32,000 nucleotides of DNA from Candidatus Methanoperedens sp. (GTDB taxonomy: Archaea > Halobacteriota > Methanosarcinia > Methanosarcinales > Methanoperedenaceae): the NCBI GenBank assembly GCA_027460535.1, contig JAPZAR010000007.1:90001-122000 (forward strand), read 5' to 3'. The position numbers were made by a program, and so were the translations under genes. Below the pieces are notes generated by a model, which was given only the letters and a program-made list of their open reading frames with translations, was not told where the DNA came from and searched no databases. Position 1 is the first letter of the stretch. Each line of letters opens with the position of its first letter. This document shows positions 1-32,000 of the stretch, piece by piece.

Positions 1-248
1 TTTGTTACAGTTTCCTTTCCACAGCACAAATCAATTAGCTGAAAAATCAATATTGATTTGACAGAAATGCCAGACGAAGTATTAAAAACGGTTGCAGGGC
101 TTGATCTGTATTATCTGGTTTTAGATATTCTGATGTTGGTAATAGTGTACCATATGAAGACGTTGATTACGAAGATGCCGAAGATGGAATTAATAAAGAT
201 GAACAGATAGTAGAGTTATTTAAAGAACGACCACGTAAAGAAGATTAA
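1..248 (+). pseudogene. HEPN-domain protein, 3' part, disrupted by two frameshifts (5' end lies outside the window)
   Basis: The HEPN-like sequence is split over three frames. Frame 2 reads ...FPFHSTNQLAEK up to about nt 46. Frame 1 (43-120) reads KINIDLTEMPDEVLKTVAGLDLYYLV. Frame 3 (123-248) reads RYSDVGNSVPYEDVDYEDAEDGINKDEQIVELFKERPRKED*. The joined LDLYY..RYxD..Y..EDAE pattern matches a HEPN C-terminus. Both shifts sit at homopolymers (A5 at 42-46, T4 at 119-122). The stop codon abuts the MNT start at 249. Confidence 0.45.
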
Positions 249-584
249 ATGGCATTTGACAGAAAGGTATCCTATTTTTTGAATAAATATCTAGGTAAGA
301 TAAAATCAATTTACGCACCGGACGAAATGTGGCTCTGGGGGTCAAGGGCATACGGCAGCCCTGGAGAGTACAGCGATATAGACCTTATCGTAGTGTCAAG
401 AAAGTTTTCGGATATAAAGTTCATACGAAGAATGTACAAGTTCATAGAAACGATTGGATTGCTAGGTGATAAAAATGCGGAAGCGGTTGATGTTTTATGC
501 TATACTCCTAATGAGTTTGCACGAAAGAGGGAACAAATCAGCATCGTTAATGAGGCAATTAGAAAGGGAATAAGGATTATCTGA
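249..584 (+). CDS. Nucleotidyltransferase-domain protein (MNT-type, minimal pol-beta-fold NTase; typical HEPN partner)
   Basis: The 111-aa ORF carries the GSRAYG(x)6 SDIDLIVV motif, matching the G-S ... D-x-D signature of pol-beta superfamily NTases. It sits directly downstream of the HEPN remnant. Confidence 0.85.
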   Translation: MAFDRKVSYFLNKYLGKIKSIYAPDEMWLWGSRAYGSPGEYSDIDLIVVSRKFSDIKFIRRMYKFIETIGLLGDKNAEAVDVLCYTPNEFARKREQISIVNEAIRKGIRII

Positions 585-714
585 AAAGATATAAAATCAA
601 ATGAATCGTGGACGCAGTATTCAAAAGGACAAAGAATGTTTCGATTTTGAAAATAATATGAATGCGGTGCAATATGGGTTCATTTTAATACTCTCAGATC
701 TTATCTAACATACC

Positions 715-2550
715 ATGCCCTCTATCATCGACCCTATCTACGGCCACGTGGGAATAAACAGACTTGAGCAGCTCATCATCAGCACGCCTGAGATGGCGCG
801 TCTCCGCCGGATACAGCAGCTCGGTCTTGCTGACATTGCTTTCCCCGGGGCGAACCACACACGTTTTGAGCACAGTGTTGGAACACTTTTTATTGCGGAT
901 AAAATGGCAAAGGCTCTGGGTCTTTCACAGGAGGAGGTAGCAAAAGTCAGGCTTGCAGCCCTGCTCCATGATATCGGGCACTGCGCATTCTCGCATGTGG
1001 TGGAAAGCGTACTTAAACGGAACCCTGCGTACCAGCCTGTGATCGATGGCAGGAGATTTCTGAAACATGAGATGTTCACAAGATACATAATATCTAATTC
1101 ATTTCATACAAAACCAGAAATTGCATCTTTGGTGGTGGATGCCAAATCATTTTTTGAAGAGATCGCAAAAATGGCGACTGGCGATGTCGATGGCCTCTCA
1201 AAACCATATCTTGCCCAGATCATCTCTGACGATCTCGATGCGGACAGGATCGATTTCCTGCTGCGGGATTCGTATCATACAGGGGTCTCCCTAGGACTTG
1301 TAGATGTGGACCAGATCGTAGGAAGCTTATCGCTGAGCAACGGAAGGATAGTTCTGGGAGGCTCACTAAGTTACGATGAGGATATGTCTCTGACTGCGGC
1401 AGAATCCATGCTTATCGCCAGGGCCCACCACTACTCTGCGATAATTCACAACCCGAAAACCCAGGGGGCGAGGGTCATGCTTCTCCAGGCTCTCGATAAA
1501 GCTCTTGCGCGCTACAAAGAAACGGGAAACGACGTAAAAGCAGTGGTACTGAAATTTTTTACCGCCTATACCGACACCGACCTGTTGAATTTCATAGAAG
1601 CTCACGGAGATGCCAGCGCAAAAAATCTGATAGACCATATCCGCCATGCAAATATTTGCAGCGCTGTTGTCCGTTTCACTCACAAGAATCTTAACCCCAG
1701 GACCCGTATGGCACTTTCCACGATCGCAAGGAATGGAGTTGCGAAGAAGATGTTTGAGGAGGAGCTTTCCAGGCGTTTTGCAAAGAAATACGGGGCATCC
1801 GTTCTTGTTGACCTTGATGTTGCAAGCGGGATCCCCAGAAGCACACGGATAAAAATAGGGGATTATGAGGGGTTCTTATATGATGAATCCGCGCTGGCCA
1901 ATGGTCTTGTAAGGGCCATCTCGCGTCAAATATCGTTATGTGTATTCTCAAGAACAGAGGACGACGCCAGGCTTTCTCAGGCCTCTCACGATTTCCTTCT
2001 CGACATCGAGAACCTATCCCCGAAGCTCCTGCACTTTATCAGGAATGAAACGAGCCTGCCCATAGAAGGAATTCTCCTTATCTTTTACAGCGCGCACAGG
2101 ATGTTCAGCAGGGAAGCGGAAGGAAGGATCACTATGCCAAGACTTCGCAATATTGCAAAGATATATTATCTCGCAAGAGAGCTTGGGAATATCGAGAAAT
2201 TGCGCAACCTGTTTGATTACAGGTTCCATACCCGATACGGGTTCCCTTATAGCGACAGGCTTTTTGAGGATATCCAGCTTCTTGTTGCCATGGGGATGGT
2301 GGATGAAGACCTGCGGTATTTTGAAAATAGCGGCAGGTGGAAACAGCGGTATGAGTATGTGCTGACCTCTGATGGTCTGAGCTATGCGGAATTGATCGCC
2401 CCGGCATATCAGAATGAATTAAAGATGATCGAGGATTATCTGAGCCTTAACAAACATTCGATCCCAAGGGACATGGTCAGCATCGCATCACAAAGGTATG
2501 GAAAAGAAGTAAGAGAAGCGTCGAACTCTCGCATATCAGATGTTCCCTGA
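715..2550 (+). CDS. HD-domain metal-dependent phosphohydrolase (COG1078 / YwfO-SAMHD1-like) with an extra YwgA-like C-terminal domain
   Basis: Motifs HTRFEHSVGT, LLHDIGHCAFSH and DADRIDFLLRDSYHTGV are present. The C-terminal roughly 140 aa contain KIYYLARELG...FDYRFHTRYGFPYSDRLFEDIQLLVAMGMVD. Confidence 0.85.
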   Translation: MPSIIDPIYGHVGINRLEQLIISTPEMARLRRIQQLGLADIAFPGANHTRFEHSVGTLFIADKMAKALGLSQEEVAKVRLAALLHDIGHCAFSHVVESVLKRNPAYQPVIDGRRFLKHEMFTRYIISNSFHTKPEIASLVVDAKSFFEEIAKMATGDVDGLSKPYLAQIISDDLDADRIDFLLRDSYHTGVSLGLVDVDQIVGSLSLSNGRIVLGGSLSYDEDMSLTAAESMLIARAHHYSAIIHNPKTQGARVMLLQALDKALARYKETGNDVKAVVLKFFTAYTDTDLLNFIEAHGDASAKNLIDHIRHANICSAVVRFTHKNLNPRTRMALSTIARNGVAKKMFEEELSRRFAKKYGASVLVDLDVASGIPRSTRIKIGDYEGFLYDESALANGLVRAISRQISLCVFSRTEDDARLSQASHDFLLDIENLSPKLLHFIRNETSLPIEGILLIFYSAHRMFSREAEGRITMPRLRNIAKIYYLARELGNIEKLRNLFDYRFHTRYGFPYSDRLFEDIQLLVAMGMVDEDLRYFENSGRWKQRYEYVLTSDGLSYAELIAPAYQNELKMIEDYLSLNKHSIPRDMVSIASQRYGKEVREASNSRISDVP

Positions 2551-2610
2551 AATTATTTGGATGAATTTATATACCATAAAAAAAGTAGAACTGATATTCA
2601 GCGGAGGACC

Positions 2611-2715
2611 ATGAAAGAATTAAATCTCGATAAGGACGATCTCGTAATAGTGATAGCGATTATTGTCGTGTTTCTGATCGTAGTGGCTGTTGGATGGATG
2701 TTCCTCAGTCATTGA
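2611..2715 (+). CDS. Possible 34-aa single-pass membrane peptide
   Basis: ATG is preceded by GGAGGA (2603-2608, with a short spacer). Translation is MKELNLDKDDLVIVIAIIVVFLIVVAVGWMFLSH, with one hydrophobic helix. It is too short to appear in the ORF track. Confidence 0.3.
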   Translation: MKELNLDKDDLVIVIAIIVVFLIVVAVGWMFLSH

Positions 2716-2729
2716 GAGAAAAAAATTAT

Positions 2730-2972
2730 TTATTTTCCAGACATCTCCTCTTTGATAATTTGCTTCAGGGCATCTCTCAGCCGGCTTTCAGGGTTTGAAA
2801 GATCATCTGCGACTATGTCCAGAACCAGATCCAGACCTCCAGGGCTTGAGGCTAAGTAATCCCTCACAATCACATCCAGGTTTTCACAGCAATCCACACA
2901 CAGATTTACACCCTCGATCTCAGCATCGTTGACCGGGTCAAGAGCAGTATGGCACAAAAAACATTCACTCAT
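2730..2972 (-). CDS. Small acidic zinc-ribbon-like protein, function unknown
   Basis: 80-aa ORF with an ATG start. It has two Cys pairs, CFLC and CVDCC, in a CxxC...CxxC arrangement. Confidence 0.55.
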   Translation of the reverse strand: MSECFLCHTALDPVNDAEIEGVNLCVDCCENLDVIVRDYLASSPGGLDLVLDIVADDLSNPESRLRDALKQIIKEEMSGK

Positions 2973-3096
2973 AACTTATCACCAGCGGCGTAAATGCATC
3001 CAGACTCTTATCAATGTTATGCATGAAAATTATATTGCAATCTTATGGGTTTTCGTCCCGTTAGTTTTATATATGATGAACTTATTGTAAGATGCT

Positions 3097-3151
3097 AGTG
3101 GGCAGGAAATCTTTTTTAATACACTAACCCCCACTCCCCAACCTGCCCACT
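3097..3151 (+). ncRNA. Candidate small RNA hairpin, copy 1 (strand assignment tentative)
   Basis: Stem 3097-3106 (AGTGGGCAGG) pairs with 3142-3151 (CCTGCCCACT), enclosing a 35-nt loop with the C-rich tract ACCCCCACTCCCC. TTTATATAT at 3066-3074 is centred about 27 nt upstream of the hairpin base, and a T-rich tail follows. Confidence 0.3.
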
Positions 3152-3250
3152 TTACTCTAATTCGTACTTATTAAATTCTGATAACCATGCAATCAATCCT
3201 CATTTTTTCATCCCGTTAGTTTTAAGTATAATGAAATTGTGTTGGGTACC

Positions 3251-3305
3251 GATGGGCAGGAAATCTTTTTTAATACACTAACCCCCACTCCCCAACCTGC
3301 CCATC
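3251..3305 (+). ncRNA. Candidate small RNA hairpin, copy 2 (strand assignment tentative)
   Basis: Stem 3251-3260 (GATGGGCAGG) pairs with 3296-3305 (CCTGCCCATC), with a 35-nt loop identical to copy 1. TTTAAGTATAA at 3221-3231 lies about 25 nt upstream, and CTTTTG follows. Confidence 0.3.
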
Positions 3306-3395
3306 TTTTGCTTATCCTCTGTAAATAACAGAATACCATGATTTAATTTAAAGAATCAATAAAGAAAAGCAAGCCGGGCCAAATCCTGATATCTT

Positions 3396-5159
3396 CTATT
3401 TTCCCCAGAACGGCTTTCCCCTGCGCTTTATTTCCATGAACGCCATGAGAGCTTCCTTATCCTCGACCTTCATGGCCTCAAAGAGTTCCTGTTCCACGAT
3501 TTTCGCATGTTTCTCAGGCACATCGATATAAAGGATCTCCCCCTCTTTTATCTGTCGGCCCACCGTCGGTCCCTCTATCGCCACGGCCACCTCCTTCCCT
3601 GCGACAGCCTCGCTTATGTTCTCATTGTGTTCCTGGATCCCTTTGATCTTCCCTACTATCATGCCGTCATCCTTCATCACTTCAAGATTGGTTTTAATTA
3701 CGCCCCCCATGACACGCACACCTACGACAGCAGGTTTACTCTGCCTGAATGTACAATCCGGCAATATCATAAATCGTCCAGCCTTGATAATGGTCTCGTA
3801 ACGTTTTTTCTCGATGAGTTGTTTCTGTTCTGTAACCCATTTCTTATAATCTTCGATAAGCCGGTAGATGACATCGTTTATGAATAACTTGACATCTGAG
3901 ATCGCAAGTTCTTCTTTGGCATCTGGCAAAACATCCACATCAAATCCCACCAGGACAGAAAAAAGCGGATCTTTCACAGTCTTGGCTTCGGCAACATCTC
4001 GCTTGGATATATCACCAATATCTGCCCTTCGTATCGGGATATTTTCTTTCTTTAACTCGTTCACCAGTGCCTCAAGTGAACCGAGGGTATCGGCTTTTAT
4101 AAGAATCCCGTTAGCTTCGGTCTCGATCCTGACAGCATCTATTTCAGATTTTATCTGCGCACCTATTTCATCGATGTTCCCCAGAGCAACCCTTATCTGT
4201 GAGCCTGCGAGCGCACCTTCAAGGCCAGGCGCTGCGATCTTGATACCCGATGCAGCCACTACTTTCTTCACCTGCTTGAATTTCTCTTCGGCGCGCATTT
4301 CAGAAAGAGGTCGTGGTTTTAAAAGAGCCCTGATCTTGGTCACGATGGGCGCACCGAGACTTCCCACCACGATCGTGTCACCAACATCCATCTCCCCGTC
4401 GTACAATATAACATCCAGAGTTGTGCCAAGGCCCACTTCCTCTTTCACTTCAAGGACTGTGCCGATCCCGGGCCCTACGGCTCTGTATTCCAGGTCTTTC
4501 TCAAGGAACTTCAGGCCAAGCCCCATCAATACCATGAGCAGGTCGGGTATCCCCTCACCCGTCTTTGCGCTTAGCGGGATCACACCTATGTTCCGCTGGA
4601 AATCCCGAACCCTGTCATACCTGTCGGAACTGAATCCCATTTCATAGAGTTTGCCAATTATTATGTATATTTTTTTATCCAGCGCTGTTTTCACATGCTC
4701 TGCCTGATTTGGGTAAGATACTATGAAGGGCTGCCCTGGTTGCGTATTCCATCCTGAGATTTTGTCTATCTTGTTTGCAGCGACCACGAACGGTGTTTTG
4801 AATCTCTTGAGAATTTCAACAGCTTCTAATGTCTGGGGCTGGAATCCTTCGTTTATATCAACAACAAGCACAGCAAGGTCTGCCAGTGCGCCCCCTCTTG
4901 CCCTCAGCGTTGTGAACGCCCTGTGCCCCGGCGTATCGATGAACAGCAGTCCTGGTACTTTGGTTTCCCCTTTAAAAATCGGTCCGCATACTCTTCTTAT
5001 TACTTCAAGCGGGACTTCAGTCGCTCCGATATGCTGCGTGATCAGACCCGCTTCCCGTTCTGCGATTGTGGTACCCCTTATCCTGTCAAGCAGAGAGGTC
5101 TTGCCGTGGTCCACATGCCCCATCACACATACGATTGGGGTGCGCAGATTCTGAGCCAT
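3396..5159 (-). CDS. infB: Translation initiation factor aIF5B (archaeal IF-2)
   Basis: 587 aa. GTPase motifs MGHVDHGKTSLLD, DTPGH and NKID are present, in the conserved position downstream of ndk. Confidence 0.95.
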   Translation of the reverse strand: MAQNLRTPIVCVMGHVDHGKTSLLDRIRGTTIAEREAGLITQHIGATEVPLEVIRRVCGPIFKGETKVPGLLFIDTPGHRAFTTLRARGGALADLAVLVVDINEGFQPQTLEAVEILKRFKTPFVVAANKIDKISGWNTQPGQPFIVSYPNQAEHVKTALDKKIYIIIGKLYEMGFSSDRYDRVRDFQRNIGVIPLSAKTGEGIPDLLMVLMGLGLKFLEKDLEYRAVGPGIGTVLEVKEEVGLGTTLDVILYDGEMDVGDTIVVGSLGAPIVTKIRALLKPRPLSEMRAEEKFKQVKKVVAASGIKIAAPGLEGALAGSQIRVALGNIDEIGAQIKSEIDAVRIETEANGILIKADTLGSLEALVNELKKENIPIRRADIGDISKRDVAEAKTVKDPLFSVLVGFDVDVLPDAKEELAISDVKLFINDVIYRLIEDYKKWVTEQKQLIEKKRYETIIKAGRFMILPDCTFRQSKPAVVGVRVMGGVIKTNLEVMKDDGMIVGKIKGIQEHNENISEAVAGKEVAVAIEGPTVGRQIKEGEILYIDVPEKHAKIVEQELFEAMKVEDKEALMAFMEIKRRGKPFWGK

Positions 5160-5214
5160 AATCTACTTAGATTAAGCTAAAAGTATATAAGTTCTCAAGA
5201 TGCGGCGTGGTTAT

Positions 5215-5664
5215 TTATTCGTATATCCAGGTTTCATCGATACGCGAGTATCCCGCTATCTCTGATTCCCTGAAATGAATACTAATCTCCCTTTCTGCGG
5301 ATTCCGGTGAATCACTGGCATGTACAACATTGCGTCCGGTATCAAGGGCAAGATCTCCCCTGATTGTTCCTGTTACCGCATTCAGTGGATTTGTAGCTCC
5401 GTTTATAGAGCGCATAACAGAGACTGCATTTCTTCCCTCAACCACCATTGAGACAGAGGGACCTGATGTTATGAAATCGATCAGAGACTTAAAAAAAGGT
5501 TTCTGGGAATGCTCAGCATAATGTTTCTTTGCTGATTCGATCGAAATCGAATTCATCCTCAAAGCGACTATTTTAAGTCCTCTTTTCTCGATCCGGCCTA
5601 TTACTTCACCCACAAGCCCTCGCTGTACGCCGTCGGGCTTGACCATAACATAGGTGCGCTCCAA
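5215..5664 (-). CDS. ndk: Nucleoside diphosphate kinase
   Basis: The N-terminus (M)[16 protein letters not shown] and the NVVHASDS active-site region are present. The conserved N-terminus requires the TTG start at 5664-5662, which is preceded by AGGTGA. Confidence 0.95.
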
Positions 5665-5673
5665 TTTTTCACC

Positions 5674-5868
5674 TTACTTAGCGGTTTTACCGCGGGCCTT
5701 GCGTCCCGCCTCGGTCCATCTTACCTTACGCGGTAATCTGCCAAGGTTAGAATTTCCCTGGCATTTGGATGAACAGAAATAGAACACAGTCCCATCTTTC
5801 TTAGCATAGAGTTTGCCTGTTCCGGGTTCTATACCATCCCCACAGAACGAGCATTTCCTTCTTTCCAT
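5674..5868 (-). CDS. rpl24e: 50S ribosomal protein L24e
   Basis: 64 aa. Zinc-ribbon sequence CSFCG...FCSSKC and a basic tail are present, within the conserved operon context. Confidence 0.9.
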
Positions 5869-5872
5869 GACT

Positions 5873-6088
5873 TCACCTTGACATTAATTTCTTTGCTTCT
5901 CTGGAGGTCTCAAGCAACATCAGGATATCGCCATTTTTTACGGGCCCTATCACATTTCGTGTGATTATCCTTCCCTTATCCCTTCCGTCGAGTATCCTGC
6001 ACTGTATCTGCATTGCTTCACCATGCATTCCTGTCTTGCCGATAACTTCTATTACTTCAGCAGGATAGCCTGTTTCTTCATCTGCCAT
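5873..6088 (-). CDS. rps28e: 30S ribosomal protein S28e
   Basis: 71 aa. Contains [42 protein letters not shown], typical of S28e. Confidence 0.9.
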
Positions 6089-6092
6089 ATTC

Positions 6093-6461
6093 TCACTTCT
6101 TCAATGCCTGGACTTTCTGTGCCACTTCGTCGACCAGTTCCTTCCCTTTTCCGGGCTCAATTATTGCGGCTGCACCGCTTCCCACGCTCAATCCGGAGGC
6201 TGCGCCCAATTCTACCTGTTTCTTGACAAAGATGTATGGCGTATTCTTCTCATCGCAAAGAGCAGGTATATGAGTGACAATCTCTGGTGGGTTGACATCC
6301 TCACCGATCAAAACGAGTTTTGCAATACCACGTTCAATAGCTTTTGTGGTTTCGTTCGTTCCTTTCTTTATCTTTCCAGTATCCCGTGCCATCTCCAACG
6401 CTTCTAATGCTTTATTGGCTAAATCTGCGGGTACTTCAAACTTAATATACGTTTGTGCCAT
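6093..6461 (-). CDS. rpl7ae: 50S ribosomal protein L7Ae (k-turn binding protein)
   Basis: 122 aa. Contains [12 protein letters not shown] and [28 protein letters not shown]. It is the first gene of the L7Ae-S28e-L24e-ndk-infB block. Confidence 0.95.
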
Positions 6462-6540
6462 ATTAATTAACTCCTTCAGGATTAATTTCCTTCATTATTC
6501 ATTTGTTAAAAGTAACGGCTTCTCTACAACATAGAATGCT

Positions 6541-6549
6541 ATATATTTT
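6541..6549 (-). promoter_or_regulatory. Candidate TATA box for the rpl7ae operon
   Basis: The minus strand reads AAAATATAT about 80 nt upstream of the rpl7ae ATG, in the only intergenic space before the operon. Confidence 0.3.
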
Positions 6550-6553
6550 GCGC

Positions 6554-7450
6554 TTAATAACTTGCTTCGCTTAACACCTTCAACAGGTTGGGCGTGGCAA
6601 TCCTGACGATCGTGTAATTGCCGCTGCTGGTTATGTTGTACTGCGTAAAACCGCTCTGCGTACCATTGATCTTTAACTGGTTGAGTTTTTTCATGGTGCT
6701 TGCATTAATATTCAGGTAGGCAACCGTTCTCTCATAACTGCCATCGCTTTCTTTTATGCCCATGTAATACTGTTTTGCGAAACTTACGTTGGAACTGATC
6801 GTCTGGAATGACGCAGGTTCCACTTTGCTCAGCAGCCCAGCATATTGATCATAGGCATTAGCGGTCTTATTGAGGCTGTTAATGATCTCATACACATATA
6901 CGGCCGTTCCCTGTGGCGCATAGACTATTGGGGTTCCCAACATGTTTATGCATGGTATTGGGTTTAGCTTCGTGCCACCGCAGCTTGTGTCTTGCCTTTG
7001 AAGAACGGGGGGATAAGTATTTGGTAATTCGATATAGTCAAAATCATTTATCTCTGGATATATTGTCGAGAGGAGCAGGAATGATTTGTTTGTTCCATCG
7101 AAAAGATTGGTATAATAAATCCTGGTCGTATTTGATTTATACAGGGAATCCACTTCACCGATGAGCGGCAAATCCTGACGAACCCACTGGATCATCATGG
7201 GTGTCATGCTTTCAAGGTCTGCAAAACTTGCCGATTCTGCCCCGGGAGGTGTCAGGTTCAGAGCATCCGAAATGGAATAGAATGGCTGGTTGACTGTCCA
7301 TAATTCAGGATTGAACTTATTCGAAACAGCCTGATTAGTTGTCTGCGTATCCTCAGTCCTGGGGCTTGTAATAACATAAGCCACAGGCACAATTATCATG
7401 ATCAGAATCATTAATGCTGCGAGTAATTTGTATACATCCTGCCTTTTCAT
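6554..7450 (-). CDS. Membrane-anchored extracellular protein, function unknown
   Basis: 298 aa. One N-terminal hydrophobic helix (LLAALMILIMIIVPVAYVI) is followed by a domain with many N-x-S/T sequons. I recognise no family motif. Confidence 0.7.
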   Translation of the reverse strand: MKRQDVYKLLAALMILIMIIVPVAYVITSPRTEDTQTTNQAVSNKFNPELWTVNQPFYSISDALNLTPPGAESASFADLESMTPMMIQWVRQDLPLIGEVDSLYKSNTTRIYYTNLFDGTNKSFLLLSTIYPEINDFDYIELPNTYPPVLQRQDTSCGGTKLNPIPCINMLGTPIVYAPQGTAVYVYEIINSLNKTANAYDQYAGLLSKVEPASFQTISSNVSFAKQYYMGIKESDGSYERTVAYLNINASTMKKLNQLKINGTQSGFTQYNITSSGNYTIVRIATPNLLKVLSEASY

Positions 7451-7493
7451 GCACCCACTTAATGCTTTTCACATATTAAAGCATCACGCAACT

Positions 7494-7501
7494 TTTATAT
7501 A
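7494..7501 (+). promoter_or_regulatory. Candidate TATA box of trpD
   Basis: TTTATATA is centred about 26 nt upstream of the first in-frame ATG (7524), which is the canonical archaeal TATA-to-start spacing. Confidence 0.45.
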
Positions 7502-7504
7502 CAA

Positions 7505-7540
7505 TGTACTCATTTAGACATTAATGTACAAAGATGTACA
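7505..7540 (+). promoter_or_regulatory. Three TGTACA-type boxes (TRP-box-like operator candidates)
   Basis: TGTACT lies at 7505-7510, and TGTACA lies at 7525-7530 and 7535-7540. The last two sit inside a tandem ATGTACAAA(G/T) repeat. Spacings are 20 and 10 bp, and the boxes overlap the predicted transcription start. Confidence 0.4.
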
Positions 7541-8579
7541 AATGATAATTATGAAACAATATATCCAGAAACTCGTCCAGAAGCAGAACCTGACGACAGA
7601 AGAAGCACAGCTTGCGGTGTCAAAGATATTTACAGAGGCCACAGATGCACAGATAGCGGCATTCTTAACTGCGCTGAAGATGAAAGGGGAGACACCTGCG
7701 GAAATCGCGGGGCTTGCTCTCGGTATGAAGAAAGCTGCCAACATGATAAACCCGAAAGTTAAGGGCATTCTCGTGGATACCTGCGGCACAGGAGGGGATT
7801 CCACAGGTACCATAAATGTGAGCACCGGGGCAGCTATCGTGGCAGCGGCCTGCGGCGTCCCGGTCGCCAAGCATGGGAACTACTCAATCACATCAAAATC
7901 AGGGAGCGCCGATGTGCTCAAAGAACTCGGGGTAAAGATAGACCTTCCTCCGCAGGAAGTGCAGAAGACCATCGAAAAGGTTGGCATCGGGTTCATGCTC
8001 GCCCCTGTGTTCCATCCCTCAATGAAACGTGTGGCACAGATAAGGCGCGATCTTGGATTCAGAACGGTTTTCAATATCCTGGGACCGCTCACCAATCCTG
8101 CAAACGCAAAGGCACAGGTAATCGGTGTTTTTGACAAGTCCCTGTGCGAACCCGTGGCGAACGTGCTTGGCATTCTTGGAACTGAAAGAGCGCTTGTAGT
8201 TCACGGAAGCGGTATGGATGAGATATCGAACACAGGTGAAACTCAGATAGTGGAATTGAACGGGGGACGGCTGACAAAATTTATTGTGACGCCCGAGAAG
8301 CTTGGCATAAGGCGCGCCTCGGGTAGCGAGATAGCTGGCGGAACCCCTGAGGAGAATGCGAAGGATATCGTAGAAGTATTGAAGGGTAAGAAAGGTCCAA
8401 AACGGGACATCATTGCTATCAATGCGGGGGCAGCTCTTCTGGTCAGTGGAAAAGCAGAAACCCTCGCGTCCGGGATAGCACTGGCGAATCAGGCTATCGA
8501 TAGCGGCAAAGCCCTGGAAAAGCTGAAAGACTTTGTGAACGCAGCAGGTGACCCGGAAAAGCTTGCACGGTTTTTGTGA
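7524..8579 (+). CDS. trpD: Anthranilate phosphoribosyltransferase
   Basis: Contains GTGGDSTGTINVSTGAAIVAAACGVPVAKHGN and the family-typical N-terminal LTTEEA helix. The start is ambiguous: ATG at 7524 (leaderless if transcription starts about 7524), 7542 or 7551 (MKQYIQKL...). Confidence 0.93.
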   Translation: MYKDVQMIIMKQYIQKLVQKQNLTTEEAQLAVSKIFTEATDAQIAAFLTALKMKGETPAEIAGLALGMKKAANMINPKVKGILVDTCGTGGDSTGTINVSTGAAIVAAACGVPVAKHGNYSITSKSGSADVLKELGVKIDLPPQEVQKTIEKVGIGFMLAPVFHPSMKRVAQIRRDLGFRTVFNILGPLTNPANAKAQVIGVFDKSLCEPVANVLGILGTERALVVHGSGMDEISNTGETQIVELNGGRLTKFIVTPEKLGIRRASGSEIAGGTPEENAKDIVEVLKGKKGPKRDIIAINAGAALLVSGKAETLASGIALANQAIDSGKALEKLKDFVNAAGDPEKLARFL

Positions 8580-8597
8580 TTAAAAACCGCAGATAAA

Positions 8598-8766
8598 GGC
8601 GCCCAGAGTCGCGGGCCTCCCGAGTCACGCCTCGGGAGGGCGTATCCGCATATGGCGTTGCCATATGCGTGTGCGGAGTCGAGAACCCGCAGGGTTTCGG
8701 AGCGGCGCATTCACGTATGCCCCCACAGGGGCATACGTGTCTATGCATTGCGGCGGGCATGACGCC
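8598..8766. other. GC-rich cluster of perfect hairpins/palindromes between trpD and trpF
   Basis: H1 pairs 8616-8624 with 8631-8639 (9 bp). H2 pairs 8647-8656 with 8660-8669 (10 bp, 3-nt loop). H3 is imperfect, around 8683-8697. H4 pairs 8712-8723 with 8728-8739 (12 bp, loop CACA). Confidence 0.6.
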
Positions 8767-8819
8767 AATGAACGCGGATTTGTCAGGATGAACTCAGATA
8801 TATTAAAATAATAACTACC

Positions 8820-9464
8820 ATGAGAGTAAAAATATGCGGGATTAAAACTGAGCGGGACCTTGCGATTGCAGTGAACGCGGGGGCTGATGCAGTTGGCTTC
8901 ATCACAGAAGTGCCTGTGGATTCACCAAGGAAAATAAGTCTGGCCGATGCATCAAGATTGATCTCAAAGGTGCCGCTGTTTATAACCCCCGTGCTTGTCA
9001 TAATGCCGGAAAATGCAGAGCAGGCAGTCAGCATGGTCCATGCAGCTAAACCCGGTGCTGTTCAAATACATAATGCGCTTCCGCTGCCTGAACTTAAGAA
9101 AATAAGGGAAACTGGCGTAAAGCTCATCAAGACGATTCCCGTATCTCTTGATGCAGACCCGAAATTGCTCATGGATCTAGTGGCAGAACTCAAAGGGACA
9201 GCCGACGCGGTACTTCTCGATACAATGCAGGATGGGAGATCCGGTGGAACGGGATTGCCACATGACTGGAAGATAAGTTCCGAAGTGATCCTTCGCGCGG
9301 GAATACCCGTGATACTGGCAGGCGGGCTGAACCCTCAGAATGTGAAAGCTGCGGTCAGGAATGCGCGACCTTATGCCGTAGATACGGCTTCGGGCGTTGA
9401 GACGGATGGCAGAAAGGATGAGAAAAAAGTCGTTGATTTCATCAGCAATGCGAGGATGGCATGA
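8820..9464 (+). CDS. trpF: Phosphoribosylanthranilate isomerase
   Basis: 214 aa. Begins MRVKICGIKTERDLAIAVNAGADAVGFI. Its end overlaps the trpE start in an ATGA. Confidence 0.9.
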   Translation: MRVKICGIKTERDLAIAVNAGADAVGFITEVPVDSPRKISLADASRLISKVPLFITPVLVIMPENAEQAVSMVHAAKPGAVQIHNALPLPELKKIRETGVKLIKTIPVSLDADPKLLMDLVAELKGTADAVLLDTMQDGRSGGTGLPHDWKISSEVILRAGIPVILAGGLNPQNVKAAVRNARPYAVDTASGVETDGRKDEKKVVDFISNARMA

Positions 9465-11038
9465 AATTCGATATAGGGAGAGAGGAATTTGTCCAGCTTG
9501 CCGGAGAAAAACCGGTTATAATCCAGTTAATGGCCAAGGTGAAAACAGCATGTTCTCCCCTTGACCTGTATGCCTCACTGGACAAGGATTGCGCTTACCT
9601 CCTTGAATCGGTTGAGAAAGAGAAAAAGCACGCACGTTTTTCGTTCGTAGGGGCGGAACCCGACGCCGTTGTCACTATCAAGGGCCGCGTGTTAACCCTG
9701 GATTACTTTAATGAATCGAATTTGATAGATCTTATTATGTCCTCCCTTTCAAATGTCTGCATTTTTAACAGGCCCGGCAAAAAAAGGAAAAATCCCATCG
9801 GTCTATCAAATATGGAAATCGGTTCAAAAACAGTGGGCATTATCAAGAACGGTTATGATACAATGGATGCAATCAGGTCGGCGTTTGCAGCAACGGGCGT
9901 GAAATTTATTGGCAGGGGTTTTGGCAGGCAGACCTTCCTGGGCGGTGCGATCGGCTTCTGTGCATATGATATGGTGTACGATTGCTGGCTCGACTTGAAG
10001 GCTAAGGAAGTAAATACTCCCGACGCACAGTTTGCGATCACAACAAAGACCGTGGTTTTCGATCACCTGACCGATGATACGTTCTTGGTCATGACGCCTC
10101 TTGTGCTGGAAGGGGATGATCCTGAAGAAGTATATATATCTGCGGAATCAGAGGCTGGAAAACTTGTCTCCAGAATAAGCAGGGCAAAACCATTGAAGAT
10201 CCCTGAGAACACCCTCACAAGCGTAACATGCAATATGAAAAAAGAGGAATATGAAGATGCCGTCAGGAAAGCTAAAAAACATATAGTTGATGGCGATATT
10301 TTCCAGGTGGTGCTCTCCCGCAGGTATGAGGTGATCACTGACCAGACGCCAATTGAACTGTATGCCGCGCTCAGGACCGTAAATCCAAGCCCCTACATGT
10401 ACCTTTTCGAGTTCGATGGGACAAGCATCATCGGCGCGAGCCCCGAAACCCTGCTTTCTGTCCATAACCGGAAAGTGATCATCAATCCTATCGCAGGCTC
10501 ATGCCCGAGGGGTAAGACAGAGGAGGAGGACCTGGAGTTCGCAAAAGAGATGCTGGGCAGCCAGAAAGAACGTGCAGAGCATGTGATGCTCGTTGACCTT
10601 GGGCGCAATGATGTCCGGATGGTATCAAAGGGAGGCACGGTAAAAGTTGAGGATTTCATGTCAGTGCTGAAATATTCCCATATCCAGCACATCGAGAGCA
10701 CAGTATCTGGCGTGCTGCGTGATGAGTGCGACCAATTCGATGCCACACGGGCAATCTTTCCAGCAGGCACTCTCTCGGGTGCGCCCAAGATACGCGCCAT
10801 GGAGATAATACATGAGCTTGAGAAAGACGGAAGAGGAATCTATGGAGGGGGCGTTGGTTATTATTCCTGGAACGGGGATGCGGATTTTGCCATTGTGATA
10901 AGAACGATAATCAAGACCGGGAAGAAGGCGATCGTACAGGCGGGTGCCGGGATAGTTGCCGATTCCGACCCTGAATACGAGTATAACGAGACCGAGCGCA
11001 AGATGGCAGCGATGATAAAAGCGATTGGAGGAACATGA
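9461..11038 (+). CDS. trpE: Anthranilate synthase component I
   Basis: 525 aa. Contains the LLESV feedback-site motif, DIFQVVLSRR, and GGGVGYYSWNGDADFAIVIRT. It overlaps both neighbours by 4 nt. Confidence 0.95.
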   Translation: MKFDIGREEFVQLAGEKPVIIQLMAKVKTACSPLDLYASLDKDCAYLLESVEKEKKHARFSFVGAEPDAVVTIKGRVLTLDYFNESNLIDLIMSSLSNVCIFNRPGKKRKNPIGLSNMEIGSKTVGIIKNGYDTMDAIRSAFAATGVKFIGRGFGRQTFLGGAIGFCAYDMVYDCWLDLKAKEVNTPDAQFAITTKTVVFDHLTDDTFLVMTPLVLEGDDPEEVYISAESEAGKLVSRISRAKPLKIPENTLTSVTCNMKKEEYEDAVRKAKKHIVDGDIFQVVLSRRYEVITDQTPIELYAALRTVNPSPYMYLFEFDGTSIIGASPETLLSVHNRKVIINPIAGSCPRGKTEEEDLEFAKEMLGSQKERAEHVMLVDLGRNDVRMVSKGGTVKVEDFMSVLKYSHIQHIESTVSGVLRDECDQFDATRAIFPAGTLSGAPKIRAMEIIHELEKDGRGIYGGGVGYYSWNGDADFAIVIRTIIKTGKKAIVQAGAGIVADSDPEYEYNETERKMAAMIKAIGGT

Positions 11039-11622
11039 AGGTCTTGTTCGTGAACAACAAGGACTCTTTCGTGTGGAACCTTGTGGATTACGTGTCCATA
11101 TTCGAACCCGATACTGTTGTGGTCCCGAACACCATTTCTCTGAAAGAAGTCCGAGAAATCAACCCTGATGCCATCGTGATATCCCCGGGCCCTGGGCATC
11201 CTGAGAACCCGAAGGATATCGGAACCTGTCTTGAGATCATAAGAGGATCGAGCGTTCCTCTCCTTGGAGTATGCCTTGGACACCAGGCAATTGCTGTGGC
11301 TTTCGGGGGAGAAGTGAGTCATTCGCCTTCCGGACCGCTCCACGGGAAGACAGCAGAGATTTACCATGACGGGAGCGGCATATACCAGGGATTGCCGAAC
11401 CCTCTTATCGGGGGAAGATACCATTCACTTGCAATAATAAAGTTGCCGCGAGAGCTTGAAGTGACAGCGAGAACCAAAGATGATATCATTATGGGAGTAA
11501 AGCACAGGAAAAGACCTATCTTCGGGCTGCAGTTCCATCCCGAGTCCGTGCTGACGCCAGATGGATTGAAGATCGTGGAGAATTTTTTGAAGCTGGCATC
11601 GAAACAACCACCATCAAAATAA
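11035..11622 (+). CDS. trpG: Anthranilate synthase component II (glutamine amidotransferase)
   Basis: 195 aa. Contains LGVCLGHQAI (catalytic Cys) and FGLQFHPES. Confidence 0.95.
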   Translation: MKVLFVNNKDSFVWNLVDYVSIFEPDTVVVPNTISLKEVREINPDAIVISPGPGHPENPKDIGTCLEIIRGSSVPLLGVCLGHQAIAVAFGGEVSHSPSGPLHGKTAEIYHDGSGIYQGLPNPLIGGRYHSLAIIKLPRELEVTARTKDDIIMGVKHRKRPIFGLQFHPESVLTPDGLKIVENFLKLASKQPPSK

Positions 11623-11751
11623 TTAATTGAATTTTATATTATAAATTCTCAATCATAATCAGTGCAAAGATTAGAATTATGCTGTTATCTCCCTGTAAAA
11701 AATTTTGAAAAAATATCCGTATTCCGAAAAAGAGGTTTGCTTCCCAAACCA

Positions 11752-11760
11752 TTAAATATA
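11752..11760 (+). promoter_or_regulatory. Candidate TATA box of tRNA-Glu
   Basis: TTAAATATA is centred about 29 nt upstream of tRNA position 1. Confidence 0.35.
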
Positions 11761-11784
11761 GTAGTGTAATATTAAGCCATCTGC

Positions 11785-11891
11785 GCTCCGATAGTGTAGC
11801 AGGCCAATCATTCTGGCCTTTCAAGTTTTATGCGCGCACAACGCTGAAATAAAGACAGCCAGAGACTCGGGTTCAAATCCCGATCGGAGCA
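11785..11891 (+). tRNA. tRNA-Glu(UUC) with a 33-nt intron at the canonical 37/38 position; CCA not encoded
   Basis: Acceptor GCTCCGA (11785-11791) pairs with TCGGAGC (11884-11890), with discriminator A at 11891. The GTGTAG...CCAATCAT D-arm is typical of archaeal tRNA-Glu. Anticodon stem CTGGC/GCCAG encloses the loop CTTTCA|intron 11824-11856|A. The T-arm is TCGGGTTCAAATCCCGA. Confidence 0.85.
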
Positions 11892-12085
11892 CTTAAATTC
11901 TTTTGATGCTCCATTCCATTGGATGTTCTTTTGTTAAAAATCGTAGAATAGAAGAGAGCACGGGTCAGGGGGGACGGATTATGTCATTACGAATTAGGAT
12001 AATTTCTCCTTGTCCTTTTTCCCATGTAATTCCCTCACAGTGACCTTAGCAATTACTTGTCCGCCATGAGGGGCGCAGTCCAGAA

Positions 12086-15000
12086 TTAGCTTACAATTAT
12101 TCTTCCTTTGGGTTTTACAACTATTACTATACTGCCCATCACACTATTGTTTCCATTGCTGCCGACGGCTTTTATGAGCGCCTGGCCAGCGGTGACACTT
12201 ACGAAATTAGCAAAACCTGAGCCGCTCACTGTCATGCCATCTAAAGGATTTTGTAAGTTGTTGAAATACCCCAGATCAGTATATAAAGTCACATTTGCAA
12301 TTGCCGGATTGCCATCGACATATGTCGCAGTTACCATTATATTGGATGGCTCACCGGTAAACACCACAGGCGGATTTGCACTTAGCTGTATATCACCCAA
12401 TGCTATGTAATTCACGCCTGCGCCGCCACCACCAAGATTTGCACCTCCAGACCATATTATGTTCACAGTAATAAACGTTCCATTCAGATCTGTATAACTG
12501 ATATTTGAAGTGGGAAGAATGAGAGGTACATAACCTGCGCCTTGCACGCCTAGCTGGTACCATACACCCCATTTTTCACCCGGATTCAGGCTTGGCAGTA
12601 CCCAGCTGAGTGTGCTTACATTTCCAACAGTTGTCACATTCGGCTCCGCATTTCCCTTTGCAGGATAGGTAGGGACTGTGAAGTTTGTGCCAATATTTGT
12701 TGTAGCATTGCTACTGTTGGATATGTAGGTTGCAGTTGCCAGCGATAGACCGGTCACATAGTTATGCGGTATCTGTAAATTCAGTGTCGGACCATGCGCT
12801 GAGAAATTTGTTATATTTGATGCAATACCTCGGAATATATTCTGTAGCACGCTGGTATTTGGTGCAAAATAGTATTGTCCACCTGTAATATTGGCAATAT
12901 CAGAGAGTCCGGGATCTACTTCAGATTCGTTAGTGCCAAAACCAATCGTATATATCGTAGTGTTATGCTTTCTGGCACTCTGCGCCTCAAGAAGCATGGA
13001 ATGGTATCCGGCATTGTCAAGGCCATCTGTCATAAGCACAATTGCGGAGTTGCCCGAGACATTGGAGAATTCGTTGTTTGCCTGATATAACCCCTCGTCT
13101 ATGGCTGTAAGTCCAACTGATGTTATTGTGTCTACAGAGTTATTAAGATGGTCTAATGTCGGATAGGAATCATTGAGAGTGGACGTAACGCGTCCTGAGT
13201 ATTGCTTCCAGTTCAAATTCTGGCTTGCGGCAATATTAAATGATGTTTCAGAGGATATATTAACTCCATCAACTTCTATATTGTAATCCGTTCCAGAATA
13301 AATTGGAGCACTTAATGTTTCAAATCCAGAATGGTTGTGGGATTGGTTGATCAGAGTTGCACTCTGGAATAAATACAGTGCAAGTTTATCATTAGCATCT
13401 GGCCATGTAAGATTGAAGGTATAGTTGGTTAGTGTTTCAACGGTATCCGTTTGAAAACCTGATACATGATATGATGCATCTGAGGTAAATCTTATTTTAA
13501 TAGTATCTCCTTTTACCCATGGACTCCAGACGTCACTAATATTAGCTCCAGGCCATGTACCATAGTTAGTATAACTGGCTATCAGATTATTTTTTCCATC
13601 TGAAATATTTACAAAATCATGATCCCCCTCTACGTCAATTTTTGTAAAATGCACTCGAATTTGACTTGCGCCAGGAACTGTTTTATTCCAGGTTAAATTT
13701 TGATTATCTGGATAGTTACCTGAACTTGGATATTTCACAGCCCAGGATGTGCTCATGGTGTTGCCGCCTGTGAAATACCCCACCCACGTGCTACCGTTGC
13801 GGATGTAGCTGGTCTGATTGCCACTATTGGTAATATTGGGTGGATTAGGGTCGCTACTGTATGCAGCAAGACCTACTCTATCTCCTCTAATTGGATCAAA
13901 ACTTGAGATAAATGAATGGGAAGCTAATTTGACAGCACTTTTCTTATCGATATAGGTAGTTATATTAAATGCGCCTGATCCATTGACTGATATGATCCAG
14001 TTTCCCGTTAGAATCGTGTTGTTGTTGTCCTCCACCGGGTCATATACCCCCGGGACTGGTGCAATCCAGACATATTTACCGATGCCTGAATTGTAATAAC
14101 CGGTACGATTGACAAAACCCGACTCGATAGATTTGGGATATTTTGTGCCATTTGGAGATGTTAGAGTAAAATTCAAATTCACATTATCAATAAAAACTTT
14201 GAAATCCGTAACAATGTCGTTGAGCGTTATGGTATCTGTCCAATTTACTGTGCTGTTTGCAATTCCACTGGCCGCATAACTATATGATGTGAATCCATCC
14301 GTTCCGTATTGCCTTGTAGTGATATCAAAATCACTTATTTGCTGGGCGATATTATTATAGATGTCCTGTAACTGGCCGGGCGTTGCCGCATAATAGTAGC
14401 TGCCCGGGCTGGCTATCGCCGACATAGTTGCGTTATCGGCATCTCTGCCGAAACCAATAGTGTATATCTTGATAAAAGAATTATTATTGATGAATGTGGT
14501 CTTGGCCGTATTTGCTTCTTTTAATGCATCGTATGTTGGACTTGAACAGGAAGGGTAACTGTCATCGCAATAGTTCCCTTTAAGATCGTATGTTGGTAAC
14601 CCGTCTGATAGCAGGATTATGTATGGACGGGCGCCCGGACGAGTATTGTTCTTAAGATAGTTCGCTGCATTCCTTATCGCCAGCGCTGTCGGTGTCCCGC
14701 CGCTTGCACTTTGGGCATCTATTTTTTGATTTATGCTGGTCATGTCATATGTTAAATCGTATAGTTTAGTAGTAGTTCCGCTAAATGTGAGCAGCCCGAC
14801 CCTGTCATTGCTTATCATATTACTATTGAATTGTTTTGCTGCTGTTTTAACGGCATCTATTTTTTTAGTCGTATTGACAATAGGATCATCCATGCTTCCC
14901 GAAGTATCGCTTACGAGCATGATATCCAATGGAGTTCCTGCATAATAATCAGGATCCATGCTTCCTGATGTGTCAAGTACAAGCATGGCATTTGCGGCAG

Positions 15001-16771
15001 GTCGTGAAAAAGGCAGCTCGCCCTCGACAGAGATAATAGTGGTAACATTGACATTACCGCCCGAGTTTATGCTTGTAGGCTCAAAAGTTATGTTAACGCT
15101 CAGGAATGGCACATCTTTTATGCCTATATTCACCGAAAAGTTTACAGTGCCATTGGACGCGATAATAGTCGCATTTCCAACTAGGGTTTTGCTTGTAAAA
15201 ACAGCCTGAATCATACCATTTGCATCAGTTGTTGAATTGATTATATCCGTGGCGTTAATACCTGCAACCGTGAGGTTTCCAAGGGCTGGGATGGTGTTGT
15301 TAAGTGTTACATTTATGCCCGGAATGGAGTGCCCCCATTCATCAAGTGATGTAAGAATAATAGAAGCGTTATGGTTGCCTTTAATATTCTGGGAGAGCAA
15401 GGTATCCGGGGAAGAATAAATAACAATTCTATTAAGGTCTCCTTCAACAAAACTCAAGTTGATACTACCGGTTATATTGGTGGGGCCGGTCTCATCCTCA
15501 TAACGGGCTGTGACAGTTACAATTTCTACATAGGGTGTTGGTCCTATAAGAGTTACAGCAGCCCCATTATTATTCAAGGGTATTATAACGGAACCTAATG
15601 AAGTGGTGAAAAGTACCTGTTTTGTAATTGGAACGCTCCTTGGAAATACGGGATTGAGGAACTCATCAACGACCTGTGCTGTGAGCCTGTATGCATCTTT
15701 GTTATTGGCATGAACCGCATCAGGAGTATGGCTAAGAAGAATTTCTGTAGCATCATCTGCAATTCCTTCGATGGTAATAAATGTATTAATGTTCCCGACT
15801 GTTATATTTATGAGGTTTTCGCCCGCACGCTTATCTGCTCTAAAAACGGTCGAAGTAAACCCATTTAGATTGGTGATATTGATTTCGGGAGTGAGATTTA
15901 GTGAATTATATTCAATTGGGCTATTATATTTTGTAGCAGGGGGTGGCGTAGCATTGAAGATCACAGCAGCATCTCCTATGGGGTTGTCATACATATCCCA
16001 TGCACCCACAGTTATTATTGAAGATGTATTCACCGTGCATTCCTTATAATAATCCACTGATATGTAGGAAAGCGCAGCCGGCGTGAATGTTATATTGAAA
16101 GTGTTTGTTGTGTTCCCCACCTTTGCTGTAATGGTAATATTCCCAGCTACCGTGGAATTGATGTTCAGAAGTATGCTTGAGGAGTTAGATGTGGAATTTA
16201 CAAGGGTCACACTGCTCCGGTCAGCAACAAGGTGCGTCAGTGCAAAGGATGCCCTTGTAATGTTCACCTGGTTTATTGTTTCTCCAAGAATGTCAAATAT
16301 CTGAATATTAAGTGTCATATTCGCAGTAGAATTTGTGTTATTGTATTGGTCGTATGCAGATAGATTCACTACTGTGGCATTGCCTACTACAAGCGGGTTT
16401 TGAGTGACATTAACAGCTATGAAAGCGGGCTCTCCTGGAAAGAAAGTCACATTTGTGGTATTATACACAGCTCCAACACTTGCGTTTATAGTAGCTACAC
16501 CGGAAATAGTTGAATTAATCCTTGTCGTGGCCATACCTGACGAATCGGTATATGCCGATGTCGTGCCTAGACTGCCGAGAGTTGTGGTGAAGTTGATAAG
16601 GGTGTTGTCCTGGGGAGTGGAGTTATCCAGGACTTGTACAGATATGTTCACACTCTCATCCACTGTTGTCTGGGAAGGGTAAGATGAGATTTCCACATCT
16701 ACGCCTGCAGCCAATCCAGTGAGCATTATTGTTAAAGTGAGCGTGAAAAAGAGATTTTTAATAGTATGCAT
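12086..16771 (-). CDS. Giant secreted surface adhesin: Sec signal, about six Ig-like (Big_1/invasin-like) repeats, nested vWA domains, CUB-like and other beta-sandwich inserts, C-terminal Ig-like domain
   Basis: A single 4.7-kb ORF. The track start is TTG at 16777, but the likely start is ATG at 16771, preceded by GAGGGT. The signal sequence is LTLTIMLTGLAAG. Two MIDAS DxSGS motifs (LVLDTSGSMD and LVSDTSGSMDD) are present, along with SGGTPTALAI, ILLSDG, GLTAIDEGL, VLMTDG and IYTIGFG. N-x-S/T sequons are extremely dense. Confidence 0.9.
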   Translation of the reverse strand: MHTIKNLFFTLTLTIMLTGLAAGVDVEISSYPSQTTVDESVNISVQVLDNSTPQDNTLINFTTTLGSLGTTSAYTDSSGMATTRINSTISGVATINASVGAVYNTTNVTFFPGEPAFIAVNVTQNPLVVGNATVVNLSAYDQYNNTNSTANMTLNIQIFDILGETINQVNITRASFALTHLVADRSSVTLVNSTSNSSSILLNINSTVAGNITITAKVGNTTNTFNITFTPAALSYISVDYYKECTVNTSSIITVGAWDMYDNPIGDAAVIFNATPPPATKYNSPIEYNSLNLTPEINITNLNGFTSTVFRADKRAGENLINITVGNINTFITIEGIADDATEILLSHTPDAVHANNKDAYRLTAQVVDEFLNPVFPRSVPITKQVLFTTSLGSVIIPLNNNGAAVTLIGPTPYVEIVTVTARYEDETGPTNITGSINLSFVEGDLNRIVIYSSPDTLLSQNIKGNHNASIILTSLDEWGHSIPGINVTLNNTIPALGNLTVAGINATDIINSTTDANGMIQAVFTSKTLVGNATIIASNGTVNFSVNIGIKDVPFLSVNITFEPTSINSGGNVNVTTIISVEGELPFSRPAANAMLVLDTSGSMDPDYYAGTPLDIMLVSDTSGSMDDPIVNTTKKIDAVKTAAKQFNSNMISNDRVGLLTFSGTTTKLYDLTYDMTSINQKIDAQSASGGTPTALAIRNAANYLKNNTRPGARPYIILLSDGLPTYDLKGNYCDDSYPSCSSPTYDALKEANTAKTTFINNNSFIKIYTIGFGRDADNATMSAIASPGSYYYAATPGQLQDIYNNIAQQISDFDITTRQYGTDGFTSYSYAASGIANSTVNWTDTITLNDIVTDFKVFIDNVNLNFTLTSPNGTKYPKSIESGFVNRTGYYNSGIGKYVWIAPVPGVYDPVEDNNNTILTGNWIISVNGSGAFNITTYIDKKSAVKLASHSFISSFDPIRGDRVGLAAYSSDPNPPNITNSGNQTSYIRNGSTWVGYFTGGNTMSTSWAVKYPSSGNYPDNQNLTWNKTVPGASQIRVHFTKIDVEGDHDFVNISDGKNNLIASYTNYGTWPGANISDVWSPWVKGDTIKIRFTSDASYHVSGFQTDTVETLTNYTFNLTWPDANDKLALYLFQSATLINQSHNHSGFETLSAPIYSGTDYNIEVDGVNISSETSFNIAASQNLNWKQYSGRVTSTLNDSYPTLDHLNNSVDTITSVGLTAIDEGLYQANNEFSNVSGNSAIVLMTDGLDNAGYHSMLLEAQSARKHNTTIYTIGFGTNESEVDPGLSDIANITGGQYYFAPNTSVLQNIFRGIASNITNFSAHGPTLNLQIPHNYVTGLSLATATYISNSSNATTNIGTNFTVPTYPAKGNAEPNVTTVGNVSTLSWVLPSLNPGEKWGVWYQLGVQGAGYVPLILPTSNISYTDLNGTFITVNIIWSGGANLGGGGAGVNYIALGDIQLSANPPVVFTGEPSNIMVTATYVDGNPAIANVTLYTDLGYFNNLQNPLDGMTVSGSGFANFVSVTAGQALIKAVGSNGNNSVMGSIVIVVKPKGRIIVS

Positions 16772-16922
16772 GGACAATACCCTCTATCTGGGATTTATTT
16801 TAACACATAGTCTCCTTCTTTTACTGTTACCTTGTGCTCATAAATACTTTTGCATGCTCATAATAAGCATTATCATAAATAATCATATTGATAATATCAA
16901 ACCAAACCTAGGTTTATTTTAA

Positions 16923-17654
16923 TCAGGTAATATCTACGTCTACCAAGTGCCGTCCTACGACTAGCATGGTGTTGTTTCGGCTTGCTATAAGGCTAGAGTC
17001 TGTGGAATTTGTTGTGGTAAAACCTATGTTTTCAAGATAGCTTCTCCATTCTGATGCATAAGTACTGTTGATTTTAAGCGTTACATTCACCAAGCTTGAG
17101 GTTTTATTAATAATGCTTTCGTTGTATCTCAAGTTGAGGGTGACAATACCATTGCCGCTTACTACTGAATCTCCTTGTATCAAAACAACGCCTATGGTGG
17201 TTATATTGGTTCCGTTCATCGAGCTCGTATAAATGCGTGGACTTGAAACAATTACACTTCCATCAGGGTATCGTTTCCATACGCCTCCATTTTCATAGGT
17301 TAGAAACTTATCATTTCTCTGGTACTCTATCTCTCCGCTAACCAGGTGTAGAGTTTCATCAGCATACTCTATAGTGATGTTTGAATTCTCTGTTGCCAAG
17401 AGGGCTGCTCCTTGGAGTTGAATTTGCAGGTTTTTCACTGGTATATGATCAAACGCCACCATTTTAATGTCACTTTGGAGGAGTATGAAGCTCTGCTCTG
17501 TACTTTCGAATATACTCGAATCCATACTTGATTGAAGCATAGGGTAGCCTGCTACATATATCAGGCTCATGGAAAGTATCACTATTGCAAATATGTAGAC
17601 GAATCCTATGGTTTCAACCACGGCGGCTTCCTTTTTGTCATCTTCTTGAATCAT
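16923..17654 (-). CDS. Pilin-like protein 5 (archaeal type IV pilin-like N-terminus)
   Basis: 243 aa. The N-terminus MIQEDDKKEAAVVETIGFVYIFAIVILSMSLIYV has a charged leader followed by a hydrophobic helix. It overlaps the upstream gene by 17 nt. Confidence 0.75.
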   Translation of the reverse strand: MIQEDDKKEAAVVETIGFVYIFAIVILSMSLIYVAGYPMLQSSMDSSIFESTEQSFILLQSDIKMVAFDHIPVKNLQIQLQGAALLATENSNITIEYADETLHLVSGEIEYQRNDKFLTYENGGVWKRYPDGSVIVSSPRIYTSSMNGTNITTIGVVLIQGDSVVSGNGIVTLNLRYNESIINKTSSLVNVTLKINSTYASEWRSYLENIGFTTTNSTDSSLIASRNNTMLVVGRHLVDVDIT

Positions 17655-18081
17655 AGCTTATCCAGTGAGTTGAATTGCTGCTATATGCAGTGCCGTTTAT
17701 AAGCATTGAACTTGCAATACCGTTTATTGTAACACTAACACTTTTCTCTGTTGTTGTAGAGTTGACATCAATAATCTCGTCTGTTCCCGCCAAATCGGCG
17801 TTAATTATGTATGTTTCTCTTCCGATCTCTGACGGGATTTTATATTCTGTTTCAATATATCCGTTCTCTGGAGCTATCAGATACATGTCCGTAATTGTGG
17901 AACTTATCAGATTGCCTATGCCCCTGTATTGTTCTTTCACCACAATGTTGCTTGGACCTTTTATCAATATATCATTCGCATTTAGAAGAACTATTACGCT
18001 AAAAACCATGAATATTCCAGAAAACAGGATGTATGCCAAAGTCATAGAAACAGCATCTTCGCCTTTGGTAAATGATTTCAT
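17638..18081 (-). CDS. Pilin-like protein 4
   Basis: 147 aa. The N-terminus is MKSFTKGEDAVSMTLAYILFSGIFMVFSVIVLL, of the xxAVS type. Its start overlaps the upstream stop in an ATGA. Confidence 0.75.
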   Translation of the reverse strand: MKSFTKGEDAVSMTLAYILFSGIFMVFSVIVLLNANDILIKGPSNIVVKEQYRGIGNLISSTITDMYLIAPENGYIETEYKIPSEIGRETYIINADLAGTDEIIDVNSTTTEKSVSVTINGIASSMLINGTAYSSNSTHWISYDSRR

Positions 18082-18530
18082 TGTTTCATCTCTATTATTT
18101 CAGGCTCTGAAGCGTAACGTGTAATACCGTCATTGTAGCTTATGTTCAACCATATTAGGTCGATATTGTGGTTGGAATTGAATACGGCTTTTGATAAGGT
18201 GATGTCTACTGTTTCACCGTGGATGGCGTAAATCATGCTCACTTGTGCATTGTAACTGCTGAGAAGCACAGTGAAGTTGGAGAGTACAGTCTCATTGCCT
18301 GTATGGTTAAGCTCCCATGCAAGTTGTGCAAGACTTTTCGCACTTTCTTGTGTTTGCGCTGTGATCTCTCTTATCGTTTCTTTGGGGAATTCAAGGGCCG
18401 CGTAGGATGAGTAGTAGTCTGTTACCGCAGCCTGGTTGATAAGCACTGCAACCAGAACCAGCGATAGGGATGTTGCGAGACCCGAAAGCGCTATCCATTG
18501 ACCATCAGTATCATCAATTACACTCGCCAT
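18078..18530 (-). CDS. Pilin-like protein 3
   Basis: 150 aa. The N-terminus is MASVIDDTDG|QWIALSGLATSLSLVLVAVLI. It overlaps the upstream gene by 13 nt. Confidence 0.7.
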   Translation of the reverse strand: MASVIDDTDGQWIALSGLATSLSLVLVAVLINQAAVTDYYSSYAALEFPKETIREITAQTQESAKSLAQLAWELNHTGNETVLSNFTVLLSSYNAQVSMIYAIHGETVDITLSKAVFNSNHNIDLIWLNISYNDGITRYASEPEIIEMKQ

Positions 18531-19030
18531 GCTATAAGTCTCACCTCTACCACTTTTAGATCATCTGATGATACGTTCCATGCACCGCCAGCCTGTATCA
18601 CCGTAGAGTTGTATAGCGTTACAAGGCGGGTGGTAACCACGGAATTCTCAACAGGTGCACCGTGTATTATAGCATGCTTTACTGCAAGGGTACCGTTTTC
18701 GGCGTATGCAAAATCAATATTGTAAATAACACCATTTAGCTGTTTGTCTATCTCAGTGTCGAGTGCCAGGAGGCTGTTGCTTTGCGGCGTTGCTTCTGTC
18801 ATATTCCACCCTGCCACGAGTTCTGTCAAGTTGAACTGGAGGGCTGTTCCTGGCGCCATGTCAAGCATCGCCAGGGTATCCGCTGCAATCTGTTTAAGCT
18901 GTACATCCATGGCAAGCCCGCTTTGAGGAGTGACGATAACTGAACTTTTAGCTATAAGCGCTACTGTTAAAACCATCAGAGATGCGGCAAAAAATCCTTC
19001 AATAGTGTGAATCTGAGCTTCCTCGTTCAT
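18518..19030 (-). CDS. Pilin-like protein 2
   Basis: The track start is GTG at 19036. The ATG at 19030 overlaps the upstream stop (ATGA) and is preceded by GGAGGTG. The N-terminus is MNEEA|QIHTIEGFFAASLMVLTVALIA. Confidence 0.7.
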   Translation of the reverse strand: MNEEAQIHTIEGFFAASLMVLTVALIAKSSVIVTPQSGLAMDVQLKQIAADTLAMLDMAPGTALQFNLTELVAGWNMTEATPQSNSLLALDTEIDKQLNGVIYNIDFAYAENGTLAVKHAIIHGAPVENSVVTTRLVTLYNSTVIQAGGAWNVSSDDLKVVEVRLIAWRV

Positions 19031-19998
19031 TTCCACACCTCCAGCACGAGAGACGCCGGCTCATATAGCGGTTCGACTTTGGCTGTATATTCGATATATG
19101 GAGGCCCTGTTCGAATGAAGCTCATTTGAGCGAAGTTGAGCTCTAACTGATAAGTAGTATTGAATGGAAACAAGGTGTGGTTGAAGATTAAGCGTAACGT
19201 ATCTGTATGGTTCAATGGATCTGAGTAGGTAAAAAAATCACTGATATTTGTTCTCTTGTACGCGATGTAATCAGAGGTTATGTTGAGGTCGCTGCCATTC
19301 AATTTTGCCCTTTTGAAACTGGCAGTAATAGGATCTGCTATATTAAAATCTATTATCTGTATTATCACATCCTCACTCTGGGGTCCACTGATGTTAATAA
19401 GTGCGTTGTCATCCGCTATCGGTGGTTCATTAGTTAATTCATCAAATCTGATGCTTGCTATATTGCCTGTTTCCACCAGTACCTGTCTTGTTATTTTGAT
19501 TATGTCCTGTGATACGGGGGGTTCCTCTCCAAAAGATATAACGGAACCGTTCATGACCATAATATTGCCACTTTGTTGAAGGGTTATGTTGTAGCCGTAA
19601 TCCACTTGAGAGCCGCTTATTTTGTCGTATAAGCCAAGTTTTCTTGTGAGAACGATTTCATTCAATCTTAAAGCATGCTGTATTTTTGTCTTATTCAGCA
19701 TTCTTGGTGTCTCTGTCTGCCTTGTGCCGGGTGTTATATCCGCAGCCAGGCCTATTCTGCTTATATTTTCCGTGTGCATCTCCCAGTCCGTACCGTTTAG
19801 AGTACTATTTTCCCACCACCCAGGGTCTTCTGAGAGTATGTTGGCTGTTCGATAGGCAACTGAGTTTAGACTTCCTTCTTCTGACACTGATATAAAAAGA
19901 CTCGGAATGAACTGTATTACGAACGCAAATGTGAGAAGAAATAGACTAATCCCCATTAGAAAGTCAACACTAATTTGCCCTTCATCAGTCAAAATCAT
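19027..19998 (-). CDS. Pilin-like protein 1 (class III signal peptide, QxSxxF type)
   Basis: 323 aa. The N-terminus MILTDEG|QISVDFLMGISLFLLTFAFVIQFI resembles the G|Q-x-S-x-E/D-F motif of methanococcal EppA-type prepilins. It is the first gene of the five-gene overlapping set. Confidence 0.75.
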   Translation of the reverse strand: MILTDEGQISVDFLMGISLFLLTFAFVIQFIPSLFISVSEEGSLNSVAYRTANILSEDPGWWENSTLNGTDWEMHTENISRIGLAADITPGTRQTETPRMLNKTKIQHALRLNEIVLTRKLGLYDKISGSQVDYGYNITLQQSGNIMVMNGSVISFGEEPPVSQDIIKITRQVLVETGNIASIRFDELTNEPPIADDNALINISGPQSEDVIIQIIDFNIADPITASFKRAKLNGSDLNITSDYIAYKRTNISDFFTYSDPLNHTDTLRLIFNHTLFPFNTTYQLELNFAQMSFIRTGPPYIEYTAKVEPLYEPASLVLEVWK

Positions 19999-20026
19999 GA
20001 TTATTATTATGATAATAAGATTCTGT

Positions 20027-20037
20027 TATATATAAAA
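20027..20037 (-). promoter_or_regulatory. Candidate TATA box for the pilin-like operon
   Basis: The minus strand reads TTTTATATATA, centred about 34 nt upstream of the ATG at 19998. Confidence 0.35.
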
Positions 20038-20105
20038 CTATTCATCGTTTTTGCATTACAATTTTTTAAAAAAGTTCATCCAGTAGTTCATTTTATCATA
20101 GATGT

Positions 20106-20312
20106 TCATACTAAATGGGGGAAAATACCCTTTTTCATTATTACGCGCCCACAGGCCCATTGACGTTTTGTACGCCTGATTGTGTGAAACCCCAAAGCAT
20201 CTCTCATAATAAAGAGCTTTTCAGAGCACGTCAAGAATTTGCCCCACTTCGTATCCTTGCTTATTATGTTATATACGAAAACCTCTTTAGCATTGTTGTG
20301 GGTAATTAGAAA
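20106..20312 (-). pseudogene. Start-less 68-codon open frame; possible recombinase/transposase remnant
   Basis: The minus-strand frame reads FLITHNNAKEVFVYNIISKDTKWGKFLTCSEKLFIMRDALGFHTIRRTKRQWACGRVIMKKGIFPHLV*. It has no upstream start and is bounded by stop codons. Adjacent frames also contain protein-like stretches. Confidence 0.2.
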
Positions 20313-20626
20313 TCAGCTTTTCTTTCATCTCTCGAAAAGCATTGATTACGTACTGATTCCTATCTTAAGAAAAAATGATTCAATATAGGTGTGGATAAAT
20401 GGGTAGGTTTGGTGGTGATATCTGGATGTGATACATAAATTAACGTCTCGTTCACTTATTTCTCGCATTTGACTATCTTGATCGCTTAAATGAGTTTCAT
20501 TCAGATTTTAATAATCTTGATGCACAAACGTCAATTTAATGTTGATAACTTTTGTGACAACTTGAACTATCCTTTTGTGTACCCGATAGATGATTTAAGA
20601 ATAATAATTTCTGGAGGCAAAGCAAT

Positions 20627-21181
20627 ATGATGGAAAAAATCAAGGATGGAAATATTAGAGCCTGGAACAGCGGAAGATTTAACAGGCTAAGTAAAAATGA
20701 AAGTGCAACGTCGACTCTTATGAGAATCATTATTGTGGCAGTAATCGCAATACTGTCAACCGTGATTGCTACAGTTGCATTCGGATTTAGTATCACAGAA
20801 TTAAAAGTACCTACTGCGAGTATAACCGTAGCAAACATTCCCGGTACCATAGGAATCGCTGACATGAAAATAGTACACAGAGGTGGAGATAGACTAGCAG
20901 GTGGGGACTGGAAGATATCCATTGTTCCTGTCGGACATCCACCCGCCTATATCGCTTCGAGTCCGGGCAGCGATTTTGTGGAAGGAAACCAGATAATAAC
21001 CGCATATGTAACAGATTTTCCTGGAGCCACTTATAATGTGACCAATACTGGCGTTAATATCATTAGTGGCGATAGTCCTGCTGCGAGATTATCATTTGGC
21101 CAGGAATACGATGTCAAAATTATGGTCTACCCCTCCAAAACTATGGTACTTGACACAGTTCTACCCAAGTTTAAAAGATAG
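20627..21181 (+). CDS. Archaeal type IV pilin, DUF1628 (Pilin_N)-like
   Basis: 184 aa. GGAGG lies 8 nt upstream. The N-terminal helix is ATSTLMRIIIVAVIAILSTVIATVAFGF, followed by the family-typical MKIVHRGGDRLAGGDWKISIV block. Confidence 0.8.
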   Translation: MMEKIKDGNIRAWNSGRFNRLSKNESATSTLMRIIIVAVIAILSTVIATVAFGFSITELKVPTASITVANIPGTIGIADMKIVHRGGDRLAGGDWKISIVPVGHPPAYIASSPGSDFVEGNQIITAYVTDFPGATYNVTNTGVNIISGDSPAARLSFGQEYDVKIMVYPSKTMVLDTVLPKFKR

Positions 21182-21257
21182 CTTTATAATTTAATCAAAA
21201 GATTTACTTCTAAAGCTTGGGATTTAGGTATTTCCTTCGGGAATTGTTGTCACCAAC

Positions 21258-21265
21258 TTTTTTTT
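21258..21265. terminator. T8/A-run tract, candidate bidirectional oligo-T terminator
   Basis: The sequence CTTTTTTTTAAAAAATTAAAAAAT lies 77 nt after the pilin stop codon. It reads as oligo-T on both strands. Confidence 0.3.
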
Positions 21266-21396
21266 AAAAAATTAAAAAATAATAATCAATTTGGCATAGT
21301 ATTAAACTACTTAACCAACCATTTCTTTCAGAGACAGGCATTTTTTTCCCGTTAATCCCTGCTCTTCCAGATAACGATCAGTTGTTAAGAGCATCT

Positions 21397-21516
21397 TCAA
21401 AGCAACCTACCATCGTATCCAGTAAAACCTTGAGAAGTCGCTACAGCTTCTAAGCGCCCCATTGCCTTTGTAAAACCACTATCGTGGCCGTGAATATCAT
21501 CCACTTTTTGAGTCAT
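21397..21516 (-). CDS. 39-codon ORF, probably the 5' fragment of a decayed gene
   Basis: GGAGGTG sits immediately upstream of the ATG at 21516. Translation is MTQKVDDIHGHDSGFTKAMGRLEAVATSQGFTGYDGRLL*. Protein-like sequence continues in shifted frames down to about 21300. Confidence 0.25.
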   Translation of the reverse strand: MTQKVDDIHGHDSGFTKAMGRLEAVATSQGFTGYDGRLL

Positions 21517-21562
21517 CACCTCCTAAATATGAGTTATAGGAGTATATGCCTTTCTTGTAGGC

Positions 21563-21579
21563 TCCCGATCGGAGTACTT
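21563..21579 (+). repeat. Distal copy of the tRNA-Glu 3'-end block (attR-like)
   Basis: TCCCGATCGGAGTACTT matches 11878-11894 at 16 of 17 positions, in the same orientation. Confidence 0.5.
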
Positions 21580-21606
21580 CTTTACCAAATTCAAAAAGGT
21601 TGGAAG

Positions 21607-21789
21607 TCACTTCTTTACACGTACCCTGGATATGATCCTTTTTTCGGGGACTTTATACGCCCACCTGCTGAAACCGTTAATATACAATATTCTTTCGCGG
21701 CGTTTCTTTTCGATGAATTGAACATCACCCTTTTCAATTTCACCCGATTCAAGTTTAAATTTGACGATGTCACCTATAGAATATTTCAT
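21607..21789 (-). CDS. Small basic protein, function unknown (SH3/KOW-like by eye)
   Basis: The track start is GTG at 21804. The ATG at 21789 has GGAGG 8 nt upstream. Translation begins MKYSIGDIVKFKLESGEIEKGDVQFIEKK... Confidence 0.6.
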   Translation of the reverse strand: MKYSIGDIVKFKLESGEIEKGDVQFIEKKRRERILYINGFSRWAYKVPEKRIISRVRVKK

Positions 21790-21990
21790 ACATTCAACCT
21801 CCACGTTTTTCTTTGTTTGTTCAATTTTCCGTTTCAGTTCGAATGTTGCTAATAATTATGATTAGTATCATAATCATTAGTATCATTGTGACCATTTGTA
21901 TACATATCCAAGTACATAAAAGTATCGATTTTATCGAGCACACATTTTTTTGCAATAGATTTATTAGACTCTCATACATTTCGTACATGC

Positions 21991-23217
21991 ATGGAATTAC
22001 TCGCGGACATAGGAGGTCGCCCGGGGCATGATTGCCGCGGTTTCTGCAGGTACTGCTATTTCAAGGGGGTTAAAGACCTGCCTGCATTTGGATGCAAGCA
22101 CTGTCCCCCATTCCAGAAAGGTTGCAACTACTGCACGAAAAGCGTAAGAGAAATTTATTCGGGCTTTAAACCTTTAGCCGTGGTTGCACAGGAAGTGAAC
22201 CAGGCAGTTTTTTTTAATAAGAACGTATCAAAATTCAATGTGAGCGGTGGCGGAGATGTGAGCTGTTATCCGGAGCTTAAATCCCTAGTGAAATTCCTCT
22301 CACAGTTTAAAAAACCAATACATCTTGGTTATACAAGCGGGAAAGGGCTTAGTAAGGAAGATGCACTTTTCTTCATAGATCATGGTGTTACCGAGGTAAC
22401 TTTTACAGTTTTCGCAACCGACCCGGAACTTCGCCGAAAATACATGAATGATAAAACAGCCGAAGATTCGCTTGAAGCCCTTCGCACCCTGGCAGGAGGA
22501 TGCGATGTTTATGCTGCTACGGTACTTATTCCGGGAGTGAACGATGGCGCTGTACTTTTAAAAACCTGTTCTGACCTTGGGGTAATGGGGGTCAAAGGTC
22601 TCATATTGATGCGCTTTGCCAATGAACCGGAGCAGGGCTTGATCCTCGGGAACGCCCAGGTAATCGAAGGTGTAGTCCCCCATACTCTTTCTGAGTTCAA
22701 ATCAATCGTGGATGACATTGACAATAAATTCCCGTTCCGTGTCACAGGAACGCCATTGTATGACCCAGAAACCGGCTCACCGTTCGCTATAAGAAATGAC
22801 AAGGCTTCACTTTCAAGGCTCCCGGCTGTGACGAAAGAAGCAACTGTGATAACGGGTGAAGTCGCAGCGCCATTACTTGGGGAAATTTTTGATAAGCTTG
22901 GCGGGCTGGTAAACGTAATCCCCGTGAAAAAAGATATTGGCTGCCTGATCACTATCGAAGATATAAAAGCACTGGATATCGAACAAATAAAGGAAACTGT
23001 TTTCTTCCCGGGCAGGGCTTTCGTCCATGATCCCGAGATCAAGAAAGTACTTACAAGCGATGGAATCGATAGGATTGTTCGCAGGGGTCCGGATATGCTC
23101 ACCGTGGATGGAGAAATGAGCATTTCAATGACGAGGGACGAAGTCCTTGCCAGAGAGTTAGAGGCGTTCACTGAATTTATCCAGATGATAAATGTGCTTG
23201 GAACCGTCCCGAAGTGA
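21991..23217 (+). CDS. mmp10: Radical SAM protein, methanogenesis marker protein 10 (Mmp10)-like
   Basis: 408 aa. The N-terminus [27 protein letters not shown] carries CX3CX2C, followed by a second Cys cluster CKHC...CNYC. Length and N-terminus match my recollection of the Mmp10 family, but the family assignment was not searched. Confidence 0.7.
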
Positions 23218-23250
23218 CATGTCCATCTTCGAAAGATCTTACATACGGTC

Positions 23251-24390
23251 TCATTTGAGATAATTCTCGATCCTGTTCAGCCCTTCTCTGATATTTTCGA
23301 GGCTGTTGGCGTACGAGAACCGAATGTATCCTTCGGCTCCATCCCCAAAGTCGATCCCGGGGGTCACTGCCACTCCCGCATCTTCAAGGATGCATCTGCT
23401 GAACTCAAGGGAATCAGGATTAAAATCGCTTGCATTGGCAAGGACATAATAGGCACCTTTGGGCTCGCTTTTCAGGCCAAAGCCAATATCTATGAGCTTT
23501 TTTAAGATATACTTCCTGCGGTTATCGTACGTGGCGACCATCTCCTTAACATGCTCCTGCGGACCCAGAAGCGCAGCCACACCGGCATGCTGCACGAAGC
23601 TGTTGGCGCAGATGAAGAAGTTCTGCTGTAACTTCTGGAGCGGCCTCATGTACTCAGGCGGGGCGATCATATATCCAAGGCGCCATCCTGTCATGGCATA
23701 CAGCTTGGAGAAGCCGTTCAGGACAAAAGCGTTGGTGGTATGTTCAAGGATGGAGTGGTCTTTGCCTTCATAGATCAAGCCCTGGTATATCTCATCCGAG
23801 ATTATGGGTATGTCGCCTGCTATTTCAGAGATACCTCGCAATACTTCGGAATTCATCACACAACCTGTGGGATTGCATGGTGAGTTAATCAGAATAGCCT
23901 TCGTTTTTCGGGAAATTTCGCTTGCTACTGCCCCGGGTTCCATGTCAAACCCTTTATCTTCATGCGTATATGCGAAGACTGGTTTTCCCCCCAGATATTC
24001 CACGAAGTTGGGGTAGCAGGCGTAATAGGGGTTGGACATCACAACTTCATCGCCTTGCTCCAGAAGGCCCATGAAGAGCAGGAGCAGTGCCGGGCTTGTT
24101 CCTGACGTGATGATCACCTGCCCGGGGTTTAGATCGAGGTCGAACTTCTGGTTGTAATGATCCGTTACTGCTTCCCGCAACTGCGGCAGGCCCAAGCTGT
24201 GTGTATATTTTGTTTCACCGGCTTTCAGTGCATCTATCGCAGCTTCGCAGATATGTGGTGCTGTAGGGAAATCGGGTTCGCCGATCTCAAGATGTATTAT
24301 GTTCTTACCTGCGTATTCAAGTTCCTGAGCTCGTTCGAGGACTTCCATCACATGGAAAGGTGGAAGGTTTTGGGATTTCTTAGAGAACAT
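23251..24390 (-). CDS. PLP-dependent aminotransferase, class I (AspC family)
   Basis: 379 aa. Contains NSPCNPTG and NGFSKLYAMTGWRLGY, which includes the PLP-binding lysine. Confidence 0.9.
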   Translation of the reverse strand: MFSKKSQNLPPFHVMEVLERAQELEYAGKNIIHLEIGEPDFPTAPHICEAAIDALKAGETKYTHSLGLPQLREAVTDHYNQKFDLDLNPGQVIITSGTSPALLLLFMGLLEQGDEVVMSNPYYACYPNFVEYLGGKPVFAYTHEDKGFDMEPGAVASEISRKTKAILINSPCNPTGCVMNSEVLRGISEIAGDIPIISDEIYQGLIYEGKDHSILEHTTNAFVLNGFSKLYAMTGWRLGYMIAPPEYMRPLQKLQQNFFICANSFVQHAGVAALLGPQEHVKEMVATYDNRRKYILKKLIDIGFGLKSEPKGAYYVLANASDFNPDSLEFSRCILEDAGVAVTPGIDFGDGAEGYIRFSYANSLENIREGLNRIENYLK

Positions 24391-24510
24391 ACTTTCTGCG
24401 GTCTAGAGTATCATAGTTCACATAAACTATTGGAAAAGTGTCCATGAAAATATTGTTGAGTTAAAACGCAGTCCAGGATCAGGAATGAGCAGTGAATATT
24501 TTCGAAGACA

Positions 24511-24864
24511 TTAGGCCACACATTCCCCGATGATTTTTGTGGCACGAAGAGTTTCAAGCGAAGTGAGCTGTTGATTTGCCTCTGCTTCCGTAATTGTCAC
24601 AAGTACGGTTGATCTTGAGGAAGGAGCTATGAGGATCCTGTTTTTCCTGAAATAAAAGATCGACTCCTTCAATCCTTCCCGGTTCATCTCTTCAAGCACA
24701 TCTCTGATATGTTTCTCCAGCCAGAACATGGTCGCCAAAAGATGCTCTCTGTATCCGGGGGTCCTGAGAGTTATTGGCACTCCATCTATCCTGTAGAGAA
24801 TACATGCCTCTACCCCTTCGATTTCATAAAGCTCATCGAGGGTCTCCTCAAGTCCTTTTGCCAT
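24511..24864 (-). CDS. Roadblock/LC7 (MglB-like) domain protein
   Basis: Contains LEETLDELYEIEGVEACILYRIDGVPI...ILIAPSSRSTVLVTITEAEAN. The start is ambiguous (TTG 24891, ATG 24882 or ATG 24864). Every option overlaps the 3' end of the upstream ATPase gene. Confidence 0.75.
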   Translation of the reverse strand: MAKGLEETLDELYEIEGVEACILYRIDGVPITLRTPGYREHLLATMFWLEKHIRDVLEEMNREGLKESIFYFRKNRILIAPSSRSTVLVTITEAEANQQLTSLETLRATKIIGECVA

Positions 24865-25741
24865 GCCCCTTCTTCTCTTCATTAATAACAAGTTTGAGGA
24901 TCTGTGATGGGTCTTCTTCCCGCGTCCAATTTTTCTTTAAAGTTTCAATCCTTGATGACAGGATTTTCCCTAAATTACCCATGGATTTTGTTTCTTTTAT
25001 AAACTCTTTAAATTCGGCATCGAATTTGTTTTTCGGCTTTATTCGATATATCTGTTTTTCCGACGCCTGAATTACAATACCAAGCCCGGTCTCTATAGAA
25101 TACGGATATAGTCCGTCGCCGTGCTTGGAACCCCTGTGTTTCATTATCCTCAATGTCCTGTCATACATTTCGCCGAAACCCAGGTTTTGAAGGTATATTA
25201 CCGTATCGGCTAAATACAGAGGCATTGCTGAACCTTCGGGTATGTGATTTCCATCCACGGGTTCTTCAAGGACGATCACGGCGGTTCCGAGCCTGCGTAA
25301 TTCCTGGAAAATGGTACTAAGGGATTTTCTTTTCTCCTTTTCTGAATAGAATGTTGGGTAGGTCAGCGGATCTACCACAATTTTCATATTGTCGCAGGCC
25401 ATTGAATTCTGGACCATTTCTGTAAAGTCAAGAGAAGGGAAGGTGAGGTCCTCTCCGAATACATGAATAATCTTCAAATTCCCATTTTTGATATGATCCT
25501 CGATTTCCCCCCATCCCATATCGATGGAATCGCGTATTATTTGTTCCTGTGACATCTCAAAAGAAACATAAATTACCTTTTCACCTCGATTAAGACCGAA
25601 AAGGGAATATTGCAGAGCGAAGGTTGTTTTTCCAACACCTGTGCCTCCCCGGATTATATTGATGGTGTTCTTTCGAAAACCTCCTCCTATGAGATCATCA
25701 AGACCATAAATGCCTGTGGGGACTCGACCCGGTTTTGCCAT
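24848..25741 (-). CDS. KaiC-like / RecA-superfamily ATPase (single domain) with a roughly 60-aa C-terminal extension
   Basis: 297 aa. Contains VPTGIYGLDDLIGGGF, the Walker A motif GGTGVGKTTFALQ, and LRIMKHRGSKH. Confidence 0.85.
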   Translation of the reverse strand: MAKPGRVPTGIYGLDDLIGGGFRKNTINIIRGGTGVGKTTFALQYSLFGLNRGEKVIYVSFEMSQEQIIRDSIDMGWGEIEDHIKNGNLKIIHVFGEDLTFPSLDFTEMVQNSMACDNMKIVVDPLTYPTFYSEKEKRKSLSTIFQELRRLGTAVIVLEEPVDGNHIPEGSAMPLYLADTVIYLQNLGFGEMYDRTLRIMKHRGSKHGDGLYPYSIETGLGIVIQASEKQIYRIKPKNKFDAEFKEFIKETKSMGNLGKILSSRIETLKKNWTREEDPSQILKLVINEEKKGHGKRT

Positions 25742-25840
25742 TGCTTCAACCCAAGGACTATATGTTTTGTACCTTATTTATAGTTTTGCAAAAATAACTG
25801 GAATTTTAAGTAAATAAAGAAGTTCCGATAGCAGGTATGA

Positions 25841-26074
25841 TTATTTCTCCTGCGTGCTTTCCCCCTGTAACTCTAATGGCTCTATCCCCAGTTCATCGTT
25901 TTCTTCTATTAATTTCTCGACTTTCTGCCGGGCGTTTGTCAGCAATGTATTGCATTCCTTGACAAGCTTTATTCCATTCTCAAAGATCAACAGGCTTTCA
26001 TCAAGGGAAAGCTGGCCATTTTCAAGTTTTTCCACTATGTTCTCAAGTTCCAGAAGTTTCTCTTCAAAACTCAT
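25841..26074 (-). CDS. xseB: Exodeoxyribonuclease VII small subunit
   Basis: Begins MSFEEKLLELENIVEKLENGQLSLDESLLIFENGIKLVKEC. The ATG at 26074 overlaps the xseA stop in an ATGA; the longest ORF would start at 26086. Confidence 0.85.
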   Translation of the reverse strand: MSFEEKLLELENIVEKLENGQLSLDESLLIFENGIKLVKECNTLLTNARQKVEKLIEENDELGIEPLELQGESTQEK

Positions 26075-27288
26075 TTCCATTTGCATACCTCTTTGTCATC
26101 TACATTGCATTTAATTTTTCCATCATTTACGATAATCTGGAGTTCGTCCATTTTTTGCACATCATCGATACTCCTGACCAGAGACTTATCCGGGAGCCTC
26201 AATGTTATGCTGTACCCCCTTGAGAGTGTATTGAGCGGACTAACCGCATCAAGTTTACCGGCATAGGCATTGAATAAGGATTTTTTAATTTCCAGTATCC
26301 TCTTGATATCTATGATCTGTTGCCGGGTTAATTTATCGATACACTGCTCATGATCTGCAATGCATTCAAGGAATGCATGCGGATCGACGCTTTTTGTTAA
26401 TTCCAGAACATGGGATATCTTATCACCAATATTGTTTCTCTGGCATTTGATCAACCTTTCATTCAGTCTGAAAATCGTGTTGAACAGCTCCAACCGGTCA
26501 GGAACCACGATCTCTGCAGCAGCAGATGGCGTCGGGGCACGCGCATCCGCCACAAAATCGGCAATTGTGTAATCGGTCTCATGCCCCACGGCCGATATTA
26601 TGGGTATTCTTGAATTGAATATTGCCCTCGCCACTATTTCCTCATTGAAGGCCCAGAGATCTTCTATCGAACCACCCCCCCTTCCCAATACAATAACGTC
26701 CACATCAGTCCTGTTCAGCATGGAAATCGATCTAACGATGCTGTGCGCAGCATATTCTCCCTGCACGATCGTAGGCACAAATAATATGTTCAAGGGGTAC
26801 CGGCGATTTACAACGGTCAGGATGTCATGAAGGACCGCACCTGTGGGGGATGTCGCCACACCTATCTTTTTCGGGAATTTAGGCAGAGTTTTTTTATGCT
26901 CAGGAGAGAACAGCCCTTCCATCGCCAGTTTGTTCTTTAACATTTCATAGGCTTTATAAAGCTCTCCGATACCATCGGGCCGCATCGCTCTTGCTTTCAA
27001 CTGGTACTGACCTTTCTGTTCATATACGTCCAGATCCCCCAGGACGATCACCTTCATTCCATGCTGAGGTTCGAACCTCAGGTTTTGACCATGCCATTTG
27101 AACATGACGCACTGCAATGAGCTATTTTTGTCCTTCAGGGTAAAATAGCGATGGCCTGAACTGTGATTCTTAAAATTCGATACCTCTCCTCGCAGCCAGA
27201 CATCATTGAATTTACCGTCTGTAAGGATGCTTTTTATTGCCAGTGTGAATTCATGGACTGTATAGATGCCCTTCTCTTGAAAAGACAT
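26071..27288 (-). CDS. xseA: Exodeoxyribonuclease VII large subunit
   Basis: An N-terminal OB fold (VWLRGEVSNFKNHSSGHRYFTLKD) and a catalytic core (GRGGGSIEDLWAFNEE, SAVGHETD) are present. The track start is TTG at 27306; the likely start is ATG at 27288 (MSFQEKGIYTV). Confidence 0.9.
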   Translation of the reverse strand: MSFQEKGIYTVHEFTLAIKSILTDGKFNDVWLRGEVSNFKNHSSGHRYFTLKDKNSSLQCVMFKWHGQNLRFEPQHGMKVIVLGDLDVYEQKGQYQLKARAMRPDGIGELYKAYEMLKNKLAMEGLFSPEHKKTLPKFPKKIGVATSPTGAVLHDILTVVNRRYPLNILFVPTIVQGEYAAHSIVRSISMLNRTDVDVIVLGRGGGSIEDLWAFNEEIVARAIFNSRIPIISAVGHETDYTIADFVADARAPTPSAAAEIVVPDRLELFNTIFRLNERLIKCQRNNIGDKISHVLELTKSVDPHAFLECIADHEQCIDKLTRQQIIDIKRILEIKKSLFNAYAGKLDAVSPLNTLSRGYSITLRLPDKSLVRSIDDVQKMDELQIIVNDGKIKCNVDDKEVCKWK

Positions 27289-27351
27289 AGTCGTTAATTC
27301 TATCAAGGCTGTATTTGACTTGCGGTAGCAGAGTGAAACTAATATTTCAGA

Positions 27352-27810
27352 TCAAGAGAGATAATTGTCCAGCGACAGGATTCCTTCAATCTGTTCTTTA
27401 TTGATCATAGCTTCGGAAAGAATGCCTTCCCTCACATGAATGGGTGCTCCGCAGCGAAGTGCTATGGCTATGCAGTCACTCGGTCTTGCGTCCAGTTCAA
27501 ACTGTTTTCCATCCATCGAAACAGACATCCTTGCATAGTAAATCCCTTCATTCAATTCATCAATCAATATATCATCGACCTTCGAGCTTGTTCGATCAAG
27601 CAGCGAAATAAAGAGGTCATGTGTCATCGGTCTTGGCGGTATTTCGTGATTTATGGCAGCATTTATTGATATCGCTTCAGATAATCCGATGTATATCGGC
27701 ATTATATTTTTGAGGTCATCCTCAAGAAGGACAAGTGGTATGGGTCCTCCGGGTTTTTCTATCAAATATACCCCTTTTATAGTAACCGGCAAAATCGTTC
27801 CATTCATCAT
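27352..27810 (-). CDS. Bifunctional nuclease (BFN/DUF151) family protein
   Basis: 152 aa. Contains PIYIGLSEAISINAAINHEIPPRPMTHDLF, the family signature, followed by ARPSDCIAIALR. Confidence 0.85.
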   Translation of the reverse strand: MMNGTILPVTIKGVYLIEKPGGPIPLVLLEDDLKNIMPIYIGLSEAISINAAINHEIPPRPMTHDLFISLLDRTSSKVDDILIDELNEGIYYARMSVSMDGKQFELDARPSDCIAIALRCGAPIHVREGILSEAMINKEQIEGILSLDNYLS

Positions 27811-27886
27811 AGTATTATTAATAAGTGGGATAATAAGGTTTCCTGTAATCTATAAAAAAACTTAATATAGAATAAAATAATTAAGC

Positions 27887-28138
27887 ATGGGTGATATAAT
27901 GTCCTCAGCGAATAATATATTAAAGATGTTGATAGGAATAGTTGTGTTGATCGTGGGTATTGTCTGGTATACAGGAGTCTCTGGATATCTTGGATATTGG
28001 GTTGAGCTTCTTAGCTTGTTGAAAGCAACTATCGGACTTTTCCTTGTATTCATAGGATTGATCGTTGCCTGGATGGGGTATGACGATTATAAGATGGATG
28101 CAGAGATGGCAAAAGAGGAAAAAAAGGAAACTACTTGA
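27887..28138 (+). CDS. Small membrane protein (two predicted TM helices), function unknown
   Basis: 83 aa. Two hydrophobic segments, LIGIVVLIVGIVWY and IGLFLVFIGLIVAWMGY, are followed by a charged tail. The antisense ORFs here look spurious. Confidence 0.55.
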   Translation: MGDIMSSANNILKMLIGIVVLIVGIVWYTGVSGYLGYWVELLSLLKATIGLFLVFIGLIVAWMGYDDYKMDAEMAKEEKKETT

Positions 28139-28187
28139 ATTAAGCAAAGTGGTAAAGGTGGGACAGGGACCGTATTTCTAATCCGGA

Positions 28188-28844
28188 TCAAAAATCAGAG
28201 AATTTTCTCTGATTCTTATCAAATTTCTCAACTATTCTTTTTGAAGTTTCCCATGAACTTCGGGCAAAATCCGGAAGCGAACCGTGTTCCTGTACCCACT
28301 CTTCAAGGAACTTAATTGTTATCGGATCCGACGGGTACCCGCTTCCTATCTCAACACCCCTTGTTTTTTCTATTTGTTTTACCAACGCGTCCCTTTGCAC
28401 TTTTGCAATTATGGATGCTGCTGAAACAATCGGGTATTTTTCGTCTGCCCTGTGTTCAGAGGTGATTTCTATCGTTCTGGAATATCTTTTTCTGATATTC
28501 TTGCCAAAACGTTCTGCAATTACATCCGCAGCATCCACAAAAGCATGATCGGGTTTCAGGTTATCAAGAATTCTGGCATAGCATGCGACCATTATTTCAT
28601 TCATGGTCATTATTTTTCGAAGCTCATCTATCTGTATTGGGCTGACCTCAAGTATAAAATATCTATGCGCGAGCTTTTTGATCTCGATTTCAAGATTCTC
28701 CCTCTTTTCAGGTGTCAATTGCTTTGAATCCCTCACTCCTATCTTGGCAAGTGCATCAAGTTTGTTCTCATCCATTAAAACACCTGCCACACACATAGGA
28801 CCCAGTACCGGCCCTTTTCCAGCCTCGTCTATTCCAGCAATCAT
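28188..28844 (-). CDS. rnhB: Ribonuclease HII
   Basis: 218 aa. Contains MIAGIDEAGKGPVLGPMCVAG and ASIIAKVQRD. Confidence 0.95.
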   Translation of the reverse strand: MIAGIDEAGKGPVLGPMCVAGVLMDENKLDALAKIGVRDSKQLTPEKRENLEIEIKKLAHRYFILEVSPIQIDELRKIMTMNEIMVACYARILDNLKPDHAFVDAADVIAERFGKNIRKRYSRTIEITSEHRADEKYPIVSAASIIAKVQRDALVKQIEKTRGVEIGSGYPSDPITIKFLEEWVQEHGSLPDFARSSWETSKRIVEKFDKNQRKFSDF

Positions 28845-28855
28845 TAAGTCATTAT

Positions 28856-29383
28856 CTACAGCACTTTATCCGAACTTATAATCTCCGTGTCATAGATCTT
28901 TTTCATGTACTTAAGGGCATATTCATGGGTACCTTCATCTATCGAAGCAGTACAATCGGGGGGCACGATCGTTTTGTATCCAGAAAAATAAGCTAAAGCA
29001 ACATCATTCTGGATGCAGATATCCGTACTCACGCCCGTAAAAATCACAGTATCTATTCCCATTTTTTTCAAGATATCCGGTAAATCAGTATTCGCAAAAC
29101 CGCCATACCATCTCTTTTCGATCACAATATCGTTTTTTTCAGGTCTGAGTTCAGGTATTATCTCTGAGCCTTCCGTACCTTTCATGGCATGTTCTCCCCA
29201 GATTTTCATCTCTCTGTCTGTCGGGGTGTGGGAATCGCGCAGGTATATAATTGGAATGCCCTGTTGTCTTGCCTTTTTCAATAAATTTGCGATGTTTGGC
29301 ACGATTTTCCGGGCTCGAACGCTCCCCAGTTTTCCTGTTACGAAATCATGTAACATATCCGCAACGATAATCGCTTTTTGCAT
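28856..29383 (-). CDS. Isochorismatase-family cysteine hydrolase (nicotinamidase-like)
   Basis: 175 aa. Contains AIIVADMLHDFV and GVSTDICIQ (catalytic Cys context). Confidence 0.85.
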   Translation of the reverse strand: MQKAIIVADMLHDFVTGKLGSVRARKIVPNIANLLKKARQQGIPIIYLRDSHTPTDREMKIWGEHAMKGTEGSEIIPELRPEKNDIVIEKRWYGGFANTDLPDILKKMGIDTVIFTGVSTDICIQNDVALAYFSGYKTIVPPDCTASIDEGTHEYALKYMKKIYDTEIISSDKVL

Positions 29384-29610
29384 AAAACTACCCGGTTGAT
29401 TTTCTGCGTGCGTTCACTTAAGTCTTTGGGTTGTAAAATATAATGGACGATAATGATAAATACAAAAACGTTAAATACATTGATGCGAATAGGATTAAAC
29501 CCTCACTGGAGTGAAAGAAGACTTCAAACAGCACCGTTATAGCATAATATTATGAGAAGTAGCAGGGTACGAAAGTCCAGCAAACCACACACAACCATCG
29601 GAGATAATAA

Positions 29611-31983
29611 ATGATAGTCAAAAAAGGAAGTTTTGTAATAGAAGAATTAGAGAACGTCCAGATAAATATTGGAAAGGTTAGCGAAGGGCAGGAGCAGGTT
29701 GCCGAAGGACCTACGCCGAGGCCAGAGATTATTGCCCTCAGGAACTGGGACTACCGCATCCTTGACAGATATAATCCTGTTTACACTCCCACGAGCGATA
29801 TGTGCGATTATTGCACATACGGAAAATGCGACCTCACTGGCAACAAGGAGGGGGCATGCGGCATCGACCTAGAAGGACAGTCAGCAAGACAGGCCCTGAT
29901 GACGAGTATAATGGGAGCGGCATGCCATACAGCCCACGGACGCCATCTTTTGCATTACCTGATCAAGAAATACGGGGAAGACCACCCCATAGATGTGGGA
30001 CCGAGCAACCTGAAAGCCCCCCTCACCGAAACCATAATGGGGCTTGCGCCCACGACGATAGGCGATTTCCTTCCGGTACTTGATTACGTGGAGGAGCAGC
30101 TGACGCAGCTCATAGCGGCTGCCAATACAGGGCAGGAAGGCTCTGCACGTGATTTTGAATCCAAAGCGCTCCACGCTGGAATGCTTGATCTTCTGGGAAT
30201 GGAAGTGGCGGATATAATCCAGATATCATGTATGGGACTTCCGAAATCTGATGAGAATACATCTCTGGCAGAAGTGGGAATGGGAATCCTTGACCCTAAA
30301 AAACCGGTGGTAATATGCGTGGGACATAATATTGCGGCACCTGCATACATCCTTGATTATATGGACCGGAATGGACAATTCGATAAAATTGAGATAGCGG
30401 GATTGTGCTGTACTGCTCATGACATGGCCCGTTATAACAGGGCTTCAAAAATAATTGGTTCCATGAGCAAGGAACTGAAATATATCAGGTCGGGAATACC
30501 CGATGTACTGGTTACCGATGAGCAGTGCGTTAGAGCCGATATACTGAAGGAAGCACAGAAACTTCATATTCCTGTAATTGCCACTAACGAAAAAATCACA
30601 TACGGACTACCTGATAGGTCAAATGACAGTGTGGATGCCATCATAGATGACCTGGTGAGTGGAAAACAGGCAGGTGTACTGCTTCTTGATTTTGAAAAAA
30701 TCGGGGAACTTGTCCCTAAACTTGCAATGAAGATAGGACCGATCAGGAAAGCCAAAGGGTTGACAGCGCTTCCCGATGACGAAGAATTCAGGAAACTCGT
30801 ATCAAAATGTACCAAATGTCTCCAGTGCACGCGGGATTGCCCGCAGAGCCTTCCAATTGCAGAAGCGATGACAGCTGCAGTTAATGGGGACCTCTCACCA
30901 TTTGAAGTGCTCCATGACAAATGCGTGGGCTGCGGAAGATGCGATTACAGCTGCCCTGTTGACATACCAGTGCTGAACGTCATCGAGAAGGCGGCCCAGC
31001 GAGTGATAAGAGAAGAAAAAGGCAAGGTAAGGATCGGAAGAGGACAGATAGGCGATCCTGAGATACGCGAGGAGGGAAGGAACCTTGTGCTCGGCACCAC
31101 ACCAGGAGTGCTCGCCTTCGTGGGATGCGGAAATTACCCCGACGGCACGAAGGATGTTTACGATGTTGTTGAAGAAATGATCCAGCGCAGTTATATAATA
31201 ATTTCTTCAGGATGCTCTGCAATGGACATTGGGATGTACAAGGATAAGGAAGGTAAGACCCTCTATGAGCGCTACCCTGGAAGGTTTATCAAAGGAAATC
31301 TCTTGAACACAGGTTCGTGCGTCTCAAATGCCCATATAGCTGCCACCACTATAAAAGTAGCGTCAATATTCGCCGGGCGAAAGACGAAAGGAAACTGGGA
31401 AGAGATCGCGGATTATGTGCTCAACAGGGTTGGAGCAGTAGGAATAGCCTGGGGCGCGTACTCCCAGAAAGCATTTGCCATCGGAACAGGTTGCAACAGG
31501 CTTGGCATTCCCGTGGTTGTGGGACCGCACGGGACAAAATACAGGCGCGCTTTTATCGGCAAGCCTTACAGGAAAGACAACTGGAATGTACTGGATGGGA
31601 GAGATGGCTCGGTTGTCAATGTCGAACCTGCACCTGAGCACCTGATGATAACAGCTGAAACTAAAGATGAGCTCATGCCCCTTCTTGCGAAACTCTGTTT
31701 CAGGCCAAGCGATAACAGCCTGGGAAGAGCCATCAAGCTCACACATTATATCGAACTCAGTGAAAAGTACCTGAAAATGATGCCTGATGACTGGCATATC
31801 TATGTCCGAAATGAGGCTGACCTTCCTGTGGCTAAGAGAGAACAGCTCCTGAAACTGCTTGAGGAGAAAGGATGGAAGATCGACTGGGAGAAAAAGAAAA
31901 TTACTGAAGGACCACTTCGTAAAGTGGATGTCTCGTTCCAGCCCACCAATGTCCCGCGCCTCTGCAAGGAGGTTAAGAAATGA
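29611..31983 (+). CDS. cdhA: Acetyl-CoA decarbonylase/synthase complex subunit alpha (CODH catalytic subunit)
   Basis: 790 aa. An N-terminal Cys cluster ([11 protein letters not shown]...GACGID) and two ferredoxin-type motifs ([12 protein letters not shown] and [12 protein letters not shown]) are present. Length and layout are typical of CdhA. Confidence 0.95.
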
Positions 31984-32000
31984 CCGCGAAGACACACGTA
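31980..32000 (+). CDS. cdhB: Start of the next cdh gene (probably the epsilon subunit), truncated by the window end
   Basis: The ATG at 31980 overlaps the cdhA stop in an ATGA, with AAGGAGG 8 nt upstream. Only 7 codons (MTAKTHV) are visible. Confidence 0.45.

What the first reader, a model, noticed from the sequence alone, without database searches (positions are those of the whole stretch)
11878..21579. The tRNA-Glu 3' end is repeated 9.7 kb downstream: possible integrated pilus/adhesin island
The 17-nt block TCCCGATCGGAGCACTT (3' T-stem half, acceptor 3' strand, discriminator and 3 further nt; 11878-11894) recurs in direct orientation as TCCCGATCGGAGTACTT at 21563-21579. This is the attL/attR geometry left by tyrosine-recombinase elements that integrate in the T-loop/3' end of tRNA genes. 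Everything between the repeats is accessory surface cargo: a giant vWA adhesin, five pilin-like genes, a DUF1628-type pilin and two decayed reading frames, with no housekeeping gene. My spot counts of single 60-nt lines gave about 32-45% GC inside, against about 42-60% in the flanking trp, infB and cdhA lines. The absence of an intact integrase implies an old, immobilised island. My rough chance estimate for a 17-mer with at most 1 mismatch anywhere in 2 x 32 kb is of order 2e-4, before allowing for my freedom in choosing the block.
Basis: partly seen in the sequence, partly recalled or inferred. Interest (0 to 1): 0.7.

Follow-up and report, generated by a model that had tools for sequence, protein, structure and literature searches.

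The report
Pilus-adhesin island inserted at tRNA-Glu
A 9.7-kb block of pilus and adhesin genes in a methane-oxidising archaeon (Candidatus Methanoperedens) was inserted at the end of a tRNA-Glu gene, as shown by a related organism whose site is empty; this is a well-known kind of genomic island, unusual only in having no recombinase gene of its own.

Summary
The window comes from a Candidatus Methanoperedens chromosome. An intron-containing tRNA-Glu(UUC) lies at 11785-11891. Its last 14 nt plus 3 trailer nt (11878-11894) recur, with one mismatch, at 21563-21579.

A metagenome contig from a related species (L123) shows the predicted empty site: trpG, then an intact tRNA-Glu, then one copy of the 17-mer, then the window's 21580+ flank (orf65, Mmp10). 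The 9,685 bp between the repeats are therefore a discrete insertion.

The cargo is a large vWA/Big_1/CUB adhesin, five proteins with class-III (prepilin-like) N-termini, and a divergent Pilin_N pilin.

I found no integrase, no split "suicidal" integrase, no Cas1 and no terminal inverted repeats. The two "decayed frames" match nothing.

- The cargo is not foreign. The same operon occurs in other Methanoperedens species at core-gene-like divergence and with similarly low GC, in different chromosomal contexts without tRNAs.
- "Old and immobilised" is not shown.

The best reading is a recombinase-less, att-flanked island, either decayed or mobilised in trans. It is a new member of a known kind and of modest interest.

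The parts
11035..11622 (+). trpG (anthranilate synthase component II). This is the left chromosomal flank and the last gene of a block (3396-11622) that is syntenic in about 38 Methanoperedens genomes.
   Evidence: NCBI name.
11785..11891 (+). tRNA-Glu(UUC) with a 33-35-nt intron (about 11824-11856). This is the integration target (attB side), and it is intact after the insertion.
   Evidence: Rfam RF00005 scores 50.9 bits. ARAGORN -i calls tRNA-Glu(ttc) i(40,33). Exons are 100% and 97% identical to the tRNA in the empty-site contig L123.
11878..11894 (+). attL core: TCCCGATCGGAGCACTT (the last 14 nt of the tRNA plus CTT).
11895..21579 (.). The inserted block, 9,685 bp (equivalently 11878-21562, because of the repeat). 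It is absent from the related contig L123.
   Evidence: Alignments A2 and A3. blastn shows L123 matching window 11379-11894 and 21563-22185 contiguously.
11895..12085 (.). Left terminal non-coding segment (191 bp), the putative P' arm of a former attP. It has no homologues.
12086..16777 (-). A 1,563-aa secreted adhesin with an N-terminal signal peptide, Big_1/Invasin_D3 Ig-like domains, two vWA domains with DxSxS MIDAS motifs (DTSGSM occurs twice), and a CUB domain.
   Evidence: Pfam VWA 6e-32, VWA_2, VWA_3, Big_1 and CUB. Sequence.
16923..17654 (-). DUF7289 protein (243 aa), pilin-like: ...KKEA|AVVETIGFVYIFAIVILS.
   Evidence: PF23960 6e-27. A haloarchaeal homologue is annotated as an archaellin/type IV pilin N-terminal domain protein.
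17638..18081 (-). DUF7266-like protein (147 aa), pilin-like N-terminus: GEDA|VSMTLAYILFSGIFMVF.
   Evidence: PF23928 scores 1e-3, below its cut-off. The gene is conserved in the operon in L124-L138.
18078..18530 (-). 150-aa protein with no family, pilin-like N-terminus: DTDG|QWIALSGLATSLSLVLVAVLI.
   Evidence: It is conserved at the same operon position in all relatives.
18518..19036 (-). DUF7288 protein (172 aa), pilin-like N-terminus: EEA|QIHTIEGFFAASLMVLTVALI.
   Evidence: PF23959 1e-21.
19027..19998 (-). DUF7287 protein (323 aa), the first gene of the operon. The DEG|QISVDFLMGISLFLL motif has G6 nearly invariant and Q7 invariant across 49 homologues. The model shows a long N-terminal helix and a beta-rich body.
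   Evidence: PF23958 3e-16. Alignment A5. AF2 model pLDDT 87.8. No solved-structure match.
20056..20546 (.). About 490 bp of extra DNA in the divergent promoter spacer, absent from the orthologous 134-bp spacer of L124. It has no homologues and no clear terminal repeats.
20627..21181 (+). Archaeal type IV pilin (Pilin_N, formerly DUF1628), 184 aa, transcribed divergently from the operon.
   Evidence: PF07790 1.5e-7. NCBI names it 'type IV pilin'. It has the same divergent arrangement in L124.
21182..21562 (.). Right terminal non-coding segment (381 bp), the putative P arm. It includes a 40-aa ORF (21397-21519, minus strand) with a GGAGGTG ribosome-binding site and no meaningful homologues.
21563..21579 (+). 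attR core: TCCCGATCGGAGTACTT (one C-to-T difference from attL).
21607..21804 (-). orf65 (called as 60 aa), a small conserved hypothetical protein. It is the first gene of the right chromosomal flank.
   Evidence: Adjacent to tRNA-Glu in L123, to trpG in L039, and to Mmp10 in L109 and L112.
21991..23217 (+). Mmp10, the methyl-coenzyme M reductase arginine methyltransferase (radical SAM). This is a housekeeping gene in the right flank.
   Evidence: TIGR03278 scores 621.6 bits against a cut-off of 350. Pfam Radical_SAM.

Best explanation
Window 11895-21579 is a 9,685-bp genomic island that entered the chromosome of this Candidatus Methanoperedens lineage by conservative site-specific recombination at the 3' end of the tRNA-Glu(UUC) gene.

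Proposed mechanism: a circular DNA carrying an attP with the core TCCCGATCGGAG(C/T)ACTT recombined with the identical sequence at the tRNA end (attB). This regenerated an intact tRNA at attL and left a second copy of the 17-bp core at attR, next to the original downstream neighbour orf65.

Shown:
- the repeat;
- the intact tRNA;
- the exact empty site in a related organism;
- the gene content;
- the absence of any recombinase gene or remnant.

Inferred:
- The enzyme was a tyrosine-type integrase, as for the 409-kb element integrated at tRNA-Asp in Methanoperedens.
- It acted in trans or was later deleted, so the block is now the archaeal equivalent of a 'cis-mobilizable element' (att sites kept, recombination genes gone).
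- The 191-bp and 381-bp non-coding ends are the former attP arms.

The cargo is a complete accessory surface module: six proteins with class-III (prepilin-type) N-termini and one giant secreted vWA/Ig-like/CUB adhesin. No assembly ATPase, TadC platform or prepilin peptidase is present. The module presumably uses the cell's resident type IV pilus machinery to build or decorate an adhesive filament. This is analogous to the bacterial pairing of minor pilins with the vWA-containing tip adhesin PilY1.
For: - Repeat: exactly at the tRNA 3' end and 9,685 nt downstream, with chance expectation about 0.01.
- tRNA: intact.
- Empty site: in L123, trpG, tRNA-Glu, a single 17-mer, orf65 and Mmp10 are contiguous. 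The switch from the window's attL-side sequence to its attR-side sequence falls within the 17-mer.
- Not an assembly collapse: L123 differs from the window throughout (72-98% by segment), and only 17 bp are shared between the two window sites.
- Polarity from outgroups: trpG-orf65 adjacency in L039 and orf65-Mmp10 adjacency in L109 and L112, neither with pilus genes.
- Filled state: all near-identical strains carry the block.
- Composition: the break coincides with the repeats.
- Specificity: the 17-mer is not dispersed.
- Precedents: a Methanoperedens element integrated at tRNA-Asp with 14-bp direct repeats and an adjacent tyrosine integrase (PMC13444090). tRNA genes, including intron-bearing ones, are the preferred archaeal attB sites, and the tRNA is reconstituted (PMC8371274). 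The CIME concept (PMC5704250).
- Cargo: Pfam assignments, the conserved G|Q motif, the N-terminal helix in the model, and the fact that archaeal pilin sets are often encoded apart from the ATPase/TadC and exchanged modularly (PMC4858521).
Against: - No integrase gene, pseudogene or split int(N)/int(C) was found inside or beside the block, so the enzyme is purely inferred.
- The empty site rests on one 1,123-bp metagenome contig. No second independent empty site was obtained.
- The cargo looks native rather than foreign. It shows core-like divergence between species, and the operon has similar GC in other genomes.
- In six other lineages the same operon sits in ordinary chromosomal contexts with no tRNA, no bracketing repeats and no integrase. 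There is thus no evidence that this operon is habitually mobile by this route.
- The reconstructed attP matches nothing in PLSDB or IMG/VR.
- The 17-bp core is short compared with many archaeal att sites (knowledge from PMC8371274).
Confidence: 0.75

Rival explanations
1. The filled state is ancestral. The block was already bounded by the two 17-mers in the common ancestor, and the L123 lineage lost it, either by integrase-mediated precise excision or by recombination between the repeats. The window would then show an old resident island rather than a lineage-specific gain.
For: A single copy of the core in L123 is what precise excision would also leave. The operon is widespread in Methanoperedens at core-like divergence, so the ancestor probably had it somewhere.
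Against: Outgroups show trpG-orf65 (L039) and orf65-Mmp10 (L109, L112) adjacency without pilus genes. In six other lineages the operon is elsewhere and not at a tRNA. Even under this reading, the tRNA-end duplication still requires an earlier integration, so it changes only the timing and not the nature of the feature.
Confidence: 0.15
2. The insertion was made by a transposase-type mechanism that duplicates its target, with the 17 bp being a target-site duplication. An example would be a non-autonomous casposon-like element moved by a Cas1 casposase in trans. Casposons of Methanosarcina insert at tRNA-Leu 3' ends with 14-bp duplications.
For: The end product (one target copy in the empty site, two flanking copies in the filled site) is formally the same as an att duplication. 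Casposons target tRNA 3' ends in Methanosarcinales, and their duplication length varies from 14 to 35 bp (PMC4779613).
Against: The island termini show no inverted repeats. The local alignment score is 8, against a shuffled mean of 9.2, and 8 of the first 30 nt are identical in register. There is no Cas1, PolB or any transposase domain. No solo TIR-like sequences are present.
Confidence: 0.05
3. The repeat is a coincidence or the empty-site contig is an artefact. The pilus operon would then simply lie downstream of tRNA-Glu through ordinary genome rearrangement, which is frequent at this position.
For: Synteny ends immediately after trpG in all of about 38 relatives, and different tRNAs or genes occupy that slot. 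The operon sits in a different place in every lineage. Only one empty-site contig exists.
Against: The chance expectation for the repeat is about 0.01 or lower. The L123 junction coincides to the base with the 17-mer. Seventeen shared bases cannot collapse a de Bruijn graph at standard k-mer sizes (inference from usual assembler settings). L123 is a distinct lineage on both sides of the junction.
Confidence: 0.04

Closest known systems
The 409-kb extrachromosomal-element-related island integrated at a tRNA-Asp gene in a Methanoperedens chromosome (Nat Commun 2026, PMC13444090)
   Same: Same genus. Integration at a tRNA gene, short direct repeats (14 bp there, 17 bp here), and presence in only a subset of related chromosomes.
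   Different: That element is 409 kb and has a tyrosine integrase next to the site. This one is 9.7 kb, targets tRNA-Glu, has no integrase, and consists almost entirely of one operon.
Classical (pNOB8-type / type II) archaeal integrative elements at tRNA genes (review PMC8371274)
   Same: attB overlaps the 3' part of a tRNA gene (intron-bearing tRNAs included). The tRNA is reconstituted, the element is bounded by direct repeats, and the empty site holds one core copy.
   Different: The defining integrase gene is absent here. The core (17 bp) is at the short end of the range.
Cis-mobilizable elements (CIMEs) of Firmicutes: att-flanked remnants of ICEs/IMEs that have lost their integration and transfer genes (PMC5704250)
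   Same: attL and attR are retained, no recombination or transfer genes remain, and only cargo is left. In principle it could be mobilised by an incoming element with the same site specificity.
   Different: CIMEs are a bacterial concept tied to conjugative elements. No accretion partner or parent element is seen here, and no mobilisation has been shown.
Bacterial minor-pilin operon with the PilY1 tip adhesin (fimU-pilVWXY1E), and vWA-bearing modular pilins such as S. sanguinis PilB (PMC8179133)
   Same: Several small pilin-like proteins are encoded together with one large vWA-domain adhesin, and assembly is by separately encoded type IV machinery.
   Different: There is no sequence or detectable fold relationship. 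The proteins here belong to the archaeal families DUF7287/7288/7266/7289, and the function is untested.
Casposons of Methanosarcina mazei at tRNA-Leu (PMC4779613)
   Same: An archaeal element inserted at a tRNA 3' end with a short flanking duplication.
   Different: No TIRs, Cas1 or PolB are present here.

Membership tests
tRNA-integrated genomic island / integrative element (site-specific recombination geometry) | The distal boundary is a direct repeat of the 3' part of the target tRNA gene | tested here: met
   The 17-mer at 11878-11894 recurs at 21563-21579 with 1 mismatch.
tRNA-integrated genomic island / integrative element (site-specific recombination geometry) | The target tRNA gene remains intact after the insertion | tested here: met
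   Rfam 50.9 bits over the full-length model 1-71. ARAGORN -i calls tRNA-Glu. Exons are 100% and 97% identical to the L123 tRNA.
tRNA-integrated genomic island / integrative element (site-specific recombination geometry) | A related genome has an empty site with one core copy joining the two flanks | tested here: met
   L123 reads trpG, tRNA-Glu, TCCCGATCGGAGCACTT, orf65, Mmp10. This is a single contig only.
tRNA-integrated genomic island / integrative element (site-specific recombination geometry) | The element encodes an integrase (tyrosine or serine recombinase), usually next to an att site | tested here: not met
   No recombinase domain in any ORF or in any frame of the non-coding stretches (Pfam E<=10, PHROGs, island proteins).
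tRNA-integrated genomic island / integrative element (site-specific recombination geometry) | Composition differs from the surrounding chromosome | tested here: inconclusive
   GC 0.409 against 0.454, GC3 p=0.005, and tetranucleotide distance about 2-fold higher. However, the same operon has GC 0.41-0.44 in other species regardless of location.
tRNA-integrated genomic island / integrative element (site-specific recombination geometry) | Excision to a circular attP form and restoration of attB | not testable with these tools
   This needs read-level data or an experiment. The reconstructed attP has no match in PLSDB or IMG/VR.
SSV / pT26-2-type element with 'suicidal' integrase | attP lies inside the int gene, so int(N) and int(C) fragments abut attL and attR | tested here: not met
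   The longest open frame through the core of the reconstructed attP is 45 codons. Only 191 bp and 381 bp of non-operon DNA are available. No Phage_integr_3 hit.
Cis-mobilizable element (CIME)-like remnant | attL and attR retained, recombination and transfer genes absent | tested here: met
Cis-mobilizable element (CIME)-like remnant | Derived by decay of an autonomous element and mobilisable by an incoming element of the same specificity | not testable with these tools
   No parent element or tandem partner was found. The non-coding ends have no homologues.
Casposon or other TIR transposon | Terminal inverted repeats | tested here: not met
   The terminal alignment score of 8 is below the shuffled mean of 9.2. 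No end-to-end inverted repeat appears.
Casposon or other TIR transposon | Cas1 casposase and PolB, or a transposase | tested here: not met
Archaeal type IV pilin set (cargo) | Class III signal peptide: a short charged N-region, G/A at -1, then a hydrophobic helix of about 20 residues | tested here: met
   Read directly from the six N-termini. G6 is nearly invariant and Q7 invariant among 49 DUF7287 homologues. The model has helix 4-29. Pilin_N Pfam hit for 20627-21181. No dedicated predictor (FlaFind) was run.
Archaeal type IV pilin set (cargo) | Globular domain resembling solved pilins | tested here: inconclusive
   Foldseek against the PDB gives a best E-value of 0.011 and TM below 0.2, with no pilin among the hits.
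Archaeal type IV pilin set (cargo) | Linked assembly ATPase, TadC platform and prepilin peptidase | tested here: not met
   None is present in the island, the window or the relatives' operon loci. Assembly would have to rely on machinery encoded elsewhere, which is known for archaeal pilin sets (PMC4858521).

The most novel reading that the evidence does not exclude
The block could be a functional, recombinase-free cassette. This would be an archaeal counterpart of a cis/trans-mobilisable element, whose 17-bp core and about 190-bp and 380-bp arms are recognised by an integrase encoded elsewhere (on a Methanoperedens plasmid, Borg or jumbo extrachromosomal element). Such an integrase would shuttle native surface-adhesion operons between chromosomes and extrachromosomal elements. 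This could explain why the same intact six-gene operon sits at a different locus in every Methanoperedens lineage examined.
Probability: 0.15. Interest if true: 0.55.

Novelty: new member of a known kind. Interest (0 to 1): 0.33.

Why it matters
Methanoperedens archaea oxidise methane anaerobically and carry a notable range of extrachromosomal elements, but small chromosomal islands in them are little documented. This locus is a cleanly delimited filled/empty pair, with base-exact junctions, at an intron-bearing tRNA-Glu. It shows that an adhesion-related type-IV-pilus accessory module can be gained or lost as one unit between closely related lineages. That bears on cell-cell and cell-mineral attachment in these consortia. 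The absence of any recombinase makes it a useful substrate for identifying which Methanoperedens integrase recognises this site. Beyond that, it is an ordinary example of a well-known phenomenon.

Tried and rejected
1. Empty site via trpG-anchored genomes: 80 loci, about 38 of them Methanoperedens. Synteny ends right after trpG in all of them, and none has tRNA-Glu or island genes there. Uninformative at that distance.

2. Empty site via Mmp10-anchored metagenome contigs: 35 loci at 80-86% identity with no synteny on either side. Only L109 and L112 keep orf65-Mmp10, and intergenic DNA is not alignable.

3. A partial tRNA remnant at attR: Rfam at E<=10 over 21350-21700 found nothing.

4. Recombinase remnants: Pfam at E<=10, PHROGs at E<=1, and tblastn/tblastx/blastn against 1.4 Mb of related loci, on all frames of the non-coding stretches. 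All negative.

5. The 40-aa ORF next to attR against 1.84 billion representatives: only translated tandem-repeat junk and a weak Big_1-repeat match.

6. Split 'suicidal' integrase: rejected.

7. Casposon or TIR transposon: rejected.

8. Reconstructed attP against PLSDB, and the att core against IMG/VR: nothing relevant.

9. An apparent ancestry break at the att site (95% identity on the right against 84.5% on the left of L123). It dissolved on segment-wise analysis. Coding identity is 89-91% on both sides, and only orf65 and its upstream spacer are unusually conserved.

10. A second junction view from variant contigs L121, L122, L139 and L140. They are either filled, too short, or from another population.

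11. A possible parallel insertion after tRNA-Met in L038 relative to L040. It has no tRNA-end duplication, so it is a different kind of indel.

12. Fold assignment of DUF7287: the model is confident but has no significant PDB match.
Full report

Yes. TCCCGATCGGAGCACTT lies at 11878-11894, and TCCCGATCGGAGTACTT lies at 21563-21579 on the same strand. These are the only two matches in the window at up to 2 mismatches. Dinucleotide-preserving shuffles expect 0.01 matches. An independent repeat finder reports the same pair at a spacing of 9,685 nt.

The premise that the first copy is the end of a tRNA needed checking, because default ARAGORN finds no tRNA in the window. The gene carries an archaeal intron. 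Rfam's tRNA model matches 11785-11891 at 50.9 bits over its full length, with a 35-nt insertion in the anticodon loop. The 17-mer therefore covers the last 14 nt of the tRNA plus 3 trailer nt. It does not extend further on either side.

The motif is not a dispersed repeat. In 1.42 Mb of fetched Methanoperedens/Methanosarcinales DNA it occurs only at the orthologous attR position of near-identical strains. In IMG/VR it gives only 7 chance hits, all inside coding regions of unrelated phages.

**2. Where the window comes from, and the comparative test**

Exact-protein look-ups place the window in a Candidatus Methanoperedens chromosome (GCA_027460495.1 and Logan/ENA assemblies). All near-identical strains carry the block.

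More distant relatives were uninformative. About 38 Methanoperedens genomes keep the gene order 3396-11622, but synteny ends immediately after trpG in every one of them. Contigs anchored on the right-flank gene Mmp10 (80-86% identity) share no neighbours, apart from orf65 in two of them.

The decisive locus came from the 90%-identity cluster of the small right-flank protein. Its variant lies on a 1,123-bp JGI contig, L123. Read in the window's orientation, L123 runs as follows:
- the trpG 3' end;
- the spacer;
- a complete intron-bearing tRNA-Glu;
- one copy of TCCCGATCGGAGCACTT;
- then directly CTTAACCAAACTCAAAAAG..., orf65 and the start of Mmp10.

This is the window's 11379-11894 joined to 21580-22185.

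L123 is a distinct lineage on both sides of the junction. By segment, its identity to the window is:

| Segment | Identity |
|---|---|
| trpG coding | 89% |
| trpG-tRNA spacer | 72% |
| tRNA exons | 100% and 97% |
| tRNA intron | 82% |
| orf65 | 98% |
| Mmp10 | 91% |

The two window sites share only 17 bp, so an assembly collapse is not a credible explanation.

Outgroups support insertion rather than loss. trpG is directly followed by an orf65 homologue in L039. orf65-Mmp10 adjacency is kept in L109 and L112. In neither case are pilus genes present.

**3. What the block contains**

On the minus strand, an operon runs from 19998 down to 12086. It encodes, in order:
- DUF7287;
- DUF7288;
- a 150-aa protein with no family;
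- a DUF7266-like protein;
- DUF7289;
- a 1,563-aa protein with a signal peptide, Big_1/Invasin Ig-like domains, two vWA domains (DTSGSM MIDAS motifs) and a CUB domain.

A Pilin_N (formerly DUF1628) pilin is transcribed divergently at 20627-21181.

All six small proteins begin with a short charged segment, then G or A, then a hydrophobic helix of about 20 residues. This is the class-III signal-peptide pattern. In a 49-sequence DUF7287 alignment, G6 is nearly invariant and Q7 is invariant. The AlphaFold model (pLDDT 87.8) has a long N-terminal helix followed by a beta-rich body. The globular part has no significant match among solved structures, so 'pilin-like' rests on the N-terminus, not the fold.

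No assembly ATPase, TadC or prepilin peptidase is linked, either here or in relatives. Archaeal pilin sets are known to be encoded separately and to be swapped among assembly systems (PMC4858521).

**4. What is not there**

No integrase, transposase, Cas1 or PolB domain occurs in any ORF or in any frame of the non-coding stretches.

The archaea-specific 'suicidal' integrase scenario, in which attP lies inside int, is excluded. No frame longer than 45 codons crosses the core of the reconstructed attP, and only 191 bp and 381 bp of non-operon DNA exist at the ends.

The termini have no inverted repeats, which argues against a casposon or other TIR transposon. Those elements also use tRNA 3' ends in Methanosarcina (PMC4779613).

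The two 'decayed frames' fare as follows:
- The first (20106-20312) lies inside about 490 bp of extra spacer DNA that is absent from the orthologous 134-bp spacer of L124.
- The second corresponds to a 40-aa ORF with a good ribosome-binding site. Its only hits among 1.84 billion representatives are repeat junk and a weak Big_1 match.

Neither can be called a pseudogene of anything.

**5. Corrections to the 'foreign island' picture**

The composition break is real: GC 0.409 against 0.454, GC3 0.404 against 0.481 (p=0.005), and tetranucleotide distance about twice that of flank windows.

However, the same operon occurs in many Methanoperedens lineages (81% down to about 50% identity) and in Methanolobus and Methanococcoides. 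For one genome pair, the cargo proteins are 78-87% identical while trpE and trpG are 76% and 86% identical. The operon's GC is 0.41-0.44 elsewhere too. So the cargo is a native Methanoperedens accessory operon, and its low GC is partly intrinsic.

In six other lineages the operon sits in six different ordinary contexts. One example is between the SecE-NusG-L11 and S10-EF1a-EF2 clusters in L137. None of these has tRNAs, bracketing repeats or integrases. The att-flanked arrangement is specific to the window's lineage.

**6. Mechanism**

The geometry has four elements: an intact tRNA, a 17-bp direct repeat of its 3' end, a single core copy in the empty site, and discrete non-coding arms. This is the signature of conservative site-specific recombination at a tRNA gene.

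This route is well documented in archaea, including for intron-bearing tRNAs (PMC8371274). In Methanoperedens itself, a 409-kb element sits at tRNA-Asp with 14-bp repeats and an adjacent tyrosine integrase (PMC13444090).

Because no recombinase is present, the enzyme either acted in trans or was deleted afterwards. What remains corresponds to what is called a cis-mobilizable element in bacteria (PMC5704250).

The single C/T difference between the cores may be a later mutation in the non-functional attR copy, or it may have been inherited from attP. It cannot date the event.

I give 0.75 to this explanation as a whole. I give about 0.9 to 'discrete insertion bounded by the tRNA-end repeat', and less to the enzyme class.

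**7. Verdict**

This is a new member of a known kind: a tRNA-integrated genomic island, here recombinase-less and carrying a pilin-set-plus-vWA-adhesin operon, in an ANME-2d archaeon. Interest is modest.

Noticed in passing
window 11785-11891: Default ARAGORN reports no tRNA in the whole window, because tRNA-Glu has a 33-35-nt intron. Between the window and L123 the intron differs at 6 of 34 positions, while the exons differ at 1 of 76.
   Followed up: partly
window 11622/11623 and loci L006-L043: The position immediately downstream of trpG is a universal synteny breakpoint in about 38 Methanoperedens genomes. Different species have different occupants there: tRNA-Glu (window, L123), an intron-bearing tRNA-Gly(CCC) (L025), tRNA-Met (L038, L040), an inverted KaiC-like/AF0774 pair (L034, equivalent to window 24511-25741), or orf65 (L039). 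This may be a tRNA-associated rearrangement hotspot.
   Followed up: partly
L038 about 10704-12803, compared with L040 about 10704: L038 has a 2.1-kb insertion starting 11 nt after tRNA-Met. It encodes a 460-aa ATPase-like protein and a 163-aa protein, and lies upstream of the Mre11/Rad50-like genes. The close relative L040 lacks it. There is no duplication of the tRNA end, so it is a different kind of indel from the window's island.
   Followed up: partly
window 20056-20546: About 490 bp of extra DNA lies in the divergent spacer between the DUF7287 gene and the Pilin_N gene, relative to the 134-bp orthologous spacer in L124. It has no homologues and no clear terminal repeats or target duplication.
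   Followed up: partly
window 21607-21990 (orf65 and its upstream spacer): orf65 and the orf65-Mmp10 spacer are 98% and 96% identical between the window and L123, while neighbouring coding regions are 89-91% identical and other spacers 72-85%. The small protein has no family assignment. In other species it recurs next to trpG or Mmp10.
   Followed up: partly
window 21397-21519 (minus strand): An intact 40-aa ORF is preceded by GGAGGTG, just inside attR. It has no meaningful homologues, so whether it is a gene is unknown.
   Followed up: yes
L137 10001-17548: In one Methanoperedens lineage, the same pilin/vWA operon lies between the SecE-NusG-L11 cluster and the S10-EF1a-EF2 cluster, interrupting two of the most conserved archaeal gene neighbourhoods.
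   Followed up: no
L122 2794-4382, and the 196-bp L122/L123 overlap: trpE is split into 87-aa and 442-aa products in L122, which indicates a frameshift or an assembly error. L122 and L123, from the same metagenome, are only 88.8% identical in their trpG overlap, so that sample holds at least two related Methanoperedens populations.
   Followed up: partly
L124 9240-10746: In the closest operon relative (81% identity), no intact vWA adhesin gene was called downstream of DUF7289. Only 461 residues align, at 53% identity, and the contig ends there, so the adhesin may be degraded or highly divergent.
   Followed up: no

Follow-up and report, generated by a model that had tools for sequence, protein, structure and literature searches.

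Within the 32,000-nt stretch of Candidatus Methanoperedens sp. DNA analysed here (the window), five coupled pilin-like genes lie beside the gene of a giant vWA adhesin, with a divergently encoded pilin on the other side. An earlier note on this DNA read the seven genes as a self-contained pilus tip module. The locus raises the question of whether the seven open reading frames, all of which were confirmed, form a single device, and whether pilins in this device display the adhesin.

The pilin-like genes occupy the minus strand in the order g1 (19027..19998; 323 aa), g2 (18518..19036; 172 aa), g3 (18078..18530; 150 aa), g4 (17638..18081; 147 aa) and g5 (16923..17654; 243 aa). With program-called starts, neighbouring genes overlap by 10, 13, 4 and 17 nt. 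Two start codons are available for g2, a GTG at 19036 and an ATG at 19030, and the methionine at 19030 is kept in most orthologues. If g2 begins at this ATG, the first overlap becomes 4 nt and the overlaps of 4, 13, 4 and 17 nt claimed earlier hold. The 145-nt gap between g5 and the adhesin gene is confirmed as well. A TATA-box-like element read from the sequence, TTTATATA (20029..20036, minus strand), lies about 34 nt 5' of the g1 ATG and may be an archaeal promoter for the cassette. More than 25 independent loci (40-87% identity) share the five-gene order, which places the set far beyond chance (conserved order in L001-L011, L013, L016-L026 and L050-L052). Seven loci came from a DUF7289 scan of genome contigs, and the distant context from a representative search and a profile built from distant matches.

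A single hydrophobic segment, N-terminal and preceded by a putative class III signal, is present in each of g1-g5. The FlaFind pattern [KRDE][GA][ALIFQMVED][ILMVTAS] is matched by g1 (EG/QI), g2 (EA/QI), g4 (DA/VS) and g5 (EA/AV), where the slash marks the predicted cleavage site, and g3 (DG/QW) departs from it at the last (+2) position only. The full signals are MILTDEG/QISVDFLMG in g1, which is similar to the DUF361-type signals that have Q at +1, EEA/QIHTIEG in g2, TDG/QWIALSG in g3, EDA/VSMTLAY in g4 and KEA/AVVETIGF in g5. These motifs are kept in 10-14 orthologues per gene (10 for g1) as GQIS.DFLLG, AQ.HT.EG, GQWI.LSG, DAVS and AAVSE.GF, in the order g1 to g5. All five families keep a very short leader that ends in a charged residue (-2) and a G or A (-1), which bears out the class III signature proposed for these proteins. 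The protein modelled, g5, is predicted by AF2 (pLDDT 88.7) to form a helix at residues 5-68 followed by an all-beta domain of 13 strands, the lollipop shape of pilins. A Foldseek search of the PDB with this model gave no match below E 0.01 (TM <= 0.17) and no similar solved pilin, so no structural family was assigned to it. Sequons number 3.3 per 100 aa in cassette proteins, 5.1 in the adhesin and only 0.36 in cytoplasmic neighbours.

Pfam and profile comparisons place the five proteins in a recognisable series. The Pfam cut-offs are passed by g1, whose N-terminus is DUF7287 (PF23958, 60.7 bits vs a cut-off of 27), by g2 (DUF7288; PF23959, 78.1 bits) and by g5 (DUF7289; PF23960, 95.1 bits). 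Against DUF7266, g4 scores 19.3 bits, under the cut-off of 27.6; profile comparison gives a full-length match to this family (hhalign A8 vs A9, probability 98.2%, E 3e-14). No Pfam match was obtained for g3, and its profile matches the gene-3 DUF7261-type proteins of other cassettes (hhalign A6 vs A7, probability 96.4%, E 1.4e-9). Membership of the DUF7287-7288-7261-7266-7289 set was thus found at all five positions by Pfam or hhalign. Together with the class III motifs, the g5 model and the occurrence of a cassette directly after pilB-pilC in a haloarchaeon, these matches support the view that g1-g5 are type IV pilin-like proteins.

By this homology, the cassette is of a known kind, the "type-1" form, found in Methanosarcinales, of the archaeal clade 2 or system 2 PilB4-type pilin set. 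The novelty implied by the earlier note is smaller accordingly, since this cassette type was predicted computationally in 2016 (Makarova, Koonin & Albers, 2016; PMC4858521). Figure 4B of that study shows the set arCOG06117-04652-07777/06552-03926-02911, and the available entries of its Table S4 place arCOG06117-04652-07777-03926-02911 beside TadC and an ATPase in Archaeoglobus profundus. The gene order and sizes in these entries match those of the cassette, and from order, sizes and annotations there we infer that g1-g5 correspond to arCOG06117, 04652, 07777, 03926 and 02911, g5 being an arCOG02911-type "minor pilin". Besides gene order, similar sizes, homology at five positions and class III signals, the two share the possibility of being encoded away from the ATPase and TadC; the same study describes pilin sets that are served in trans (Makarova et al., 2016). 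Unlike the PilB4-type set, the present cassette has no sixth, DUF7289-fusion pilin, a position taken here by the Sec-type vWA giant. Its g1 has about 160 additional aa at the C-terminus, and it belongs to a type that is unlinked to pilB-pilC in every Methanosarcinales locus seen. The C-terminal extension of g1, about 260 aa, is longer than that in type-2 and haloarchaeal cassettes (155-212 aa). DUF7289 comprises 2,488 clusters at 50% identity, and some of its members also give weak Pilin_N matches. A literature search on DUF7266, DUF7287, DUF7288 and DUF7289 found nothing; the PilB4-type family is computationally predicted and experimentally uncharacterised.

The adhesin gene (12086..16777, minus strand) encodes a predicted Sec-exported protein of 1,563 aa, whose start is probably the ATG at 16771. 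At the N-terminus lies a Sec-type signal, which, like its AxA-like site, recurs in orthologues. Pfam matches to VWA, CUB and Big_1/Invasin_D3 domains outline an Ig-like Big_1/Invasin_D3 stalk (residues 40-580) followed by two nested vWA domains. The outer one is split into three segments (residues ~596-612, 944-1000 and 1196-1325), into which are inserted a complete inner vWA domain (618-808) and a CUB-like domain (1013-1109). Single-sequence AF2 modelling of residues 585-1335 reached a pLDDT of only 34, and a Pfam splice test was used instead: rejoined in silico, the outer domain covers positions 3-172 of the VWA profile at 57.3 bits. MIDAS motifs occur in both the inner (DTSGS at 624-628, GGTPT, LLSDG) and the outer domain (DTSGS at 602-606, GLTAID, LMTDG), and the twin DxSxS motif, the sequence motif of a putative metal site, is conserved in orthologues. 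The C-terminal part is an Ig-like region ending in VKPKGRIIVS. This C-terminus is the best-conserved part of the protein, and its end motif, V(K/R)P(K/R)GxIx(V/I)S, is invariant in 17 orthologues. With 80 N-X-S/T sequons, the adhesin may be heavily N-glycosylated. A PDB sequence search returned generic vWA and intimin fragments only.

The sequence scan and Pfam thus agree with the earlier description of a Sec-type vWA protein that lacks a C-terminal anchor. No hydrophobic window was found outside the N-terminus, and no PGF/PEF-CTERM or sortase LPXTG sorting signal was detected, unlike in a neighbouring 296-aa protein of Methanolobus that has a PEF-CTERM match. Anchoring by an archaeosortase or sortase was rejected on the lack of a sorting motif with a transmembrane helix. 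A pilin of the TadG or Streptococcus sanguinis PilB type was rejected as well, as the Sec-type signal has an AxA site and the protein has no class III N-terminus. Since the adhesin is not itself a pilin, its attachment to pilins would have to be non-covalent.

Conservation in relatives links the two parts of the locus. The cassette adjoins 13 of 16 adhesin loci in a reverse search (loci of at least 4 kb, either orientation), and the adhesin adjoins eight of 11 type-1 cassette loci, so that adhesin and pilin-like genes are co-conserved in relatives, as the earlier note had made a test of its reading. The linkage is strong, and the co-conservation of adhesin and cassette is genuine. The relative orientation of the two varies and the flanking genes differ between relatives; in Methanolobus and at many metagenome loci, the adhesin gene is convergent and not co-transcribed. 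At three of the 11 loci (L007-L009), the cassette stands alone among housekeeping genes, so it needs no adjacent adhesin and the module is not obligatorily one of pilins plus adhesin. The sixth "modular pilin" of related cassettes joins DUF7289 to DUF7305 or DUF7308, and in one relative to vWA (L051:3376-5664, 762 aa). This fusion pilin supports, without proving, a PilY1-like display of the adhesin by the pilin complex.

The divergent gene is a different matter. It encodes a 184-aa Pilin_N protein (20627..21181, plus strand; PF07790, 32.6 bits vs a cut-off of 25.2) with an HRGGD motif, a long leader of 26 aa and an SA/TS site off the FlaFind pattern. It is adjacent to the cassette only in same-strain contigs and the closest relative (L003), and was rejected as a component of the module on this ground. 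The divergent HRGGD pilin therefore exists as described but lies outside the conserved module. Of the claim of a self-contained module, the strong linkage to the adhesin stands, though not as an obligatory one; inclusion of the Pilin_N gene does not.

Assembly machinery is absent from the locus, as claimed earlier. Open reading frames of the window gave no match to T2SSE, T2SSF or peptidase A24. A tblastn search with haloarchaeal PilB and PilC over the window and 52 loci matched only the query source (L050). Among 56 loci besides the window, PilB and PilC occur only in L050, and a prepilin peptidase in none. In this source, Natronomonas salina, the order is T2SSE(+PilB3_N), T2SSF, DUF7287, DUF7288, a 102-aa gene, DUF7266 and DUF7289. 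The machinery is unlinked in all Methanosarcinales cassettes examined. Orthologous modules occur in the complete Methanolobus genomes CP146980 and CP003083 (M. psychrophilus), and M. psychrophilus, which has both cassette and adhesin, encodes clade-2 ATPases elsewhere in its genome.

Taken together, it is somewhat probable that the locus encodes a module for surface adhesion whose basis is a type IV pilus-like (TFF) pilin set and whose adhesin is displayed by the pilin complex. The g1-g5 proteins would be inserted into the membrane, their 7-10-residue leaders would be removed by a PibD/EppA-type prepilin peptidase, and a PilB ATPase and PilC platform encoded elsewhere in the genome would extract and assemble them. 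The tight coupling of g1-g5 makes an equimolar complex probable, which may be a priming or tip complex or a short pilus. Export of the adhesin would take place separately, by Sec. Its Ig-like stalk would carry a head formed by the two nested vWA domains, and the protein would dock non-covalently on the pilin complex that displays it, functionally like bacterial PilY1 on PilVWX/FimU. Docking is suggested by the place of the adhesin gene, which in related cassettes is taken by the sixth "modular pilin", and may be mediated by the invariant C-terminal domain and motif.

The terms "tip" and "minor pilins" for all five proteins go further than this and were overstated in the earlier note, because position 4 is the proposed major pilin of the family (Makarova et al., 2016; PMC4858521). 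If that assignment is right, the five genes would make up a full pilin set and not a tip complex. The cassette could then produce a complete small pilus with g4 as the major subunit, while the vWA giant is separately anchored or S-layer-associated and is a neighbour only through a common adhesion or aggregation regulon. We consider this reading possible but unlikely. It accords with the annotation of arCOG03926 as "predicted major pilin" (Makarova et al., 2016; PMC4858521), with the adhesin's own Sec signal and upstream gap, with its convergent orientation at many loci and with cassettes that have no adhesin beside them. However, adjacency that survives changes of orientation and context is more than a regulon requires, and the overlap and coupling of the genes point to products in equal amounts, an unusual situation for a major pilin. 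The position-4 protein reaches 790-959 aa in the available entries for A. fulgidus and A. veneficus, an odd size for a major subunit. The adhesin also has no recognisable anchor of its own, and in L051 a cassette pilin carries a fused vWA domain.

Less likely still is a non-filamentous pseudopilus, a short membrane-rooted stalk across the S-layer that holds the adhesin in the manner of the Sulfolobus bindosome or the T2SS pseudopilus, with no extended pilus. Five different coupled, equimolar pilin-like genes and the lack of a conserved stand-alone major pilin nearby fit such a stalk. Haloferax volcanii expresses pilB4-pilC4, yet its pilB3-C3 deletion strain has no surface pili, and a 2026 preprint reports that only pilBC3 gives visible pili in this species and proposes that TFF machineries acquire functions through binding proteins. 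Nevertheless, such a stalk differs from a short pilus tip complex in degree only, and PilA-family major pilins are often encoded elsewhere in the genome. Finally, the notion that g1-g5 are uncleaved, N-terminally anchored membrane proteins serving the biogenesis, glycosylation or S-layer insertion of large surface proteins independently of TFF would suit the unlinked machinery at every Methanosarcinales locus, the deviant g3 motif and the missing PDB pilin match of g5, but is very improbable given the leader features conserved in five families, the position of the cassette directly after pilB-pilC in L050 and beside machinery in Archaeoglobus, and the resemblance of the N-terminus to Pilin_N.

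Display of the adhesin by a pilin complex has its closest functional counterpart in the bacterial T4aP system of FimU-PilVWX and PilY1. In both, co-encoded pilin-like proteins lie beside a large Sec-exported, non-pilin vWA adhesin, and the machinery is encoded, or in the present case would be encoded, elsewhere. Unlike the bacterial system, the present pilins show no sequence relationship to FimU-PilVWX, the adhesin combines a nested pair of vWA domains with Ig-like repeats and a CUB-like domain, and the cell is archaeal, with an S-layer but no secretin. Membership of the PilY1 family was rejected, as the adhesin gives no PF05567 beta-propeller match (Pfam, E <= 0.1). The parallel to PilY1/PilVWX/FimU therefore stands as a functional analogy, in the Sec signal, the vWA domain and the place beside pilin-like genes, and fails at the PilY1 domain. 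Modular vWA pilins such as TadG and S. sanguinis PilB also carry a vWA module on a type IV filament, and L051 has exactly this design. Among archaeal systems, the Epd pili of Methanococcus maripaludis (EpdA-E, EppA) are likewise methanogen pili in which several minor pilins are required for piliation, and Q at +1 in g1-g3 is as in EppA substrates. Epd pili differ in belonging to clade 1, in their pilin families and in the linkage of their genes to machinery and a dedicated peptidase.

The surroundings of the module pose the additional question of whether it is mobile. A tRNA-Glu(UUC) gene with a 33-nt intron (11785..11892, plus strand; Rfam RF00005, 50.9 bits), missed by a default scan and found by aragorn -i, lies 194 nt from the adhesin stop codon. 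Its 3' end forms a 17-nt direct repeat, TCCCGATCGGAGCACTT (11878..11894, plus strand), of which a second copy, TCCCGATCGGAGTACTT (21563..21579, plus strand), is 16/17 identical. The pair brackets 9.7 kb with the adhesin, cassette and Pilin_N genes (chance expectation, 0.01 per window), and the GC content of this segment is 0.409 vs 0.463 and 0.444 in the flanks. No empty tRNA-Glu site was found, as all contigs with an identical TrpG protein carry the adhesin, and the flanks of the window are common to no relative. Modules at the other loci have no tRNA-linked repeats around them; the tRNAs near L005, L006, L008 and L009 are wrongly placed. It is a tentative and rather doubtful proposal that the 9.7-kb unit between these att-like repeats is a portable "adhesion cartridge", in which a new tip complex, together with a PilY1-like but non-pilin adhesin that has nested vWA domains and docks through the invariant C-terminal motif, would be plugged into any resident PilB/PilC machine. 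If true, this would be the first archaeal non-pilin tip adhesin and the first archaeal case of motor-independent horizontal exchange of pilus specificity, in anaerobic methane oxidisers that grow in aggregates.

The PilB4-type or system 2 cassette is widespread in Euryarchaeota and expressed in Haloferax, with no structure or function assigned. Its version in Methanosarcinales and ANME-2d leads to a testable hypothesis in which adhesive modules are interchangeable and are presented by the cassette, in some cases as a fusion to the sixth pilin and in others as a vWA giant that is exported on its own by Sec. The value of the locus lies mainly in a defined set of targets rather than a new principle: five small proteins, an adhesin with a conserved C-terminal motif and a fusion variant in a relative. 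For Methanoperedens-like methane oxidisers, which inhabit aggregates and mineral or partner surfaces, the module is a candidate attachment device.

The five pilin-like genes g1-g5 belong to the PilB4-type cassette family, a cassette type already known from a computational description in 2016 (PMC4858521). All seven ORFs of the earlier note were recovered: g1 (19027-19998), g2 (18518-19036), g3 (18078-18530), g4 (17638-18081), and g5 (16923-17654) on the minus strand, a 1,563-aa vWA adhesin (12086-16777, minus strand), and a divergent Pilin_N gene (20627-21181, plus strand). The 145 nt that it placed between g5 and the adhesin are correct. With mechanical start codons, g1-g5 overlap by 10, 13, 4, and 17 nt, and the 4-nt overlap proposed earlier for g1 and g2 agrees with a g2 start at ATG 19030, a Met that most orthologues share. 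The window comes from a Methanosarcinales archaeon; the nearest named relatives of the module genes are Candidatus Methanoperedens MAGs, and identical proteins are found on NCBI assembly GCA_027460495.1.

The window neighbours are housekeeping genes, including trpD/F/E/G, an aIF5B-type IF-2, NDK, L7Ae, a radical-SAM enzyme, an aminotransferase, RNase HII, and CdhA. Between L7Ae and trpD lies a 298-aa ORF (6554-7450, minus strand) with no Pfam match, which is an annotated gene on same-strain contigs. An XseA (exonuclease VII large-subunit) homologue (26071-27306, minus strand) adjoins a bifunctional-nuclease-domain protein in this archaeal context. A KaiC-family ATPase (24848-25741, minus strand) and a small overlapping ORF (24511-24891, minus strand) lie 3.7 kb from the module and outside the segment bounded by the tRNA-Glu repeats (see below); KaiC ATPases are frequently associated with T4P loci (Makarova et al., PMC4858521).

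The five-gene order is invariant in all related loci retrieved, which come from Methanoperedenaceae, GoM-Arc1, Methanomethylovorans, Methanolobus, and metagenome contigs. The version in the window and its orthologous Methanosarcinales loci is called type 1 here. A more divergent type-2 cassette is found in Methanococcoides and, in tandem with type 1, in Methanolobus; it comprises a short DUF7287, DUF7288, a gene 3 of ~285 aa, DUF7266, DUF7289, and a sixth DUF7289+DUF7308 protein. The DUF7289 profile matches 2,488 clusters at 50% identity among 1.84 billion representatives, with the common N-terminus x(A/G)VSE.(I/V)G, and a new query built from its distant members reached haloarchaeal and other contigs. 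Methanolobus sp. ZRKC2 (L001) and M. psychrophilus R15 (L010) carry two cassettes each, with a third in L001, grouped in one region beside Mre11/Rad50-like genes. In both, a 296-aa SdrD_B / PEF-CTERM (archaeosortase-type) protein is encoded between the type-1 cassette and a convergent vWA giant of 1,839-2,071 aa. In Methanococcoides methylutens CP199767, the gene directly upstream of the type-2 cassette (L011:5357-7465, plus strand) encodes 702 aa with the archaellum FlaD/E domain (PF04659), a placement that may connect ArlD/E-like proteins with this pilin set.

The Archaeoglobus counterpart reads arCOG06117-04652-07777-03926-02911(x2); in A. profundus it sits beside TadC and an ATPase, and in A. 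fulgidus it lacks these neighbours (PMC4858521, Table S4). Its gene sizes in the same table match the window cassette, and g1-g5 probably correspond to these arCOGs, judging from order, size, and annotation. The set was modelled as a second, "PilB4-type" variant of the euryarchaeal clade-2 system, with arCOG03926 proposed as the major pilin and arCOG02911 as a minor pilin, and with emphasis on ATPase/TadC modules serving pilin sets encoded in trans (Makarova, Koonin and Albers, 2016; PMC4858521). The predicted major pilin at position 4, arCOG03926, reaches 959 aa in A. fulgidus (AF0753-type) and 790 aa in A. veneficus (PMC4858521, Table S4). Such lengths are a poor fit for a major subunit and suggest that position 4 is also able to carry large modules.

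The pairing of adhesin and pilin-like genes put forward in the earlier note is co-conserved in relatives. The adhesin adjoins 8 of 11 type-1 cassette loci (the window, L001-L006, and L010); the cassettes of L007-L009 have housekeeping neighbours only. In the reverse direction, a metagenome scan with an alignment of the adhesin C-terminus, followed by tblastn, found an adjacent cassette in 13 of the 16 adhesin loci of at least 4 kb, some of these positives coming from related samples that are not independent. Each of the three negatives (L012, L027, and L035) is truncated on one side by a contig end. The adhesin is either co-directional with the cassette or convergent to it, and the genes surrounding the module differ in each relative. 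Thus, something besides a shared transcript or shared neighbourhood ancestry keeps the two adjacent.

A rival reading holds that the five proteins form a self-sufficient small pilus and that the adhesin is independent and co-regulated. In related cassettes, the sixth gene encodes a DUF7289 pilin with a variable module fused to its C-terminus, in most cases DUF7305 or DUF7308, and in type-1 cassettes this sixth pilin is missing and the adhesin stands in its place. On a 48-kb ENA contig, a gene between two PilB4-type cassettes (L051:3376-5664, minus strand) encodes a 762-aa protein in which a DUF7289 pilin-like N-terminal domain (84 bits) is fused to VWA (50 bits); it aligns with both vWA domains of the adhesin at 27-32% identity. 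The replacement of the sixth pilin is the strongest, if indirect, argument that the adhesin may be cargo of the pilin complex.

The adhesin begins with a Sec-type signal whose AxA-like site is kept in orthologues, and its sequence has no C-terminal hydrophobic anchor. Pfam assigns Big_1/Invasin_D3 Ig-like repeats, VWA (618-808), a CUB-like domain (1013-1109), and a partial VWA (1206-1304). Two DxSxS motifs, at 602 and 624, lie 22 residues apart, a twin arrangement conserved in orthologues. When residues 591-616, 944-1000, and 1196-1335 were joined in silico, they gave one full-length VWA match (profile 3-172 of 174, 57.3 bits), compared with profile 23-172 (46.9 bits) without the first segment and 53-172 (40.8 bits) for the last segment alone. 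The restored match therefore points to a vWA nested inside a vWA: the predicted head (~596-1325) holds a complete vWA (618-808) and the CUB-containing insertion inside a second vWA split in three segments. In L002:10870-15828, the adhesin is split into three successive gene calls of 1,173, 230, and 179 aa, reflecting either frameshifts/pseudogenisation or assembly errors.

The adhesin is best conserved over its C-terminal 375 residues. Its end (12089-12118, minus strand) carries (V/I)(K/R)P(K/R)GxIx(V/I/L)S-COOH, invariant in 17 orthologues and with K or N in two, among proteins that range from 1,485 to 2,188 aa where complete. This motif is no known sorting signal and may serve as a docking strand. 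The adhesin does not belong to the PilY1 proteins, the TadG-type modular pilins, or the sortase/archaeosortase substrates. The likeness of adhesin and cassette to PilY1 with its PilVWX/FimU minor pilins is functional only.

Assembly machinery is absent from the window, as the earlier note said, with no match for T2SSE, T2SSF, or a peptidase. Natronomonas PilB and PilC found nothing by tblastn in the window or, their own locus apart, in the other 51 of 52 loci (576 kb in all 52), and the Methanosarcinales cassette is therefore consistently unlinked from its presumed motor. In Natronomonas salina CP058335 (L050), the cassette directly follows the genes of a T2SSE ATPase, which contains a PilB3_N-like region, and of a T2SSF platform protein. 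The record has no gene call for this pilB (L050:3552-6061, plus strand), which appears as two overlapping ORFs, 3552-5603 with the T2SSE match and 5381-6061 with no match; this may reflect a frameshift or a pseudogene. Methanolobus psychrophilus has an orthologous type-1 cassette and adhesin, and clade-2 ATPases are encoded elsewhere in its genome (PMC4858521, Table S2). In H. volcanii, pilB4-pilC4 is expressed (PMC4371748), and its product has been neither visualised nor given a function (PMC4371748; 2025 and 2026 preprints). A second rival reading is a non-filamentous, bindosome-like anchor.

Each of g1-g5 has a single hydrophobic segment, N-terminal and preceded by a 7-10-residue leader. 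The class III signals claimed for all five are borne out by the FlaFind pattern in g1, g2, g4, and g5, with g3 (DG|QW) off at one position. The N-terminal motifs are family-specific and kept in every orthologue (GQIS.DFLLG, AQ.HT.EG, GQWI.LSG, (D/E)(A/G)VS, and AAVSE.GF for g1-g5), so that one cassette holds two conserved kinds of cleavage motif, G/A|Q in g1-g3 and A|V or A|A in g4-g5. The Gln at +1 of g1-g3 resembles EppA substrates, whereas g4 and g5 resemble the Pilin_N/PibD type; the pilin-specific peptidase EppA of Methanococcus maripaludis requires Q at +1 for processing (PMC4390842). Pfam identifies g1 as DUF7287 (60.7 bits), g2 as DUF7288 (78.1 bits), and g5 as DUF7289 (95.1 bits), while g4 falls under the DUF7266 cut-off and g3 has no match. 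By profile-profile comparison, g4 orthologues match DUF7266-type gene-4 proteins over their full length (98.2% probability, E 3e-14), and g3 orthologues match DUF7261-type gene-3 proteins (96.4% probability, E 1.4e-9). The AlphaFold2 model of g5 (27-sequence alignment, pLDDT 88.7) has a long N-terminal helix (5-68) followed by an all-beta domain, a predicted pilin lollipop layout, and Foldseek found no solved structure resembling it. N-glycosylation sequons number 3.3 per 100 aa in the cassette and 5.1 in the adhesin against 0.36 in cytoplasmic neighbours (9-14x denser), as would be expected for archaeal surface proteins. That the five are uncleaved membrane proteins unrelated to type IV filament-type machinery is the least likely reading.

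The divergent gene does match PF07790 and contains the HRGGD motif, as proposed, with a 26-residue leader and no FlaFind site. Its role as a conserved module component did not hold, since only same-strain contigs and the closest relative, L003, have it next to the module; it could still be a candidate for a local major pilin. Two long AT-rich stretches (20000-20626 and 21182-21990; GC ~0.36) are without supported genes. An intron-containing tRNA-Glu(UUC) (11785-11892, plus strand), missed by a default ARAGORN run, lies 194 nt from the adhesin stop. Its last 15 nt and two flanking bases (11878-11894) appear again at 21563-21579 as a direct repeat with 16/17 identity, against a chance expectation of 0.01 matches per window; the second copy falls inside a 122-aa GTG ORF (21484-21852) with no Pfam match. 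The copies bracket exactly the adhesin, cassette, and Pilin_N gene (9.7 kb, GC 0.409 versus 0.463 and 0.444 outside). As a lead, this segment looks like an att-like trace left by integration at a tRNA gene. No integrase lies within the 9.7 kb, no empty tRNA-Glu site was found among contigs with the identical TrpG protein, and modules in other loci are not surrounded by comparable repeats.

Under the preferred reading, machinery encoded elsewhere would process the five pilin-like proteins and assemble them into a short pilus or into a priming or tip complex with equal amounts of each. The adhesin, exported by Sec and glycosylated, would dock on this assembly, possibly via its conserved C-terminal domain, and its Ig-like stalk would present two vWA sites of the MIDAS type. 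What the data show is the pilin character, membership of the family, the pilB-pilC link in a relative, and co-conservation with the adhesin; processing, assembly in trans, and docking are inferred. The cassette is of a kind that is predicted but experimentally uncharacterised. To it are now added a Methanosarcinales adhesin family with a nested vWA head and an invariant C-terminus, a two-way quantification of its linkage to the cassette, the L051 fusion variant, and the consistent separation of cassette and motor.
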